Source of the DNA: Methylacidiphilum caldifontis
GTDB lineage: Bacteria; Verrucomicrobiota; Verrucomicrobiia; Methylacidiphilales; CAMAQI01
Direction: 5' to 3'
Assembly (NCBI GenBank): GCA_945860255.1
Contig: CAMAQI010000002.1
Coordinates: forward strand, 1 to 39,666
Length of the DNA stretch: 39,666 nt
The notes under the pieces: generated by a model
Told to the model about the DNA's origin: nothing
The model's database searches: none
The model's input: only the letters and a program-made list of their open reading frames with translations
Made by a program: the position numbers and the translations under genes
Shown here: positions 1 through 39,666 of the stretch, piece by piece
How positions within the stretch are numbered: the stretch's first letter is position 1
Layout of the letters: each line of letters begins with the position of its first letter

Positions 1-276
1 GTCCCCCTGACTTTCCAAAATCGCCTGAGCCAACTCCATATTCGTCAAACGGATCACCTCTTCGTAATGCTTTTTCTTTTCGGCAAATGATTTTTCGTAC
101 GACTCCAACCCCTTTTCTTCCTCAGCCGAAATATTTAACTGTTGATGAATCCACTCATGGGCATCCCCCTTACGGGAACAAAATGCATGCATAAAACAGG
201 AGCCCAAATAGCAGGAAACTCCTGCCACCAAAGCCACCGCCAAAGCAAAAAAGAGAAGCCATCGAGCTTTATTCAT
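1..276 (-). CDS. Partial (3' end off-window) membrane-anchored periplasmic protein, Spy/CpxP-like 'periplasmic heavy-metal sensor' type
   Basis: Open frame from ATG at 276 to the window edge (92 codons, no stop). N-terminal hydrophobic anchor is followed by HEWIHQQLNISAEEEKGLESYEKSF, typical of this family. It starts 14 nt after the anti-sigma-like ORF. Confidence 0.4.
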   Translation of the reverse strand, partial: MNKARWLLFFALAVALVAGVSCYLGSCFMHAFCSRKGDAHEWIHQQLNISAEEEKGLESYEKSFAEKKKHYEEVIRLTNMELAQAILESQGD

Positions 277-289
277 AAACCTCCCCTAT

Positions 290-619
290 TCATAAGCTTT
301 GAGTCAATATTGTCGAGGGCATATCGGGAGGAGATGATAAAAAAACCTGTAGATTCAATGCCTCGGGAACGGCATGCGATTGAGACAACGCGGTCATTAC
401 GATTCCACTTCCCATTCCGACCACAAATGCGATCGCAAGCCCTGCCGAAAGAATCCGGGGACTGAAGATAAAATGAGGCAGAAAGTCCACCCACGTTTTT
501 TGTCCCGACGGACGATTCCGAATTTCCCTCCACACATTTTGCGAAAGGGTTGAAGGAAGGGAAGGAATCGGGCGCTTCTGAAGCTGCTTTAAAAGTTTAT
601 CAAATCGTTGTTCTTCCAT
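290..619 (-). CDS. Anti-sigma-factor-like single-pass membrane protein
   Basis: 109 aa with one TM segment. N-terminus LPSTLSQNVWREIR resembles ECF anti-sigma partners. No sigma factor gene is adjacent. Confidence 0.4.
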   Translation of the reverse strand: MEEQRFDKLLKQLQKRPIPSLPSTLSQNVWREIRNRPSGQKTWVDFLPHFIFSPRILSAGLAIAFVVGMGSGIVMTALSQSHAVPEALNLQVFLSSPPDMPSTILTQSL

Positions 620-681
620 AGATCTCTATTAACGAAAAAAATCTTCATCTCCCTCAAAAAATAAATCTGGGATAAAGGAAG

Positions 682-1062
682 TTATGAAATTTTGGGTGGG
701 GGCGTGGGGATCTCAGAAATATAGCTTTTAAAAGAGAACTCCCTCGCGGGATATTCTAACTCCAAAGCATCCCGAGAAGAGGAAAAGAGGAAAACCTGAG
801 GCATTATTAGGGAAGAAACCATGAACCAACCGGAACAATGAGGAGCACAAGGACAACGAGAATGTTCGACACAGCGGGCTTCGTCAGAAACGTCCGAAGC
901 TATTTCATTTTCCGGACAATGCGAACAATCCATCAATTGCAGAGGATTCTCCACGACAAACTCAGAAAACGAACCTTGCGCAGGAATCGCTAATACGACC
1001 CCTAAAACACTCATGAATGTCCAAAGAATGAATTTCACTAAACTGACTTTAAACTCAAACAC
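682..1062 (-). CDS. Hypothetical Cys/His-rich exported protein
   Basis: ORF with a hydrophobic N-terminus and a CSHCPEN...CVEHSRCPCAPHCSG cluster. No family recognised. Confidence 0.3.
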   Translation of the reverse strand: MFEFKVSLVKFILWTFMSVLGVVLAIPAQGSFSEFVVENPLQLMDCSHCPENEIASDVSDEARCVEHSRCPCAPHCSGWFMVSSLIMPQVFLFSSSRDALELEYPAREFSFKSYISEIPTPPPKIS

Positions 1063-1347
1063 ACGTTTTGCAAACGATATTGTTTTTTCGAGGACTCAAA
1101 AACAAGTCGGCTTTACCAAGCTGGTAGAATCATATACTGGAGTCCAAGACCTGACACCTTCCACCTTTGCGTATTTTATAAGCCCTCCTCTTTTATGTCT
1201 TGTTGATCAGAATGATCAATTTATTATATTGGTCATGGATTCCAAAATTATTCAAACAGTAATCCCCTTCGGAACTACCAAGGTTAGAAAAATTCAATCT
1301 CCCACCAAGACCCAGTCCCTCAGTTGACGGAGGCTATGAGACATTTT

Positions 1348-2925
1348 ATGAAAAAAATAAATAATCCAATCCTTAAGGGATTTAATCCCGATCCTTCCAT
1401 TATCCGTGTCGGAAATGATTTTTATATTGCCACCAGTACATTTGAGTGGCTACCCGGGATTCCTATTTATCACTCAACGGACCTAATTCATTGGAAGTTA
1501 ATAAGTCATGTTTTTTCGGGAAATCCCCCTTTTAATCTACGAGGGGTCGTTGATTCTGCTGGATTATGGGCTCCCTCCTTGAGTTATCACGATGGAGTTT
1601 TCTGGGTGGTTTACACCGTCGTTCACAATCGCCTCGGTAACTTTAAGGATGTTCATAATTATTTAGTAACCTCCCCAGATATCCATGGCCCTTGGTCAGA
1701 GCCCGTTCGCCTCAATTCCAGTGGCTTTGATCCCTCTCTTTTTCATGATTCGGATGGAAGAAAATGGCTTTTGAATATACAATGGGATTTTCGATTAAAT
1801 CACCCTCGCTTCGGAGGAATTGTTCTTCAGGAGTATGATTCCCAGAAGAACTCTCTTATAGGATCTCCCTCAATCATTTTGAAAAAAAAGCAACTAATTG
1901 AAGGTCCGAACCTCTATTTTTATAACGGCTATTATTATCTCATGCTCGCAGAGGGGGGGACGAGTTGGACTCATGCTATTTCCATGGCACGCTCGAAAAA
2001 TATGCTTGGTCCTTATGAGTGCGACCCCCAATCCGTCCTGCTCACTTCTTATGATAATGAGGAACTGGCACTCCAAAAGGCAGGACATGGCGAGATTGTA
2101 CAGCTTGCCTCTGGAGAATGGTACTTAGCACATTTGGCGTCGAGACCGCTTGGAAAAGGGGAGAAACGTCGCTGTATTCTCGGTCGCGAAACTTGTCTTC
2201 AGCGAGTGGAGTGGTCTCCTGATCAATGGCTGCGATTATCTCAGGGGGGAAATCATCCTGACATTGAGATTCCTGTTTCCGATACATTGAAGGAAAGTCC
2301 CTCGTCCGAATTTTTTGTTAGAGATGACTTTGATCTTCCAAAGCTCGATCTTTGCTGGTGTACACTCCGTGTTCCTTGTGAAGATTTCTGGGTGAATCTC
2401 AGTGAAAGACCTAGTTACCTGCGCCTTAGGGGACGTGAATCGATGCAATCGCTTTACGAGCAAAACCTCGTAGCAAAACGATTGCAATCGTTTCAATGTG
2501 TGGTGGAAACCTGCATCGAATTTGAGCCCCAACATTTTTCCCAAATGGCAGGCTTGATTTGCTGGTATGATACCAAGACTCATTACTACCTGCGAGTGAC
2601 TCATGATGAAATAAAAGGGAAGATTCTAGGAATTATTTTTTCCGATGACGGAGTTTATGGTGAAATTGAGGACTCATTACTTGTTGTTCAAGATTGGGAA
2701 AGGATCTATCTTCGTGCCCAAATCGATCGAGATAATCTTCAGTTCACAGTTTCAAAAAACGAATCAGATTGGATCAAGATCGGACCTGTTCTTGAAATGA
2801 GCAAGCTTTCAGATGACTATGGAAAAGGTCTTCATTTTACGGGGACATTTGTAGGTCTATGCGCTCAGGATCTCAATGGAACACGAGCGATTGCGGATTT
2901 TGACTACTTTCTCATCACTTATTAA
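1348..2925 (+). CDS. Glycoside hydrolase family 43 beta-xylosidase/alpha-L-arabinofuranosidase
   Basis: NPILKGFNPDPSIIRVGNDFYIATSTFEWLPGIPIYHSTDLIHWKL is the classic GH43 XynB-type N-terminus. A C-terminal beta-sandwich domain is present. The ORF is open from a TTG at 1324; ATGs lie at 1336 and 1348. Confidence 0.9.
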   Translation: MKKINNPILKGFNPDPSIIRVGNDFYIATSTFEWLPGIPIYHSTDLIHWKLISHVFSGNPPFNLRGVVDSAGLWAPSLSYHDGVFWVVYTVVHNRLGNFKDVHNYLVTSPDIHGPWSEPVRLNSSGFDPSLFHDSDGRKWLLNIQWDFRLNHPRFGGIVLQEYDSQKNSLIGSPSIILKKKQLIEGPNLYFYNGYYYLMLAEGGTSWTHAISMARSKNMLGPYECDPQSVLLTSYDNEELALQKAGHGEIVQLASGEWYLAHLASRPLGKGEKRRCILGRETCLQRVEWSPDQWLRLSQGGNHPDIEIPVSDTLKESPSSEFFVRDDFDLPKLDLCWCTLRVPCEDFWVNLSERPSYLRLRGRESMQSLYEQNLVAKRLQSFQCVVETCIEFEPQHFSQMAGLICWYDTKTHYYLRVTHDEIKGKILGIIFSDDGVYGEIEDSLLVVQDWERIYLRAQIDRDNLQFTVSKNESDWIKIGPVLEMSKLSDDYGKGLHFTGTFVGLCAQDLNGTRAIADFDYFLITY

Positions 2926-3014
2926 TCAATTCTAAGAACTCTCCAAACACACTGTCTGAAATAAAGAAGCCCTATACTGGGTTCAATACCAGACACTTTG
3001 CACCTTTACGTATT

Positions 3015-3329
3015 TTATAAGCTCTTCATTAAACGTACAAAAAGTCCTGCATGAACGAGTTGTTCGCCTCTCAAAACATGAAGAATGAATAGTTTCTTCC
3101 CTTCGATTCTGTAAAAGAGTCGGCATGGTGAAATAACGAGTTGTCGATAGGGCATCCCGCGCAATTCTGGAGGAGACGATCCAAGTTTTGGAAATCGCTT
3201 CAAATTCTCCACTTTTTCAAAAATGCGAACAACAAGCTTTTTAGCGGCTTCTGGTTTATCTAACGCAATATAATCTGCGATGACGTCGATATCCTGAATT
3301 GCTGCCTCTGTCCAAATCAGTTCAACCAT
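3015..3329 (-). CDS. parE: Type II toxin, ParE/RelE family
   Basis: 104 aa with the ParE-like pattern (IWTEAAIQDIDVIADYI ... FYRIEGKKLFILHVL). Overlaps the upstream antitoxin by 13 nt. Confidence 0.8.
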   Translation of the reverse strand: MVELIWTEAAIQDIDVIADYIALDKPEAAKKLVVRIFEKVENLKRFPKLGSSPPELRGMPYRQLVISPCRLFYRIEGKKLFILHVLRGEQLVHAGLFVRLMKSL

Positions 3330-3574
3330 CTTTTCAATTTCGTTTTTGCTTGTTCATGAGAAATGATCCGCCCTCCTTGAACAGCTTTCTCTCCTCGTGC
3401 AATTCCCTCTAAAATTCGAATCCTATTGCAAAGTCTCTCAAACGTCTGAATGTCGACAAGATATGCGGCTGGACGACCGTGCTCCGTAATCAAAACAGTA
3501 TCTTTGGTCTCTTTAAGATCTGAAAGGATTCGTGTCGCTTGCCGTTTCAGAGTCGTCACCAATTCCGTTTTCAT
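3317..3574 (-). CDS. Type II antitoxin, Phd/YefM family
   Basis: LITEHGRPAAYLVDIQTFERL core motif. It lies upstream of the ParE-like toxin and overlaps it. Confidence 0.8.
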   Translation of the reverse strand: MKTELVTTLKRQATRILSDLKETKDTVLITEHGRPAAYLVDIQTFERLCNRIRILEGIARGEKAVQGGRIISHEQAKTKLKRWLN

Positions 3575-3581
3575 GAGTGCT

Positions 3582-3610
3582 ACAATAGTATCACTTTAAA
3601 GAGGCGTCAA
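3582..3610 (-). promoter_or_regulatory. Sigma70-like promoter placed for a leaderless Phd/ParE transcript
   Basis: Minus strand reads TTGACG, 17 nt, TATTGT, 7 nt, ATG(3574). Confidence 0.5.
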
Positions 3611-3823
3611 AATCTTTTTGATTCAGGCTTTTTTCCAATGAAGAAAGGTCCAGTATTTTCGAATCGGCTCCCGACTTCTCCGCTGAATACCACTTAATGA
3701 GAGCGTCATACGCCCTCATTGGCACATAATCCGTCATCTCTGGATTTTCCCTATAAGTCTTCGTCACTAAATACTCGAAGTTTGGAGTACATTCTGATAT
3801 TTTTCTTCGACATTCATTCTTTT

Positions 3824-5548
3824 TTACTTCCGTGGTGTTGCACGGCTCGCCACTTTAAAAATTAAATCAAGTACCTCAACCACTTCTGGGTCAATTTCTT
3901 TGAGAGGAATGAAATCGGTCAAACCGTGGTAATCGCGCTTGAAAATTTGCTGAGGCGTCCCCAACCGTTCATAGTAAGTCGAGAAAAGGGGATCTAAAAA
4001 ATCGTCCGTCACTTTGATGTCGGATCCCCATGGATCCGGTCTCTTTGCGATTTTCAACGCATTCACCAACTCGTCGATCCATTGTTCCATGATCGAACGA
4101 CGTGTTTTTCGCTCCGCATCGTCCACCAGATCCCCTTCGATCAAACCTTGCTCAATTAAAGCAAGAATACTTGCCTTTGAGGTAATGTAGTTCTCTATTT
4201 CCCGTTTTCTCCACATTTTTTCGACAAGGACTGGATTTTTATCGAGTTCCTTTTTAAGCCTGTCAAAGATCGCCACTCCGACCAAATCCGACTTTGCCTC
4301 CTTTAATCCCCAAAAATGATCGCGGGCACCCTGAGGTTGATTATTCCCCAGATAAATAGCGGGTGTTCCCTCGCTGAGATAAATTTTGGACGGATGATTC
4401 AACCTATCTGCGAAACGACGCAAAATGGCGAGATCCGTCGACCCCTCCAGATAAATCATCCAGCCCTTTTGCTCGGCAAGGTAATAATCCGACATTCGAA
4501 TGGATTCCAAAGACTTCCTGACCTGGTTTCTTGAGCGAACGTCGATGCGATGGGGTTTCCCAATAAAAGCCACCACCACATCCCTGTCCGCCGCCTCCTG
4601 TAAAACAACCTCCGAGTGACTCGCTGCAATAATCTGGGAATTTTGTTTTTCCGCCAGCCCAGTTAAAAGATTGTAAACATCCCGTTGTCTTAAAATTTCC
4701 AAATGCGCATCCGGCTCATCCAATAAGATAATGGATTGAGGATTGGATAAAACTGCGCATAAAATCAACAACACCTGCTGAAAACCCCTCCCACTTGCTG
4801 AAATATCGAGTACTGCTCCTGATTTTTCCCCATAAGAAAGGGTGATCAAGGACCGTTCCTTGATATAAATAGGATCGTTGAGTTGAACTCCAAAAAGCTC
4901 CGCAACCTTTTCCCGAAGTAATTTCCACCCTTCACCCTGTTCCTTTGAATAGAGAAGCCAACAAAGATTTCTCAAAACTTCAGCCGTCCTTCCCTCCCCA
5001 ATATGAAAATTGATCTCTCCAAGCTCTTTTCGGAATTCTTGTCCCGCCAAACCCGACATGGACGGAATAAATACGATTTGCTGTTGTCTTGCCCCCTCGG
5101 GGACACGCAATCCGGAATCCTCATTCAATCGACAATAAAATGATTCTTCATTCGCATAATAAAAATCCATTGAACAGAGCCACGGTTTATCCTGATGAAC
5201 CCCCTCCGCGACCAACTGGATCAAAACTTTTTCAGTGGTTTGTTTCCCTTCATTTATTTTGTTGTCTTGCGTACGCAGTTCGCTCCATAAAAGTTTTGCA
5301 CTCGGGACAGGAACTGTATTTAAATCCTTTCGGTTGATGGTGACGCCAGATCGCTCGCTCGCCTTGCTTGAATCCCTCTTTTCAACCCATTTTCTCCATC
5401 CAAGATCCCAAAGCGTCAATGCCTGAAGTGCCGAAGTTTTTCCCGAATTGTTTGGCCCAATGAATACGACTGCGTTTCCAAGATCCAATGTAGCAGATTC
5501 CAATTTTTTAAAATTTTTGATGGTGAATTTTGTGATCATTTTAGACAC
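3824..5548 (-). CDS. ABC/SMC-type ATPase fused to a Toprim/DUF4435-like C-terminal domain (OLD / GajA / fused PARIS-like)
   Basis: Walker A GPNNSGKT, signature-like SGRGFQQ, Walker B ILLDEPDAHLE, H-loop SHSE. The C-terminal ~210 aa carry YLEGSTD, AIFDRL and KREIENY motifs. Confidence 0.6.
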   Translation of the reverse strand: MSKMITKFTIKNFKKLESATLDLGNAVVFIGPNNSGKTSALQALTLWDLGWRKWVEKRDSSKASERSGVTINRKDLNTVPVPSAKLLWSELRTQDNKINEGKQTTEKVLIQLVAEGVHQDKPWLCSMDFYYANEESFYCRLNEDSGLRVPEGARQQQIVFIPSMSGLAGQEFRKELGEINFHIGEGRTAEVLRNLCWLLYSKEQGEGWKLLREKVAELFGVQLNDPIYIKERSLITLSYGEKSGAVLDISASGRGFQQVLLILCAVLSNPQSIILLDEPDAHLEILRQRDVYNLLTGLAEKQNSQIIAASHSEVVLQEAADRDVVVAFIGKPHRIDVRSRNQVRKSLESIRMSDYYLAEQKGWMIYLEGSTDLAILRRFADRLNHPSKIYLSEGTPAIYLGNNQPQGARDHFWGLKEAKSDLVGVAIFDRLKKELDKNPVLVEKMWRKREIENYITSKASILALIEQGLIEGDLVDDAERKTRRSIMEQWIDELVNALKIAKRPDPWGSDIKVTDDFLDPLFSTYYERLGTPQQIFKRDYHGLTDFIPLKEIDPEVVEVLDLIFKVASRATPRK

Positions 5549-5642
5549 TCCATTTTTTCATTGCATACGCCTAATATCTGATGCGCTTATGTAAACTTTG
5601 TCCAATATATTTCAATTTTTTTGAAATCGAGATGTACCATGT

Positions 5643-8297
5643 TTAATACGCACTCTGCATTCCCCCCACTGCTTTGGCGAGATCGCTCAGCGATTGATCG
5701 TCGGGAAGCACCACCGTGAACCGACATCGCCCTTCCGCATCGGTCTCCAAGCAATTCCGAAATCCCTTTAATACAGCTTCCTCAATCTCTGAATTCAACC
5801 CTTCACGCTGAGGAATGACTTTGCTGATAAATTTAAAGACGGAGGCCAGCATCTCACCCCCCGCTTTCTGGACTTCCTCTTTGTTAACCTCAGAACCAAT
5901 CACTGGGGTCTCAAGTGTTGGTGTCGGTTTTTGCCCGATCAACACTTCCAAACGACGTTTGAGCTCTTCCATCCCACTGGAAAGTGTGACCTCCTTGACT
6001 TCGGACCCAAAATCCAAAGCAGCCATCGAGAGTTCCTTTTTCGCTCCTAGGGTGGCAAGCAGATTCTCTTCGAGGGTCCTCTCGGTCACAAGAATGAAAA
6101 CCTCAACCGTGTTCTTTTGCCCCATCCGATGCGCACGAGCGATACGTTGCTCGAGCACGGCCGGATTCCAAGGGAGATCGACATTGACCACGGTGTTCGC
6201 CGACTGGAGATTCAACCCCGTCGATCCAGCATTGGTGGTCAGAAAAAGTCGGCACCCTGGATCTTCCTGAAATTCTTTGACCAGACCTTTCCGTTTCTTC
6301 TGCGGAACACTTCCATCCAAACGCACAAAACGGAGTTTTCGTTTTACGAGAAGGGGCTCAATGAGATTGAGCATCGTCGTCCATTCGGAGAAGAGTACTA
6401 TTTTACGCCCGCTCTCGTCGACGAACCGGTCAAAGAGTTCCTCCAGTTTTTTAAGTTTCGTCGAATGTCCTGGTGCGTCCTTAATCACCAGTTCCGTGCT
6501 GTCGGCGACCATGCGGCACATCATCAACTCCTTTTGAAGCTGGATGAGATCCATCTCTGTCAAAAACCGTTTTTTGATGATCGAACTTACTTTTCTCATA
6601 TGCCCGATATGTTGCATCTCCTGCTCTTCCGAGGGAGGAATCCGGACGATCTGTGTGACCCTCGGAGGCATCTCCTTCAATACCAGATCACGCGTGCGGC
6701 GAAGAAGGATCGGTTTTAACTGACGGCGAAGGTGATCGAGTTCCTTGTATCCGAGAATCTTCCCTTTCTCGTCGGCCACACGGTGCCTGTGAAAAAACCG
6801 AAATGCGGGTCCCAGCAAACGCTCGTCCACAAATTCAACAACGGAGTAGAGATCGTCCAAACGATTTTCCAATGGCGTTCCGCTCAAAACTAGAGCGTAT
6901 TTTGATTTCAATTTTTTGATCGTTGCGGAGGTTTTCGCTTCCCAGTTTTTGATCCGTTGCCCCTCGTCCAGAATGATGAGATCCCATTTCACTGGCTCGA
7001 TCGCGACCAAATCGCGCAAAACCTGTTCGTAGTTGCAGATCGTGTAAAAAACAGGCTTTGCATATTGACTGTGACGATCCATCAAACTTCCCGTGATCGC
7101 CTGGGAATCCCGATCACAAAACCGCCGGATCTCCGACTCCCATTGGGACTTCAGCGAAGTCGGACAAATCACCAATACTTTTTGGATTCCGATTTCTTGT
7201 GCGAGGAGTTCTGCGACACCGATCCCTTGAATGGTTTTGCCCAACCCCATTTCGTCGGCCAAAATCGATCGCCCCGCCCCCACCGCAAACCCGATGCCAT
7301 CCATCTGGTATGGGAGAAGGGTCGTTTTCAGGAGTTTCTCCCGAAGCGGATGCTTTGCGGGATTCTGTCGAATCTCCAAACTCAATTGTTGGAGTCGCTC
7401 TTTCCGCAAAATCTTTTCGACATACTCCTCAGCATCGGGATAAATCACCACCTGCTCCCCGGATTTTTCCAATTTCCGGATCGTCCCCAATAGCGATCTC
7501 ACCTCTTCCGCATTCGGATCAACCTGCCTGAAGGGTCTCACTCTTGTCGAGGAATCTTGGTCGGAGGGAAAACTGAGCGAGAGCTCGGTCTCTTTTCCAT
7601 AGCGGAGATGAAGCGTGTAATGTTTGCGTTGATGCGGCTTTGCCAAAACTTTTTTCGAAAATGCATCCTTCACAAAATTTTCAACCCGCATCAAATGCTT
7701 GCAGGTTCCCAAAGTATTTTTTCGAAAATCAGGACAGGTGCAAAATGAGGTTCCCATTTCCAATCCACGGAGAGCGACTCGATATGTTTTTCCAGATTCC
7801 TGACTAAATACATCATAATCCGTCCATGGTCTTTTCTCCTCTTTCGAGGTCACTGTCATCTTCTCTTTCAAAGCCCGTTCACGACGCTCCACAAGCATCC
7901 GTCTTTCCAACTGCTTCTCGTCCAACAGCTCCATGGGGATTTTATCCTCCGGATCCTTCGCTAGGCCGAGCGGTGTCTTTTGATCCAGCAAATAGGTCAA
8001 CGCCGCTCCCGCCTCGGGGATACACTTTTTCCCTTCGGAGCTTCCCCACTTTAATCCAAGTTTGGACCCGAGGTCCTCCTCCAACCAGAACTCGTAATGG
8101 CGAGGGATAAAAAATGAGACCGTAAAACGCTTATCCGTGAGACGAACATCAGAAGGATCGATCTCAAATTTTCCCCCTTCTGCCATCGCTTTCCGGCCTT
8201 TGGAACCAAGCAATTTGCAAGATTGGATGTAATTCAATCGGGAAAGTCGGTCGAAAAAAGTGAGTTTTTTTGCGGAACGAGTAGCGTAGGGATTCAT
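5643..8297 (-). CDS. SNF2/RAD54-family SF2 helicase with N-terminal SWIM zinc finger
   Basis: SWIM CTCPDFRKNTLGTCKH. Helicase motifs LADEMGLGKT, DEGQRIKN, LSGTPLEN, TNAGSTGLNL, QRIARAHRMGQ. The first in-frame ATG is at 8297 (a TTG lies at 8336). Confidence 0.85.
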   Translation of the reverse strand: MNPYATRSAKKLTFFDRLSRLNYIQSCKLLGSKGRKAMAEGGKFEIDPSDVRLTDKRFTVSFFIPRHYEFWLEEDLGSKLGLKWGSSEGKKCIPEAGAALTYLLDQKTPLGLAKDPEDKIPMELLDEKQLERRMLVERRERALKEKMTVTSKEEKRPWTDYDVFSQESGKTYRVALRGLEMGTSFCTCPDFRKNTLGTCKHLMRVENFVKDAFSKKVLAKPHQRKHYTLHLRYGKETELSLSFPSDQDSSTRVRPFRQVDPNAEEVRSLLGTIRKLEKSGEQVVIYPDAEEYVEKILRKERLQQLSLEIRQNPAKHPLREKLLKTTLLPYQMDGIGFAVGAGRSILADEMGLGKTIQGIGVAELLAQEIGIQKVLVICPTSLKSQWESEIRRFCDRDSQAITGSLMDRHSQYAKPVFYTICNYEQVLRDLVAIEPVKWDLIILDEGQRIKNWEAKTSATIKKLKSKYALVLSGTPLENRLDDLYSVVEFVDERLLGPAFRFFHRHRVADEKGKILGYKELDHLRRQLKPILLRRTRDLVLKEMPPRVTQIVRIPPSEEQEMQHIGHMRKVSSIIKKRFLTEMDLIQLQKELMMCRMVADSTELVIKDAPGHSTKLKKLEELFDRFVDESGRKIVLFSEWTTMLNLIEPLLVKRKLRFVRLDGSVPQKKRKGLVKEFQEDPGCRLFLTTNAGSTGLNLQSANTVVNVDLPWNPAVLEQRIARAHRMGQKNTVEVFILVTERTLEENLLATLGAKKELSMAALDFGSEVKEVTLSSGMEELKRRLEVLIGQKPTPTLETPVIGSEVNKEEVQKAGGEMLASVFKFISKVIPQREGLNSEIEEAVLKGFRNCLETDAEGRCRFTVVLPDDQSLSDLAKAVGGMQSAY

Positions 8298-8391
8298 GTT
8301 TTGAGGATGAATCCATGTAGAACCTCCGCAAGCCAAAAACTCGCCTTTTTATTCACTTGTGTTCAGATATTTAAATGTCTGAAATTCTTCT

Positions 8392-8991
8392 ATGTCTGAT
8401 AACACCCCTTCTTCCTCAAGCGATCAAGATCCCAATCGATCTGATTTTTCGCCGATTTTTGACGACTTTGTCCGCCCGCTTCTCGACTATGATTCTTGGA
8501 AGAACTCTGAGATGAAAGATGTCATGCGGATCGGCATCTATCTCTGGAATAGCAACCGTCTATCGCCCGAGGCGTATTCCGAACTTCAATCCTTTCTCTT
8601 TCAATCCATCGATCAGGAGCTGCGGATTCTTTTTCAAGGAATGATCGGCTCGAGAACCGGTTTTTTCAAAACTCATTCCGTCTCCATTGAGGATGGAAAA
8701 GTCATGGTCTCCAAAAAATTTTACAACCTCGAATTGAAATTCGGGGACTATCCTCCCGAAATCCTTTTCCCTGAATATATCTGCGAAGCGATGATGGCTG
8801 ATTTTGTCAGAAGTCTTGATGAGTTAGGATTGATAGAACGTCAAATATATGTTCAATTTATGACCCGCTATCAATCAAGGCTCGAGCGCCTTATTGCAAA
8901 AAATGAAAAGCGAATAGCAGAAAACGAAGCGAAAATAGCAGAAGCAAAAACGGCGCTTAAAGATTTTCCCCAAACAATCGAATGTAAGTGA
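8392..8991 (+). CDS. Hypothetical protein with C-terminal coiled coil
   Basis: 199-aa ORF divergent from the SNF2 gene. Has a KNEKRIAENEAKIAEAK tail. No family recognised. Confidence 0.4.
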   Translation: MSDNTPSSSSDQDPNRSDFSPIFDDFVRPLLDYDSWKNSEMKDVMRIGIYLWNSNRLSPEAYSELQSFLFQSIDQELRILFQGMIGSRTGFFKTHSVSIEDGKVMVSKKFYNLELKFGDYPPEILFPEYICEAMMADFVRSLDELGLIERQIYVQFMTRYQSRLERLIAKNEKRIAENEAKIAEAKTALKDFPQTIECK

Positions 8992-9013
8992 CATCGCCAT
9001 TGGCGATAGGCCA

Positions 9014-9163
9014 TCAAACCTTTTCGCGAAGCGAGTCCTCTTCACGGATTTGCTTCATTGCGGCTTTACGTTCACGTTTGGCGACCTTGCGTTTATTAAA
9101 TGGTCGCAAATGTTTCCACCATTCGGGCGGCGATGTTAGAGTATCTTTTCGAGTATGAGCCAT
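9014..9163 (-). CDS. Possible small basic protein (49 aa)
   Basis: MAHTRKDTLTSPPEWWKHLRPFNKRKVAKRERK... preceded on the minus strand by TTGTCA, 17 nt, TATGTT, 10 nt, ATG. Support is weak. Confidence 0.25.
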   Translation of the reverse strand: MAHTRKDTLTSPPEWWKHLRPFNKRKVAKRERKAAMKQIREEDSLREKV

Positions 9164-9334
9164 ACTTGTGACAAACATATATGAAAGTGAAGAAATTGAC
9201 AAGATCACCAGACAAAACTAGGTTGAATTCATGAAAGTCGTCAATGTTCAAGAGGCAAAGATCACTCACGATCAAAACTTGAACCTTATGGCGCAATCAT
9301 CCTTTGGACTTAATTTTTTTCTTTAAGTTTGATT

Positions 9335-10612
9335 TTAAAAAGATCGTGCAGCCCCCATTAAAAATTTGCGCACGTTTTGCCAGCCCACTCCTTCATGATC
9401 CTCGCGGAAATGGGTGTCTAGGCTGAGAAGCATCCGGGGGTATTCATCACCTATCGCCCGCAGAGACCTCAACTCCCTCTCCAGAGTAGATTTTTCTCCC
9501 AGCAGATAGGCCACTTGAATATAGATCCGCCGCCCCTCACGTGATGCCACAAAATCAATTTCGTTCTCCCCCCATCTTCCAACTTCAACCGAATATCCAT
9601 TCGCTTTCAAGTGAAGATAAACGACCGCTTCCAGTTGAATGCCGATATCCTGATCCCGAAATCCAAGAATGGCGTTTCGGATCCCCGCATCCGCTGCATA
9701 ATATTTTTCATGCGTTTCCAGAATTTTTCGTCCCCGAAGATCATGCCGTCGAACCCGGTGCAGCACCCGTGCATCCTCAAAATATTGAAGATATTCCAAA
9801 ATGGTGTCGACGCTCGTTTTGATTTGCTGCGAGCGTAAGTAGTCCGAGATTCGTTTGGAAGAAACCGGAGACCCCGATGTATCCAAAACATATCGAAGCA
9901 CATTTTCAAGCAATCGAACATTACGGATCGCATGGCGGCTGACCACATCCTTAAGAACCACCGTGTTGCCAATCGCCGAGAGATAATCAAACACCGCCAC
10001 ATCTTCGCGTGAAAGCGCGTGAATTCCAGGCATGCCCCCGTGGCGTAAAAATCGTGCGAAGGCCTCCTCCCCCTCCTTTTCCCCAGAAAACTCGAGAAAC
10101 TCAGGATAAGTCAAAGGGTGAACCGGAATCTCAATATAGCGACCCGTTAGCGCCGTTGCGAGCTCCCCCGAAAAAACTTTTGCATTGGACCCTGTCAAAT
10201 AAACATCGACTTCCCCTTCCTTCAGTAGCGAAGCCACCGCACGCTCCCATCCCTGAATTTCCTGAACCTCATCGACCATCAGAACCTTTTTTCCCTTGGC
10301 TTTGGAAAAGCGTTGCTTGGCCTCCCGATGTAGATCCACTCCTGTTCTGATGGAGTCCCACTCCATCTTCTCTTTGTCGACCTCCAGCAATGTCATCCCC
10401 GGATAAGCTTTCTTGAGCTCCGTAGCCCAAAGTCGTAGAAGAGTGCTCTTCCCGACACGGCGCATCCCGGTCAATATCTTGATCAGCGGCTTGAAAGCAA
10501 ACTGCCCTAACACGGGCCTATAACGATTTCGATTATGCACGAAAAAGATAATATCATGCAAATTTATTCGTGTATAGTCGAAATATCTTAAATGGAATTC
10601 CCGATAGCGCAT
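9335..10612 (-). CDS. AAA+ ATPase with DUF4143-type C-terminal domain
   Basis: GMRRVGKSTLL Walker A and LMVDEVQEIQGWERAV Walker B region. The C-terminal region is typical of the archaeal-ATPase/DUF4143 family. Confidence 0.75.
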   Translation of the reverse strand: MRYREFHLRYFDYTRINLHDIIFFVHNRNRYRPVLGQFAFKPLIKILTGMRRVGKSTLLRLWATELKKAYPGMTLLEVDKEKMEWDSIRTGVDLHREAKQRFSKAKGKKVLMVDEVQEIQGWERAVASLLKEGEVDVYLTGSNAKVFSGELATALTGRYIEIPVHPLTYPEFLEFSGEKEGEEAFARFLRHGGMPGIHALSREDVAVFDYLSAIGNTVVLKDVVSRHAIRNVRLLENVLRYVLDTSGSPVSSKRISDYLRSQQIKTSVDTILEYLQYFEDARVLHRVRRHDLRGRKILETHEKYYAADAGIRNAILGFRDQDIGIQLEAVVYLHLKANGYSVEVGRWGENEIDFVASREGRRIYIQVAYLLGEKSTLERELRSLRAIGDEYPRMLLSLDTHFREDHEGVGWQNVRKFLMGAARSF

Positions 10613-10675
10613 TTATCCACCATCGGATTGAAATACATCTCTCTTCCATGATCTCCTACTTTGTCAACTGATTCT

Positions 10676-10698
10676 AGGGACAAAAGACATCATGACAC
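10676..10698. repeat. Left copy of a perfect 23-bp inverted repeat (agggacaaaagacatcatgacac)
   Basis: Exact reverse complement of 13897-13919. Confidence 0.95.
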
Positions 10699-10718
10699 GG
10701 GGCCCCTTCCGGGGCCCC
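10699..10718 (-). terminator. GC-rich hairpin downstream of the 640-aa ORF
   Basis: ggggcccc-ttcc-ggggcccc, 15 nt past the stop codon. There is no clear U-tract on the minus strand. Confidence 0.4.
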
Positions 10719-10733
10719 TTCTAGATTGTTTCA

Positions 10734-12656
10734 TTATTTTTCACTAGTACTTGATTTTCTTCTTTTTGAATCTACGAAACACTGGGCGTACTTTTTAGCC
10801 TCGTCACAAAGATCTTGATAACGCTTTAGCTGATCCCACTTTTCAATTAATGGACTTTTGTTTGGATTCTCATTCTTAAAAAAAATTGAAAATTTCTTTT
10901 TTTCCGGAGGTTTAAAAAAATGATGGAGATATTCTGTTTTCTGAACGGTCTCTTGATACTTTTCATCTGACTTCATCTTCATCATAGCGGATCTCTTTTG
11001 AGATAAAGCAGATCGACTTGGTACCTTATAGTGGATTTGACTCCACCAATGGGGAATGTTTTGGGGTTCCATTTTTTTGAGAGTCGCCAATCCTTTTTCG
11101 GCAAAACGAAGATACGCTTCCACTTTTATAACCGCTTCATCCCAATCATATTCTCCAATGGGAGAAGGTGCTAAATGAGCTCGCAATATTTTTTTGTCCT
11201 CGTGATTTCTACCATAGGTCTTACACCACACCCCGGCGAGATCTATCGCCAATTGATCCAGTGATTCCAATGAATATTTGAATGCTCTTTGATCAACACC
11301 TTTAGAGTCATCTTTGTACTCGAGCAGCCAATTTTTATTCAAGCCCGCTAGTCGGATTTTTCTTTTACCCAGTTGTTCTAAGTCTGCCCAAAAATGTGCC
11401 GCTCTTTTCTTTTGTTCCACTGGAATATCTTGTTCTTTACACAGAAAATCGCCTTGCCACGTTTCTTGAATATATTTTTTCCAAAACGCTGAGGGGGTTT
11501 TAAACTCGGGCGGATAAGAGCATTTTTTATGGATAATCTCTCTAAAAACAGACCAAACTATTTTCTTCTCTTTAACTTCCAGTCTATCAATCGCATCAAA
11601 TAAATGGAGTCCACTTAAAGTTATCGCTTTGTCCATCGTTGGGAATTCTTCACGAATATTAAAGAGAAAATCGGAGGCCGATTCTTTTCGCTGCCACGAT
11701 TCCAAATCTAAATCCTTATTGGATGTTTCAAAAAGATAAGCGAGAAGTAAATCTCCGAGGAAAGCAGCTAAGCGATCTAGGGGCTTTAAATTCTCATTAT
11801 CTTGATGATCGAGATCAACATCATTTAAAAAATCCCTCCATTTTTCTACCTGATCATTTGATAAACTTCTTTTGATCGATTGATCTCTGGATATTTTGTT
11901 ACTTCTAAAGAGATCGCACTCCACAAGCTGGTTTTCACCGACAAGCTTCTTCCATTGCGTCAAATGATCATCATTGTTGAAAATATTTTTAAATACCGAA
12001 GCCGCTTTATTTTGAGGTTGAATGGCTTTTACGGGATTGAAATTGAACCATCGGCAAAGTCGTTGAGCCTCTTTTTTTTGTTCATCTTCATCTTTCCCAT
12101 CCAGTTCAATAAGACGAACAACAATCAATTTTTCATTCAACTTTTGGGTATCTAGATTTATGGTTGATTTTATCTTTTCCCATTCTTCCTTTAAATCCAT
12201 TAAAGTGAGTTCTCTTGATCCTCGTTCCGTCGACAAGAATTCCGCATATTCCTTGTAAGCTGTTTTATCTTCTTCCTTCTTCTTTAATGTTGAATTTTGA
12301 CTAACGAGAAGCAGTCGTCTGTTCCCACTCAGTGCCACCATTTTACCCTCAATCTCAGCAACAATGGGAGGGCCACTGCTTGCATCGGGATTGCTGTTCA
12401 CTAAAAAATGCGGTTTAAAATGCTCTACGATCGATCGATTGAGCTCGATTTCACCTTCCTTTTCGTACCAGCGGTCATTTTCAATCGGGAATTCAGGATT
12501 TCTTTCAATGGGATTTCCAGTCGTCGATAAGCTTTTTTCTAATTTGGTTGAGGCGCATATATCGCCTAAATTCATAAATTTGTAATTGTAACCAACTTTC
12601 TCAAATTCTCCTCCAGATGGCTTGCATATCAGGATTTTTGAATCGGTTTCATTCAT
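10734..12656 (-). CDS. Orphan 640-aa protein with N-terminal ParB/Srx-like domain
   Basis: NPIERNPEFP ... LNRSIVEHF ... PPIVAEIEGKMVALSGNRRLLLV matches the ParB N-terminal domain layout (GxRR box). The rest is Lys/Trp-rich and helical with no recognised family. The gene is markedly AT-rich relative to its neighbours. Confidence 0.5.
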   Translation of the reverse strand: MNETDSKILICKPSGGEFEKVGYNYKFMNLGDICASTKLEKSLSTTGNPIERNPEFPIENDRWYEKEGEIELNRSIVEHFKPHFLVNSNPDASSGPPIVAEIEGKMVALSGNRRLLLVSQNSTLKKKEEDKTAYKEYAEFLSTERGSRELTLMDLKEEWEKIKSTINLDTQKLNEKLIVVRLIELDGKDEDEQKKEAQRLCRWFNFNPVKAIQPQNKAASVFKNIFNNDDHLTQWKKLVGENQLVECDLFRSNKISRDQSIKRSLSNDQVEKWRDFLNDVDLDHQDNENLKPLDRLAAFLGDLLLAYLFETSNKDLDLESWQRKESASDFLFNIREEFPTMDKAITLSGLHLFDAIDRLEVKEKKIVWSVFREIIHKKCSYPPEFKTPSAFWKKYIQETWQGDFLCKEQDIPVEQKKRAAHFWADLEQLGKRKIRLAGLNKNWLLEYKDDSKGVDQRAFKYSLESLDQLAIDLAGVWCKTYGRNHEDKKILRAHLAPSPIGEYDWDEAVIKVEAYLRFAEKGLATLKKMEPQNIPHWWSQIHYKVPSRSALSQKRSAMMKMKSDEKYQETVQKTEYLHHFFKPPEKKKFSIFFKNENPNKSPLIEKWDQLKRYQDLCDEAKKYAQCFVDSKRRKSSTSEK

Positions 12657-12710
12657 ATTGTTTAGAGGAACTAGTTAAGAGAAATTAAATTAATAGTGGT
12701 TTTGCGTCAA
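12657..12710 (-). promoter_or_regulatory. Promoter plus bipartite repeat in the 25-nt leader of the 640-aa ORF
   Basis: Minus strand reads TTGACG (12705-12710), 17 nt, TAATTT (12682-12687), then tctcttaac-tagtt-cctctaaaca (12659-12682) ending 2 nt before the ATG. Confidence 0.45.
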
Positions 12711-12924
12711 GTTTTCTGCTCCGAAATATAAGCCCATGATGCCCTCGTATATTAATAACATGAGAGAAAATCACTATCAATTCTACCGTCCAACCTCTTT
12801 TAACGCATGATATGTGGATTTGTATTCCATCAAGAAAAGACACGTAGTCTATCCGTAAGCAAAATTGCGTAATCTCTAATCAAGGAGGCAAGTTAACAAA
12901 GTATCTCCGTAATAAAGGAATCCT

Positions 12925-13167
12925 ATGCACAAACGAACTAATTATTCTCTAAACAATATTTCTCTAAACATTCAGCTCGAATTTCAATTCATCAATGAAT
13001 TCTTTGATAACTCAATCCCAGAAATTCCCTATCTACAAATAAGTAAGAATAAGCCTACTCCTGAGAGCGAAAGAATTGAAGCAATTCGTGGTGCTAATGA
13101 AGATAGCGCTGATGCCGAATGGGAAATTTACCTAGAAAACCTATCACCTCCTGATGAGGATTATTGA
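12925..13167 (+). CDS. Small acidic protein (80 aa), paralog 1
   Basis: SD-like aagga 5 nt before the ATG. The N-terminus YSLNNISLNIQLEF is shared with the 13551 ORF. Confidence 0.4.
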   Translation: MHKRTNYSLNNISLNIQLEFQFINEFFDNSIPEIPYLQISKNKPTPESERIEAIRGANEDSADAEWEIYLENLSPPDEDY

Positions 13168-13550
13168 TAAGTCACTTATAACAAAGAGTTTAAACAATTC
13201 CACTGTTTTGTAGAACCGTTTTAAGCCCAATAAAATCCACAGTAATTACCCTCGTATATTATAAGTATGAGCAAAAAATACCTCCATATCCTTAGATTAT
13301 TAAAATATTCTTATATATACCTTTACAACAGGTACTTACGAACAATTTATTTCTATTTCGAACATGTAAAAAGCTATAATAATTTACGATTGAAATTTTT
13401 TTATCCTTTTTTGGCAACTCAGTCAATTTCCTTAATTTTTCCTGTAATACTTATTGATATGAACAAAAACGTTATCAATCAACATTTGCGTAATCTTATA
13501 CCAGTGAGACATCTCATCACCATTGGTATCTAAAAGAAAAAAGGAATAAT

Positions 13551-13829
13551 ATGATCAATATAAAAATTAAAGTATATTCTCTTAACTCATTTCCTCTTAA
13601 CATTCAGATGGATTTATTCAGTGATGATCCTCTAATAGTGACTACTCCAATTGTTAGAAAAAAATCACAAAAAAAACGATATAATAACAGAAAAGAGCAA
13701 TTGTACGCAAATCCTGACGAGTATTTCGTGAGCGATCTATTGCGAGAAGGCCACATTAAATGTCCTCGTCTTGAAAGGTTCTTGTCTGCTAAAATTCAAT
13801 CTCTAAGACAATCCAAAAAGATTTCGTAA
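13551..13829 (+). CDS. Small basic protein (92 aa), paralog 2
   Basis: Same SD spacing as paralog 1. The N-terminus YSLNSFPLNIQMDLF is shared with the 12925 ORF. Confidence 0.4.
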   Translation: MINIKIKVYSLNSFPLNIQMDLFSDDPLIVTTPIVRKKSQKKRYNNRKEQLYANPDEYFVSDLLREGHIKCPRLERFLSAKIQSLRQSKKIS

Positions 13830-13896
13830 TTGTTTGAATAAGTTTAAACACTCTTTTAACTTATTCAATGTCACAACTTTTATCGTAAAAGGCGCT

Positions 13897-13919
13897 GTGT
13901 CATGATGTCTTTTGTCCCT
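13897..13919. repeat. Right copy of the perfect 23-bp inverted repeat
   Basis: gtgtcatgatgtcttttgtccct is the exact reverse complement of 10676-10698. Confidence 0.95.
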
Positions 13920-14007
13920 GCCAGCCCATTCCTTTAATAATCAATCTTTTATTAAAGAAACTTGCTATTTTCTTTAATAAGAATATTCTTATTAAAGGGT
14001 TTATCGT

Positions 14008-15168
14008 ATGATTCGATCTGAAACAGGTAATTACAGCATTTCCACTTTAGGGGGAGAGACCGTAAAAGCATTTATTCCTTTATCGCTTCCTCCTGTCCCT
14101 CCCTTGGATCTGACGGGATCTCGCCAAAGGCTACTCGAACGCGCGACGATTGCCGTCGGACGACTCGACAGTGTCGCCACATTGTTACCTGATCCGGATC
14201 TTTTTCTTTATGCGTATGTTCGTCGGGAAGCGGTTCTCTCCTCACAAATTGAAGGAACCCAATCCTCCCTGTCGGATCTTTTACTTTTTGAAATCGATGA
14301 AGTACCTGGGGTTCCTTTTGATGATGTGGTTGAAGTCTCCAATTACATCGCTGCGTTAAACCACGGGATGAATCGCCTCAAAGAAGGTTTTCCCTTGAGT
14401 ACCCGTCTTCTTCGAGAGATGCATGCTCAACTCATGTCCAGGGGTCGTGGAAGTGATAAGAATCCCGGGGAGTTTCGTCGAAGCCAAAATTGGATCGGTG
14501 GCACAAGACCGGGTAATGCACACTTTGTTCCCCCTCCACCCCATGAAGTTGATCGATGTATGGGCGATCTTGAAAAATTTCTTCATGATGATCACTCCAC
14601 TCCACTCCTCCTCAAAGCGGCTCTTGCCCATGTTCAATTTGAAACCATCCATCCCTTCCTCGATGGGAATGGACGATTGGGACGGCTCTTGATTGCTTTG
14701 CTTCTTCATGAAGGAGGCCTTCTTTCTCTTCCACTTCTTTATTTAAGTCTTTATCTCAAAAAGCATCGGAATATTTATTACGAAAAACTGGACATCGTCC
14801 GCACTCAAGGGGATTGGGAAAGCTGGTTAGATTTCTTTCTCGAAGGGGTTGAAGAAACTGCATTGGGAGCGGTTGAAACTGTTCGACGTTTGGGAGCACT
14901 TTTTGAAAAGGATCGAAAACAGGTGCAAGAAACCAAACGTCTTGCATCCAACATCCTTCGCGTCTTTCACGAATTTGAAAAACGCCCCATATTGAATTTA
15001 AAACAGATCTGCCGTGATCATCGAATGACTTTTCCAACAGCCACAAAAGCGGTTTCATCCCTCATCGAAATGGGAATCATCCGAGAAATGACCGGTCAAA
15101 AACGAAATCGATTTTTCGTTTATGATGCTTATCTCAAAATTCTGAATGAAGGGGGAGATCCTTTGTAA
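14008..15168 (+). CDS. Fic-family protein (AMPylase-type) with N-terminal inhibitory motif and C-terminal wHTH-like region
   Basis: Catalytic HPFLDGNGRLGRLL (HPFx[D/E]GNGRxxR). SSQIEG matches the (S/T)xxxE(G/N) autoinhibition motif. Confidence 0.9.
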   Translation: MIRSETGNYSISTLGGETVKAFIPLSLPPVPPLDLTGSRQRLLERATIAVGRLDSVATLLPDPDLFLYAYVRREAVLSSQIEGTQSSLSDLLLFEIDEVPGVPFDDVVEVSNYIAALNHGMNRLKEGFPLSTRLLREMHAQLMSRGRGSDKNPGEFRRSQNWIGGTRPGNAHFVPPPPHEVDRCMGDLEKFLHDDHSTPLLLKAALAHVQFETIHPFLDGNGRLGRLLIALLLHEGGLLSLPLLYLSLYLKKHRNIYYEKLDIVRTQGDWESWLDFFLEGVEETALGAVETVRRLGALFEKDRKQVQETKRLASNILRVFHEFEKRPILNLKQICRDHRMTFPTATKAVSSLIEMGIIREMTGQKRNRFFVYDAYLKILNEGGDPL

Positions 15169-15169
15169 A

Positions 15170-16264
15170 CTACGCCGTGCGCATCGGCATGATCACGTAC
15201 AGGAAGGGCTTGCTGTACTTGATGACGCCGGGGCTGAGTTCGTCGATGAAGTCGAAGAAGATTTCGTCGGAGTCAATGTGTCTCAAGGGATCTTGTAAAT
15301 AGGTCGGATTGAAGGCGATGGAGAATTCTTTCCCTTTATAATTCACAGGGATCGATTCTTTGGCCTCTCCGACTTCGGGGGTGTTGGACATGATGTCCAA
15401 ATTGTTTTGGCTGAAACTCAAGCGAATCGAATTTGTTTTATCGTTCGATAACAAGGAGACACGACGGGTGGCATTAAGGAGCAATTCGCGCTCGATGATG
15501 ATTCGATCCTTGGCCTCGGGGGGAATGACTTGTTTGTAGTTCGGATATTTTCCTTCGACGAGTTTCGAGACGAGGAAGGTCTCACCAAGATCAAAAGCGA
15601 TCTGATTGTCTGAGAGCGAAATAGTTAACGGTTCCTCTTGTCCCAAAATCCGTTGGAGTTCGTTGACCGCTTTTGTCGGAAGAATCGCATCGGTTTCATT
15701 TCCTTTGGCAAATTCCATCTCATGCTCAACAAGGGCGAGACGACGTCCATCGGTGGCGACCATCGTTAATTTGGTGTCATGGAAACTGAGGAATACACCG
15801 TTGAGAACGTAACGACTTTCGTCGTTGGAGATCGCATAAGCGGTCCGGCGAAGCATATCGCGGAAGGTCCCTTGGGTCATTTTGAACTGACGAGCGCCTT
15901 CGGTTTTTGGGAAGGCAGGAAAATCTTCTGCAGGAAGTCCAAGAATTTTGAAATAAGACGAAGCTGCTCGGATCGTCGCTTGATTCTCATCATTGACTTC
16001 AAGCGTGAGTTCGACTGCGGGAAGTTCACGGATGATACTAAAGAAACGTTTTGCTGGAAGTGTCGTTGTTCCGGGTTTAATGACTTCGCAAGGAATCGAG
16101 GCCCGAATTCCCATATCGAGATCGGTGGTCGAGATGGTCAGCTTGCCATTCTCTGCGACCAAGAGGGCATTTCCGAGGATGGGGAGGGTTGTGCGTGAGG
16201 CAACAACGTTTTGGACCATTTGTAGGCCTGCAATTAAAGCTTCTTTCCCAATGACACATTTCAT
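15170..16264 (-). CDS. dnaN: DNA polymerase III beta sliding clamp
   Basis: 364 aa. RTTLPILGNALLVAENGKLTISTTDLDMGI and the overall three-domain length are typical. Confidence 0.95.
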   Translation of the reverse strand: MKCVIGKEALIAGLQMVQNVVASRTTLPILGNALLVAENGKLTISTTDLDMGIRASIPCEVIKPGTTTLPAKRFFSIIRELPAVELTLEVNDENQATIRAASSYFKILGLPAEDFPAFPKTEGARQFKMTQGTFRDMLRRTAYAISNDESRYVLNGVFLSFHDTKLTMVATDGRRLALVEHEMEFAKGNETDAILPTKAVNELQRILGQEEPLTISLSDNQIAFDLGETFLVSKLVEGKYPNYKQVIPPEAKDRIIIERELLLNATRRVSLLSNDKTNSIRLSFSQNNLDIMSNTPEVGEAKESIPVNYKGKEFSIAFNPTYLQDPLRHIDSDEIFFDFIDELSPGVIKYSKPFLYVIMPMRTA

Positions 16265-16667
16265 ACTTTTATTCCATTCAAGAGCGGTTATTAGAAGATG
16301 GTTTTATTTCTTTATTTTAAAAGAAAGGGATCTTCTTCTTCTTAATGACGCCAATAACTTCAGAAATCGGTTCTAATTTACTGATCCCCTAAGAGTTGCC
16401 GACGAAAATAAGTTGTGGAAAAGATGGAGAATTTCTTTCGGAGGGAAAGCAAAAAGTCAGGGAGTGCTGATTTATTCGAAGTTCTTGAAAGATAAGCACA
16501 AGTTATTCCCAAAGTTGTTATCTTGAAGGGGTTCACCTAAGCTAAATTACAGAATCTTAAAGAAATTGCTCTAAGGAAAGCAGAAAAGCAGGAAATTTTT
16601 AAATACTGTCCAAAGAAAATGGTTTTTGAATTTATCCTCCCCATCCTCCCTATTGATGCAAAAATTG

Positions 16668-16704
16668 CCTTTCCTCTGCGTTCCTCTGTGCGCTCTGCGG
16701 TTAA
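16668..16704. repeat. Solo right arm of the TTAACC-type element (A1)
   Basis: cctctgcgttcctctgtgcgctctgcggttaa: three phased ctctgcg heptads ending in GGTTAA. No left arm was found. Confidence 0.7.
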
Positions 16705-16812
16705 GATTGCATTTTCTCTTCTCTTAAGTTGACGCCTATGCGACCTTTAGGGGCACAGCTGTGAAGTAGATTTTTTAGGAAGTTTACTTCATTAGAAGAG
16801 TGATGTATCTTC

Positions 16813-17643
16813 TTACCGGTTTAGGAAGTCGTTGGGGTCTTTTGTGCGGCTTTTGCCTGTGCCAGGGGTCGTTAGCATTTGATTATAAAGGGTTTTTTGG
16901 TTCTCTTTTCGTTGATTTTGATTTTCAAAAACACTCCGGTTTAAGGCTGGATTTTGAATCATTTGCGGGGTTTCAATCGGTTTAATCATCTGAACCGTTG
17001 GTAAGGTATTTAAGGGGTTTGAAATCAATGGATCACGGTTTTGCTGGATTCGATTTTGATTTTCAATCAGATTTCGATTTCTTCGGTTGAGGTCACTATT
17101 AGGTTGATCAAAGCTGCTGGGGAGAACGAATTTATTATCGAATAATTGATCATCGGACTTTGAATTTAAGTTTTTTTGAAGGCGTTCTTTACGTAATTTT
17201 TCGATCGGATCCTCCTCCTTTAACGGGAATTCCTCTGAATCGTTGTTTGAAAAATCGATCTTTTCAACCACCGTTCTGCTTTGTTTCTCAGCCGCTTTTT
17301 CATTGATCGAGTCCGAGAGCATCCCGGAAATGATCGGTTTAAATGTGATCTCGCTATTGATCGGACGAGGGGCCTCGACTTTTGCTGGGGTTTTGTTTTC
17401 GGGGTTGGAGTTATTGCGAATTAAGGAAAAGGGTTCTGTCGATTGCGGTTTCTCTGAATTCGGTTTTTCAATGGCTTGGAAGGGGTTGGTTTTATCGGCA
17501 TCACTCGCCGTTCGGTTGGCCTGGAGTTTCTGTTGTTCCTCGATGTTCTTCTGGAGCCAATTCTCCTCCTTGCCAGTGGGAGTTGATCTCTCCTCTGCGC
17601 AAAGAGTTGCAACGAGGATGATGAGGTGAAGAAAACGGGACAT
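16813..17643 (-). CDS. Secreted low-complexity (N/Q/P/K/E-rich) protein
   Basis: Signal-peptide-like MSRFLHLIILVATLCAEE followed by a long compositionally biased sequence. Confidence 0.5.
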   Translation of the reverse strand: MSRFLHLIILVATLCAEERSTPTGKEENWLQKNIEEQQKLQANRTASDADKTNPFQAIEKPNSEKPQSTEPFSLIRNNSNPENKTPAKVEAPRPINSEITFKPIISGMLSDSINEKAAEKQSRTVVEKIDFSNNDSEEFPLKEEDPIEKLRKERLQKNLNSKSDDQLFDNKFVLPSSFDQPNSDLNRRNRNLIENQNRIQQNRDPLISNPLNTLPTVQMIKPIETPQMIQNPALNRSVFENQNQRKENQKTLYNQMLTTPGTGKSRTKDPNDFLNR

Positions 17644-17728
17644 AGGATTAATGTAACGGTTTTAGAGAAAATTGCGAAAAAGAAATTTTCAATAAGTATT
17701 ATGCATTTAAGAAAGGAGAGAAGACATT

Positions 17729-17872
17729 TTAACCGCCGAGGGCGCAGAGTAACGCAGAGGAAAAACTCCTAAAACTCTCTGCAAGACTGGAATGCAGGAA
17801 AAAGAATGTTTTGGGTTTTAAAAACAAAAAATAAGAATTTACTCTGCGTATCTCTGCGCCCTCTGCGGTTAA
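17729..17872. repeat. 144-bp palindromic TTAACC element (A2), MITE-like
   Basis: ttaaccgccgagggcgcagagtaacgcagagg ... actctgcgtatctctgcgccctctgcggttaa. Each arm has three cgcagag heptads. Confidence 0.85.
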
Positions 17873-17958
17873 TCAATTTTTTTGTATTTCCCTAGTCGTT
17901 CTCTGGATTGTCGACTACTGGAAGGAGATGATCAAGACTTCAAGGATGTGGCCCGGAT

Positions 17959-17993
17959 TTGACATAGTTCTAAAAAAGACTTACTGTAATTAC
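17959..17993 (+). promoter_or_regulatory. Sigma70-like promoter placed for a leaderless mazEF transcript
   Basis: TTGACA (17959-17964), 17 nt, TACTGT (17982-17987), 6 nt, ATG(17994). Confidence 0.55.
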
Positions 17994-18284
17994 ATGAAAC
18001 CTTTTTTGGAATGTAAGTTGACGGCGATTGGGAATTCGAGGGGAATTCGGGTGCCGCAGGCGGTGATTGAAAAGTATGGGTTGGAGGGGGGAATTTTGGT
18101 GGAAACATTGGAGGATCGTCTTGTTCTTCGGCCTGCGAAACCGATGACCTCGAAGTTGTCTTGGAAAGAGACGTATAAAGCCATGGCGAAGGATGAAGGG
18201 TTGGAATCGGATTGGGCGACGGCAGATCAGGATGGGTTGGAGGAGATTCCGTGGGATGAGCCAAAGAAATCGAGGACAAAATGA
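17994..18284 (+). CDS. mazE: AbrB/MazE/SpoVT-family antitoxin
   Basis: KLTAIGNSRGIRVPQAVIEKYGL swapped-hairpin motif. Stop overlaps the toxin start (ATGA). The start at 17994 is supported by promoter geometry. Confidence 0.8.
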   Translation: MKPFLECKLTAIGNSRGIRVPQAVIEKYGLEGGILVETLEDRLVLRPAKPMTSKLSWKETYKAMAKDEGLESDWATADQDGLEEIPWDEPKKSRTK

Positions 18285-18616
18285 TTTCGATGCCTAAGCG
18301 ATATGAGATCTATCTCGTTCGACTCGATCCGGTGGAGGGAAGTGAGATCGGAAAGACGAGGCCTTGTGTGATCCTGAGTGATGATACGAGGAACCAATAT
18401 TTGAAGACTGTGGTCGTGTGCCCCATCACGAGTCAGCTTCGCGATGATTGGCGGTGTCGTTTAAGGGTTGGCTGTGCGGGTCGAGAGGCGGATGTGGCTG
18501 TGGATCAGATTCGGACGGTGAATAAAAGTCGATTGGTAAAGCGAATTGATCGGTTGAAACCGAGTGGAGCGCAGCTTTTGCGGGAGTTGGTCGTGGAGAT
18601 GTACGGATCGGCATAG
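18281..18616 (+). CDS. mazF: MazF/PemK-family endoribonuclease toxin
   Basis: YEIYLVRLDPVEGSEIGKTRPCVILSDD is the classic MazF/PemK N-terminus. Confidence 0.9.
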   Translation: MISMPKRYEIYLVRLDPVEGSEIGKTRPCVILSDDTRNQYLKTVVVCPITSQLRDDWRCRLRVGCAGREADVAVDQIRTVNKSRLVKRIDRLKPSGAQLLRELVVEMYGSA

Positions 18617-18628
18617 GAGTAAGACAGT

Positions 18629-18783
18629 TTAACCGCAGAGGAAATCCCTTTTTTAGTTTTTAAAACCCAAAACATTTTTTTTCCTGGATTCCAGCCTTCC
18701 TGAGAGTTTTAGGAGTTTTTCCTCTGCGTTACTTCTTGTCCGCCGTAGTCATTCGACGGAGGAGGATGCCTCCTCTGCGGTTA
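18629..18783. repeat. 155-bp TTAACC element (A3), inverted copy of A2
   Basis: The ~85-nt core gtttttaaaacccaaaacatt...gagagttttaggagtttttcctctgcgttac matches the reverse complement of A2 with few mismatches. Termini are ttaaccgcagagg / cctctgcggttaa. Confidence 0.85.
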
Positions 18784-18837
18784 AATTCGGTTTTCTTTGT
18801 ATTGAAGCATGGGCGATGAGTCGTCTAGGCTTTCAAC

Positions 18838-19938
18838 GTGGCTGCCCGTATTCAGAATGTGTTGGTTTTAGGGGATGACCGATTTCCTCGGCACCGTCGG
18901 ATCTCCCGTTTTTTGTTCGAAGCAGGGGAAAAGGCGGGGGTTCATGTGATTACACGGGATGTCTCCGCTCTTTGGGAGGCCTTTGAGACGATCAAGGAGG
19001 AGAGTGAGGAGGAACGGCAGCTTGGACATTTGGGGTTAGTTGATCAGTTGATGAAGATGATTCTCGGATTCGAGGTTGATCATGTGATTTCTCTCGATGC
19101 CTCGAGTCTTTTGGTTCCCGCCATTTTTTTGCAAGAAGGACAGCCGAAGTTTATTCATCATTTATGGCTGCATCCGTTGAATCAAATTTTAGAGTTTTGG
19201 AATTGGGATTCGCTCCATTTAGGGTCGTGGCAAAAGCCGTTGGCCCATGATAAATGTCGTCACTATTTTATGCAGGATACGCTCCAGATTCTTCCGGGAA
19301 TGGTCTGGTCTTTTCTTCGTCCGGGGGCTCCGCGACGTTATGTGGATCTCGATCCGCAGCCGAAACAGATCGGAAGAATCGCTTGTGAGTTGGATCCTTC
19401 CTATTTACCGGAATTCAATCCGGACTTGTTGGCGCGGTTAAAATGGGCTCAAAGTCGTTTTGATTTTTTGGTTCCTTTTGATGGGCTGCGGGAGTTGGAT
19501 CGAATTCCTTATCTCAATCTTTGGTACCTTTATCATTCTCGTGAGGATTTAGATATTTTCGGAGCGGTCGATTTATTAAAGCTTTACGAGATTGAGGCTA
19601 AAGCGGAGATCGATCGTTATGAGAAGAATTTGATTCTTTCTCGTTATCGAGCCCATCTTCATCTGATGAATCCGGTGCTCTTGGGGGCTCCTTATGAACG
19701 GATTCCGGAGTCGATGGCGATGGGCTCGGTGCCGATCTTGCTTTCTTCAGAGTTTTATGTGAGTCCTTGGACGGGGGTGGTGGTGGTTTCGGGGGAGAGC
19801 CAATGGAATACGGTTCTTGCTGATTTTAAGGACCATCCGAATGATTGGCATCTCTTTGCGCAAAAGCATCAGATTGCGATTGAAAATGAAGGTCTTTGGG
19901 AACATCGATTGAAGACAATCATCGGGGGGGCTCCATGA
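18838..19938 (+). CDS. Putative CgeB-like/GT1-type glycosyltransferase (paralog 1)
   Basis: GTG start. C-terminus GLWEHRLKTII is shared with the next ORF. The family call is tentative. Confidence 0.45.
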   Translation: MAARIQNVLVLGDDRFPRHRRISRFLFEAGEKAGVHVITRDVSALWEAFETIKEESEEERQLGHLGLVDQLMKMILGFEVDHVISLDASSLLVPAIFLQEGQPKFIHHLWLHPLNQILEFWNWDSLHLGSWQKPLAHDKCRHYFMQDTLQILPGMVWSFLRPGAPRRYVDLDPQPKQIGRIACELDPSYLPEFNPDLLARLKWAQSRFDFLVPFDGLRELDRIPYLNLWYLYHSREDLDIFGAVDLLKLYEIEAKAEIDRYEKNLILSRYRAHLHLMNPVLLGAPYERIPESMAMGSVPILLSSEFYVSPWTGVVVVSGESQWNTVLADFKDHPNDWHLFAQKHQIAIENEGLWEHRLKTIIGGAP

Positions 19939-21257
19939 GTCGTAAGGTTCTTTTTTTATCTAATGACCATTCCGTTCCTTTTGCGAAGACGACGGAGTTT
20001 ATGGCCTCCGCCTGTGAGCGATTAGGTCATCAGGCGGTGGTGCGTGATACCTTCCCTTCTCGGATTCAGCGGTCGATGTTGGGGGATAAATCGCAAGTTT
20101 TGCCGATGAAACGCTTAGCTGAGCATTGGACGGAGTTTTTAGAGGATTTACAAATTGATACCGTGTTAGGACTCGATCTCTTTTGGTTGTTTTATCCGGA
20201 ACCGTTTTTTAATTCAACTTCAGTGAAGACCATTGGATCGATCTGGTTTGATGATTTTCGCAGCTGGATTACCTATCCGACCAACGTTTGGTTTTCGAGT
20301 AGTGAGATGAAATTTCAGTCGATCATTCGTCATTCCAAGGTTTGGCATGTTTTTTATGGGGAGAGCATGGCGCAAGAGGCCCGGCTTTTTGGAGTCGATC
20401 AGCAATTGAGTTCACGATTGGCGGCCCCGGCGGAGTTTTTAAAGCAGAAGTTTCCTTGTGAGATCAAAGATAAGGCGGTCTTTATTGGGAATCCCGGTTT
20501 TCGCGGTGCGCCGCATGAGGATGCCATTGATCTCATGAAAGCGGGGGGGGATTTGGTCGCTTTGCGGATGATGAGTCGCGATCATTTGTTACGTGCGGGG
20601 GATGAGGCGGTGCAGAAGTGGTTTCGGTTGGAACCGCAGACTCGGGAGTTACTCGCTGTGGCGATGGAGGTGAAGGCGAAGAATCCGTTTGCTCCCTCTT
20701 TAGAACTTTTGAAAATGGCGGGGGAGATCTATCCGAAGGCCTTTGCTTTTGCGAACGATCATGGGATTTTGCTCGATTTCACGATGTTGGTGAAGTTGGT
20801 GACTCGTTATGATCGACCTGCGCTTGTCATGAGACTTTATGAGAAGGGTTTAGTCGATGTTTTTTCAAACTCTCCGGAGTGGGAACCGTATGGAGTGAAG
20901 GCGGGAAAGAATATTAATTTGGGAGAGCTTCCGGAGTATTATCAGAAATATACCGTGCATTTGAATGGGGCGAATCCGTTGCGGGATGCGACGGGGAATG
21001 AGAAACTTTTTGAGATTGCGGCCTCTGGGCGGGTTTCAGTGAATTTAAGGAGTCCGGATGTCACGAGCTGTTATCCGGAGCCGGAGATCGTTGTGGGGGA
21101 TACCTTGGAGGAGTTGGAGACCAAGACCTGTGAGCTGTTGGCGAATCCTGAGGAGGCCTTGGCGAGAGGGGCGATGGCGAAGCAACGGACGGCACGGGAG
21201 CATTTGTGGGAGCATCGGTTGAAGGTGATTTTGAAGGAATTTGAGAAGAGGGATTAA
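19935..21257 (+). CDS. Putative CgeB-like/GT1-type glycosyltransferase (paralog 2)
   Basis: ATGA overlap with the previous ORF. GNEKLFEIAASGRVSVN and C-terminal HLWEHRLKVIL resemble the CgeB/DUF3880-type family. Confidence 0.5.
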   Translation: MSRKVLFLSNDHSVPFAKTTEFMASACERLGHQAVVRDTFPSRIQRSMLGDKSQVLPMKRLAEHWTEFLEDLQIDTVLGLDLFWLFYPEPFFNSTSVKTIGSIWFDDFRSWITYPTNVWFSSSEMKFQSIIRHSKVWHVFYGESMAQEARLFGVDQQLSSRLAAPAEFLKQKFPCEIKDKAVFIGNPGFRGAPHEDAIDLMKAGGDLVALRMMSRDHLLRAGDEAVQKWFRLEPQTRELLAVAMEVKAKNPFAPSLELLKMAGEIYPKAFAFANDHGILLDFTMLVKLVTRYDRPALVMRLYEKGLVDVFSNSPEWEPYGVKAGKNINLGELPEYYQKYTVHLNGANPLRDATGNEKLFEIAASGRVSVNLRSPDVTSCYPEPEIVVGDTLEELETKTCELLANPEEALARGAMAKQRTAREHLWEHRLKVILKEFEKRD

Positions 21258-21355
21258 CCGCTAAAGGGAAACGCAACCCCGACAGTGAGTACGGGGCAGG
21301 AAAACGCCAAGTGAAGAGGGAATAAACCACTGATCTACATTAATTTTCGCTGATT
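21250..21355 (+). repeat. E-type repeat (E1): TTAACC left arm + conserved 30-mer hairpin + AACCAC tri-heptad arm
   Basis: gggattaaccgc .. caaccccgacagtgagtacggggcagg .. aaccactgatctacattaattttcgctgatt. The upstream gene's TAA lies inside TTAACC, and the element abuts the serpin ATG. Confidence 0.85.
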
Positions 21356-22564
21356 ATGAAAATGAAACTATTTTTGGGAGCGGTCGCTTACTGCGTAGGA
21401 ATGATGTGGGCATGTGCGGAGGTGGATGAGGCTTGGGTGAGGGATCGTTGGGAGAATGCCTTTGAGCTTTATCGGGAGATTCCAAAAGAAGAAGGAAATG
21501 TTGTTTTTTCGCCTTATGGGGCATCGACATTGATGGGTTTGGCCTATGGAGGGGCGAGAGGCGAGACGGCCACGCAGATTGAGAAGGGATTTCATTTTAC
21601 ATCTGATCCGAAGTTTCATGAACAGATGGGAGAGACGATCACTAAAATTAATGGGCTCAATGAAAAAGGAGTTTTGGATCTTTTGACCAAAAATTCACTC
21701 TGGGTTCAAAATGGGTTTGAGATTGAATCGGAGTTTGAAGCGTTGGTGAAAAATCAGTATCAGGCGCACGTTCAAAATTTAGATCTTCAGGGAAAATCGG
21801 AGGAATCTGCGAACGCTATCAATGCGTGGATTTCGGAGCAAACAAGAAATTTTATTCAAAATGTAGTAACTCCGGCCCTTGTAAAACCGAGTTTATTGCT
21901 TGCGGTGAATACGATTTATATGAAAGGCATCTGGCAGTCCCCGTTTGATGTGGGATCGACTCAAAAAAGAGATTTTAATGTTCCAAAAAAACCGACATTT
22001 TCAGTTTGGACGATGCATAAGCAAGCAGATTTTGCTTATACGGAGACAGAGCGATTTAAAGCGATCCGTCTTCCTTATCAATCAGTTGCTGCAAATAAGA
22101 CCGCCCTTTTGATTTTATTGCCTCAAAAATATGAACTAATCGAGGAGACGGAAAAAAATGTAAACGCTGCAATTGTAATGGACTTATGGACAAAGTTGAA
22201 AAGAGAGGAAGTGAATCTCTATTTGCCCAAATTTTCATTTGAAAGAAAGATCGGTTTGGTAAAGTCTGCCCAAGCATTAGGCGTCAGGGATTTATTTGAT
22301 TTGAATGTGAATCTTTCAGGCATTTCACGAAACGATTTGTTAGTGTCAGACTATTTTCAGCAAGCAAAGATCGAACTTGATGAAAAAGGAACCGTAGCGA
22401 GTGCCGTAACCGTAATGACAAAGCGGGGGGGTGCTCCCTCTCTATCTTTAGAGTCTGAACCAAAGCTCTTTCGAGCAGATCATCCTTTTCTCTTTTTTAT
22501 CATTGAGCCTGAAACTAAAACGATCTTATTCATGGGTCGTGTAACGGATCCGACATTGCAGTAA
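21356..22564 (+). CDS. Secreted serpin (serine protease inhibitor family)
   Basis: Signal peptide present. Hinge-like EKGTVASAVTV and the serpin signature FRADHPFLFFI. Confidence 0.9.
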   Translation: MKMKLFLGAVAYCVGMMWACAEVDEAWVRDRWENAFELYREIPKEEGNVVFSPYGASTLMGLAYGGARGETATQIEKGFHFTSDPKFHEQMGETITKINGLNEKGVLDLLTKNSLWVQNGFEIESEFEALVKNQYQAHVQNLDLQGKSEESANAINAWISEQTRNFIQNVVTPALVKPSLLLAVNTIYMKGIWQSPFDVGSTQKRDFNVPKKPTFSVWTMHKQADFAYTETERFKAIRLPYQSVAANKTALLILLPQKYELIEETEKNVNAAIVMDLWTKLKREEVNLYLPKFSFERKIGLVKSAQALGVRDLFDLNVNLSGISRNDLLVSDYFQQAKIELDEKGTVASAVTVMTKRGGAPSLSLESEPKLFRADHPFLFFIIEPETKTILFMGRVTDPTLQ

Positions 22565-22697
22565 CAAAACGAAATATCTTATTTTTAATGAAAGAAATGC
22601 GTTTAAACCCGTATTTTATAAGTGTTCATCAGTGCGGATTAGTGGTTTATGTTTTCTTTAGAGTTTATTTTTTGGGAATTTATAGCTACTCTAAGTC

Positions 22698-23864
22698 ATG
22701 TCGCAGGATCTTGTTACGATTGTCATTCCTACTTTTAATCAGCTTCATCATACGAAGGCCTGTTTGGCGGCACTACAAAAAACGCTTACGCCTGATCTTC
22801 GGGCGAAGGTTTACATTATTGATAATGCGTCGCAGGATGGAACTCAGGACTATTTGGCAGCATTGGAAAAAGAGTGGCCGCTTTTCCGCTGGTGGGGTTT
22901 GGATAAGAATTGTGGATTCAATTATGCCTCGAATCTTGGGGCGGAGAAGGCGGATTCAGACTATCTTGTTTTCCTCAACAACGATACGATCCCTCAGAAT
23001 CATTGGTTGGAGTCACTCCTTGAACCGACGAGTCGAACAGGGATCGGGATTGTCGGGCCAAAATTGGTTTTTCCGGAGACAGGACTGATCAATCATGCCG
23101 GATATGTTTTGAATCGAGGGATGGGAGGATTTTATCCGATTTATCAAAATGTGGATCAGGATTGTGAATTTGTGAATCGAGCCCGTGAATATCAAGCGCT
23201 TCTGGGGGCTTGTCTTTTGATGAAGCGATCGTTGTTTTTTGAGGTGGGGGGATTCGATGATTTTGGATTGGAGGATATTGCGCTTTGTTTAAAGGTTCGT
23301 GAAAAGGGTTTAGCGGTTCTTTATTATCCGAAGAGTGTGGTGCTGCATGTCGGATCGGCAACGATTAAGGGGGAGCCGCTCGCTCATTTGGTGACCGATC
23401 ATATCGCTTTTAATGAACGCTGGCCCTCGACCTCATTGGTTGATGATGATGCTCATTTTTATCGTTTGGATGGCTATACCTTGGTGGGAAGTTCTGCGCA
23501 GGGAGTGAATCTTCGAGAGGATGTGACCGAATCGAAGAATCTCACTAAGGAGGCAAGAGAATTAAAATTAAGGGGAGCTATCGAAGAGGCGATTCAAAAG
23601 GGGATGCGGGCGGTGGTTCTTTATCCTTATAACACAACGGCGAACGTGACCCTCATCGAAATGCTTAAAGAGGCGGGACAATGGGAGGCTGCAAAGGGAG
23701 TTGGACTGCGCTTTCTCGCGATTGAGCCGACGAAGTTTTCTCTTTATAAAACGGTTTTGCAATTGTGTGAGATGACGAACGATCGGGAGGCTTATAATCG
23801 TTTGCGAAATCAGGCTCTGGAATATCCGGATTTTCCTATGGCGAATCTTGAGGGTTTCTCTTAA
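22698..23864 (+). CDS. Family 2 glycosyltransferase with helical-repeat C-terminal extension
   Basis: VTIVIPTFNQ ... IIDNASQDGT ... FLNNDT (DXD-type) GT2 motifs. The ~130-aa C-terminal is helical and TPR-like. Confidence 0.85.
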   Translation: MSQDLVTIVIPTFNQLHHTKACLAALQKTLTPDLRAKVYIIDNASQDGTQDYLAALEKEWPLFRWWGLDKNCGFNYASNLGAEKADSDYLVFLNNDTIPQNHWLESLLEPTSRTGIGIVGPKLVFPETGLINHAGYVLNRGMGGFYPIYQNVDQDCEFVNRAREYQALLGACLLMKRSLFFEVGGFDDFGLEDIALCLKVREKGLAVLYYPKSVVLHVGSATIKGEPLAHLVTDHIAFNERWPSTSLVDDDAHFYRLDGYTLVGSSAQGVNLREDVTESKNLTKEARELKLRGAIEEAIQKGMRAVVLYPYNTTANVTLIEMLKEAGQWEAAKGVGLRFLAIEPTKFSLYKTVLQLCEMTNDREAYNRLRNQALEYPDFPMANLEGFS

Positions 23865-23874
23865 AGCGTTCCAA

Positions 23875-23981
23875 TACCGTTTTCCCGCAGCGACGCAGAG
23901 AAGCGGCGTTTAAAACAAAAAATTCAGAGGACTTTATCCTGTTTTCCTGCAAAGTTGTACCCCCTCTGCCCTCCGTACTAA
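23875..23981. repeat. Degenerate A-type element (A6)
   Basis: cccgcagcgacgcagagaagcgg ... cccctctgccctccgtactaa, with interior tttaaaacaaaaaat / ttttcctgca similar to A2/A3. Lies between convergent genes. Confidence 0.5.
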
Positions 23982-24032
23982 AATTGTTTCCGCCTCCAGC
24001 GTGGAGAGTTTATCGCTTTGCGATCCTTTTCC

Positions 24033-24851
24033 TTAGAGACTGTTGTTTTTATTCCACTCTTTATTTTTGATCTTGGATTCTAGATCAACGACGCGATGCG
24101 TAAGATATTTTACTTGTTCCTCCGCCCGATAATACATTTGGACGAAGGCGCGACTGATGAGTCGCTCTTTGATTAAAAGATAATATTGATCGAGCTCTTC
24201 AAGCTCTTCAGCGGAGCCTTTGAAAATTGTTTGGAGAAATTCATTGTCCGGCGGGAGTTCCGATCCGTTATAGAGAACGCCGAGTCCGAATTGATTGTTC
24301 ATTTCGAAATGAAGCTTCTCGTTTTTTAACTCCTCCCAGAATCGTTTCACGCCAAAGTTTTGCTCTTGATTGATGACTTTGACATCGTGAAAAAGGATAA
24401 TCCCACCGTTCGAGACTTTCGGAAGCCAGGTCTCGTAGTCGTTTTTAACGGCTTCATAAGTATGAAAGCCGTCGATGTGTAAAAGATCAATGGAGCCATC
24501 GGCAAAGGAATCGAGGGCTTGTTCGAAACGCATTCGCTTTACGTTGGATATATCGGCAAAATGAGTTTCGCGATGTTTTTGAAAGGCTTGAAAGGTCTCC
24601 TCTTCGAGTTTTCCGGCTTGGGAGTCCCCTTCCCAGGTATCGACCGCGTGGCAGATCGTTTCTGAGCCACAGGCTTTGACCGCTTGGCAGAAAACGAAAA
24701 AGGAACCGCCCCAAAAAACTCCCAGCTCTACGACGGTTTTAGGACGAAAAGCATGGATGAGATCGTAACCGAAGGCGTAGTTTTCGAGCCACGTCGAATG
24801 AACGTTGATCAGTGGCATAAAGTGAATCGAGGGAAGTTGTAGGCACTTCAT
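24033..24851 (-). CDS. Class I SAM-dependent methyltransferase (Methyltransf_24/CmcI-like)
   Basis: VVELGVFWGGSFF ... IDLLHIDGFHTYEAVKNDYETWLPKVSNGGIILFHD. Confidence 0.7.
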   Translation of the reverse strand: MKCLQLPSIHFMPLINVHSTWLENYAFGYDLIHAFRPKTVVELGVFWGGSFFVFCQAVKACGSETICHAVDTWEGDSQAGKLEEETFQAFQKHRETHFADISNVKRMRFEQALDSFADGSIDLLHIDGFHTYEAVKNDYETWLPKVSNGGIILFHDVKVINQEQNFGVKRFWEELKNEKLHFEMNNQFGLGVLYNGSELPPDNEFLQTIFKGSAEELEELDQYYLLIKERLISRAFVQMYYRAEEQVKYLTHRVVDLESKIKNKEWNKNNSL

Positions 24852-24892
24852 TGAGTAACGATGCAGAGGAGAGAAATAAAAGACAAATCAAT

Positions 24893-25228
24893 TTAGATCT
24901 TTGTAATCGTCTTGAGCATTTCATCGCTGGTTTTGATGACCTTGGCGTTCGCTTCGAAGGCTCGGAGTGCGGTGATCGATCCGACGGTTTCGGTGATGAG
25001 ATCGACATTATTGGTTTCAGTCGGTTTTTCAGGATCAACGGGTGAGCCAGGAGTTTGGGAGGATGTGATGGTACTGAGGAGGACTCCGCTTGTCGCTGCG
25101 GTTTGTTGCGCGGGGATTTGGGTTTTGAATCCCGGGGTGTTGAGATTCGCGATATTATGGGCGTGGATATTCAGTCGCTCCGATTGAACCTGAAGGCCGC
25201 TCGCTGCGGAGGTGAGGCTTTGGATCAT
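24893..25228 (-). CDS. Flagellar basal-body rod protein-like (FlgC/FlgB family), short 111-aa form
   Basis: N-terminal SGLQVQSERLNIHAHNIANLNTPGFK and C-terminal NNVDLITETVGSITALRAFEANAKVIKTSDEMLKTI match both conserved rod-protein termini. Confidence 0.7.
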   Translation of the reverse strand: MIQSLTSAASGLQVQSERLNIHAHNIANLNTPGFKTQIPAQQTAATSGVLLSTITSSQTPGSPVDPEKPTETNNVDLITETVGSITALRAFEANAKVIKTSDEMLKTITKI

Positions 25229-25261
25229 GTTTTAAACTACTGCATAAAAGGAAAATAACAA

Positions 25262-25393
25262 AGAGATTTACCGCCAAGGAAGAGACAAATAAGGCTAAGG
25301 AAATATATCCATTAAACCACTGATATGCATTTATTTGGTCTTATCAATTTATGAATTGATTTAATTCGTGTTCATTTGTGTCTATTCGTGGTT
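25262..25393. repeat. E-type partial repeat (E4) plus an opposed solo tri-heptad arm
   Basis: agagatttaccgccaagg..ttaaaccactgatatgcatttatttgg (25262-25338) and attcgtgttcatttgtgtctattcgtggttt (25366-25393). Confidence 0.7.
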
Positions 25394-25455
25394 TGGAGTG
25401 TTTTTTGCGGTTTTTGATTTGAATCCCTCTGGCCCTTGCTTAGGGTCATTCGTAC

Positions 25456-26676
25456 ATGGCGAGACCTTTAGAACGATTAGAACAATTTGCGGTCGATGTG
25501 ATTATGGATCGGCGTTACGGGAAGCGTGCGGCACTTCTTCGGACCTTCTTGCATCTTCTTTCTTTCTTGTATCGTTTTATCATGCGGGTTCGACTTCGAC
25601 TTTATGAGGAGCGTCGACTTTCTGTTTATTCCTTAGGTTGTCAGATTATTAGCGTCGGAAACTTGACCGTTGGCGGGACCGGAAAGACCCCGTGGGTCGA
25701 GAAGATCGCCAAGGAGTTGACGAAAGCAGGGCGTAAAGTCTCTATTTTAAGTCGGGGATATAAAAGTCAGAAGCGCCCCTTTTGGGATCGGATGAAGGAG
25801 CGATTTTTTTCGGAGGAGCATGAGACTCCCCCCCGTCTGGTTTCCGATGGGAAAACCCTTTTTTTAGATTCCCGATTCGCTGGTGATGAACCTTTTATGT
25901 TAGCGCACAACTGCGATCGTGTTTCGGTTGTGGTCGATAAGAATCGGGTCAAGGGGGGAAAGTTTGCGATTCAACGCTTTGGCGCCGATACCTTAATTCT
26001 TGATGATGGTTTCCAATATCTGACGCTGAAAGAGCGCTATGATATTGTTCTGATCGATCGCGAAACCCCGTTTGGGAATGGGCATCTTTTACCTCGTGGT
26101 GTTTTGCGAGAGCCGATTGATCACCTGAAACGGGCCAATCTAATCGTGATTACGAAATGTGATGGCTCTCCGATCGAGGAGTTGAAGAAGAAAATTCGTA
26201 CATTGAATATTCATGCACCGATCATTGAGTGTCGTCATCGGGCGTTACATTTACAGAATATTGCAAACGATGAAATATTGCCGTTAGATTTTTTAAAGGA
26301 GTTGAAGATCAGTGCGCTTTCGGGGATTGCTCGTCCTGAGAGTTTTGAGGCGGGATTGAAAAAACTGGGAGCCGATCTGATTTATTCACGGGCTTATGAG
26401 GATCACCATCGGTTTTCAGAAGAGGAACTTCAATCGCTGATGACGCGTTCTCGGAACCGTGGGGCGAAAGCGATTATCACGACGGAAAAGGATGCGGTGC
26501 GGATTCCCCGAATGGAGCAATCGTTAGTACCGATCTATTTTTTACGTGTGGAGATTGAGATTTTAGCCGGGCATGAGCATTTCGAGAAATTTGTCCGTCA
26601 GATGAGTCGCAAAGAGGTTAAAAATCAGGCGGCACAAGAGGTGTGGTTGAAGGAGCGCTGTCTGGTGGAGGTATGA
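25456..26676 (+). CDS. lpxK: Tetraacyldisaccharide 4'-kinase
   Basis: [22 protein letters not shown]-loop, LILDDGFQ, and overall LpxK layout. Has a ~60-aa C-terminal extension. Confidence 0.9.
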
Positions 26677-26690
26677 GGGGTTTCGGAAAA

Positions 26691-26796
26691 GAGGGATTAA
26701 CCGCCAAGTTAAAGGCAACCCCGACAATGAGTACGGGGCAGGAAAAGGCCAATGCTGCATGACTAATCACTGATCTGCACTGATTTTCGCTGATTT
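26691..26796 (+). repeat. E-type repeat (E2)
   Basis: gagggattaaccgccaag .. caaccccgacaatgagtacggggcagg .. aatcactgatctgcactgattttcgctgattt. Starts 14 nt after the lpxK stop and ends 11 nt before the next ORF. Confidence 0.85.
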
Positions 26797-26807
26797 AATT
26801 TCCTTAT

Positions 26808-27488
26808 TTGTTTTTTGTTTTTCTCTTATTGATGGGCTGTCAGAAAAACGATCCCAAAAACAATCTAGAGCGCCGTCAAATTCAGGTGATTGGAACTGCG
26901 ACTCGAACGATGAAACCGGATCAACTAAAAATCACGGTCATGGTTAATCTTCAAGAGAAGAATATGAAGATTGCAAAGGATCGGATGGATTTGGCGCAAG
27001 GGGAGGTTTGGGCGGTGTTAAAGAAACTCTCCATTGAACAAGAAAACATTGAGGAGTCAGGAATTCAGTTTCATCGTCAAATGGATTATCAGTCGAAGCA
27101 ATTGCTCTATTATGCTTCGAATTCGATCCAGTTTAAGATTAAAGATTTTACGATTTATGATTCTTTGGTTAATGCGCTGACGGTGATTCCGGATGTAAAT
27201 CTCAACTCTCCGCAGCCGGTGATTTCAAATGAGCGAGAGATTCGTGACGAGGTGAGGAGTGAGGCGGTGGTTGATGCGAAGAAAAAGGCGGAGTCGATGT
27301 TGAAACCGTTGGGATTGAAATTAGGAAAACCGATTTTGATGAGTGAGTCGGGAGGAATGATGCCGATACATGAGAATATGATGGTAAAATCGGTTTCGAT
27401 GAGAGCGGCGAGCCGACCTGAGGAGTTTGCGGCTGGAAATCAGGAGATCGAAGTCCAAGTGAATGTGCAGTTTGAGATTGAAGAGTAG
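26808..27488 (+). CDS. SIMPL/DUF541 (BP26/Omp28-like) lipoprotein
   Basis: Lipobox LLLMGC. IQVIGTATRTMKPDQLKITVMV is typical of SIMPL-domain proteins. TTG start at 26808, first ATG at 26832. Confidence 0.75.
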   Translation: MFFVFLLLMGCQKNDPKNNLERRQIQVIGTATRTMKPDQLKITVMVNLQEKNMKIAKDRMDLAQGEVWAVLKKLSIEQENIEESGIQFHRQMDYQSKQLLYYASNSIQFKIKDFTIYDSLVNALTVIPDVNLNSPQPVISNEREIRDEVRSEAVVDAKKKAESMLKPLGLKLGKPILMSESGGMMPIHENMMVKSVSMRAASRPEEFAAGNQEIEVQVNVQFEIEE

Positions 27489-27493
27489 AATGG

Positions 27494-27685
27494 AGAGGGA
27501 TTAACCGCCACTCCCTGCGTGATAACGCAATTAAAAATAGGAAACCATTTGGAGAGCCGAGGGTAGGCAACTAGAAGCTGGGGTGAGAAGGGGCTTCGTA
27601 GGAAAAGTCAACCCCGACAATGAGTCGAGGCAGGTAAACGGCATGTAAAGAGAGTATAACCACTCATTTGCACTTATTTAGCTCA
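27494..27685 (+). repeat. E-type repeat (E3) with ~85-bp internal insertion
   Basis: gagggattaaccgccact ... caaccccgacaatgagtcgaggcagg ... ataaccactcatttgcacttattta. Confidence 0.75.
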
Positions 27686-27709
27686 TAAAATCTTAAACCT
27701 AGGTCTTTT

Positions 27710-28093
27710 TTACGTCGCTAGTTTTAATCCTGCGCTGACAAAGAGACCAAAGTCGTTTGAATTAAGGGTTGCAAACATAGCATGATGTTCGATGGCCGAT
27801 GCGGCGATAAAAGAGTCGAAACGAAGATCTCTTTTTCGTTGGGCTTGATTGAAGAGACGAGCAGAAATTTGGGCTGTTTGTTCGGTAAACGGATGAATAC
27901 GTCCCTCGATCATTTGCAGAACAAGATCGGTCTGACTTTTCTCCACGGGTCCATTGAGAAATTCAGCCCAGACGACTGCACTCACGCTTATCTTTTTTCC
28001 TGTTTGAATCCACTGGGTCAGGTTTTGGATGACTGGGGGATGTTTTGCGATAACGCCGATCAGGTAGTTGGTGTCGAGGTGAATGAGGTCCAT
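27710..28093 (-). CDS. vapC: PIN-domain toxin (VapC family)
   Basis: MDLIHLDTNYLIG ... FIAASAIEHHAMFATLNSNDF acidic PIN residues. Confidence 0.8.
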   Translation of the reverse strand: MDLIHLDTNYLIGVIAKHPPVIQNLTQWIQTGKKISVSAVVWAEFLNGPVEKSQTDLVLQMIEGRIHPFTEQTAQISARLFNQAQRKRDLRFDSFIAASAIEHHAMFATLNSNDFGLFVSAGLKLAT

Positions 28094-28374
28094 TGTTTTT
28101 CTTCGCGTTGTGAATAGGCTTTTCGAGATTCGTTTATTTCAGCTAGCCAAGTTTTAGCAGTCTCCGGAGAGATCGAATTATTTTGAAGGGCTTGAAGTGC
28201 AGCAAGCGGGGTCACTTTTTCTTGAATGGAACGGGCTTCCGCCTCTGCTCCACGATCGATTAATTGTCGAAGCGTCTCCGATTTTGAGATTTTCCACTGT
28301 TTTGCAAGCCAATTGAGGTTATCGACCGTCTTTGGTTCAAGGCTGTAGCTGGAACGAATAATTGTTAGTGGCAT
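28060..28374 (-). CDS. Ribbon-helix-helix (CopG-like) antitoxin
   Basis: MPLTIIRSSYSLEPKTVDNLNWLAKQWKISKSETLRQLIDRG. Lies upstream of VapC and overlaps it. Promoter reads TTGATT, 16 nt, TATGCT, 7 nt, ATG(28374). Confidence 0.65.
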   Translation of the reverse strand: MPLTIIRSSYSLEPKTVDNLNWLAKQWKISKSETLRQLIDRGAEAEARSIQEKVTPLAALQALQNNSISPETAKTWLAEINESRKAYSQREEKQWTSFTSTPTT

Positions 28375-28525
28375 AATGAGTAGCATAACAAATTTCCTAG
28401 ATAAATCAAATCTTAAGAGGATGATAAATCAATGCCTCTTAGGAATGCACGAATGCATGGAAAGAAATTTTCTTCTTAAAAAAAATTAAACTATCATTTT
28501 CCTGCATTGCTGTCTTATCAGGACT

Positions 28526-29329
28526 CTAAAATGGAATTTTCCTTCGGTATGGTATCGCTGTAAATAAATGGATCATGAGCATCCCTCCTGTAAGATCAGC
28601 AAATGAAACGAGCGATAATATCCCTAAATGCATCCCCCCCATCCAGAGCCATGGAATCCATCGAAATTTTGGAATAAGAGCTAATGGTAATGCCATCACT
28701 TCGCCCGCCAATGCAAACCAAGTTAGTCCATGAATTATCCCTTCGGGCATTTTGAGAAACCAATCTCTGAGAAAGTAATCTCGGGCAAGTGGATTTTGTG
28801 CCATATGGATCAATGCTGTCCCATCTTGCCAACTCGGACTTTGGATTTTGAGTATCCCACTAAACGTGTAACCCGCCATCAAAAGTATCCATGCTACCCA
28901 CCATGCTTCATAGGGAAGTCGGCCTTCTTTCCATTTTGATTCGTGTGGCATAACAGCCAACAAAAGATAGAGTAGCCCAAGATACGGAACTGAGGGATTA
29001 AGGGTTAGAGGATTTTGATGAAAAAGTGCTGTGGCTCCGTACCACAAAAATGCGGAACACGTTCTCCGATAATAATTCGTTAGGAGCCCACAAGATGCCA
29101 GACAAAGTGCAATCAACCAAAACAATATGCCTGTCGGTGTTCCAATCCAAGCGAGAGGATTTGGAAAGAGTCGATAAAGAGGATGAATACGCGGATCGGT
29201 GAAGATCCCTTGATTGCTAAAGAGTTCAGCTCCATAAGGAATGAGTGTGGCAAAATGCCAAAAACTGAAACAACCAAACAAAATTCTGAATTTTTGAAAG
29301 GGAGTTGTTTTCATTGCGTGTATTCCCAT
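28526..29329 (-). CDS. HTTM-domain-like polytopic membrane protein (SdpB-like?)
   Basis: FQKFRILFGCFSFWHFATLIPYGAELFSNQGIF resembles the HTTM N-terminal signature. Multiple TM segments. Confidence 0.5.
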   Translation of the reverse strand: MGIHAMKTTPFQKFRILFGCFSFWHFATLIPYGAELFSNQGIFTDPRIHPLYRLFPNPLAWIGTPTGILFWLIALCLASCGLLTNYYRRTCSAFLWYGATALFHQNPLTLNPSVPYLGLLYLLLAVMPHESKWKEGRLPYEAWWVAWILLMAGYTFSGILKIQSPSWQDGTALIHMAQNPLARDYFLRDWFLKMPEGIIHGLTWFALAGEVMALPLALIPKFRWIPWLWMGGMHLGILSLVSFADLTGGMLMIHLFTAIPYRRKIPF

Positions 29330-29802
29330 CGCTCAGTTCGTCCACGCGTTTGGGTTTGGATCTGTATTTTAACCTGTTCTGCGTCGTGAGGTATTTGAAG
29401 CACTTCACGAAGTACTCCTGGCTTCTGTAAAGCGTATCTCCAAACTGTCTGACGAACTGGTTCTGATAAACGTGGTGCATACGCGATGGCAGCTCCATAA
29501 ACATTTCGACGAAAATAGGGCCCCTGAAGTTTAGCATAAAGCTCTGGTGTGATCTCTTGTTCCCAAAATGGAACCGTCTCATTATTGCGAAATGCTTGCA
29601 TGACAAATTTCGAGGCAAATGGCTCTAAGCCCTGTGCATCACAAAATACTTTTGGATATGGCGAAAATCCATAAGCAAGCCCGAGTCCCTTGAGTAAGCC
29701 CATATTAAAAATTTCCCCTAACATGGCCCAAAATCCGATAAAAAGAATGATCAGATAATGGAATTTTATCATTTTCATATTTTTGGAATCTGACATTTCC
29801 AA
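29311..29802 (-). CDS. Hypothetical N-terminally anchored 163-aa protein (possible SdpA-like partner)
   Basis: Overlaps both neighbouring genes (operon). One N-terminal TM segment. No motif recognised with certainty. Confidence 0.45.
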   Translation of the reverse strand: MEMSDSKNMKMIKFHYLIILFIGFWAMLGEIFNMGLLKGLGLAYGFSPYPKVFCDAQGLEPFASKFVMQAFRNNETVPFWEQEITPELYAKLQGPYFRRNVYGAAIAYAPRLSEPVRQTVWRYALQKPGVLREVLQIPHDAEQVKIQIQTQTRGRTERWEYTQ

Positions 29803-30584
29803 CGTTTAGAGCACCCGAAACAGGAAGGGAGTATTTGAAGCGGTGGTTTTTGATCGAGTTCTTGAGAATGCACATCGCGAAAAGCAAGGATGTCATCAAA
29901 ACGATCTTCTTTCTCTGGTTCAAATCCGCAAATCTGTGGAGTCACTTTAGGATTATAAAATGATCTAAAGATCATGTCCCAAAGTGGAAGATCTGCAAAA
30001 TTTTGCGTATGATGATTACGCTGATGGTGAACCCGGTGGGACTCCGGGCGTTGAATTAAATAACCAACCCAGTGCGGGGTCCGTACATTCCAGTGGTAAA
30101 AGTACTCTGCCAATGCGATGAGATAAGTGTAGATTACGCCACTCATCGAACTGCATCCGAGTATCGGATAGATGAGAAGTGTGCTGATCCAAGAATTAAT
30201 CAGGATTTCAACAGGATGTTTGTAGAAGCTAGTTAGAACTTCTATTCTATTTGCTGAATGATGGAGTTGATGACAAACCTTCCAAAAAAATTGCGACTGA
30301 TGTCGATATCGATGCCAGAAATAATATACCCCTGTAGAAATAAAATAGGCGATAAACGCTGCTACGGTGTCGGAAAAGAGATCTTGAAAATGAAAGAATG
30401 AAAATCCTTGTATCCATTTTTCCCAGAGCACTCCTGCGAGTATAATGACAAGTGCTTGAATTACATTTAATAATACAATCCTCTGCCACCAGCCAGGAAC
30501 TTGAGGTAGTTTTTCATTCGGCCAAATTCTTTCAGCACAGATCATCAGTACTGCCACTGTGATGAGGACAAAGATCGTGATCAT
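29775..30584 (-). CDS. Fatty acid hydroxylase / sterol desaturase superfamily membrane protein
   Basis: Histidine boxes HRYRH, HQLHHS and HRVHHQRNHH in a polytopic membrane protein. Confidence 0.85.
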   Translation of the reverse strand: MITIFVLITVAVLMICAERIWPNEKLPQVPGWWQRIVLLNVIQALVIILAGVLWEKWIQGFSFFHFQDLFSDTVAAFIAYFISTGVYYFWHRYRHQSQFFWKVCHQLHHSANRIEVLTSFYKHPVEILINSWISTLLIYPILGCSSMSGVIYTYLIALAEYFYHWNVRTPHWVGYLIQRPESHRVHHQRNHHTQNFADLPLWDMIFRSFYNPKVTPQICGFEPEKEDRFDDILAFRDVHSQELDQKPPLQILPSCFGCSKRWKCQIPKI

Positions 30585-30630
30585 TTGAATTATTTATTAA
30601 ATTGTTTTTCTTTTCTGATTCAAATGGTCT

Positions 30631-31233
30631 TTATTCACCGAGGCCGACGGAGCCAAGGCCGCCGCCTTTTTCTTTGTAGACGGTATCGATCGCGAGTCCT
30701 GCCATGAGGAGGAGGAGGGCGTTTTTCGGAGCATGGATCGTGACCATGTAGCTGTCGGCGGTTGTGAAGAGTTCTTTGAGCGTGCTTTCCCATTTTTTGC
30801 TGACATTGCCGAGTTCTTGTCCTTCTTTATCGAGAAACTTGAAATTCCAGCCGATCCAGTTTCCTTTGACCTCTGCAATTTGATTTTCGTTGGCATCAAA
30901 GACGTTGAATCCGCCACCAATACTGATCCATTTCGACAGAAAGTGACCGACCTTTTGTTCTTCGCTATTGAGGATCAAGACTTTGCTTCTCCAGAAGGTA
31001 AAACCGCGATAGAGAATGGCCGAGGGCTTTGATTGTCCCTCTTCCGTGATTTCGATGCGGGTAGAAATAATGCGGTTTCCCAGCACCATCGTCAGGAGTT
31101 GTTTCCACCACGGTTTGATCTCCTTAGCAACGGCGATCTTTTGTCCGGTCCTCGGATCAAGGATGTCGTAGGTATCTTTGATTTTGAGAAGGCCGACTTG
31201 TTCCCGAATGAGGTATTGGGTGAGATTAAACAT
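30631..31233 (-). CDS. Phospholipid scramblase / LURP-one-related (Tubby-like fold) family protein
   Basis: LIREQVGLLKIKDTYDILDPRTGQKIAVAKE and a repeated beta-strand pattern resemble bacterial scramblase-family proteins. Confidence 0.5.
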   Translation of the reverse strand: MFNLTQYLIREQVGLLKIKDTYDILDPRTGQKIAVAKEIKPWWKQLLTMVLGNRIISTRIEITEEGQSKPSAILYRGFTFWRSKVLILNSEEQKVGHFLSKWISIGGGFNVFDANENQIAEVKGNWIGWNFKFLDKEGQELGNVSKKWESTLKELFTTADSYMVTIHAPKNALLLLMAGLAIDTVYKEKGGGLGSVGLGE

Positions 31234-31508
31234 AGATTAGAGGTAGTCGATAAGGGGGGAGTCGTCAAATCCTCCAATCCCCAAGCCGGTTTTGTTTTAG
31301 GCGCTTATCCTAGATGAAATATTTTAAGCTGAGAAGGATGCGGTGTTTGCTTGGGGATGAAGTGCTATCGCACGGGGATGTTGGTAAGGGAGGAAAAGGG
31401 CTTAGAGAGGTTTAATTTTCGTGTCCATTGGTGTCCATTCGTGGTTGGGAATTTTGTTTTCACTTTTTCTCTCTCTAGTCGAGTGAGGAGGAATTGACTA
31501 CTCCAAAA
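31234..31508 (+). repeat. B-type composite repeat, copy 1 (~275 bp)
   Basis: Near-identical to 31959-32226. Contains stem tccccaagc (31278-31286) / gcttgggga (31349-31357), a solo tri-heptad arm (31418-31446) and hairpin tagtcga-N11-tcgacta. Confidence 0.9.
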
Positions 31509-31510
31509 GA

Positions 31511-31795
31511 ATGAAGGTATGGAAAGTGGTTTACCGCATAGAAGCACTGGTCGATATTGAAAATTTCGTGGTCTATTGTGAGAGATCTGATGCTTCGCAA
31601 AAATTTACAAATGTGATGATGGATCAAATTGCATCGCTTCAACGAAATCCCTATCGCTTTCGTTCAGTTTCGAATAGATCTGGTTATCGTCGGATGCTTT
31701 TTCGGCCATTCCAAGTTTTTTATGAGATCGATGAAACCACACAAACGGTGAGAGTCATGCGTGTTTGGCACTCAGCAAGGGACCTTTGGGAGTAG
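31511..31795 (+). CDS. parE: ParE/RelE-family toxin
   Basis: VVYRIEALVDIENFVVY ... GYRRMLFRPFQVFYEIDETTQTVRVMRVWHSARD follows the ParE pattern. Confidence 0.7.
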   Translation: MKVWKVVYRIEALVDIENFVVYCERSDASQKFTNVMMDQIASLQRNPYRFRSVSNRSGYRRMLFRPFQVFYEIDETTQTVRVMRVWHSARDLWE

Positions 31796-31954
31796 TTTTA
31801 GAGGGACGGATTTTTTGAAAAGAGTGGCAATTCTTTGTCGTGCCACATGTTCTGGAATATCGTGGGTAAGACCCACTCCCTGAATCGCTTCATCCAAAGC
31901 AGCTAAAGCAGCAGGGGAAATTTCAACGGATTTTTGGGAAGCGATTTTGGACAT
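31772..31954 (-). CDS. Small antitoxin-like protein, convergent with and overlapping the ParE-like gene
   Basis: 60 aa with ISPAALAALDEAIQG..DIPEHVARQRIATLF. Canonical promoter reads TTGACG, 17 nt, TACAAT, 6 nt, ATG(31954). Confidence 0.5.
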   Translation of the reverse strand: MSKIASQKSVEISPAALAALDEAIQGVGLTHDIPEHVARQRIATLFKKSVPLKLLPKVPC

Positions 31955-31958
31955 GAGA

Positions 31959-32226
31959 AGATTGTAGTCGTTGGGAGGGAAGTCGTCAAATCTCCAATCC
32001 CCAAGCGGGTTTTGTTTTAGACTCTTATCCTAGATGAAATATTTTAAGGTGAGAACGATGCGGTGTTTGCTTGGGGATGAAGTGCTGTCGCACGTGGATA
32101 ACGGGAGTAAATAGAGTCTAAGAAGGTTTTTAATTTTCGTGTCAATTCGTGTTCATTCGTGGTTGGGATTTTTTGGATCCACGTTTTCTCTCTCTAGTCG
32201 AGTGAGGAGGAATCGACTACTGCAAA
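31959..32226 (+). repeat. B-type composite repeat, copy 2
   Basis: Stem 31998-32006 / 32069-32077, tri-heptad arm 32136-32164. Aligns with B1 over its whole length. Confidence 0.9.
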
Positions 32227-32252
32227 TCACATGAACCTAAAAAAGCAGTTGG

Positions 32253-32387
32253 AACCACGGATATCACGGATCACACGGATTTCAAACAGTTTAGGGGAAA
32301 TTGTACGTTCACCTTGTGGGTGAAGGAAAAAACAGAGGTTAATTTTCATAAATTCTTCCATCCGTGTTATCTGTGTTATCCGTGGTT
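32253..32387. repeat. 135-bp palindromic AACCAC element (C1)
   Basis: aaccacggatatcacggatcacacggat ... atccgtgttatctgtgttatccgtggtt, with an internal hairpin ttcacc-ttgtg-ggtgaa. Confidence 0.9.
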
Positions 32388-32498
32388 AAATGGATTGCCG
32401 ATTTTAGGATGAAACTTTGCCCACATGCTCATTTAAATCATGGAAAAGCAGAGGGCCTCCCTCTATTGACAACCAAAGTGGTTGTGTTACGGTTTTTT

Positions 32499-32738
32499 AT
32501 GGTTTCAATGACGTTGAAAGATATTCCCGTGCCCGTGCATCAGGCTTTGAAATTAAGAGCGAAGGAACATGGACGGAGTCTAAATAAGGAGGCACTGGCT
32601 TGTTTGGAAAGTATTCTCCTTCCAAGGAAAGTGGATACCGATCAGTTACTAACCGAGATCCGGCGGCATCGAGAGGGGCTTCCCGGAAAATTATCCGATC
32701 AACTTCTAGAAGAGGCTCGTACGAGTGGACGTCCATGA
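32499..32738 (+). CDS. VapB-type antitoxin (Arc/FitA-like RHH)
   Basis: MTLKDIPVPVHQALKLRAKEHGRSLNKEALACLE. ATGA overlap with the PIN gene. Promoter reads TTGACA (32466-32471), 16 nt, TACGGT, 5 nt, ATG. Confidence 0.75.
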   Translation: MVSMTLKDIPVPVHQALKLRAKEHGRSLNKEALACLESILLPRKVDTDQLLTEIRRHREGLPGKLSDQLLEEARTSGRP

Positions 32739-33133
32739 TCGTTGCCGATTCTAATCTGATCGCCTATTTATTAATTCCAGGAGAGAAAAGCCTTTTGGCA
32801 GAGTCGATTTTCCTCAAAGATTCGGAATGGGCAGTCCCCCTTCTTTGTCGTTCTGAGATCCGAAATATCGTAACCCTTTATATGCGTCAGCAACAGATGA
32901 CGCTGACACAGGCGAAAGCGACTTTGGAAAAGGCGAAACTGGTTTGGAAAGAAAGGGAGTTTGCGATTCCCTCTGGAGAGATTTTAGAGCTGACCTCGCA
33001 GTATAAGGTTTCGGCGTATGATGCCGAGTTTGTGGTGCTTGCCAAAATGTTGAATATTCCTCTGCTGACTTTTGATCAGCCCCTCCGACGGATTTTTCCG
33101 ATGATTGCAGTTGACCCGATGACTTTTGCCTAA
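32735..33133 (+). CDS. vapC: PIN-domain toxin (VapC family)
   Basis: MIVADSNLIAYLL ... SAYDAEFVVLAKMLNIPLLTFDQ. Confidence 0.8.
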   Translation: MIVADSNLIAYLLIPGEKSLLAESIFLKDSEWAVPLLCRSEIRNIVTLYMRQQQMTLTQAKATLEKAKLVWKEREFAIPSGEILELTSQYKVSAYDAEFVVLAKMLNIPLLTFDQPLRRIFPMIAVDPMTFA

Positions 33134-33238
33134 ATCCCCAAGCCGGTTTTGTTTTAGGCTCTTATCCTAGATGAAATATTTTAGGGCGAGAAGGATGCGG
33201 TGTTTGCTTGGGGATGAAGTGCTGTCGCACGGGGATGG
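33133..33238 (+). repeat. B-type repeat, partial copy 3 (palindrome module only)
   Basis: Stem 33135-33143 / 33206-33214. Fills the whole gap between the convergent VapC and DUF1648 genes. Confidence 0.9.
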
Positions 33239-33239
33239 G

Positions 33240-33755
33240 TTATTTTTGAGGTTTTCGGAGAAAATAATAGTAGAGTGAGAAGACCCAGCCTCCCAAGAAG
33301 AGATGCAGGAATGTTTTATATCTCCCCATGATCTCATTATTAAAATGGGGTGGATGGCTCTGATTCGAATGTGAAACGAGATGAAAAATCATCGCCAAAA
33401 ATATCAAAAGCCCGATCGATAGGATCATGAGCATTTTTAAAATAAAGAAACAGCCTCTTGGATAATGCTCTGCCGATCTCCAATAATTGGCATTTGGGAC
33501 ATTCAGGTATTTTGAAGGGAGTTGCTGGATCACGGACCCGATACTGATTAAAAAAACTGTAATCCCAGGTCCGAACGCCAGAAAAAAAACCATGTTTTTG
33601 CTTTTTGTCATCCATCCATTAGGTGTTCCTGAACTATTAAAATGAGTCGCTACTTTTTCAGGAAGACTCCCGGATTCACGAACAATATACCCGCTATAAA
33701 GAATAAGCGTTGCTAGGAGGATAAAGATCCACCCTTTTTCTATCCGAGGTCTCAT
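33240..33755 (-). CDS. DUF1648/SdpI-like membrane protein
   Basis: SLPEKVATHFNSSGTPNGWMTKSKNMVF is typical of the DUF1648 N-terminus. Four TM segments. Confidence 0.55.
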   Translation of the reverse strand: MRPRIEKGWIFILLATLILYSGYIVRESGSLPEKVATHFNSSGTPNGWMTKSKNMVFFLAFGPGITVFLISIGSVIQQLPSKYLNVPNANYWRSAEHYPRGCFFILKMLMILSIGLLIFLAMIFHLVSHSNQSHPPHFNNEIMGRYKTFLHLFLGGWVFSLYYYFLRKPQK

Positions 33756-33783
33756 CTCTTGAGTTTAATCGATCGATTTCGAT

Positions 33784-34188
33784 TTACAACTTCATAACCT
33801 CTAGTGATGCAATCCCACTTTCGATGATTCTACGATCTGCGGTGATGAGGGGGACTTGATGATGGAGAGCTGTCGCCGTGATCATCCGATCGTCGGGATC
33901 GTCGTGGAAAGTTTGAGGAAGCTTCAAGAGTTCAAATAAAATCGGCTTGGAGAGATCGATGATTTGGATGCCGATCGATTCGGTGTAGGTATCGATGAAC
34001 TCTTGCGGAGAGAGATGGAGATGAATTCGGTTTTTCTGATGCAGTAAAATAGTTTCCCAGAGAGTGATGCTCGAGATTCCAAAAATCGAGTCATCGGGAA
34101 GATTTTTAATCGCTTCCGCGCGGGGATCTCCGAGGATCAGCCAAAGCCAGGCGTGGGTATCAAGGAGATGGGAAATGTTCTTCATCAT
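33784..34188 (-). CDS. vapC: PIN-domain toxin (VapC family)
   Basis: LLDTHAWLWLILGDP ... DPDDRMITATALHHQVPLITADRRI. Confidence 0.8.
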   Translation of the reverse strand: MMKNISHLLDTHAWLWLILGDPRAEAIKNLPDDSIFGISSITLWETILLHQKNRIHLHLSPQEFIDTYTESIGIQIIDLSKPILFELLKLPQTFHDDPDDRMITATALHHQVPLITADRRIIESGIASLEVMKL

Positions 34189-34414
34189 TGGTCCATTTCA
34201 CATCCAGAGGTTTTGTCAGATCTGTGATTACTGCGGCTTTATCTTTTCCAATCCCAAAGAGTTTTTGTGGGCTCATCGTTGTTACTTCAAGTGGTAGAAG
34301 TCGAGCCACCGGTCGTCCATGTTTAGTGATCGTGAATCCCTCGCCTGTTTCAGAAACCTGATCCATCAACTCAAGGCATTTCACCTTAAAGAGGGTTGCA
34401 GGGATGAAAGTCAT
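34160..34414 (-). CDS. Phd/YefM-type antitoxin
   Basis: FTITKHGRPVARLLP core. Overlaps the PIN gene. Promoter reads TTGATT, 16 nt, TATAGT, 6 nt, ATG(34414). Confidence 0.7.
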   Translation of the reverse strand: MTFIPATLFKVKCLELMDQVSETGEGFTITKHGRPVARLLPLEVTTMSPQKLFGIGKDKAAVITDLTKPLDVKWTNDEEHFPSP

Positions 34415-34437
34415 AAAATGACTATAAAAGTGGTTAG

Positions 34438-34522
34438 AAAATAATCAAGCCGGATTCGTGTAATATTATGCGTTTGGGAAATATTTGAGGAAGAGAGTAG
34501 TTCCGTCAGGGCTTGATTATGA
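34438..34522 (+). repeat. D-type palindromic repeat, copy 1
   Basis: Stem ataatcaagcc (34441-34451) / ggcttgattat (34510-34520) around a ~58-nt loop. Homologous to the B palindrome module. Confidence 0.85.
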
Positions 34523-34594
34523 TTGGGATCGGTTTTGTGTTTTTTTCGGCTCGGTCCTCTTGTCCCATGATCAGGCATCTACTATTAGAATATT

Positions 34595-34900
34595 ATGAAG
34601 TATGAACTGATCATTGAACCTGCGGCGGCGAAACAGCTTCAAGAATTTTTGGATTACGCTCAATTTGAGCCCGCTGCGACCCGGTTTGTGGAGGATTTAG
34701 TGAGGAGAGTCCAAATCTTAAGAGATTTCCCTAAACTAGGGAAGGGGAAGGGATTCCATAAGGGAATTAAATATCGCTGTTTGCTTGTTAAACAATGGAG
34801 GGCGATTTATCGAGTGCAAATAGAATCAAAGAAAATCACGATTTATGCTTTTTATCACCCCGCTCAGCATTTTGATATTTCCGCTTCCCTTGAGCAATAA
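34595..34900 (+). CDS. parE: ParE/RelE-family toxin
   Basis: LIIEPAAAKQLQEFLDY ... YRCLLVKQWRAIYRVQIESKKITIYAFYH. Promoter reads TTGTCC, 17 nt, TATTAG, 6 nt, ATG. Confidence 0.7.
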   Translation: MKYELIIEPAAAKQLQEFLDYAQFEPAATRFVEDLVRRVQILRDFPKLGKGKGFHKGIKYRCLLVKQWRAIYRVQIESKKITIYAFYHPAQHFDISASLEQ

Positions 34901-35036
34901 ATTCCGTCATTTCTTTTTTAAATTGATCATATGGAATTCCGCTTGTCGGTGTTTGCTGTGAAAGTGCTTCTTCCAAAGCCATTAATTCACCCGAGCTAAA
35001 CGAATGCGTCTGAAAAGTGCCATTTTTTTCGTGCAT
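34836..35036 (-). CDS. Small antitoxin-like protein, convergent with and overlapping the ParE-like gene
   Basis: 66 aa with SSGELMALEEALSQ..GIPYDQFKKEMTEFI. Promoter reads TTGACG (35066-35071), 17 nt, TACAAT (35043-35048), 6 nt, ATG(35036). Confidence 0.5.
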   Translation of the reverse strand: MHEKNGTFQTHSFSSGELMALEEALSQQTPTSGIPYDQFKKEMTEFIAQGKRKYQNAERGDKKHKS

Positions 35037-35040
35037 ACGA

Positions 35041-35153
35041 GAATTGTAGTCGAAGGGCGTTTAGTCGTCAAATAATCAAGCCGGGTTTGTGTAATATTTT
35101 GCGTTTGGGAAAAAGTCGAGGAAGAGAGTAGTTCCGTCAGGGCTTGATTATGT
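35041..35153 (+). repeat. D-type repeat, copy 2 (with the promoter module shared with B repeats)
   Basis: attgtagtcg..agtcgtcaaat followed by stem 35072-35082 / 35141-35151. Confidence 0.85.
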
Positions 35154-35236
35154 TATGAATTGGCGGGGAGATTTACCCCTTATTTTCACTGATCTGCGCT
35201 TATAAAACCAGATTTGAACCTAGAGAAACCAGTTTG

Positions 35237-35264
35237 AACCACGGATATCACGGATCATACGGAT
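35237..35264 (+). repeat. Solo left arm of a C1-type element (C2)
   Basis: aaccacggatatcacggatcatacggat differs from the C1 left arm at 1 position. Confidence 0.8.
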
Positions 35265-35296
35265 TTTTAATGATTAAACCTAAATCCGGCAGTTGG

Positions 35297-35432
35297 AACC
35301 ACAGAATACACAGAACACACTGAATTTTAAGGGTTTATAAAAAACAAGGAATTCACCTGCAGGGTGAACGAAAAAGCCAACTCTTTTTTTTCATAACATT
35401 CTCTTTCTGTGTGTTTTGTGTATTCTGTGGTT
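35297..35432. repeat. 136-bp palindromic AACCAC element (C3), heptad variant
   Basis: aaccacagaatacacagaacacac ... gtgtgttttgtgtattctgtggtt. Internal hairpin ttcacc-tgcag-ggtgaa as in C1. Confidence 0.9.
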
Positions 35433-35454
35433 GATTCCGACTGTTTTTTTTAGG

Positions 35455-35766
35455 TTAAATTTCTCGAAATATCTCTACACGAAATTCGGAGACCGATTTC
35501 ATGAGAATACTATGCGGGCCTTTTTCAAGGCCTTCGGCCCTGATCTCGGTGAGAGTTGAATTAAATATTTCGTCGTTTTTAAATTCAAAAAGAGCGTGAT
35601 ATTCAGGGAGGGATGTTTTCGGCTTTTGAGAGGAATTTTTGAGAAGTCTTCCCCTGAGGATATACTCTTTTAATCTCAATTCTTCGAGAAATTCCTTAGC
35701 AGCTCCTAGACATGTACTTTCAGGAACATCTGGTTTGATCGAAAAAAAGACGTGATAGTGAATCAT
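35455..35766 (-). CDS. Hypothetical small protein (possibly ferredoxin-like alpha/beta fold)
   Basis: 103-aa ORF ending 9 nt upstream of mnmG on the same strand. No family recognised with confidence. Confidence 0.45.
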   Translation of the reverse strand: MIHYHVFFSIKPDVPESTCLGAAKEFLEELRLKEYILRGRLLKNSSQKPKTSLPEYHALFEFKNDEIFNSTLTEIRAEGLEKGPHSILMKSVSEFRVEIFREI

Positions 35767-35775
35767 CTCTTCGTC

Positions 35776-37674
35776 CTACACTGCGTCTCCGCGACTTTGC
35801 GCGAGATCTGTCTTTTCTTTCTGCGGCCCCCTCTGCGTCCAGACCATGACTAAACTGAGGTCGCTCGGATTCACGCCACTGATTCGACCGGCTTGCCCAA
35901 AGGTCCGAGGACGGATCTGTTTTAATTTTAATCGGGCCTCTTTTTTGAGGCCGGGGATCGTATCGTAATCCAACCAGTCGGGGATTCCCTTCTCTTCGGA
36001 GGATTTCATCTTTTCAATCTGAGCCATCTCGCGGGCGATGTAGCCGGAGTACTTGAATTCAGTTTCGAGTTGCACGGCGACCTCAGGATCGACCTGTTGA
36101 TACTCTTCTGGAAGATCTTTCCAAAAGAAGGTCGGGCGCTTGAGAAGCTCCGAGAGGCGGTCGTGGCCAATCTTCGCCGATTGCATTTGGGTGCGGAAGC
36201 GGTCGATGGTCGCGAGCTTTTGTTTGAAATGGGCGTAACGCTCTTCGGTGACAAGTCCGATCTCTTTTCCCCGCTCAGTCAATCGTTGATCGGCATTGTC
36301 TTGGCGGAGGAGGAGTCGGTATTCGGCCCGTGAGGTAAACATTCGATAGGGCTCCTGGGTTCCCTTCGTGACGAGGTCATCGATGAGAACTCCAATATAC
36401 GCCTCGTGACGGCCGAGGATAAAGGCCGGTTTCCCTTGGACTTGAAGGGCGGCATTAATTCCGGCCATCAATCCTTGACCGGCGGCCTCTTCATATCCCG
36501 AGGTTCCGTTAATCTGCCCTGCAAAGTAGAGCCCTTGGACCTTCTTCGTTTGGAGCGTTTGATAAAGCTGCGTTGGCGGACAGAAATCGTATTCGACGGC
36601 ATAACCGGGACGCATGATCTCTGCGTTTTCAAGACCTTCAATGGAGCGAATGAAATCGTATTGAACCTCAAAGGGGAGGGAGGTCGAGCAGCCCTGAAGA
36701 TAAATCTCATCGGTGTGTCGACCCTCTGGCTCAAGGAAAAGTTGATGACGATCCTTATCGGCAAACTTCACCACCTTATCCTCAATTGACGGGCAATAGC
36801 GGGGGCCAACCCCTTCGATGATCCCGCAGAACATTGGGGACTTATCAAGATTGGCTCGAATAATCGCATGCGTCTTGGCCGAAGTGTAAGTCACCCAACA
36901 AGGCATTTGTTCCACGTGGAACTTTCCCTCCCGATACTCGTTCAAGGTAAAGAGGTCCTCAGGCCCTTTCTTTAAGGTATGAACCATGTAGGAAAAGGCG
37001 GGGGGAGGGAAGTCACCCGGTTGAAGGGCGAGATTATTGAAATTGATGCTTTGCTTCAGGAGTCGCGGCGGGGTTCCGGTTTTGAGGCGTTCGACTTCGA
37101 ATCCAAGGCGTTTCAAGCATTCGGAGAATCCGCTGGAGCTGTCCCCCATGCGTCCTCCAGCCTGGTTTTGGAGGCCGACATGGAGGAGTCCACGCAAAAA
37201 GGTTCCGGTGGTTACAACGACCGATTTCGCCCGATAATGTACTCCTAAATTTGTTGTAACTCCTTGAATGACATCATCTTGTGTAATTAAATCGGCGATC
37301 TGACCCTGTTTGACATCGAGGTTTGGTTGGCGTTCGCAGGTGTATTTAACACGAAATTGGTAAGCCTTTTTATCGCATTGGGCGCGAGGTCCACGGACAC
37401 TGGGACCTTTCGAGGCGTTGAGCATTCGGAATTGGATTCCGGTGGCATCGGTGTTCATCGCCATTTCGCCGCCGAGGGCATCGATCTCGCGGACGAGATG
37501 ACCTTTGGCAAGACCGCCGATCGCGGGGTTGCAGGACATTTGACCGATGGTGTCGCAGTTCATCGTGAGCAGGAGCGTTTGCGCTCCCATGCGGGCAGCG
37601 GCGAGGGCGGCCTCGACTCCGGCGTGACCGGCACCGATGACGATGACGTCGTAAATTTTAGGATAAGTAAACAT
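35776..37674 (-). CDS. mnmG: tRNA uridine 5-carboxymethylaminomethyl modification enzyme MnmG (GidA)
   Basis: YDVIVIGAGHAGVEAALAAARMG FAD motif, GQMSCNPAIGGLAKGHLVREIDALGG, length 632 aa. Confidence 0.95.
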   Translation of the reverse strand: MFTYPKIYDVIVIGAGHAGVEAALAAARMGAQTLLLTMNCDTIGQMSCNPAIGGLAKGHLVREIDALGGEMAMNTDATGIQFRMLNASKGPSVRGPRAQCDKKAYQFRVKYTCERQPNLDVKQGQIADLITQDDVIQGVTTNLGVHYRAKSVVVTTGTFLRGLLHVGLQNQAGGRMGDSSSGFSECLKRLGFEVERLKTGTPPRLLKQSINFNNLALQPGDFPPPAFSYMVHTLKKGPEDLFTLNEYREGKFHVEQMPCWVTYTSAKTHAIIRANLDKSPMFCGIIEGVGPRYCPSIEDKVVKFADKDRHQLFLEPEGRHTDEIYLQGCSTSLPFEVQYDFIRSIEGLENAEIMRPGYAVEYDFCPPTQLYQTLQTKKVQGLYFAGQINGTSGYEEAAGQGLMAGINAALQVQGKPAFILGRHEAYIGVLIDDLVTKGTQEPYRMFTSRAEYRLLLRQDNADQRLTERGKEIGLVTEERYAHFKQKLATIDRFRTQMQSAKIGHDRLSELLKRPTFFWKDLPEEYQQVDPEVAVQLETEFKYSGYIAREMAQIEKMKSSEEKGIPDWLDYDTIPGLKKEARLKLKQIRPRTFGQAGRISGVNPSDLSLVMVWTQRGPQKEKTDLAQSRGDAV

Positions 37675-37719
37675 GGAAGATTGGAAGGATAAAGGATGAT
37701 AGGGAAAAAGTCGAAGAGA

Positions 37720-37909
37720 TTAACCGCAGAGGACGCCGAGTTTCGCAGAGGAATACAAATTTATTTTTACCCGAGAGGGCTCTAGCTTCATGCAAGGACT
37801 GACGGAGAAATACAACAGTCGCCGAGTTTTCAAATGTATTTTGGATTTCAAACAAAATCCTGGTGTCATTTGGTATTCCTTAGCGTTCCTCAGCGCCCTC
37901 TGCGGTTAA
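37720..37909. repeat. 190-bp palindromic TTAACC element (A4)
   Basis: ttaaccgcagaggacgccgagtttcgcagagg ... cttagcgttcctcagcgccctctgcggttaa. Confidence 0.85.
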
Positions 37910-38034
37910 CTTCTTTTTCTCCTCTTGTCGATGCAGACCTCAACGCCCACAGCTGAGGAATGAACATCACGATTTACGAAAAGGAAAAATCCACGGTATT
38001 GCCAAATGGTTCAGATGGTATTACCCTTGATTTC

Positions 38035-38277
38035 ATGAAAACCATCAGTCTCAAACTTCCTCCGGATTTGGAGAAGGAAATTCGCCACGCAGCGGATCGG
38101 CAGGGGGTTCCTCTTTCGGAATGGATTCGGGGAGCGATGGAGGAAAGGCTGAAAAAAGAGCCAAGAAAGAAACAAATGACGGCGGCAGATACGTTCGGAA
38201 AATATCTGGGGATCGCCGGGGATGGACCACATGATTTGTCCACCAATCCCAAACATATGGAAGGATTTGGAAAATGA
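38035..38277 (+). CDS. Ribbon-helix-helix (CopG-like) antitoxin
   Basis: MKTISLKLPPDLEKEIRHAADRQGVPLSEWIRGAMEERL. ATGA overlap with the PIN gene. Promoter reads TTGCCA, 17 nt, TACCCT, 7 nt, ATG. Confidence 0.75.
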   Translation: MKTISLKLPPDLEKEIRHAADRQGVPLSEWIRGAMEERLKKEPRKKQMTAADTFGKYLGIAGDGPHDLSTNPKHMEGFGK

Positions 38278-38693
38278 ACCTCGTGATGGATACGGGTCCC
38301 CTGGTTGCCATATTAAATCCTCGCGACCAATATCATTCGCAAATTGCGGCACTTCTTCCTTCATTGCCACAAACTTGGAAGACCTGCGAAGCGGTGATCA
38401 CAGAGGCTTTATTTCTTTTTCAAAATAATGCCAGGGCCGTTGAGGGTTTGGGAAAAATGCTTCGGGAATCTATTCTCGAACTCGACTATTCAGCGAATCA
38501 AGACCTTGAGGTGATTTTCCGAGAGATGAAATCTTATCAGAAACTTCCGATGTCCTTTGCGGATGCCTGTTTAGTCCGGATGATGGAGCGGGAGAAGAAC
38601 GCACGACTTTTTACCCTGGATCGGCATTTTGAGGTTTACCGGTATAAAGGGAGACGGTTGATCCCGAGGGTTGAGATCGGAAAGAAGAATTAA
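38274..38693 (+). CDS. vapC: PIN-domain toxin (VapC family)
   Basis: MNLVMDTGPLVAILNPRDQYH ... SFADACLVRMMEREKNARLFTLDRHF. Confidence 0.8.
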   Translation: MNLVMDTGPLVAILNPRDQYHSQIAALLPSLPQTWKTCEAVITEALFLFQNNARAVEGLGKMLRESILELDYSANQDLEVIFREMKSYQKLPMSFADACLVRMMEREKNARLFTLDRHFEVYRYKGRRLIPRVEIGKKN

Positions 38694-38897
38694 CTGCCAA
38701 AAATACAGGTTTCTCCCGCAGCGGCGCAGCGAGGCAGCGAAATACAAAAAGAGCGACTATGGGGATCAAAATTCTCTACGTAGGAAGATATTTATTCTTA
38801 AAACCACAGAAAATGACTTTGGACTTTATCCATTGGATCGGTTTTAAATCCATGTAAGTAAATAGCTTCTTGTCTTTAGCTGTATCGCTGCGGTTAA
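38690..38897. repeat. 208-bp palindromic TTAAC element (A5), heptad variant
   Basis: ttaactgcc..cccgcagcggcgcagcgaggcagcg ... agctgtatcgctgcggttaa. The PIN gene's TAA stop lies inside the left terminus. Confidence 0.75.
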
Positions 38898-38955
38898 GGA
38901 GCTTTCGTTTTCAATCTTGTCGAGGTAAGGGAGGGAGACTTAATATCAACGGGAG

Positions 38956-39663
38956 ATGGACGATTATTCTCCCAATCCTTTTCAACAAATGAAGCCGCCG
39001 CGAAATCCCTATCGTGCGCAGTTTCAGATATGGATGGATCTATATTATCGAAGAAAGCAGGCGGAGACGATTTACGGTGTTGAACATTTTTTCTTACTTT
39101 TCCTCTGTGTGGGATTAATGCTGATGCCTGCGATGGCGGTGCGAGCGATATCAGGAAGCTTCGGATTTTTGGCGAGGAAAATTGCTGTGGAGTGTTATGC
39201 GATTACAAAGCTTATGCTTCTTTGCGGAATTTTATTTTCCGGAAATTACCAATGTTTTGTTTATTTTCTTCTGACGATCTACTTACTTTGCGATCTTTAT
39301 TTGTATTTGTGTGGATTAGTTTTCTTGCGGCGATTTTATCAATCGACCGGCTCTCCGACCCGGTCACTACTCCTTTTGGGAGTGAACTTTTGTGAGCTTC
39401 TTGTTTCGTTTGCAATTTTCTATGGATATACCCAATCGATTTCAGGAACGAGCACTGTCTCGATCCCTTTATCCGATTCATGGAGTCTGCTTTATTTCAG
39501 TTGTGTTACTTCGGCTACTGTCGGTTATGGCGATTATATTCCCAATGGCGGGACGGGACAAAAATTGATCGTCTTTCAAATTCTCTCTTCGATCGCCTTT
39601 GCGTCAGTCTTTATTACATTCTTTGTCAATAACTTGAGTGTCCATGTGAACACGAAGAAATAG
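38956..39663 (+). CDS. Two-TM-pore potassium channel family protein
   Basis: Selectivity filter TSATVGYGDYIP flanked by TM helices. Additional N-terminal TM segments. Confidence 0.85.
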   Translation: MDDYSPNPFQQMKPPRNPYRAQFQIWMDLYYRRKQAETIYGVEHFFLLFLCVGLMLMPAMAVRAISGSFGFLARKIAVECYAITKLMLLCGILFSGNYQCFVYFLLTIYLLCDLYLYLCGLVFLRRFYQSTGSPTRSLLLLGVNFCELLVSFAIFYGYTQSISGTSTVSIPLSDSWSLLYFSCVTSATVGYGDYIPNGGTGQKLIVFQILSSIAFASVFITFFVNNLSVHVNTKK

Positions 39664-39666
39664 ATC

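Follow-up and report, generated by a model that had tools for sequence, protein, structure and literature searches.

A 3.2-kb AT-rich insert with a ParB-like orphan gene between the arms of a 23-bp inverted repeat in a Verrucomicrobiota defence island

The pdif modules of Acinetobacter plasmids are gene modules that lie between inverted XerC/XerD sites, and their cargo often consists of TA or defence-type genes. IS1397 and ISKpn1 reportedly target the middle of palindromic units (REP/BIME), and members of the IS110/IS1111 family are said to insert into REP or attC sequences. MICs, as exemplified by the TnXax1 MICs, consist of IS-type inverted repeats with or without passenger DNA between them and are moved in trans (PMC4337579). 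The DdrB-like ParB family (Pfam PF18763; phage P1 DdrB) was described by Iyer et al. 2017 and belongs to the ParB/Srx superfamily, in which an active-site arginine and an Asp/Asn at the end of strand 2 are conserved (PMC5512222).

We analyzed a 39.7-kb stretch of DNA (the window), which derives from the chromosome of a freshwater Verrucomicrobiota bacterium, close to oriC, and contains a 3.2-kb AT-rich segment (10676-13919) enclosed by a perfect 23-bp inverted repeat. The segment was found to resemble MICs and MITEs, including MIC231, in its terminal-looking perfect repeats, in the lack of an internal transposase, and in the existence of both a long form with passenger genes and a form of about 100 nt composed of repeats and a spacer. 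In contrast to these elements, it showed no target-site duplication and no related IS or transposase, was confined to a single locus, and had a short-form core without relation to the long-form interior. The palindrome-targeting IS elements are similar in that palindrome halves flank the insertion and mimic its inverted repeats; however, they carry their own transposase, whereas the cargo here has none, and the centre of the loop here would have been replaced and not just split. Like pdif modules, the segment is recombinase-less, is bounded by short inverted sites and has alternative contents in one place, but its 23-mer is unlike dif, its context is chromosomal and no second pair of sites is known. 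It also differs from integron cassettes, as the arms lack attC cores (RYYYAAC/GTTRRRY) and the window has no integrase (IntI).

The inverted repeat and its setting

The left arm, AGGGACAAAAGACATCATGACAC (a', 10676-10698), is the exact reverse complement of the right arm, GTGTCATGATGTCTTTTGTCCCT (a, 13897-13919), with agreement at 23 of 23 positions, and the repeat continues inward to 36 nt at 86% identity. The repeat is not expected by chance: none occurred in 100 shuffles, and a search of the window that allowed up to three mismatches revealed no further copy of the 23-mer. The left junction is crossed by contigs L002 and L003 and the right junction by L004, L025, L032 and L033. These contigs were obtained from a further four samples and with different assemblers, so that an assembly artefact is ruled out. 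At the right edge of the cargo, arm a is preceded by an inner clamp, AAAAGGCGCT (13887-13896), and followed by a 13-nt linker, gccagcccattcc (13920-13932).

The defence island that contains the segment lies downstream of dnaN and is mosaic and hypervariable. Within it, the segment is placed between two genes that diverge from it: a DUF4143/AAA_14 ATPase gene (9335-10612, minus strand) and a Fic_N/Fic gene (14008-15168, plus strand). Both belong to separate modules outside the cargo, and the Fic module, which comprises a promoter palindrome and the SoFic-like gene (13933-15168, plus strand), abuts the dnaN stop codon. PADLOC assigned the ATPase to PDC-S01, the Fic protein to SoFic and the SNF2 protein to ZorD/DpdE-like models. 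The region downstream of dnaN is different in every relative, and sharp junctions recur in the island. The segment has a GC content of 35.8%, compared with 44.2% for the window, and is its lowest-GC 3.2-kb stretch. Its foreign composition is also evident from the 640-aa ORF, with a GC3 of 0.345 as against 0.51-0.55 for the DUF4143, SNF2 and dnaN genes. These results agree with a preliminary description of this DNA in which an exact 23-bp inverted repeat was reported around an AT-rich insert between the two diverging genes, within a defence island.

The same description had recognised neither a recombinase nor a target-site duplication. Consistent with this, a domain scan found no recombinase, transposase or integrase domain among the sizeable ORFs of the entire window, and the bases that flank the segment (...gattct and gccagc...) form no duplication. 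The exact 23-mer was absent from 596 Gb of genomes and from JGI metagenome contigs, and a 20-mer of the arm was absent from viral contigs; these collections exclude the source contigs, so that absence from them means only that the arm is not widespread. Within about 0.5 Mb of related sister-strain DNA, the arm motif was present at this locus only, and the 23-mer is thus not the common dispersed repeat that would have undone the earlier interpretation. Separately, other REP-like families are multicopy within the window. Neither Rfam, at gathering and E-value thresholds, nor a tRNA scan gave a match. Three further candidates were rejected: the AT-rich DNA is not part of oriC, with DnaA-box matches at chance level; a Tn7-like end bounding the island next to dnaN, as in L044, L006 and L007, was not supported, as the window has no TGT end there; and a putative third arm in degenerate form, directly to the left of the first, was unconvincing (alignment p ~0.02, uncorrected).

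The cargo genes and their box pairs

The largest ORF of the cargo (10734-12656, minus strand) encodes a 640-aa orphan protein, p640, and two small ORFs encode p80 (80 aa with an acidic C-terminus; 12925-13167, plus strand) and p92 (92 aa, basic; 13551-13829, plus strand). None of the three proteins matched Pfam, PADLOC, PHROG or NCBIfam, and a direct Pfam scan of p640 gave no match even at E <= 10. Comparison of the p640 N-terminus with the PF18763 regions of seven proteins (P0004-P0010) by hhalign indicated a DdrB-like ParB/Srx domain at residues ~16-188 (12093-12611, minus strand; 99.3%, E 8e-21), and seven of nine remote relatives bear PF18763 exactly at the aligned region. In a multiple alignment (A8), N89-P-D91, G95-P-P97, G111-N-x-R114 and R181 were invariant. 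Both motif features of the superfamily (PMC5512222) are therefore present in p640, as G111-N112-x-R114 and N89-P-D91, and the ParB/Srx layout noticed earlier at its N-terminus was supported. Whereas p640 has the superfamily arginine and the NPD, GPP and G-N-x-R motifs in common with the DdrB-like ParB proteins, it differs from them in falling below Pfam detection, in having no peptidase or other polyvalent-protein domains, and in residing in a chromosomal island and not in a phage late-gene context.

The C-terminal part of p640 (~450 aa) is predicted to be all-helical and has no relatives except for a partial match to P0003. No close homologue of the protein was found in 5.8 billion clusters, where a word-index search returned only p640 itself, and nine weak matches were obtained among 1.84 billion representatives. 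The AlphaFold model of the full-length protein was poor (pLDDT 41) and unusable. A model of the domain was likewise of low confidence, with a pLDDT of 61, and its top Foldseek matches were PadC, pNOB8 ParB-N, ParB-CDP and sulfiredoxin, all at E >= 0.67 and not significant. A PDB sequence search returned noise only, DNA and protein searches of phage and plasmid collections gave no match, and no locus related to p640 or P0003 was found in metagenome and viral contigs. The context of the nearest homologue, P0003 (L028), was uninformative: its neighbours are sigma-factor-like genes, a faint TrwB match and an RHH gene, and no inverted repeat surrounds this homologue. By family precedent, p640 would be an NTP-binding/hydrolysing or DNA-nicking module in phage-host conflict, a function suggested by remote homology. 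The cargo as a whole probably functions in conflict or defence, and its role may be defence or counter-defence.

The two small ORFs had been described as paralogous. We found that they resemble each other in a 14-residue N-terminal patch but not beyond it, and that this patch is a pair of DNA boxes with the consensus TTCTCTWAAC-N4/5-TYCTCTWAAC. A copy in non-coding DNA, box pair 1 (TTCTCTTAAC-tagt-TCCTCTAAAC; 12660-12683, minus strand), was located by motif scan and ends 3 nt before the p640 ATG. Box pair 2 (12945-12969) lies within the 5' end of p80, and box pair 3 (13577-13601) is followed after 6 nt by an in-frame ATG at 13608, where p92 may actually start; box pairs thus immediately precede the start codon of p640 and probably that of p92. 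All four exact copies of the box and two of the 11 one-mismatch copies (six in total) are inside the segment, and box pairs are confined to the cargo. To judge from these motifs, the cargo behaves as one regulatory unit, with three leaders that have the same TTCTCTWAAC box pair.

Additionally, hairpins were observed near both edges of the cargo. On the left, a perfect tandem duplication of CGGGGCCCCTTC (two copies, 10698-10721, identified by TRF) generates a strong GC hairpin; read on the minus strand, this gives GGGGCCCC-GGAA-GGGGCCCC, a terminator-like structure 12 nt past the p640 stop (DNA fold of -15.9 kcal/mol, z -4.3) that probably insulates the DUF4143 promoter from p640 read-through. 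On the right, an AT-rich hairpin, TTGAATAAGTTTAAA-5-TTTTAACTTATTCAA (13834-13868, plus strand), directly follows the p92 stop codon.

Alleles of the locus and the origin of the insert

In the sister strain L040, the cargo is absent and both 23-bp arms are intact (23/23), 54 nt apart, beside the same DUF4143 gene. The flank is 99.65% identical to window positions 4365-10710; homology breaks off at 10710, after the first 12-mer of the tandem duplication, which is common to the short form, and resumes at 13887, the first base of the inner clamp. The order in L040 is DUF4143 flank, a', GGGGCCCCTTCC, 32 nt, AAAAGGCGCC (the counterpart of the clamp), a and the linker. The resulting compact element of arm, 54-nt loop and arm is exactly 100 nt long and non-coding, with a predicted hairpin fold of -35.6 kcal/mol (z -8.5); it is known from one scaffold only, 125 nt from the scaffold end. 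No counterpart of its 32-nt centre was found in the interior of the window segment, so the long and short forms are true alternatives. Both alleles occur together in one lake-metagenome sample, ERZ19569483 (L032 and L040).

Other relatives contained only parts of this arrangement. Contigs L047 and L052 have a solo arm a (23/23) with its linker beside the Fic gene, and L047 carries unrelated REP/SET DNA. L053 and L054 have no recognisable arm and L005 has a degenerate copy only; in these three, the Fic module begins at 13933/13934. The linker accompanies arm a in the window, L040, L047 and L052 and is missing from the armless alleles. In L005 (Fic identity of 97.7% aa), a diverged arm pair with a GC hairpin is located ~190 bp upstream of the Fic gene, and GGGGGCGGTGCGCCCC adjoins a diverged arm. 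The L005 arms abut outer-end to outer-end (a-15 nt-a'), as opposed to a'-loop-a in the window and L040, and this geometry rules out insertion into an L005-type hairpin. A DUF4143 homologue elsewhere (P0011, 89%) was rejected as a source of the empty site, as its similarity is confined to the coding sequence. We found no relative with the same gene content at the locus but without the repeats.

On balance, we consider it probable that the arms are the stem of a palindromic intergenic element whose loop was replaced by horizontally acquired cargo. The 3.2-kb insert is best read as cargo in a hairpin loop and not as a transposon with its own ends. The 100-nt element would have been placed between the DUF4143 and Fic modules of the island, with the compact form as the older state. 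The central 32 nt of its loop would then have been exchanged for 3.18 kb of AT-rich foreign DNA (10711-13886), leaving ~10-12 nt of the loop base on each side. We infer that the hairpin loop was where the cargo entered, for instance through breakage and repair of an extruded hairpin or through loop-directed integration; no insertion enzyme is visible in the window. The direction of change could also be the reverse, with the short form as an in-situ deletion derivative.

The preliminary description had interpreted the segment as a horizontally acquired cassette with transposon-like termini. The first part is supported by the foreign composition and the orphan genes, whereas the second is not supported by L040: empty sites of a transposon should have no arms, but the cargo-free L040 keeps both, and L047 and L052 keep one. 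The view that the segment is nevertheless a TIR-bounded transposable element, moved in trans or by an unrecognised activity of p640, with the 100-nt form as a MITE-like internal deletion at the same site, therefore appears unlikely. It would account for the perfect 23-bp terminal repeats, and MITEs classically form by internal deletion that preserves the ends. It also fits the MIC concept (PMC4337579). Moreover, TA dinucleotides border the arm pair of the short form at both ends, as an IS630/mariner-type MITE would show, although this TA merely lengthens the palindrome to 24 bp, and the outer-end-to-outer-end arms of L005 resemble a junction of ends. The end of contig L004 is at 10677, one base in from the outer edge of the left arm, a hint of heterogeneity at this boundary for which the model of cargo in a hairpin loop has no need. 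However, the window has neither a target duplication nor a transposase, and no second 23-mer was found in the genomes, JGI metagenomes and sister DNA searched. In addition, no signature of a DDE, HUH or recombinase protein is present in p640 and helices are predicted throughout its C-terminal part, the long form is not the source of the 32-nt short-form core, and a random deletion that stopped <=12 nt from both arms would be a coincidence.

Somewhat less credible is the proposal that the arms are sites of a host site-specific recombinase, which would make the segment an exchangeable module similar to pdif modules or to recombinase-mediated cassette exchange. Three different contents at the same arm or arms (32 nt, 3.18 kb and the unrelated REP/SET DNA of L047), breakpoints 0-12 nt from the arms, a module without its own recombinase and the recurrent sharp junctions of the island are all consistent with such exchange. 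Nonetheless, the 23-mer resembles neither dif/XerCD sites, judged by the dif consensus, nor attC cores; the window has no recombinase gene nearby, only a single locus is known, and homologous recombination in the conserved flanks could swap the alleles equally. We attach a still smaller probability to the idea that the cargo is a mobile module of a new, non-canonical kind with the loops of extruded hairpins as its points of entry, in which p640 would be a structure-specific nuclease or NTP-driven integrase, the TTCTCTWAAC boxes would be control sites, and the 100-nt hairpin would be an unoccupied target or a footprint.

It is very unlikely that the 23-mer is a shared operator or leader of both flanking genes, unrelated to the arrival of the segment. 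Each arm points toward the gene beside it, with 64 nt to the start of DUF4143 and 89 nt to that of Fic, and the arm upstream of Fic recurs in L047 and L052 and, diverged, in L005; but the Fic alleles of L053 and L054 and the DUF4143 homologues elsewhere have no arm, and the two copies make one hairpin in the short form. A promoter function of the arms was also rejected, as promoter-consensus matches were no commoner than in shuffled sequence. Finally, an invertible phase-variable switch is scarcely tenable: the inverted repeats do enclose a segment between two outward-facing genes, the module of GC hairpin plus arm is reversed relative to L005, and L004 breaks at the arm edge, but all arm-spanning contigs, from five samples, have the orientation of the window, L004 passes unbroken through the right arm, the window has no invertase gene, and the 54-nt spacer of the short form could not invert.

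With the arms read as the stem of an invaded palindrome, foreign DNA enclosed by a perfect inverted repeat is not necessarily a transposon, and the repeat may represent the halves of a host palindrome. If the hairpin loop was truly the entry point, this suggests that cargo can reach defence islands through palindromic intergenic elements used as landing pads, with no need for a resident recombinase. A natural comparison pair is offered by one lake metagenome in which the long and the short allele occur together. In addition, p640 is a chromosomal, non-phage case of the poorly understood DdrB-like ParB family with its own candidate operator boxes, and together they form a tractable system for probing the function of the ParB/Srx module.

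The bracketed segment and its genomic setting

The left arm of the repeat (10676-10698, AGGGACAAAAGACATCATGACAC) was found to be the exact reverse complement of the right arm (13897-13919). As the preliminary description had stated, the 23-bp inverted repeat is perfect; the two arms were the only copies in the window at up to three mismatches, and none was present in 100 dinucleotide-preserving shuffles. Inwards, the repeat could be followed at lower identity to a length of 36 nt (86%). The left junction was spanned by contigs L002 and L003 and the right junction by L004, L025, L032 and L033, in each case with identical sequence, these assemblies representing four further samples. Because independent assemblies cross both junctions with identical sequence, the arm-bracketed structure is real. 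No direct repeat flanks the arms in the window, in agreement with the target-site duplication previously reported as absent. Additionally, at 13415-13550, where the AT content is 73-79%, the assemblies of three samples were broken or gapped (L002, L003/L025 and L032); either low coverage or heterogeneity at this site could be the cause.

Between the outer ends of the arms lie 3,244 bp, and no other part of the window of equal length has so low a GC content (35.8%, compared with a mean of 44.2%). The GC3 of the 640-aa ORF was 0.345, compared with 0.51-0.55 in the neighboring genes, and both values confirm the AT-rich character noted earlier. The window contains dnaN, gidA/mnmG and lpxK, its cumulative GC skew turns at approximately 14.5-15 kb, and it is chromosomal DNA near the replication origin. 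By DnaN-based retrieval, the window falls among MAGs of uncultured Verrucomicrobiota; their record names are mixed, and their DnaN proteins are 99%, 99%, 97% and 84% identical. The gene order to the right of dnaN was shared with the related contigs L005 and L007; to the left it differed in every relative. This left side is rich in defense-type genes: PADLOC matched the DUF4143 protein (9335-10612, minus strand) to PDC-S01, the Fic protein (module 13933-15168, plus strand) to SoFic, and the SNF2 protein to ZorD/DpdE-like models, and an AAA_15/21 ATPase and a Phd/ParE pair are also present. The proposal of an acquired cargo in a defense island was therefore supported by the foreign composition and by the defense-rich, variable surroundings. 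No transposase, integrase or invertase domain was found in any ORF of the window, as had been noticed before for the segment.

The DUF4143 ATPase gene was observed to be a traveling single-gene unit. In other genomes (L034-L037) that encode an 89%-identical protein, homology with the window was confined to the coding sequence and the neighborhood was unrelated; on one contig, L035, the homologue occurred twice.

Alleles of the junction and the origin of the cargo

Sister strains with other junction alleles were retrieved by searching public assemblies for exact matches to the DnaN, SNF2 and Fic proteins. In particular, contig L040 (sample ERZ19569483) was 99.65% identical to window positions 4365-10710, with the DUF4143 gene and its flank as in the window, followed by the left arm (23/23), GGGGCCCCTTCC, 32 unrelated nt, AAAAGGCGCC, the right arm (23/23) and the linker accagtccattcc. 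The arm-to-arm length was exactly 100 nt, and this short form folded as a long hairpin of -35.6 kcal/mol (DNA parameters; z -8.5). Homology between the two alleles ended on the left at 10710 and restarted on the right at 13887, so that 32 nt in L040 correspond to 3,176 nt in the window; no counterpart of the 32-mer was found in the window interior. The long form was also present in sample ERZ19569483, on contig L032, beside the short form.

The remaining alleles differed further. In L047 and L052, a solo right arm (23/23) and the linker lay directly upstream of Fic; REP-like DNA and a SET-domain gene came before the arm, and window homology stopped at 13894. In L005, L053 and L054, there was no intact arm and the Fic module started at 13933/13934; L005 has an RluA-like gene next to it, L053 an SNF2 gene and L054 a type I-C CRISPR-Cas locus. 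L005 also contained a degenerate copy approximately 190 bp upstream of Fic, in which two diverged arms, matching at 15/16 and 18/22 positions, lay beside a GC hairpin and abutted each other outer end to outer end. Three unrelated alleles thus share the exact left edge of the Fic module; 13933/13934, at the start of the promoter palindrome 13931-13998, is a site of recurrent recombination.

Since strains that lack the cargo still have arms, the arms are not termini of the cargo itself; the cargo-free L040 keeps both of them, which speaks against the transposon-like termini of the preliminary description. The simplest account is a palindrome whose loop center was replaced. A palindromic intergenic element would have separated the DUF4143 module from the Fic module; foreign DNA would then have taken the place of its loop center, splitting the stem into two distant arms. 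The breakpoints lay at the loop base, 12 and 10 nt from the arms. The main rival runs in the reverse direction, with the short form as a MITE-like deletion derivative. Loop-base breakpoints are natural under a loop-directed event, and an unguided deletion in situ offers no such explanation; these breakpoints and the foreign composition of the interior are in favor of insertion as the probable polarity. A further reading that we keep beside this rival is an exchange of cassettes at the arms, carried out by a recombinase that was not seen. A cut-and-paste or replicative element with terminal inverted repeats is not supported: it predicts arm-less empty sites, target duplications and other copies, none of which was found, and a transposase, which was neither in the window nor traceable, the 23-mer being absent from public collections. 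An invertible switch, which predicts both orientations, is likewise not supported, as every arm-spanning contig across five samples showed a single orientation.

Among known systems, the closest to the segment in the way it works were insertions into palindromic units, as for some IS elements with REP sequences, and pdif modules, in which a module lies between inverted recombination sites; the likeness to a mobile insertion cassette (PMC4337579) was superficial. The segment differs from all three, as it has no transposase, target duplication or further copies and no dif or attC cores. There is as yet no evidence for a new mobility mechanism.

Separately, L004 (sample ERR11523720) is a 3,296-bp Logan contig covering 10677-13972. 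At 10677 it ends a single base short of the left arm's outer edge, and at its other end it has an overlap of exactly 30 nt with the next contig, L026. These ends suggest graph branching at these points in that sample, which is left unexplained by the long and short alleles, as these diverge at 10711.

Other repeats and Tn7-like ends in the region

Several other palindromic intergenic repeat families were found in the genome. On either side of a MazE/PemK pair lies one arm of an 84-nt inverted repeat (17748-17831 and 18650-18733, 93% identity; also at 16670, 37718 and 37876). The repeat is made up of units of a REP-like palindromic family, TTAACCGCAGAGG...CCTCTGCGGTTAA, of which the window contains at least seven copies; L005 retains the arrangement and L007 retains part of it. 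In this organism it is therefore not unusual for genes to lie between repeats of palindromic origin. At 31225-35340, ParE and PIN toxin-antitoxin cassettes form an array separated by repeats of approximately 110 nt (93-94% identical, 3-5 copies) with inverted ends CCCCAAGC...GCTTGGGG; the array is reminiscent of attC-separated cassette arrays, but there is no integrase in the window. We also found an intergenic module of approximately 110 nt in two to three copies (21243-21355, 26686-26795 and 27490-27645), consisting of the hairpin AACCCCGACAGTGAGTACGGGG and AACCACTGATCT...

The 3' flank of dnaN was an insertion site of Tn7-like elements in sister strains (L044, 1620-1900; L007, ~11116; L006, ~1806), corresponding to ~15152 in the window (18 nt beyond the dnaN stop codon). 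The ends of these elements, for example TGTGACTGGAACCATAAGTTGACC with repeated CTCAGCTTATGGGTAAATTT sites behind it, started 18-21 nt after this stop codon. L044 carries a TniQ gene, and L052, from the same sample, has a shortened Fic of 385 aa with cargo genes behind it. A brief literature search found no description of dnaN as a Tn7-like attachment site.

Cargo genes and the DdrB-like ParB/Srx domain of p640

The 640-aa orphan protein (p640; 10734-12656, minus strand) had no close relative among 5.8 billion clusters, and an exhaustive HMMER scan of 1.84 billion representatives returned nine weak hits, seven of which carry Pfam PF18763 (DdrB-like ParB) at the aligned position. Alignment of p640 and its relative P0003 with those PF18763 regions by hhalign gave 99.3% and an E-value of 8e-21 over residues 16-188, which supports the ParB-like N-terminus proposed earlier. 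The NPD, GPP and G-N-x-R family motifs were invariant in the alignment; the arginine and a strand-2 Asp/Asn are hallmarks of the family, whose members are nearly always phage-borne (PMC5512222). The domain-only model (pLDDT 61) ranked PadC (ParB-like), pNOB8 ParB-N, ParB-CDP and sulfiredoxin at the top, none significantly, and the remaining ~450 residues were predicted to be helical and had no relatives.

The p640 protein is a new, divergent DdrB-like ParB family member whose chromosomal context is atypical. By family precedent, it may act as a ParB/Srx module with NTP-binding/hydrolysing or DNA-cleaving activity, such as those that take part in phage-host conflict, and its position between two defense-candidate genes would fit a defense or counter-defense role; it matched no known defense model in PADLOC. 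As DUF4143 and Fic occur without p640 (L040, L047, L005, L053 and L054), it is not a fixed partner of either.

Besides p640, the cargo holds p80 and p92, ORFs of 80 and 92 aa; an 88-aa ORF is implausible, with 27% GC. The small ORFs, previously described as paralogous, do share a motif, but their similarity is limited to this DNA-level element, the box pair TTCTCTWAAC-N4/5-TYCTCTWAAC. All three of its occurrences are inside the cargo, each in the sense direction of the gene next to it: one is 3 nt ahead of the p640 ATG, one lies within the 5' end of p80, and one is 6 nt ahead of an in-frame ATG of p92. These positions point to a putative common regulation of the cargo genes. At the left edge, CGGGGCCCCTTC is perfectly duplicated in tandem and is single in the short form; by the duplication, one GGGGCCCC becomes a GC hairpin of 8 bp immediately 3' of p640, which may serve as an insulating terminator before the DUF4143 promoter.

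The p640 locus offers a tractable DdrB-like ParB module. L040 and the window form a clean natural allele pair, a hairpin without and with 3.2 kb of foreign DNA, which raises the question of whether palindromes serve as entry points for island cargo.

Follow-up and report, generated by a model that had tools for sequence, protein, structure and literature searches.

Results

Three copies of a bipartite motif at the 5' ends of three genes

Comparison of three copies of a 24–25-nt bipartite direct repeat, each at the 5' end of a different gene, supports the conservation of this motif as nucleotides, either DNA or RNA, and not only as a peptide, and because it appears to have been kept at that level rather than as protein it is probably a shared control site. 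Our leading explanation, to which we assign a probability of about 0.4, is that the repeat may be a DNA operator, specific to the cassette, through which all three genes are co-regulated. In the window, by which we mean the whole 39.7-kb stretch of DNA that was analyzed, a pattern scan with TCTCTWAACN{4,7}YCTCTWAACA returned exactly three matches, whereas the pattern occurred in none of 100 dinucleotide-preserving shuffles of the window, which upholds the three-copy motif of the preliminary description (TCTCTWAAC-N5-6-YCTCTWAACA). The 8-nt core CTCTWAAC is present seven times in the window against 1.9 expected, with six of the seven making up the three pairs, and when one mismatch is allowed to TCTCTWAACA, 8 of the 14 matches in the window fall inside the insert (8% of the window's length), compared with 0.8 in shuffles of the insert.

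All three copies lie inside one 3.24-kb cassette, each oriented sense to its own gene. Site 1 (12659–12682, minus strand) reads TCTCTTAAC-TAGTT-CCTCTAAACA, is non-coding, and ends 2 nt 5' of the ATG of a 640-aa gene (-26 to -3 relative to the start codon). Site 2 (12946–12970, plus strand) reads TCTCTAAAC-AATATT-TCTCTAAACA and occupies codons 8–16 of an 80-aa ORF (+22 to +46, beginning 21 nt past the A of the ATG), and site 3 (13578–13602, plus strand) reads TCTCTTAAC-TCATTT-CCTCTTAACA and occupies codons 10–18 of a 92-aa ORF (+28 to +52, beginning 27 nt past the A). These placements agree with those first described, and the half-sites, which had been put at about 15 bp apart, have a spacing of 15 nt in the two coding sites and of 14 nt in site 1. 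The further claim that the motif marks all three genes of the insert holds for these three, but gene predictors call a fourth ORF, of 88 aa (13267–13533, plus strand), that is without the motif; this Tyr/Leu-rich ORF, for which the counterpart in module 1 is only 16 codons, is doubtful as a gene.

The cassette and its distribution

The cassette (10676–13919) is AT-rich and has perfect 23-bp inverted repeats at both ends, the left one (AGGGACAAAAGACATCATGACAC, 10676–10698, plus strand) with weaker similarity extending to 36 nt, and the right one (13897–13919, minus strand) being the reverse complement of 10676–10698; the 23-bp repeat has just these two copies in the window, with 0 expected. The ATPase beside the cassette is AAA_14/DUF4143 (PADLOC PDC-S01) and not ParA. 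An oriC reading of the AT-rich region was rejected, with DnaA boxes neither enriched nor clustered.

The cassette is an orphan. Its copies are 100% identical across four metagenomes and represent a single sequence lineage, and it is present in every contig that shares identical flanking proteins; no empty site was found among those contigs or among dnaN relatives (72–74% identity), and the latter show no synteny with the window. No diverged copy of the motif region was found in the sequencing runs searched, the 22-nt core of the inverted repeat is absent from viral contigs, and the 20-nt core is absent from JGI metagenome contigs. Motif scans gave single chance-level matches, at 18 loci in the viral collection and at more than 119 loci among the matches listed for the genome collection. 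Two loci with two matches each were discarded, L024 because the motif is there a tandem repeat within an unrelated gene, and L059 because it has no similarity to the window.

The small-ORF modules

The 80-aa and 92-aa ORFs lie in two modules that are, on modest sequence support, diverged tandem duplicates. Modules 1 and 2 share seven exact matches of at least 9 nt against 2.5 expected (p ~0.02; for summed length, p ~0.007), so the tandem duplication proposed in the preliminary description stands at that modest level. Four of the matches, CCCTCGTATATTA, TTGCGTAATCT, AACATTCAG, and AGTTTAAACA, are collinear, with offsets of 507, 621, 632, and 654. The first island, CCCTCGTATATTA-N5-ATG, occurs at 12742–12762 in module 1 and at 13249–13269 in module 2 (both plus strand); in each, TATATT is followed at 6 nt by ATGAG, which may mark a promoter or start region. 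The second, TTGCGTAATCT, occurs at 12865–12875 and 13486–13496 (plus strand), followed in module 1 by a one-mismatch half-site, TCTCTAATCA (12873–12882). The element AGTTTAAACA, which is half-site-like (TYTWAACA), lies 3' of the 80-aa stop (13187–13196, plus strand) and recurs at 13841–13850 within an AT-rich hairpin (13834–13868, plus strand; 15-nt arms, 93% complementary) located 3' of the 92-aa ORF. Since the modules are otherwise reduced to a few short islands, the retained parts imply selection.

Both small ORFs have a Shine-Dalgarno sequence at the identical spacing reported earlier (AAGGA-N5-ATG). The 80-aa ORF (12925–13167, plus strand) encodes a protein with an acidic C-terminal half, and the 92-aa ORF (13551–13829, plus strand) encodes a basic one. 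No homologue of either was found by sequence search or in Pfam, PHROG, and NCBIfam, and a single-sequence structure model of the 92-aa protein (pLDDT 49) is uninformative.

Constraint acts on nucleotides

Conservation at the nucleotide level, which had been proposed from the presence of the motif in one leader and two coding 5' ends, is now backed by the non-coding copy together with shared rare codons and dissimilar flanks. Site 1 contains in-frame stops, and its half-site spacing is 1 nt shorter than that of the coding sites. Six identical non-Leu residues in the 80-aa and 92-aa ORFs are encoded by identical, mostly rare codons (with the 640-aa gene as reference, AAC accounts for 21% of its codon family, CAG for 22%, and TCT for 16%), an agreement that has P ~5e-4 under peptide-only constraint, and the W and Y positions that vary in the coding copies vary likewise in the non-coding copy. 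Site 1 resembles sites 2/3 within the motif alone, the flanks giving p 0.27–0.93 in a shuffle test; that test also rejected an extended paralogy of the three 5' regions that a MAFFT alignment had suggested.

The translations, YSLNNISLNIQ in the 80-aa ORF and YSLNSFPLNIQ in the 92-aa ORF, confirm the peptide reading (S/P)LN..(S/P)LNIQ, and one could suppose that YSLN..LNIQ is a common N-terminal docking or beta-strand peptide that binds, for example, the 640-aa protein, the non-coding copy being a coincidence or remnant. In each ORF the motif is read in frame and repeats every 15 nt (5 codons), W falls on synonymous Leu third positions, and the low-confidence 92-aa model places the segment in a beta-hairpin. 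We nevertheless consider this very unlikely, given the rare-codon identity, the one half-site difference at the Y position (Ser/Pro), which is non-synonymous, and the exact third copy in non-coding sequence, when not one of 100 shuffles contained even a single match.

The three copies share 76–84% identity over a 25-nt island, and their surroundings have diverged beyond recognition. Were the motif a non-functional relic, its copies would derive from one duplicated 5' segment and have stayed undecayed or been gene-converted while having no regulatory role, which would accord with the origin of the small-ORF modules as diverged tandem duplicates and with a single lineage in which selection is not directly measurable. 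Such a relic is improbable, in that the copy at the 640-aa gene lies on the other strand, has unrelated flanks, and is not part of the tandem duplication, and a neutral island of this length and identity in triplicate would not be expected where the surroundings have diverged and the 80-aa and 92-aa proteins are unrelated outside residues 7–20.

The 640-aa protein has a DdrB-like ParB domain

The 640-aa ORF (10734–12656, minus strand) is followed just 3' of its stop by a GC hairpin, GGGGCCCC-TTCC-GGGGCCCC (10699–10718, minus strand), which is terminator-like, lacks a T run, and is not in the terminator scan. The protein had been called ParB-like, and this is correct for the N-terminus by profile-profile comparison but does not extend to a direct family-model match: Pfam gave none with hmmscan at E<=1, and neither did the NCBIfam, PHROG, and PADLOC models. 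Matches from an exhaustive search were weak, with seven of the nine non-self matches being PF18763 ddrB-ParB proteins, and hhalign against an alignment of seven PF18763 domains gave 99.0% probability (E 5.5e-18) over residues 25–145, where NPDASSGPP and SGNRR align with NPDAVNGPP and GGNSR of PF18763 members, placing both the arginine and the lineage motifs. By this comparison residues ~25–145 are a DdrB-like ParB/Srx domain, and the ParB-likeness is limited to them. The DdrB-like clade, for which an active-site arginine motif and an Asp/Asn lineage motif after strand 2 have been described, is a predicted DNase/NTP-binding domain of phage proteins and not a centromere binder (PMC5512222). The other ~500 residues are helical, with no family detected (an orphan region for which the structure model, at pLDDT 35, is unusable), and no HTH family was found in the protein with Pfam, NCBIfam, or a PDB sequence search. 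The suggestion that the motif copies are parS-like sites for this protein is therefore unsupported: the clade is DdrB-like, neither an HTH nor a ParA was found, and the half-sites form a direct repeat in place of the palindrome of parS.

Among 1.8 billion representatives the exhaustive search found one true homologue of the 640-aa protein, P0003 (26% identity over 317 aa); a word-indexed search returned only the protein itself, as did a profile of the protein and its homologue. The P0003 locus (L005) is mobile-element-like; no motif is enriched there, and a pair of small ORFs is lacking. Equally far from its ATG lies a loose TCTCTGAA...TTTAAC, which matches at only 13 of 26 positions and was rejected as evidence. 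In a variant contig, five of the seven SNPs listed for the 640-aa ORF are at third codon positions.

A possible DNA operator or RNA-level site

As a DNA operator, the two tandem 9–10-bp half-sites would accommodate two subunits of a sequence-specific protein. Site 1 overlaps the predicted -10/+1 region of the 640-aa gene, such that occupancy would directly occlude the promoter, and sites 2 and 3, which fall early in the transcribed region of the small genes, could act by roadblock or looping, with joint shutdown or co-ordination of the three transcription units as the outcome, a scheme like that by which toxin-antitoxin and other conflict cassettes restrain a potentially harmful effector. The binder would most likely be cassette-encoded, the basic 92-aa protein ranking ahead of the C-terminal 500 residues of the 640-aa protein as a candidate. 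In this scheme we infer where the promoters lie, that the target is DNA and not RNA, which protein binds, and that binding represses.

Several observations favor the operator. There are three exact copies against none in shuffles, with six of seven core half-sites inside the 3.2-kb cassette; one copy is non-coding with a different spacing, the coding copies share rare codons, similarity is restricted to the motif, and the RNA around the sites is predicted to lack a stable fold. Site 1 adjoins the one plausible promoter for the 640-aa gene, a weak sigma-70-like candidate (12682–12710, minus strand) with TTGACG (12710–12705), a 17-nt spacer, and TAATTT (12687–12682), the final base of which is the opening base of the motif. 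Genes of PADLOC PDC-S01 and SoFic lie on either side of the cassette, the region being rich in toxin-antitoxin pairs, and self-regulated conflict cassettes are the norm in such surroundings. On the other side, family-model and PDB sequence searches detected no DNA-binding domain in any cassette protein, and the 14–15-bp direct-repeat spacing amounts to ~1.4 helical turns, an uncommon arrangement among cooperative dimers. Sites 2 and 3 are intragenic and would lie ~190 and ~310 nt past the starts if the TATATT-N6-ATG islands are the promoters, a poor geometry. The -10 box of the preliminary description does adjoin site 1 as TAATTT, but with TTGACG-17 it matches at only 8 of 12 positions, below the threshold of the promoter scan, from which it is missing. 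The sole homologue, at 26% identity, is without such a motif at its locus.

The sense orientation near start codons fits an RNA-level site equally well, and we regard as possible, though less likely than the operator, that the motif is an unstructured, pyrimidine-rich tandem site for an RNA-binding protein in three mRNA 5' ends, where a cassette- or host-encoded binder would govern translation initiation, mRNA stability, or transcription elongation. All three copies are sense-oriented and within 52 nt of the start codon, the leader of the 640-aa gene has no Shine-Dalgarno sequence, with the motif taking its place, and variation between 14- and 15-nt spacing is easily tolerated on RNA. RNA folding around the three sites predicts no stable structure (z +1.0 to +1.7, weaker than shuffles), so a riboswitch-like or hairpin element is not indicated and hairpins that sequester the Shine-Dalgarno sequence were rejected; being predicted unstructured, the motif regions would be accessible. 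Against an RNA-level site, sites 2 and 3 are just beyond the usual 30S footprint and would be crossed by ribosomes, Pfam identified no RNA-binding domain in the cassette, and no Rfam family matches the motif regions.

In a BoxA-like version, NusB/NusE-type factors would load early on AT-rich foreign transcripts and resist or promote Rho termination. The half-site CUCUUAACA resembles the rrn BoxA GCUCUUUAACA and the lambda BoxA GCUCUUA, and BoxA sites near start codons are documented, including at ParE-like toxin genes (PMC5725501). In placement (leader, sense, ~50 nt of start), site 1 fits, and sites 2 and 3 are sense but inside ORFs. Membership was rejected with respect to the published gamma-proteobacterial consensus GYTCTTTAANA (PMC5725501), from which that of the host may differ: it is fitted by none of the six half-sites, all of which have U or C in place of the G and a U run that lacks a base or contains an A. 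The G-to-U change (BoxA5) raises the Kd of NusB:NusE from 90 nM to 5.2 uM (~60-fold weaker), with function lost in E. coli (PMC2800207).

The opposite strand was considered as well, since TGTTWAGAG there gives TTWAGA -35-like hexamers 16–18 nt from AT-rich -10-like hexamers, and antisense RNAs from such promoters would cross the ribosome-binding region of each gene, much as in type I toxin-antitoxin systems. The promoter scan does show TTAAGA-18-TATACT and TTAAGA-17-TATATT opposite site 3 and TTTAGA-16-AATAAT opposite site 2. Promoter-like matches in the region nonetheless number 9 against 11.2 in shuffles, at or below expectation, there is no comparable -10 opposite site 1, the second half-site within the spacer is left unexplained, and the terminator scan has no terminator for such RNAs, all of which makes antisense promoters the least likely of the explanations considered here.

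Discussion

If the motif is a shared operator, the cassette would be a compact, self-contained regulon that could be cloned as one 3.2-kb piece, and it would offer a route to the restraint and role of a chromosomal DdrB-like ParB protein. To our knowledge this domain is known almost solely from phage and plasmid polyvalent proteins, with no chromosomal or defence role tested so far. Having a control site in one leader and inside two coding sequences also makes for a clean natural case in which to distinguish DNA- from RNA-level recognition. A more far-reaching reading, which we think unlikely, is that the cassette is an undescribed three-gene conflict or defence module with its own miniature regulon, in which an RNA operator embedded in coding sequence, and not a classical DNA operator, would act on nascent transcripts or mRNAs; such a module would consist of a DdrB-ParB-domain effector and two unrelated small proteins, with one site common to the leader and both ORFs. 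Mobile cassettes commonly have repeated operators, and since the cassette is a singleton the finding is a lead and not a discovery.

The termini resemble those of an insertion sequence or transposon in being perfect 23-bp inverted repeats, but the flanks (...GATTCT and GCCAGC...) show no target-site duplication, and neither the cassette nor the gene calls of the window include a transposase or recombinase family. Plasmid iterons consist of at least three tandem 17–22-bp repeats with a ~22-bp period and a rep gene, unlike the half-site pairs at three dispersed places seen here, and no Rep family was found with Pfam. The 640-aa protein is like phage P1 DdrB and polyvalent PF18763 domains in its profile match and its NPDxxxGPP and GGNxR-type motifs. 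It differs in being chromosomal and in having a solo domain with a long helical tail; an MPTase or other polyvalent partner domain is missing, as is a virion-gene context, and the Pfam model does not score it.

Relative to ParB-parS and KorB, there is likeness in the N-terminal ParB/Srx-superfamily domain with SGNRR, in the several sites near its own gene, and in a half-site that ends AAACA (the parS half-site being GAAACA). The differences are that the cassette encodes no ATPase and so no ParA partner, that the sites are strand-oriented with the genes, and that parS is a palindrome of roughly 16 bp whereas the motif is a direct repeat of 9–10-nt half-sites. Like the BoxA of rrn, lambda nut, and suhB-type leaders, the motif has a sense-strand CUCUU(U)AACA-like sequence early in the transcript and near start codons, and it would act on AT-rich foreign genes, a class that Rho typically targets; unlike known BoxA sites it has U or C at the essential G, a shorter U run, a tandem arrangement, and positions inside ORFs.

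The autoregulatory operators of toxin-antitoxin and mobile conflict cassettes are repeated short promoter sites bound by a small cassette-encoded protein. The cassette departs from these in having divergent genes and no operon, direct-repeat rather than palindromic half-sites, and two of three sites within genes; with small ORFs divergent from the 640-aa gene and no RHH, HTH, or AbrB match in Pfam, it is also unlike type II toxin-antitoxin systems, in which a small antitoxin with a DNA-binding fold is co-transcribed with the toxin. It is like toxin-antitoxin and conflict cassettes in pairing small partner genes with a large, predicted nuclease-like gene in an island rich in defence and toxin-antitoxin genes, and in having a short, repeated, cassette-specific site where the effector gene has its promoter or start.

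Occurrence and placement of the motif

In the 39,666-base window the bipartite pattern TCTCTWAACN{4,7}YCTCTWAACA is matched at exactly three places, and 100 dinucleotide-preserving shuffles contain no match, which confirms the three copies and positions reported in the preliminary description. Site 1 (12659-12682, minus strand) is followed after 2 nt by the ATG of the 640-aa ORF (10734-12656, minus strand), site 2 (12946-12970, plus strand) starts 21 nt into the 80-aa ORF (12925-13167), and site 3 (13578-13602, plus strand) starts 27 nt into the 92-aa ORF (13551-13829), with all three oriented sense to their own gene. Of seven occurrences of the 8-nt core CTCTWAAC in the window (1.9 expected), six form the three pairs. 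When one mismatch is allowed in TCTCTWAACA, 8 of the 14 window matches fall inside the insert, for which shuffles at its own composition give 0.8. The sequence CTCTTTTAAC, which looks like a half-site lengthened by two T, is found at 12795-12804 upstream of the 80-aa ORF and at 13851-13860 in a hairpin after the 92-aa ORF; the offset of 1056 between these copies does not fit the register of the module duplication.

Constraint on the motif and the small-ORF modules

Site 1 is non-coding, as the S-L-N frame there runs into TAG and TAA, and its half-site spacing of 14 nt is one base below the 15 nt of sites 2 and 3. The six identical non-Leu residues of the 80-aa and 92-aa ORFs use the same codons, mostly minor ones (family shares in the 640-aa gene are 21% for AAC, 22% for CAG, and 16% for TCT), and the chance of such codon identity under conservation of the peptide only is ~5e-4; we regard peptide-level conservation, which would account for the shared residues, as very unlikely. 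The variable positions (W and Y) coincide between coding and non-coding copies, and the likeness of site 1 to sites 2 and 3 ends at the motif. A longer paralogy of the three 5' regions, suggested by a MAFFT alignment, failed a significance test on the flanks (p 0.27-0.93). The non-coding site 1, the shared minor codons, the matching variable positions, and the motif-limited similarity therefore argue for constraint at the nucleotide level, as first proposed, and we place near 0.8 the probability that the motif serves some function as a nucleic-acid element. That it is a non-functional relic is improbable, though less so than peptide conservation.

Outside the motif, the two small-ORF units have only short islands in common, with their order kept: CCCTCGTATATTA, TTGCGTAATCT, AAGGA-N5-ATG, the motif with AACATTCAG, and then AGTTTAAACA past the stop codon. 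Seven exact matches of at least 9 nt are common to both modules against 2.5 expected (p ~0.02; p ~0.007 for summed length), and these matches, which modestly support the earlier claim of a tandemly duplicated module, are consistent with an old tandem duplication. The 80-aa and 92-aa proteins are unrelated past residues 7-20. Gene callers add an 88-aa ORF (13267-13533) in module 2, a doubtful gene because only 16 codons stand at the matching place in module 1.

The 640-aa protein and its relatives

The 640-aa protein gave no sequence match in Pfam, NCBIfam, PHROG, PADLOC, or PDB, and a word-indexed search of proteins retrieved nothing but the query. When 1.84 billion representatives were searched exhaustively with HMMER, a single real homologue emerged, P0003, of 661 aa and 26% identical over 317 residues, together with weak matches at residues ~14-176 that all carry Pfam PF18763 (ddrB-like ParB domain). 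Profile-profile comparison of the 640-aa protein and P0003 with seven PF18763 domains gave 99.0% probability (E 5.5e-18) over residues 25-145, and NPDASSGPP and SGNRR of the 640-aa protein align to NPDAVNGPP and GGNSR of the family. The initial label "ParB-like" thus holds only insofar as the protein has a DdrB-like ParB/Srx domain. This clade, typified by phage P1 DdrB and found in phage and prophage proteins, is a predicted DNase or NTP-binding ParB/Srx domain (Iyer et al. 2017, PMC5512222). On a variant contig from one riverine run, five of the seven listed differences in the 640-aa gene are at third codon positions (our own arithmetic), a bias that points to a genuine protein-coding gene subject to purifying selection. 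For the 640-aa and 92-aa proteins, structure models built from a single sequence were of too poor a quality for use.

Contigs from four metagenomes of lakes and rivers carry the insert with 100% identity, and every contig with identical flanking proteins that reaches the cassette position carries it. Relatives of dnaN at 72-74% identity have no neighbouring genes in common with the window. The motif pattern gave only chance-level single matches in viral and genome collections, among the matches listed for genomes; no diverged copy of the motif region was found in any run searched, and none of the RNA runs searched contains the cassette locus. The P0003 locus resembles a mobile element (sigma-70-like genes, a faint TrwB match, an RHH gene) and has neither motif enrichment nor comparable architecture. 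At 5109-5137 of that locus, TCTCTGAATAAGAAGTTTAAC ends 5 nt before the homologue's ATG, and its TCTCT begins 26 nt ahead of that codon, the distance seen in site 1; the likeness, 13 of 26 positions, may be chance. The cassette is an orphan, and the case therefore rests on one sequence.

The insert and its neighbourhood

The three-gene insert (3,244 bp, 36% G+C versus 45% for the remaining window) is bounded exactly by perfect 23-bp inverted repeats of AGGGACAAAAGACATCATGACAC at 10676-10698 and 13897-13919, with no further copies in the window. The flanks show no target-site duplication, and no transposase or recombinase is present in the cassette or among the window's gene calls; the repeats may be transposon ends, inversion sites, or recombination scars. 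Their 22-nt core was not found in viral contigs, nor their 20-nt core in JGI metagenome contigs. A 94-nt stretch (10612-10705) comprising the ATPase gene's start codon and upstream region, the left repeat, and GGGGCCC occurs twice on a 1,382-nt contig of one riverine run, once identical and once with 13 differences, the starts being 185 nt apart; the flanks there are unrelated to the window, and the left-repeat region therefore exists in another context too.

The cassette lies between an AAA_14/DUF4143 ATPase (PADLOC PDC-S01) and a Fic protein (PADLOC SoFic), and farther out are an SNF2 helicase with an AAA_15 ATPase, several ParE/Phd, PIN, and PemK pairs, and dnaN and gidA, which therefore places it in a chromosomal island where defence and toxin-antitoxin genes are abundant. 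The neighbours at 3824-10612 and 14008-15168 are of defence type (AAA_15/SMC-like ATPase, SNF2 helicase with a faint SWIM match, a 199-aa ORF without assigned family, PDC-S01 ATPase, SoFic), and the rest of the window contains at least six toxin-antitoxin pairs. Two AT-rich palindromic units of 29-30 nt in tandem (CTTTAATAA...TTATTAAAG, 13929-13998), where several short-read contigs break, immediately precede the Fic gene and are probably that gene's own operator. A MITE-like element in two inverted copies (17730-17872 and 18625-18780, ~90% identical over 100 nt), carrying terminal repeats of its own (TTAACCGC.GAGG...), flanks a PemK-type toxin-antitoxin pair, the window's second cassette framed by inverted repeats. 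GC skew turns from negative to positive at ~14800-15200, where gene orientation also flips, beside dnaN and with gidA 20 kb off; the replication origin region is probably included in the window, yet E. coli-type DnaA boxes show no enrichment or clustering there.

Mechanism and comparison with known systems

Upstream of the 640-aa gene, TTGACG (12710-12705) and TAATTT (12687-12682) are separated by 17 nt, and site 1 begins on the final base of TAATTT. The pair matches at only 8 of 12 positions and is absent from the promoter scan's list; were it a promoter, occupancy of site 1 by a protein would mask the start site together with the leader of ~20 nt, in which a Shine-Dalgarno sequence is lacking. 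Sites 2 and 3 would lie ~190 and 310 nt downstream if the conserved TATATT-N6-ATG islands were the small-ORF promoters, or ~80-90 nt downstream if the TTGCGTAATCT islands were. Antisense promoters are the least probable reading. A cassette-specific DNA operator is our tentative first choice. A site acting in mRNA or nascent RNA ranks second and is rather doubtful. RNA folds of the three 5' regions are weaker than those of shuffles (z +1.0 to +1.7), and no Rfam family matches.

The CUCUUAACA portion of the motif resembles rrn BoxA (GCUCUUUAACA) and lambda BoxA (GCUCUUA), and suhB and the gene of a ParE-like toxin are regulated by BoxA sites close to start codons (PMC5725501). However, the published consensus GYTCTTTAANA is matched by none of the six half-sites, its G is U or C in the motif, and the G-to-U mutation BoxA5 lowers NusB:NusE affinity ~60-fold (PMC2800207), so that the motif falls outside BoxA by E. 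coli criteria, which may not be those of the host. The suggested analogy to parS fails in that the motif is a direct repeat instead of a palindrome and no ParA is present; sequence searches of Pfam, NCBIfam, and PDB also detected no helix-turn-helix, and nothing ties the DdrB-like clade to centromere binding. Mobile conflict cassettes with repeated control sites are already a known kind.

Follow-up and report, generated by a model that had tools for sequence, protein, structure and literature searches.

A repeat-bounded array of toxin-antitoxin modules that varies among relatives of an uncultured Verrucomicrobiota bacterium

In the genome of Methylacidiphilum caldifontis, an uncultured Verrucomicrobiota bacterium, a short junction element that we named E marks the places where small gene modules have been lost, replaced or permuted between relatives. 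Self-contained toxin-antitoxin (TA) modules make up this hypervariable island, whose position on the chromosome, flanked by a scramblase-like gene and mnmG, is fixed. Its layout and reshuffling are like those of an integron array, yet integron-type recombination sites are missing and no integrase is in view. We analyzed positions 1 to 39,666 (forward strand) of contig CAMAQI010000002.1, assembly GCA_945860255.1 (“the window”, 39,666 nt), and compared it throughout with metagenome contigs (loci numbered L0xx).

Layout of the array and its repeats

The array occupies 31.2-35.5 kb of the window. Its features and anchors are as follows (bit scores are from a covariance model of E).

30631-31233, minus: scramblase/LOR-like gene, conserved left anchor (Pfam PF03803)
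31243-31271, minus: promoter-like site of the scramblase-like gene, TTGACG-N17-TACCTC, ~9 nt before ATG
31277-31358, plus: E copy B1, 91.8 bits; arms ATCCCCAAGC / GCTTGGGGAT
31411-31448, minus: half C-type repeat, AACC plus three 9-nt words, within the 265-nt unit
31476-31504, plus: promoter-like site of ParE1, TAGTCG-N17-TACTCC, 6 nt before ATG
31511-31795, plus: ParE1 toxin gene (PF05016 ParE_toxin, E-value 9.6e-11)
31772-31954, minus: s1, small convergent gene, candidate antitoxin, conserved protein
31961-31989, minus: predicted leaderless promoter of s1, TTGACG-N17-TACAAT, 6 nt before ATG
31997-32078, plus: E copy B2, 97.2 bits
32195-32223, plus: duplicate of the ParE1-type promoter, inside the 265-nt direct repeat
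32248-32392, unstranded: C1, long hairpin, inverted repeat, fold z-score -6.6
32466-32493, plus: promoter-like site of FitA, TTGACA-N16-TACGGT, 5 nt before ATG at 32499
32499-32738, plus: FitA-like RHH antitoxin (PF22513, E-value 6.6e-11)
32735-33133, plus: PIN toxin paired with FitA (PF01850, E-value 3.4e-6)
33134-33215, plus: E copy B3, solo or hybrid, 93.6 bits
33240-33755, minus: DUF1648 membrane gene (PF07853)
33784-34188, minus: PIN toxin paired with Phd (PF01850, E-value 1.8e-15)
34160-34414, minus: Phd antitoxin (PF02604, E-value 1e-8)
34421-34448, minus: promoter-like site of Phd, TTGATT-N16-TATAGT, 6 nt before ATG
34441-34520, plus: E copy D1, 91.5 bits; arms ATAATCAAGCC / GGCTTGATTAT
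34560-34588, plus: promoter-like site of ParE2, TTGTCC-N17-TATTAG, 6 nt before ATG
34595-34900, plus: ParE2 toxin gene (PF05016 ParE_toxin, E-value 1.2e-9)
34836-35036, minus: s2, small convergent gene
35043-35071, minus: predicted promoter of s2, TTGACG-N17-TACAAT, 6 nt before ATG
35072-35151, plus: E copy D2, 94.8 bits
35226-35266, unstranded: C2, half copy
35292-35437, unstranded: C3, full hairpin
35455-35766, minus: DUF6614 gene (PF20319)
35776-37674, minus: mnmG, conserved right anchor (GIDA domains)

Five same-strand repeats lie between modules whose order, by Pfam assignment, is ParE1 plus a small gene, FitA-PIN, DUF1648, PIN-Phd, and ParE2 plus a small gene. The genes and the order of the repeats agree with a preliminary description of this DNA, as does the cassette-array layout with modules bounded by same-strand repeats; the 28-nt gap between DUF1648 and PIN-Phd (VapC-Phd) is empty, as it had said. 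Its “five TA cassettes”, however, are four TA pairs and one membrane gene. The small genes s1 and s2 converge on their parE partners and overlap their 3' ends by 24-65 nt. s1 is conserved as a protein (dN/dS 0.1-0.26) and has no family match in Pfam-type searches other than a weak one to PaaA2 (E-value 0.75); no DNA-binding domain was recognised in the s proteins. The window MnmG is 92% identical to a protein of a Verrucomicrobiota metagenome-assembled genome. The DUF6614 gene is variable: L013 lacks it, and only a 155-nt remnant is left in L060.

The gaps had been described as filled by three repeat families, B, C and D. Repeats are indeed present there, but promoters are as well, and B and D are, judging from their sequences, two subtypes of a single ~80-nt element, E, since they align with each other, are equal in length and share an invariant CAAGC/GCTTG. 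E is 80-83 nt long, with inverted arms of 10-12 bp (AT-NNN-CAAGC...GCTTG-NNN-AT) around an unstructured, fast-evolving core of constant length (60-63 nt). The “imperfect palindrome” of the earlier account therefore applies to the terminal 10-12 bp and not to the ~60-nt interior, whose identity falls to about 44% while the arms and their spacing stay invariant. The arms also remain complementary through two-sided changes (CCC/GGG, AAT/ATT and, in a single copy, CTC/GAG), and the distance of ~72 bp between their centres, close to seven turns of the helix, is constant. Pairing of the interior was no better than in shuffled sequences and no second conserved helix was found. Recombination at the repeats is shown, but its proposed dependence on the structure of the palindrome is not supported. 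Specific recognition is suggested by the invariant arms, fixed spacing and covarying arm changes, and would follow from a dedicated recombinase too. The protein that probably reads the arms would be a recombinase or a regulator acting on the leaderless promoters next to E.

E is confined to the array. A degenerate B/D pattern matched the window five times (0.00 expected by chance), and the covariance model run with filters off gave five copies at 91-97 bits, the next best window site scoring 14.8 bits. All five lie within 4.2 kb on one strand, 0.6-1.3 kb apart, and none is in the other 35 kb. The model found no E outside the array in ~290 kb of related loci, where all copies are located between SIMPL/scramblase and mnmG, and a scan of the JGI metagenome collection yielded only two real matches, both syntenic with this array. 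B and D, rather than being equally common elsewhere, were missing from all other intergenic DNA examined. This confinement, the single orientation of the copies and the lack of a visible target-site duplication make it very unlikely that E is a selfish dispersed repeat of MITE or REP type accumulated here by chance, even though it is short, ends in inverted arms of 10-12 bp and shares its genome with a dispersed hairpin repeat.

That hairpin repeat is C, previously counted among the cassette junctions. By its sequence and distribution (~16 copies at 16.7-37.9 kb of the window), C can be set apart as a separate genome-wide dispersed repeat near promoters and no cassette junction. C1 had only a sub-threshold match in Rfam, and the C2/C3 region (35226-35437) has a fold z-score of -5.95.

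The remaining gap sequence consists of C copies and sigma70-like promoters that end 5-6 nt upstream of start codons, so the array genes are probably leaderless. The s1 and s2 promoters are the joint best promoter-like sites of the region (10 of 12 matches), and the site before the scramblase-like gene has the same architecture. The geometry of the ParE1-type promoter recurs at 17893-17927, ahead of MazE, and also in L016 and L060, where another gene follows it. Its duplicate in the window, followed only by a 30-codon mini ORF, belongs to a 265-nt direct duplication (31243-31507 and 31964-32226) whose two units contain B1 and B2.

About 13 of 20 E copies directly adjoin a -35 box that belongs to a TTGACG-N17-TAC... 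promoter pointing away from E, and the left arm of D1 contains the -35 box of the Phd promoter. E might accordingly be purely a cis-regulatory or insulating element of adjoining leaderless promoters, for example an operator with two sites or, for the convergent ParE/s pairs, a hairpin at the transcript ends, with module variability incidental in a TA-rich region. The constant helical phasing of the arms would suit an operator, each copy is 3' of at least one transcription unit, and in L070 a solo E lies upstream of the scramblase promoter where there is no TA module. We nevertheless consider this reading unlikely: B3, its counterpart Bc in L013 and the copy Be of L060 follow a plus-strand PIN stop codon with no adjoining promoter, no candidate regulator was found (the s proteins included), E has no T-run for intrinsic termination, and regulation alone leaves unexplained why homology breaks at E in five independent comparisons.

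States of the locus in relatives

Related contigs show at least six states of the array locus, with modules deleted, replaced or permuted at E. Neither order nor content is fixed: presence, absence, replacement and reordering of modules all have their boundaries at the B/D repeats. L013 carries 1954 extra bases (Transglut_core, PIN plus a 64-aa gene product, and ParE3 plus s3) between two E copies, where the window has the single copy B3; B3 is made up of the interior of the left E copy of L013 and the flank of its right copy. L061 and L063 carry a ParE1-type module between orthologues of D1 and D2 (82-88% nucleotide identity), where the window has ParE2; the encoded protein is 55% identical to ParE1 and 23% identical to ParE2. 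In L060 (GCA_945877805.1) the order of ParE3-s3 and Transglut-PIN is reversed relative to L013 and ParE1-s1 is displaced towards mnmG, with all orientations retained. An RHH-PIN module adjoins the scramblase-side E in L016 and FitA-PIN in L060.

The scramblase-like gene adjoins the first E in the window, L013, L016, L002 and L070. The last of these lacks the array and reads scramblase, one E (61.7 bits), 353 nt, mnmG, while both E and the ParE-s modules are missing from L065, whose MnmG is 92% identical. The states of L013, the window and L061 each recur in independent assemblies and are therefore not assembly artefacts.

Recombination between copies of E

Homologous recombination is active in the array region. 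In the window, the likeness among B1, B2 and B3 is 93-94%, against only 64-81% among their L013 orthologues, which reflects concerted evolution. ParE2 of the window and of L013 differ at 4 of 255 sites, the adjoining s2 at 39 of 135, and deletion junctions in relatives fall at microhomologies. Crossovers are found in the right arm plus a GTGC hairpin, in the left arm, in a promoter -10 plus ATG, and ~35 nt past the right arm; this heterogeneity argues against a single fixed site-specific crossover point. No recombinase gene was found in the 39.7-kb window (31 kb upstream and 4 kb downstream of the array) or in 10-kb flanks of related loci, in agreement with the preliminary description, which had seen neither intI nor any other recombinase in the window.

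These heterogeneous crossovers, gene-conversion tracts and microhomology deletions, together with the lack of a nearby recombinase, favor the homologous recombination of the host as the probable driver of exchange between E copies in direct repeat. We give an even chance to this reading, in which the locus is a cassette array whose module turnover results from such exchange. Two directly repeated copies would recombine with each other, and the DNA between them would be excised, presumably as a circle, with a solo or hybrid E left behind. If the excised DNA re-entered at a different E, modules would change their order but not their orientation. The main engine would be the general homologous recombination of the host, with E serving as portable homology. 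Passive homology offers no explanation for invariant arms at a fixed spacing around an interior of ~44% identity, and the single orientation of all E copies counts against homologous recombination.

E could instead be the site of a dedicated, non-integron recombinase, site- or structure-specific, whose gene lies elsewhere in the genome; the locus would then correspond in function to an integron cassette array, with a different type of site. The invariant CAAGC/GCTTG with covarying neighbors and fixed spacing, the same-strand copies found only in the array and the permutation of modules with orientation kept are all compatible with such an enzyme, and the one E of the empty locus L070 is attachment-site-like. 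Isolated left arms occur at three junctions in relatives, which might mean that breaks are favored immediately 3' of CAAGCSGG. We regard a dedicated enzyme as improbable, however, as no gene for one was found over the distances given above, crossovers occur at differing places, the interior has no structure for a structure-specific enzyme to read, and template switching between the inverted arms could produce their covariation without selection.

Comparison with known systems

The array is most readily compared with sedentary chromosomal integron arrays and CALINs. As in these, small modules, with many TA pairs among them, are bounded by same-strand repeats of 80-130 nt at intervals of 0.6-1.3 kb; repeats from one genome resemble each other more than they resemble those of other genomes, close relatives differ in module content and order, and, as in a CALIN, there is no adjacent integrase. 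TA cassettes abound in chromosomal integrons (PMC13108822), and integrons occur in Verrucomicrobia (PMC4889954). Compared with RYYYAAC/GTTRRRY, the main difference in the arm sequence CCCCAAG/CTTGGGG is that C and G are swapped at the triplet. On the other hand, the E core is CAAGC/GCTTG rather than AAC/GTT, so the earlier remark that the cores do not match the canonical boxes was correct: RYYYAAC...GTTRRRY pairs number 0 in the array and 2 in the whole window, against ~7.8 expected. E is one 10-12-bp helix closing an unstructured ~60-nt loop that folds no better than shuffles, without R and L boxes with extrahelical bases; each module has its own promoter, gene orientation is mixed and crossover points are heterogeneous. 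The identity of B and D as attC sites was rejected on the missing boxes, the missing second helix and the lack of a recombinase in 39.7 kb, and a true integron cassette array with divergent attC sites is extremely unlikely. We know of no IntI for the host lineage.

Like Correia elements of Neisseria and enterobacterial ERIC and REP sequences, E is short and intergenic with inverted ends, lies beside or contributes -35/-10 boxes (the left arm of D1 being the example), and provides substrates for recombination between copies. Those repeats, unlike E with its one locus and one strand, are dispersed in tens to hundreds of copies in both orientations; in the host genome it is C that resembles this class.

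The ParE modules recall paaR2-paaA2-parE2, where a ParE-family toxin has a partner of ~60 residues with no recognisable DNA-binding domain, the weak PaaA2 match being the sole hint of homology. Here, by contrast, the small gene (a candidate antitoxin) converges on parE with overlapping 3' ends and has its own strong predicted promoter.

Finally, there is a parallel with the solo LTRs that homologous recombination between direct repeats leaves behind: in B3 the two E copies flanking the 1954 bases in L013 are combined as a hybrid, and L070 retains one E where other strains have the whole array. Unlike an LTR, E is only ~80 nt long with a divergent interior, so the usable homology would be short, consisting of the arms plus a flanking promoter or the GTGC hairpin.

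Modules and repeats of the array

The window makes up nearly all of an ENA metagenome contig (k141_99113, 39.7 kb). The array occupies 31.2-35.5 kb between a scramblase-like gene and mnmG, whose product is 92% identical to a 'MAG: ... Verrucomicrobiota bacterium' protein and 70-75% identical to other Verrucomicrobia proteins. Pfam searches confirmed the gene calls of the preliminary description: two ParE genes, a FitA-like RHH gene with a PIN gene, a DUF1648 protein, and PIN with Phd. The VapBC-type pairs (PF22513 with PF01850 and PF02604 with PF01850) consist of overlapping genes with the antitoxin (RHH or Phd) upstream. A repeat finder and a degenerate pattern placed five same-strand repeats exactly where they had first been noticed, and the pattern gave five matches compared to 0.00 expected by chance. 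These repeats are real and non-random.

Neighbors and junction repeats of the array
30631-31233, minus strand, scramblase/LOR-like gene, left neighbor
31277-31358, B1
31997-32078, B2
33134-33215, B3
34441-34520, D1
35072-35151, D2 (B1 to D2 all on the same strand)
35455-37674, minus strand, DUF6614 plus mnmG, right neighbors

B and D had been described as separate repeat families. Their positions and strand stood while the division did not: B aligns with D, an invariant CAAGC...GCTTG is common to both, and their lengths are near-equal at 80-83 nt. B and D thus represent two subtypes of a single element, here called E. Its five copies are spaced 631-1310 nt apart. The ParE1 module is flanked by a 265-nt direct duplication (31243-31507 and 31964-32226) with B1 and B2 inside its halves.

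To define where E occurs, we built a covariance model from 21 copies and ran it over the whole window with filters off. Five copies only were recovered, at 91-97 bits, and the next best site scored 14.8 bits. Applied to ~290 kb from loci both related and unrelated, the model matched inside the homologous locus only. One scan of the JGI metagenome collection returned 32 pattern matches; two were real, both syntenic with the array, and the other 30 were chance (single matches with non-complementary flanks). Viral contigs gave no match to the pattern, and a genome-collection scan by the scramblase-like protein found only 42-50% homologues in other phyla, without E. Because E is confined to the homologous locus in all the DNA searched, it is not a dispersed repeat of the REP, MITE, or Correia-like kind. 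The preliminary description had foreseen that such repeats might be equally common in non-cassette intergenic DNA; in these searches E occurs in the array alone.

The C repeat (C1, C2, and C3 in the array region), on the other hand, is a generic repeat of this genome and not a cassette junction. Its ~16 copies are scattered intergenically on both strands from 16.7 to 37.9 kb, as expected of a dispersed repeat. In each, AACC precedes three words of 9-10 nt; this architecture is constant while the word varies between copies (CACGGAT, CGCAGAG, CACGAAT, CACAGAA, CACTGAT). Copies often form inverted pairs folding to 135-150-nt hairpins (z of -6 to -9.5), and their usual place is ~20 nt upstream of a -35-like box, as seen at LpxK, SIMPL, MazE, and CopG. 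No Rfam family fits C; matches of its hairpins to plant miRNA precursors (Rfam, E<=1) fell far below threshold and are spurious, reflecting merely long hairpins.

Positions of the C repeat in the window
16670-16707
17726-17875
18615-18785
21325-21355
25358-25402
26765-26795
27658
31411-31448
32129-32166
32248-32392
35226-35437
37714-37915

Several other repeats and genes were observed in the window. A MazE/MazF (PemK) module at 17928-18616 is bracketed by C-type repeats and by 84-nt inverted repeats (17748-17831 and 18650-18733) that are 93% complementary; it has the appearance of a TA module carried within a large inverted-repeat element. A 47-nt repeat unit with a CCCCGNNNNNGAGTNCGGGG hairpin follows three genes in a terminator-like position (21264-21310, 26706-26752, and 27599-27645), and a 45-nt direct repeat (1142-1186 and 2981-3025) lies on either side of a GH43 gene. 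A third ParE is located outside the array (3015-3329, minus strand), a CopG-PIN pair sits just beyond mnmG (37960-38693), and 3824-10612 holds defense-like genes encoding an AAA_15/AAA_21 ATPase, a SNF2 helicase, and an AAA_14/DUF4143 ATPase. Cumulative GC skew reaches its lowest value near 14 kb, and a stretch of 31% GC (13001-14000) lies close to dnaN (15170-16264, minus strand), which a Fic gene adjoins. The 12600-14000 and dnaN area may be the replication origin; DnaA boxes near 13-14 kb were not enriched (10 matches versus 8.3 expected), and no dnaA gene was seen.

ParE modules, promoters, and the anatomy of E

Both array ParE proteins have the ParE/RelE fold (PF05016, E=9.6e-11 and E=1.2e-9), and the 3' end of each gene is overlapped by a small ORF that converges on parE rather than sharing its strand. 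The small genes (s1 and s2, and s3 paired with ParE3 in relatives) form three conserved paralogous types with dN/dS of 0.09-0.26 outside the parE overlap; they are real genes. They matched no Pfam or NCBIfam family, and their best PDB profile match, the small ParE2 antitoxin PaaA2, was non-significant (E=0.75). We therefore rejected an assignment of these genes as antitoxins by homology: the ParE modules show no same-operon cognate antitoxin with recognizable homology. ParE1 and ParE2 are 17% identical and s1 and s2 ~22%, yet their promoters and E arms are nearly the same. The junctions have thus been kept by constraint or conversion rather than by recent common descent with the genes.

Seven promoter-like sites, six of them in the gaps between modules, share one geometry, in which the -10 hexamer ends 5-9 nt before ATG (31476-31510, 31955-31989, 32466-32498, 34415-34448, 34560-34594, 35037-35071, and, outside the array, 17893-17927). 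The region's two best, both TTGACG-N17-TACAAT, each sit ahead of a small convergent gene and end 6 nt short of its ATG. Four more genes have a common arrangement of -35 box, 16-17 nt, -10 box, 5-6 nt, and ATG.

Promoter-like sites of four further genes (the last three as read from sequence)
Phd, TTGATT-N16-TATAGT, -35 box inside the D1 left arm
ParE1, TAGTCG-N17-TACTCC
ParE2, TTGTCC-N17-TATTAG
FitA, TTGACA-N16-TACGGT

The -10 boxes are so close to ATG that leaderless mRNAs are implied, and we infer that the array genes would be leaderless, each module with its own promoter. A convergent, overlapping small partner gene and predicted leaderless expression make this an unusual ParE arrangement. 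Several of the seven sites also share a recurrent T(A/T)G(A/T)CG ... CGACTAC motif. A GTAGTCG-N10-AGTCGTCAAAT motif left of B1, B2, and D2 was considered as a recombination core but more plausibly represents a minus-strand promoter with its -10 and -35 boxes; a TAGTCG...TCGACTAC motif is also found upstream of MazE, outside the array.

The single conserved helix of E is its closing stem, AT-NNN-CAAGC(C)/(G)GCTTG-NNN-AT, in RNAalifold on 14 copies, which retained this outer 10-11-bp helix alone, and in pair counts on 21 copies from five lineages. The arms read YYCAAGC/GCTTGRR. All five core pairs are invariant, and the three NNN pairs vary in both arms (CCC/GGG, AAT/ATT, and, in a single copy, CTC/GAG). 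In the pair counts, paired cells make up 92.5%, compared to ~80% in shuffles and 31-46% with partners slid. The arms appear to be kept complementary, the covariation itself being suggestive only. One possibility is that this reflects pairing in single-stranded DNA or RNA; alternatively, template switching between the inverted arms could produce it, needing no selection. The 60-63-nt interior has folding z scores of -2.1 to +1.8 against shuffles (13 variants, both strands), and its identity between some variants drops to ~44% with length kept. E is polar, SGG-N-TT invariably following the left arm, and no consistent duplication is visible outside the inverted arms in the copy sequences.

Two roles for E were discarded. 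A peptide is not encoded, as the MKYF... reading frame seen in alpha-type interiors is interrupted in the other types, and E is not an intrinsic terminator, as neither arm is followed by a T-run and a terminator scan placed none at E. Rfam returned nothing for B or D, with no match above the gathering threshold, and no tRNA or tmRNA was found as an integration target. It could be speculated that E is purely a regulatory element and that the variability of the modules is incidental; we consider this reading unlikely.

Turnover of the array among relatives

The decisive evidence came from comparing the window with related loci. L013 has the same flanks and a ParE1 that is 88% identical. Where the window has B3 alone, L013 has 1954 extra bases between two E copies, holding Transglut_core, PIN+64aa, and ParE3+s3; B3 consists of the left copy's interior joined to the right copy's right flank. 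L070, whose MnmG falls in the same 90% cluster, has no array: the scramblase gene and its promoter are followed by one E (61.7 bits), 353 nt, and mnmG. L061 and L063 have a ParE1-type module enclosed by orthologous D1 and D2 (82-88% identical), adjoining an 81% identical PIN-Phd. Its protein is 55% identical to ParE1 and 23% to ParE2, and one boundary of the module falls ~35 nt to the right of D1, the other in the stretch from the -10 box to the ATG of its small gene. In L016 the scramblase-side E is immediately followed by a different RHH-PIN module; homology to the window breaks off just past ...TCGACTACT, at a point 6-9 nt upstream of the start codon.

L060 (NCBI GCA_945877805.1) reads ...PIN / E / RHH-PIN / left arm only / ParE3-s3 / E / Transglut-PIN / E / ParE1-s1 / E / PIN remnant / D1 / ParE2-s2 / D2 / DUF6614 remnant / mnmG. 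Compared to L013, ParE3-s3 and Transglut-PIN are permuted and ParE1-s1 has moved, with all orientations kept. L065 (MnmG 92% identical) has a VapBC-only variable region without ParE-s modules and without E. The states of L013, the window, and L061 were each found again in independent assemblies. Judged against the assembly k-mer, the repeats are probably too short and too divergent for chimeric assembly. Cassette order is thus not fixed across these relatives and breakpoints do fall at the repeats, so that the cassette-array reading survives this comparison.

Left arms of E also occur alone (AAATCNCCAAGCSGGT...), without interior or right arm, at the right-hand ends of modules (L060 30-43 and 1003-1023; L016 72-92; L060 3072-3085 / L013 9036-9046). 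At L060 3081 / L013 9046 the homology between the two strains stops directly after AAATCAAG. To the left of the scramblase-like gene there is a second variable stretch, not involving E. Its version in the window (27710-30584) encodes PIN+108aa, a fatty-acid hydroxylase, and two proteins of unknown function; in L013 (4116-5049) there is a 59-aa gene only, and the PIN+108aa pair of L070 is the immediate neighbor of the scramblase gene.

Turnover of the array could be explained by recombination driven by homology between E copies, which we give about an even chance of being correct. Directly repeated copies would recombine to give a deletion leaving a hybrid E, and loss in the same way would produce an empty site with one E. 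A module flanked by conserved E copies could be replaced, and a cassette excised and then reinserted at a different E would change the order while keeping orientation.

The crossover places differ, falling in the right arm with its GTGC hairpin, in the left arm, at the promoter -10 with ATG, and beyond the right arm. B1, B2, and B3 are 93-94% alike in the window compared to 64-81% for their L013 orthologues, and between the window and L013 ParE2 differs at 4/255 sites while s2 differs at 39/135. Gene conversion appears evident from this likeness and this contrast. The module at 34595-35036 (L013 10951-11392) is mosaic, window s2 resembling s3 in its C-terminal half, which suggests conversion from a ParE3-s3 module now absent from the window. 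Microhomology marks the deletions at several junctions (CAAATAAT in L060, GGNTTTNG in L016). Neither the 39.7 kb nor the flanking DNA of related loci yielded a recombinase gene, tyrosine recombinases included. General recombination is favored because of these heterogeneous crossovers, the gene conversion, the microhomology deletions, and the absence of a recombinase from the window and related flanks.

Another possibility is that a dedicated recombinase, encoded unlinked to the array, acts at E. It would recognize the CAAGC/GCTTG inverted pair at fixed spacing, with E as attachment site, and move promoter-bearing TA cassettes in and out of a landing site by mnmG; this would be an undescribed Verrucomicrobiota cassette-shuffling system, an integron analogue evolved independently of IntI and attC. 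The invariant core, fixed spacing, one orientation, and isolated left arms at three junctions favor specific recognition of E; a regulator of the adjacent promoters would likewise account for the conserved arms. However, the heterogeneity of the crossover places and the lack of a recombinase in the 39.7 kb and related flanks argue against it, and we assign it a low probability. If such an enzyme exists, it represents a new recombination system. If instead general recombination is responsible, short conserved junctions can suffice to make a cassette array out of a TA-rich region, no dedicated enzyme being required, with a bearing on how integron cassettes and CALINs might arise. Either mechanism could be tested on the natural variants of this locus, which form a compact set.

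Comparison with integrons

Among systems in which small gene cassettes are stored and reshuffled at a single chromosomal site, the integron is, to our knowledge, the only one that is well understood; it is recognized by its attC sites and the integrase IntI. TA cassettes are frequent in chromosomal integrons (PMC13108822) and integrons are known in Verrucomicrobia (PMC4889954), so the integron lead of the preliminary description was reasonable. A CALIN is defined as at least two same-strand sites <4 kb apart with no integron integrase nearby (PMC4889954); the array has this layout, with five same-strand copies and no integrase in the window, which counts only if the sites are attC.

RYYYAAC...GTTRRRY pairs were absent from 31.2-35.5 kb, and two occur in the whole window compared to ~7.8 in shuffles. 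E also lacks the attC type of hairpin, in which a second helix (L boxes) comes with an unpaired central spacer and extrahelical bases. Helices akin to L boxes were considered for the interior and rejected, as they are not conserved and fold no better than shuffles. The proposal that B and D are attC-like sites was therefore abandoned, and a true integron array is highly improbable. What remains of the earlier reading is a cassette array reshuffled at its junction repeats; on present evidence, its placement in the integron/attC family does not stand.

Integron attC sites carry RYYYAAC/GTTRRRY boxes while E carries YYCAAGC/GCTTGRR arms, and, unlike integron cassettes, the modules of the array have their own promoters and mixed orientation. 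Of the two defining parts of an integron, the locus lacks attC sites, and no IntI lies in the window or the related flanks, yet it arrives at the same outcome. It is at this level only that it resembles an integron: modules are lost, swapped, and reordered at same-strand repeats, and the empty site keeps one.

Follow-up and report, generated by a model that had tools for sequence, protein, structure and literature searches.

A triple-heptad DNA repeat and its association with genes of the GxxExxY nuclease family

Described repeat systems and their likeness to the arms

The repeats considered here, first noticed in a stretch of 39,666 nucleotides from a Verrucomicrobiota MAG (hereafter the window), are assembled from arms, modules of 28 bases in which an ACC anchor is followed by three copies of a 7-base word (heptad). 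Like the repeats of the REP/REPIN-RAYT systems, they are short and extragenic, are found singly or as inverted doublets at tens of copies per replicon, go with a low-copy nuclease-type gene that lies between two of the repeats in inverted orientation, can form several subfamilies within one genome, and persist for long at orthologous sites (PMC5581495, PMC8049555). However, the cognate protein of REPs is an HUH/Y1 transposase (PF01797), while the gene flanked by arms encodes a PD-(D/E)XK nuclease (PF13366/TIGR04256). Furthermore, the REP unit is a small imperfect palindrome with a 5' GTAG, while an arm places three direct heptads behind ACC and lacks GTAG; and REPs are lineage-specific, while the words of the arms are common to phyla and domains and are also found in phages.

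MITEs offer a second comparison, as they too consist of a short non-coding core within terminal inverted repeats (compare elements C1, C3, A2 and A4 below), have a longer form in which a gene lies between these repeats, and recur as several nearly identical copies per genome. Arms nevertheless lack a known transposase family and a target-site duplication, are commonly solo, and are conserved between genomes as words rather than as elements. Integron attC sites, thirdly, are imperfect inverted repeats ending in GTT which separate small TA-rich cassettes, and the segment that distinguishes gene-less from gene-bearing alleles again lies between directly repeated sites. Identity with attC was rejected because intI is absent near arms (none was found in Pfam scans of 30 window ORFs, and none recurs in arm loci) and the core sites do not fit: the left ends TTGGAAC and GATTAAC depart from RYYYAAC, and only some right ends match GTTRRRY (GTTAAAT in C1). 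Nor do the cassettes of arm loci have a uniform orientation, or attC sites a triple-word architecture.

Phased operator arrays, such as the three TGGGN boxes of MraZ at a 10-bp period, the 7-bp repeats of PhoB/OmpR at 10-11 bp and the heptads of the omega repressor, resemble arms in placing three short words about one helical turn apart, upstream of promoters, where an oligomer reads them, as is proposed for arms. Such arrays are, however, single regulatory sites serving one regulon with a known regulator, while arms are dispersed, form inverted pairs, cross domains and are linked to a nuclease. Finally, 23S rRNA intervening sequences with an ORF place, as arm units do, a small ORF between long inverted repeats, but this ORF encodes a four-helix-bundle IVS protein rather than GxxExxY, and arms have no rRNA context. 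As originally suggested, the family is none of REP/BIME, ERIC, Correia, BOX or RUP; it has no Rfam match either, and full-text literature searches returned no published description of these repeats.

Arm architecture and conservation of the words

The window was scanned on both strands for AACC followed by three heptads, allowing at most one mismatch and a spacing of 9-10 nt. This returned 14 clean arms, compared to a mean of 0.013 (maximum 1) in 300 Markov-1 simulations, and confirms that repeats with AACC and three heptads per arm are real; roughly seven degenerate arms occur besides. In a scan without the anchor, 14 of 16 triple phased heptads were AACC/GGTT-anchored arms, the remaining two being a degenerate arm of E2 (26767) and a site that is no arm (25388). 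All arms in the window, listed below, are intergenic.

16674-16702, minus strand: A1, solo A-type arm (CGCAGAG, CACAGAG, CGCAGAG; spacing 9/10) between dnaN and a 276-aa ORF
17731-17870, unstranded: A2, two-armed A-type element with arms at 17731-17759 and 17842-17870, upstream of mazE
18631-18782, unstranded: A3, rearranged A2 copy in the opposite orientation, downstream of mazF, with a single heptad per end
21243-21355, plus strand: E1 composite of a degenerate A-like arm (TTAACCGCTAAAGGGAAACGCAA), a hairpin CCCCG..CGGGG and an arm AACC-ACTGAT.., ending at the serpin ATG
22618-22647, minus strand: solo E-type arm (CACTAAT, CACTGAT, CACTTAT; 10/10), 51 nt upstream of a GT2 gene
25315-25345, plus strand: degenerate E-type arm, AACCACTGATATGCATTTATTTGGTCTTATC
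25364-25393, minus strand: solo B-type arm (CACGAAT, spacing 10/10), its GGTT end 63 nt upstream of the lpxK start codon
26686-26795, plus strand: E2 composite, E1 copy with 87-91% identity across segments, between lpxK and a SIMPL gene
27490-27688, plus strand: E3 composite, third, more diverged copy, with the arm AACC-ACTCAT..CACTTAT.. at 27658-27688
31417-31446, minus strand: B1, solo arm (CACGAAT/CACCAAT/CACGAAA, 10/10), 65 nt upstream of a ParE-family gene
32135-32164, minus strand: B2, solo arm, a B1 copy within a duplicated unit of ~720 bp
32253-32387, unstranded: C1, two-armed element with AACC and three CACGGAT, the site of the finding
35175-35207, plus strand: degenerate E-like arm, ACCCCTTATTTTCACTGATCTGCGCTTAT, situated at a rearrangement junction in the sister-species contig L338
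35237-35264, plus strand: C2, solo arm (CACGGAT, CACGGAT, TACGGAT)
35297-35432, unstranded: C3, two-armed element with heptad CACAGAA, arms at 35297-35324 and 35405-35432, inner hairpin as in C1
37722-37907, unstranded: A4, two-armed A-type element with arms at 37722-37750 and 37879-37907, flanked by gidA/mnmG and a divergent TA pair
38716-38895, unstranded: A5, degenerate relative, with GCAGCG three times at period 8 and no AACC on the left, and only CGCTGCGGTTAA (a single heptad) on the right

The left arm of C1 (32253-32280) reads AACC-ACGGAT-AT-CACGGAT-CA-CACGGAT at a spacing of 9/9, and the right arm (32360-32387) reads ATCCGTG-TT-ATCTGTG-TT-ATCCGTGGTT. These arms of 28 nt each are 89% complementary and enclose a loop of 79 nt containing the hairpin TTCACC-N5-GGTGAA, which is present in both C1 and C3 as had been described. 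A leader, AACCTA..CAGTTKG, precedes AACC in C1, C2 and C3 alike, and the A3 loop matches the reverse-complemented A2 loop at 78 of 84 positions. The two copies A2 and A3 enclose mazEF.

The words of the original prediction hold for the A elements (CGCAGAG), C1 and C2 (CACGGAT), C3 (CACAGAA), B1, B2 and 25364-25393 (CACGAAT), and 22618-22647 and the E elements (CACTGAT-like). Two elements require revision: A3, taken to be two-armed with three heptads per arm, has one heptad at each end only, and A5, rightly regarded as a looser fit given its period of 8, is a degenerate relative, as listed above. Of the proposed arm start, (TT/GG)AACC, the AACC stands, but TG, CC and AA also precede it.

As claimed, the heptads of one arm and those of its partner are uniform, while subfamilies differ: the mean Hamming distance is 0.69 within arms and 0.61 from an arm to its partner, but reaches 2.36 when different arms are compared. 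That all six heptads of an element co-vary is a strong tendency rather than a rule, since hybrid elements exist (CGCAGAG/CACAGAG in locus L008, CACAAAG/CGCAGAG in L047). Helical phasing was likewise too broadly asserted: spacing is 10/10 in the solo B and E arms and 9/9 or 9/10 in two-armed elements, so only the former match the helical repeat.

The possibility that arms are chance or slippage-made short tandem repeats, with neither a common origin nor a function, can be regarded as refuted. Each arm is formally a three-copy tandem repeat of period 9-10, and identical linkers within an arm are in modest excess (36 of 176, 21.7 expected). Slippage would, however, have to account for 14 arms where 0.013 are expected, for the same anchor and words across phyla, for heptads that are fixed while linkers mostly differ, and for a specific tie to one gene family. 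The modest size of the excess of identical linkers also makes the unusual generation mechanism raised in the original prediction unnecessary; within one genome, copies have loops and leaders in common, and ordinary copying would suffice.

Conservation is confined to the anchor and the words. A sequence logo carries information at the anchor and heptads only, and these positions stay fixed while linkers, loops and flanks drift, among distant taxa as well as between orthologous copies; arms at the orthologous loci L007/L119 keep 21/21 heptad positions and those at L013/L090 20/21, with linkers and loops changed. Between partner arms, heptads are 92% complementary and linkers 67% (37% by chance).

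These values bear on the suggestion that arms act as RNA, as long transcript stems which terminate transcription, stabilise mRNA or are processed by RNase III after the manner of those bracketing ORF-bearing 23S rRNA intervening sequences, with a MITE-like spread. The linker complementarity is in keeping with this, as are the equal spacing of partner arms in 37 of 40 GxxExxY units, a weak T-rich run after GGTT, and the folding of C1, which as single-stranded DNA reaches -32.4 kcal/mol compared to -13.2 +/- 2.4 for shuffles (z = -8.0). Sub-threshold Rfam hits were confined to miRNA-precursor models (E 0.06-0.6), which denotes long hairpins. We nonetheless consider a role as RNA improbable. Rfam 15 returned no match at the gathering score, a terminator scan did not pick the arms, many arms are solo and have no pairing partner, and partner arms may differ in spacing and in heptad. 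The plus-strand G:U pairs proposed earlier fail as well: on the sense strand of 37 gene-bearing units, G:U-type mismatches do not exceed A:C-type mismatches, either in heptad columns (20 vs 18) or in linkers (12 vs 15). Conserved word positions, the lack of a G:U excess and the lack of an Rfam match thus indicate selection on words rather than on an RNA hairpin.

Distribution of arms and their link to GxxExxY genes

The architecture occurs in other genomes, as a search suggested in the original prediction established. The A-type arm (AACC-GCAGAG-NN-CGCAGAG-NN-CGCAGAG) is by no means restricted to this Verrucomicrobiota MAG and recurs in numerous lineages of Bacteria and Archaea, while B/C-type arms are common in phage contigs. 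The loci with A-type arms include 34 inverted pairs, and hairpins of 70-140 nt with terminal inverted repeats occur in many taxa. The family is apparently a very widespread, undescribed DNA module, extending from Bacteria to Archaea and phages. PF13366 has been reported from Bacteria, Archaea and viruses, with multiple transfers (PMC3424549), a range which that of the arms mirrors.

GxxExxY (PF13366/TIGR04256) is the sole recurrent cargo bracketed by arms, according to a clustering of the ORFs around them. Among 71 metagenomic GxxExxY genes with full flanks, 62 (87%) have a triple-heptad arm within 130 nt, compared to 9 of 750 control windows (1.2%) in the same loci. Even with a strict detector, 35 of these 62 take the form of arm, gene and inverted arm, and by eye most of the remaining genes also carry arms, with variant anchors. 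Conversely, in 852 kb fetched by arm pattern, all four GxxExxY genes abut arms, including a B-type CACGAAT arm in locus L095. Bacteroides finegoldii, Bernardetia sp. and Gemmatirosa kalamazoonensis provide examples from named organisms in culture. The distance from arm to ATG varies and some arms lie within the coding N-terminus; many predicted GxxExxY N-termini are read-through translations of arms (PQRTQRTQ, NRRGRRGRR, NHEGHQGHQE).

Partner arms around a GxxExxY gene share their consensus heptad in 28 of 40 units, where 5.4 are expected (maximum 13 in 2000 shuffles). Protein identity and heptad distance are correlated (Spearman -0.28, with none of 2000 Mantel permutations as extreme), but this covariation is weak (58% vs 56% identity) and shared ancestry alone could account for it, so that it lends weak support to the proposal that protein specificity differs between subfamilies.

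Other candidate partners were considered and rejected. All-against-all clustering of ORFs near arms gave generic families (ABC ATPases, histidine kinases) and no transposase family; the clusters from phage loci consisted solely of structural and replication genes of phages. The 276-aa ORF between A1 and A2 was dismissed as a RAYT-like cognate, being a secreted, low-complexity product with a signal-peptide-like N-terminus and no Pfam hit. The orthologue of this ORF in locus L005 is also flanked by arms, which reflects arm-rich spacers only.

The GxxExxY family is very large, with at least 8000 clusters in a homology search and members in many phyla, including human-gut Bacteroides. Its proteins, of ~125 aa, belong to the PD-(D/E)XK nucleases and look like active enzymes, as the catalytic D...(D/E)xK motif is intact on an alpha-beta-beta-beta-alpha-beta core and residues E58, D88, E98, K100, Q112 and Y116 are invariant; a separate DNA-binding domain is absent. 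A PDB sequence search gave no match, while an AF2 model (pLDDT 92.6) has Cas4 SSO0001, LHK-Exo and lambda exonuclease as its best structural matches (Foldseek) and thereby assigns the protein, as modelled, to the RecB/Cas4/lambda-exonuclease-like branch of the fold. The sole functional statement found in the literature gives the function of PF13366 as 'Unknown' (PMC3424549).

Arms also persist without a cis-encoded nuclease, since no GxxExxY gene is encoded in the window or in the phage contigs bearing 270 B/C-type arms; a search of the whole viral collection gave only one relative. Phages tolerate or even favour arms. Their solo arms are many, intergenic and of a single orientation, with a robust within-locus strand consistency of 79/86 (92%), although orientation relative to genes is a noisy measure, as GC-rich DNA makes it difficult to discount antisense ORFs. 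On the two Gemmatirosa megaplasmids, at least 40 and at least 39 arm places stand against one GxxExxY hit.

A possible nuclease-repeat system and its alternatives

From the observed architecture, taxonomic breadth, word conservation, GxxExxY association, gene-bearing A4 orthologue and within-genome copying, we tentatively infer a REPIN/RAYT-like system in which arms would be the recognition sites of GxxExxY and gene-less and solo forms would be non-autonomous. Binding, cleavage and mobility are the conjectural parts of this proposal. The full unit would comprise an arm (NACC and three heptads), the nuclease gene and an inverted arm, and both the hairpins lacking a gene (C1, C3, A2, A4) and the arms standing alone (A1, B, C2, E) would derive from it. 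A nuclease oligomer may read the three heptads by placing one subunit or one dimer on each, and different paralogues may serve subfamilies that differ in heptad. The earlier suggestion that heptads are words bound by a protein fits the fixed anchor and heptads and the variable linkers, with the GxxExxY nuclease as candidate. Cutting or recombination at the ACC/GGT anchor might then allow elements to spread, convert or reshuffle, while gene-less forms might arise by gene loss between repeated arms.

The latter is suggested by the sister-species contigs L338 and L339, which are ~85% identical to the window at the nucleotide level and encode a GidA in the same 90% cluster. They lead from a left arm through an A4-homologous loop to a first right arm (R1), followed 61 nt on by GxxExxY and then by a second right arm (R2), which lies 48 nt from gidA. 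A4 in the window corresponds to this element minus ~536 nt, a segment with the right arm directly repeated over 52 nt at its borders; the difference is thus the gene segment and not the whole element. A clean pair of filled and empty sites for a whole element was not found among contigs of related strains and species or in a Bacteroides/Phocaeicola comparison: the window aligns collinearly with strain contigs L208, L211 and L213, and L005/L002 carry a different element in the dnaN spacer. Flanks of 24 two-armed elements showed no direct repeat indicative of a target-site duplication, only a palindrome extension (TT-AACC...GGTT-AA). A TTAA or TA duplication was rejected since the base before ACC varies (CACC 36, AACC 29, TACC 14), which makes the apparent TTAA an extension of the palindrome only. 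Arms also occupy orthologous positions across 13-15% divergence, and mobility is therefore slow at best.

The A4 comparison might also be read as the work of an unlinked recombinase which swaps TA and nuclease cassettes at integron-like sites, and a related suggestion is that arms are polar, Chi-like signals read by a RecB-type machine. Several observations accord with these readings: the segment that sets gene-bearing apart from gene-less alleles has one arm directly repeated on its two sides, rearrangement junctions between the window and L338 fall at arms within a variable TA island, mazEF is positioned between A2 and A3, arms end in GTT, as in the attC core, phage arms show strand consistency, and the associated protein has a RecB-like fold. 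We regard both as rather improbable, for no integrase or recombinase lies near arms in 120 loci or in the window, the attC misfits described above (inverse core, cassette orientation, three direct words) apply here too, and Chi sites are single short words which also occur within genes.

Arms might, alternatively, be cis-regulatory or insulator modules of a host factor other than GxxExxY, comparable to the operator arrays of MraZ, OmpR/PhoB and the omega repressor, with GxxExxY a mere frequent cargo or neighbour; the three phased words, shortly before promoters, would then act as an operator or an upstream activating array. GGTT ends lie 48-65 nt before the starts of gidA, mazE, lpxK, the ParE and GT2 genes, the genes at 18838 and 38956, and GxxExxY in L339, and are followed by a T-rich tract and a recurring TTGNCG-N17 motif. 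The 10/10 spacing of solo arms, equal to the helical repeat, the many one-orientation intergenic arms of phages, and stability at orthologous sites would also suit a regulatory role. Such a role is unlikely as the principal explanation, however: no known single regulator spans Bacteria, Archaea and phages, a sigma-70 scan found no promoter beside the arms in 31200-32600, arm-to-ATG distances at GxxExxY genes vary to the point of arms lying inside coding sequence, and the bracketing of 87% of GxxExxY genes, on both sides, is left unexplained. Among specific candidates, an oriC/DnaA-box reading (dnaN and gidA being nearby) was rejected, as the words are unlike TTATCCACA and arms are dispersed over hundreds of unrelated loci. 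CsrA sites (GGA), SD-like standby sites and ECF-sigma promoters (AAC-N16-CGT), judged by motif, would each fit at most one subfamily, and none would account for archaea.

The regular distance between GGTT ends and start codons, together with the strand consistency in phages, hints at a transcription-linked or polar role which the GxxExxY model does not explain.

It is possible, if doubtful, that arms and GxxExxY together form an unrecognised class of selfish or genome-organising elements common to Bacteria, Archaea and phages, in which a minimal RecB/Cas4-like nuclease would recombine or home at triple-word sites of its own. This PD-(D/E)XK counterpart of REPIN-RAYT would seed promoter-proximal repeats, reshuffle toxin-antitoxin cassettes and have been co-opted by phages.

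Should the link between arms and GxxExxY be true, it would provide a second, independent nuclease with a cognate intragenomic repeat population after RAYT/REPIN, and one which crosses domains and extends to phages. It would account for an annotation artefact, the repetitive N-termini (PQRTQRTQ, NHEGHEGHE) given to small proteins, and for many intergenic hairpins in Planctomycetota, Verrucomicrobiota, Acidobacteriota, Cyanobacteria, Chloroflexota and methanogens. With their conserved words and free linkers, arms are an appealing natural system for studying how proteins recognise DNA in a modular way, and the link gives the GxxExxY family its first testable function, accessible to cheap biochemistry with the protein and 28-nt arm oligonucleotides.

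Arms in the window and copying within the genome

The arms are modules of about 28 nt in which an AACC or ACC anchor is joined to three spaced copies of one heptad; two-armed elements are inverted pairs of arms around a loop. A scan of the window for AACC plus three copies of one heptad (at most one mismatch, spacing 9-10 nt) returned 14 arms, against a mean of 0.013 and a maximum of 1 in 300 Markov-1 simulations. When the anchor was dropped, 16 triple phased heptads were found, 14 of which were AACC/GGTT-anchored arms; the remaining two were a degenerate arm of element E2 (26767) and a sequence which is not an arm (25388). Degenerate members include A3, A5 and the E composites. The subfamilies originally proposed were recovered among the window arms.

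C1, 32253-32387: ttgg-AACC-ACGGAT-AT-CACGGAT-CA-CACGGAT, 79-nt loop, ATCCGTG-TT-ATCTGTG-TT-ATCCGTGGTT-aaa
C1 and C2: heptad CACGGAT, spacing 9/9
C3: heptad CACAGAA
Subfamily A: heptad CGCAGAG, spacing 9/10
Subfamily B: heptad CACGAAT, spacing 10/10
Subfamily E: CACTGAT-like heptad, spacing 10/10

The two 28-nt arms of C1 are 89% complementary, and its fold as single-stranded DNA reaches -32.4 kcal/mol, dinucleotide-shuffled versions giving -13.2 +/- 2.4 (z = -8). Across the window, the Hamming distance between heptads averaged 0.69 inside one arm, 0.61 for partner arms and 2.36 for heptads of different arms; heptads are more alike within elements than between them, and the original prediction is therefore not refuted by this comparison. 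The repeat observation is solid, and much larger than is visible from the window sequence alone.

The window is chromosomal (dnaN, mnmG/gidA, lpxK, a serpin, glycosyltransferases), with MazEF, ParE, PhdYeFM-PIN and FitA-PIN modules scattered among its genes. All of its arms are intergenic and span 16.6-39 kb. Several relationships among them point to local copying: the A2 loop and the reverse-complemented A3 loop agree at 78 of 84 positions, with mazEF bracketed by these two copies; C1, C2 and C3 have a common leader outside AACC, and C1 and C3 a common inner hairpin; the E composite occurs three times; and B1 and B2 sit in a duplicated unit of ~720 bp. Same-subfamily elements are therefore mutual copies inside one genome, while across genomes the words alone persist.

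The first 16.5 kb hold no arms and carry SNF2 helicase, AAA_15, DUF4143 and Fic genes, the content differing among strains; the ATPases here are a DUF4143 ATPase and an AAA_15 ATPase. Positions 1-15170, on the 3' side of dnaN, are hypervariable among strains with identical DnaN (contigs L002, L003, L005 and L006 compared), the same side carrying ResIII, SLFN/AlbA_2 and an N6_N4 methyltransferase in L002 and Tn7-like TniQ/TniB in L003. This arm-free region looks like a defence-island hotspot. Further repeats were noted in the window.

21264-21310, 26706-26752 and 27599-27645: conserved inner hairpin of the E composites, CCCCGACA(G/A)TGAGTACGGGG, between two arms in direct, not inverted, orientation
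31243-31507 against 31964-32226, with 33129-33236 and 35046-35074: a duplicated unit of ~720 bp and a 108-nt sequence in three copies
34439-34532 and 35070-35163: 94-nt direct repeat (88% identity) flanking the ParE cassette beside C2/C3
10676-10711 and 13884-13919: 36-nt inverted repeats (86% complementary) enclosing 3.2 kb in which a 640-aa ORF, assigned to no known family, is accompanied by three small ORFs
13931-13998: AT-rich palindrome (30+30 nt) adjoining the 36-nt inverted repeat

The three copies of the 108-nt sequence are 93-94% identical, and each begins with GTAGTCG..GTCGTCAAATC, a stretch that includes, on the minus strand, a promoter-like TTGACG-17-TACAAT; toxin-antitoxin cassettes may have these as a common regulatory head. 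The 25-nt end sequence of the 36-nt inverted repeats recurs at a strain-specific junction in L006, and the repeats may mark the edge of another mobile or defence element. In L005 (dnaN 93% identical), the spacers around the orthologue of a 276-aa ORF are occupied by a two-armed element (1000-1300 and 2115-2518; TTAAC-ATGGAT.. ACCGAT.. words, ~11-nt period) which differs from the window's; also present in L002 (758-1161), it may represent another subfamily, anchored by AAC.

Conservation of the words across taxa

The search of other genomes proposed in the original prediction found the architecture across bacteria and archaea. In a collection with one genome per species, where a hand estimate put the chance expectation at ~2, at least 120 stretches matched the A-type arm.

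Taxa among the A-type matches listed
Cyanobacteria: Microcoleus, Richelia, Chamaesiphon, Pseudanabaena
Acidobacteriota, Planctomycetota, Verrucomicrobiota, Chloroflexota, Gemmatimonadota
Alpha-, Beta-, Gamma-, Delta- and Zetaproteobacteria, Myxococcota, Bdellovibrionota
Nitrospirota, Elusimicrobia, Spirochaetes, Thermotogae, Lentisphaerae, Latescibacterota, Poribacteria
Archaea: Methanosarcinales, Methanosaeta, ANME-1, Bathyarchaeota

In the plasmid collection, the two megaplasmids of the cultured Gemmatirosa kalamazoonensis carried an A-type hairpin at at least 40 and at least 39 places, or ~40 copies each.

In a logo of 125 arms, information was confined to the fixed positions of the pattern, with purine-rich linkers and a weak preference for T just outside AACC. 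In gene-less two-armed elements of different phyla the heptads match; linkers are frequently non-complementary, spacing may differ between partner arms, and hybrid elements exist (for example in loci L008 and L047). Orthologous arms behave similarly: those of L007 and L119 have 21/21 identical heptad positions and a CC-to-CT change in each linker, and those of L013 and L090 match at 20/21 heptad and 1/4 linker positions, with unalignable loops. Between partner arms of gene-flanking units, heptad positions were 92% and linker positions 67% identical (chance, 37%). Some mismatches had been noted as G:U pairs in a would-be plus-strand RNA, a suggestion not supported by the counts, G:U-type and A:C-type mismatches being equally frequent on the sense strand (20 and 18). 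Rfam gave nothing at gathering score, the hairpins yielding sub-threshold miRNA-precursor matches only. These observations point to selection on DNA words rather than on an RNA helix. Linkers inside one arm were identical in 36 of 176 cases, a modest excess over the 21.7 expected, and therefore some unit-wise homogenization occurs, as a minor process. Separately, L007 (Microcoleus) has at 4220-4320 an inserted 100 nt when compared with the orthologous L119, made of contiguous GCAGAAG/GAAGAAG heptamers of the cyanobacterial STRR kind and distinct from the spaced heptads of arms.

Association with GxxExxY nuclease genes

Clustering of ORFs near arms yielded no transposase or recombinase, and one small family in which ORFs read from stop to stop extend through the arms: the GxxExxY protein (TIGR04256 in NCBIfam; PF13366, PDDEXK_3, in Pfam). 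All four copies in arm-selected loci abut arms, that of L095 lying behind a B-type CACGAAT 10/10 arm like those of the window. Homology search gave at least 8000 candidates, and the predicted N-termini of many members are translated arms. In one clade (P0003-P0037) the start codon is annotated ahead of the arm and two heptads are apparently translated (MNLSPQSTQSFAEL...), which is either real coding or systematic start miscalling.

In an unbiased sample of 80 metagenomic GxxExxY loci, 62 of the 71 genes with full flanks (87%) had a triple-heptad arm within 130 nt, against 9 of 750 control windows (1.2%) from the same loci. The main layout under the strict detector was an AACC-first arm, the gene and a GGTT-last arm (35 cases); four had both arms in one orientation. 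Most detector-negative loci carry arms on inspection, with CACC, TACC or AAC anchors, and the true anchor is therefore ACC. Partner arms shared a consensus heptad in 28 of 40 units (shuffle mean 5.4, maximum 13), extending the predicted co-variation to gene-flanking units, and a spacing pattern in 37 of 40. Heptad and protein distance were related with small effect (Spearman -0.28, not equalled in any of 2000 Mantel permutations). Cultured organisms provide further examples.

Bacteroides finegoldii: unit between radA and an FAD-dependent gene, ggttCACC-ACAGAG-GA-CGCAGAG-GA-CACGGAG ... CTCTGTG-AC-CTCTGTG-TC-CTCTGTGGTG
Bernardetia sp.: annotated GxxExxY gene with arms
Gemmatirosa kalamazoonensis: GxxExxY gene, then a gene-less hairpin

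Across 28 aligned members, E58, D88, E98 and K100, forming a D...ExK motif, are invariant, as are Q112 and Y116 (QxxxY). The AF2 model is confident (pLDDT 92.6), its closest PDB neighbours being Cas4 SSO0001, LHK-Exo and lambda exonuclease (E-values from 2e-4); no solved structure in the PDB matched by sequence. The sole functional statement found for PF13366 reads 'Unknown; Prokaryota & Viruses; multiple transfers' (PMC3424549).

In a relative (~85% nucleotide identity to the window, GidA in the same 90% cluster), represented by GCA_945883905.1 (L338) and Logan contig L339, the spacer that precedes gidA contains a PF13366 gene. The order in L339 is left arm, A4-homologous loop, right arm R1, 61 nt, GxxExxY, 17 nt, right arm R2, 48 nt and the gidA ATG; window element A4 (37722-37907) has left arm, loop and a single right arm, and 48 nt follow it as in L339. 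Gene-less A4 and the nuclease-bearing form are thus one element. By BLAST, 37718-37769 aligns to both R1 and R2, and the ~536-nt difference between alleles is therefore bounded by a 52-nt direct repeat. Either the gene was lost when repeated arms recombined, or a module of arm plus gene was gained. Other window/L338 junctions within the variable toxin-antitoxin island also coincide with arms.

Candidate roles of the arms

B/C-type arms are abundant in IMG/VR (at least 270 in 1.04 Mb; CACGGAT 146 times and CACGAAT 49 times among those listed), on contigs whose portal, terminase and DnaB gene clusters mark them as genuine phages. Solo arms of phage loci keep to one strand in 79 of 86 cases (92%) and often form GGTT-spacer-AACC composites, with polarity opposite to hairpin elements. 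The arm-bearing phage loci listed encode no GxxExxY, and one relative turned up in the viral collection as a whole. In the window and L339, eight start codons have the GGTT end of an arm 48-65 nt upstream; after GGTT come a T-rich tract and TTGNCG-N17, a recurring motif. A simple sigma-70 scan of 31200-32600 called no promoters next to the arms. A partnership of nuclease and repeat does not explain the start-codon spacing, the strand bias and inward anchors, or the GxxExxY-free phage loci, and we therefore keep alive the readings of arms as regulatory sites read by a host factor or as polar, Chi-like signals.

Phage locus L223 illustrates the composites, at 2920-3010, 6575-6640, 9780-9860, 10595-10680 and 10840-10945. 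Each is a full three-heptad arm followed by a weaker two-heptad arm, anchors inward, the reverse of hairpin elements; all are intergenic and on the same strand.

The arm system failed the defining tests of MITE/IS elements and integron attC sites and the membership test for an Rfam family, as well as those of REP/RAYT, to which the proposed pairing of nuclease and repeats would be analogous; the arms are therefore not to be filed under any of these. No earlier description of triple-heptad arms or of their GxxExxY link was found in the literature searched.

The most economical reading, possible if somewhat short of probable, is a nuclease-plus-repeat partnership like that of RAYT and REPIN. The analysis establishes the arm architecture, its breadth across taxa, the pattern of conservation, the association with the gene and the orthology of A4. 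For this system we infer binding, cutting, mobility and subfamily specificity: the arms would be the words that the GxxExxY nuclease recognizes, and the hairpins and solo arms gene-less derivatives of the nuclease-bearing unit.
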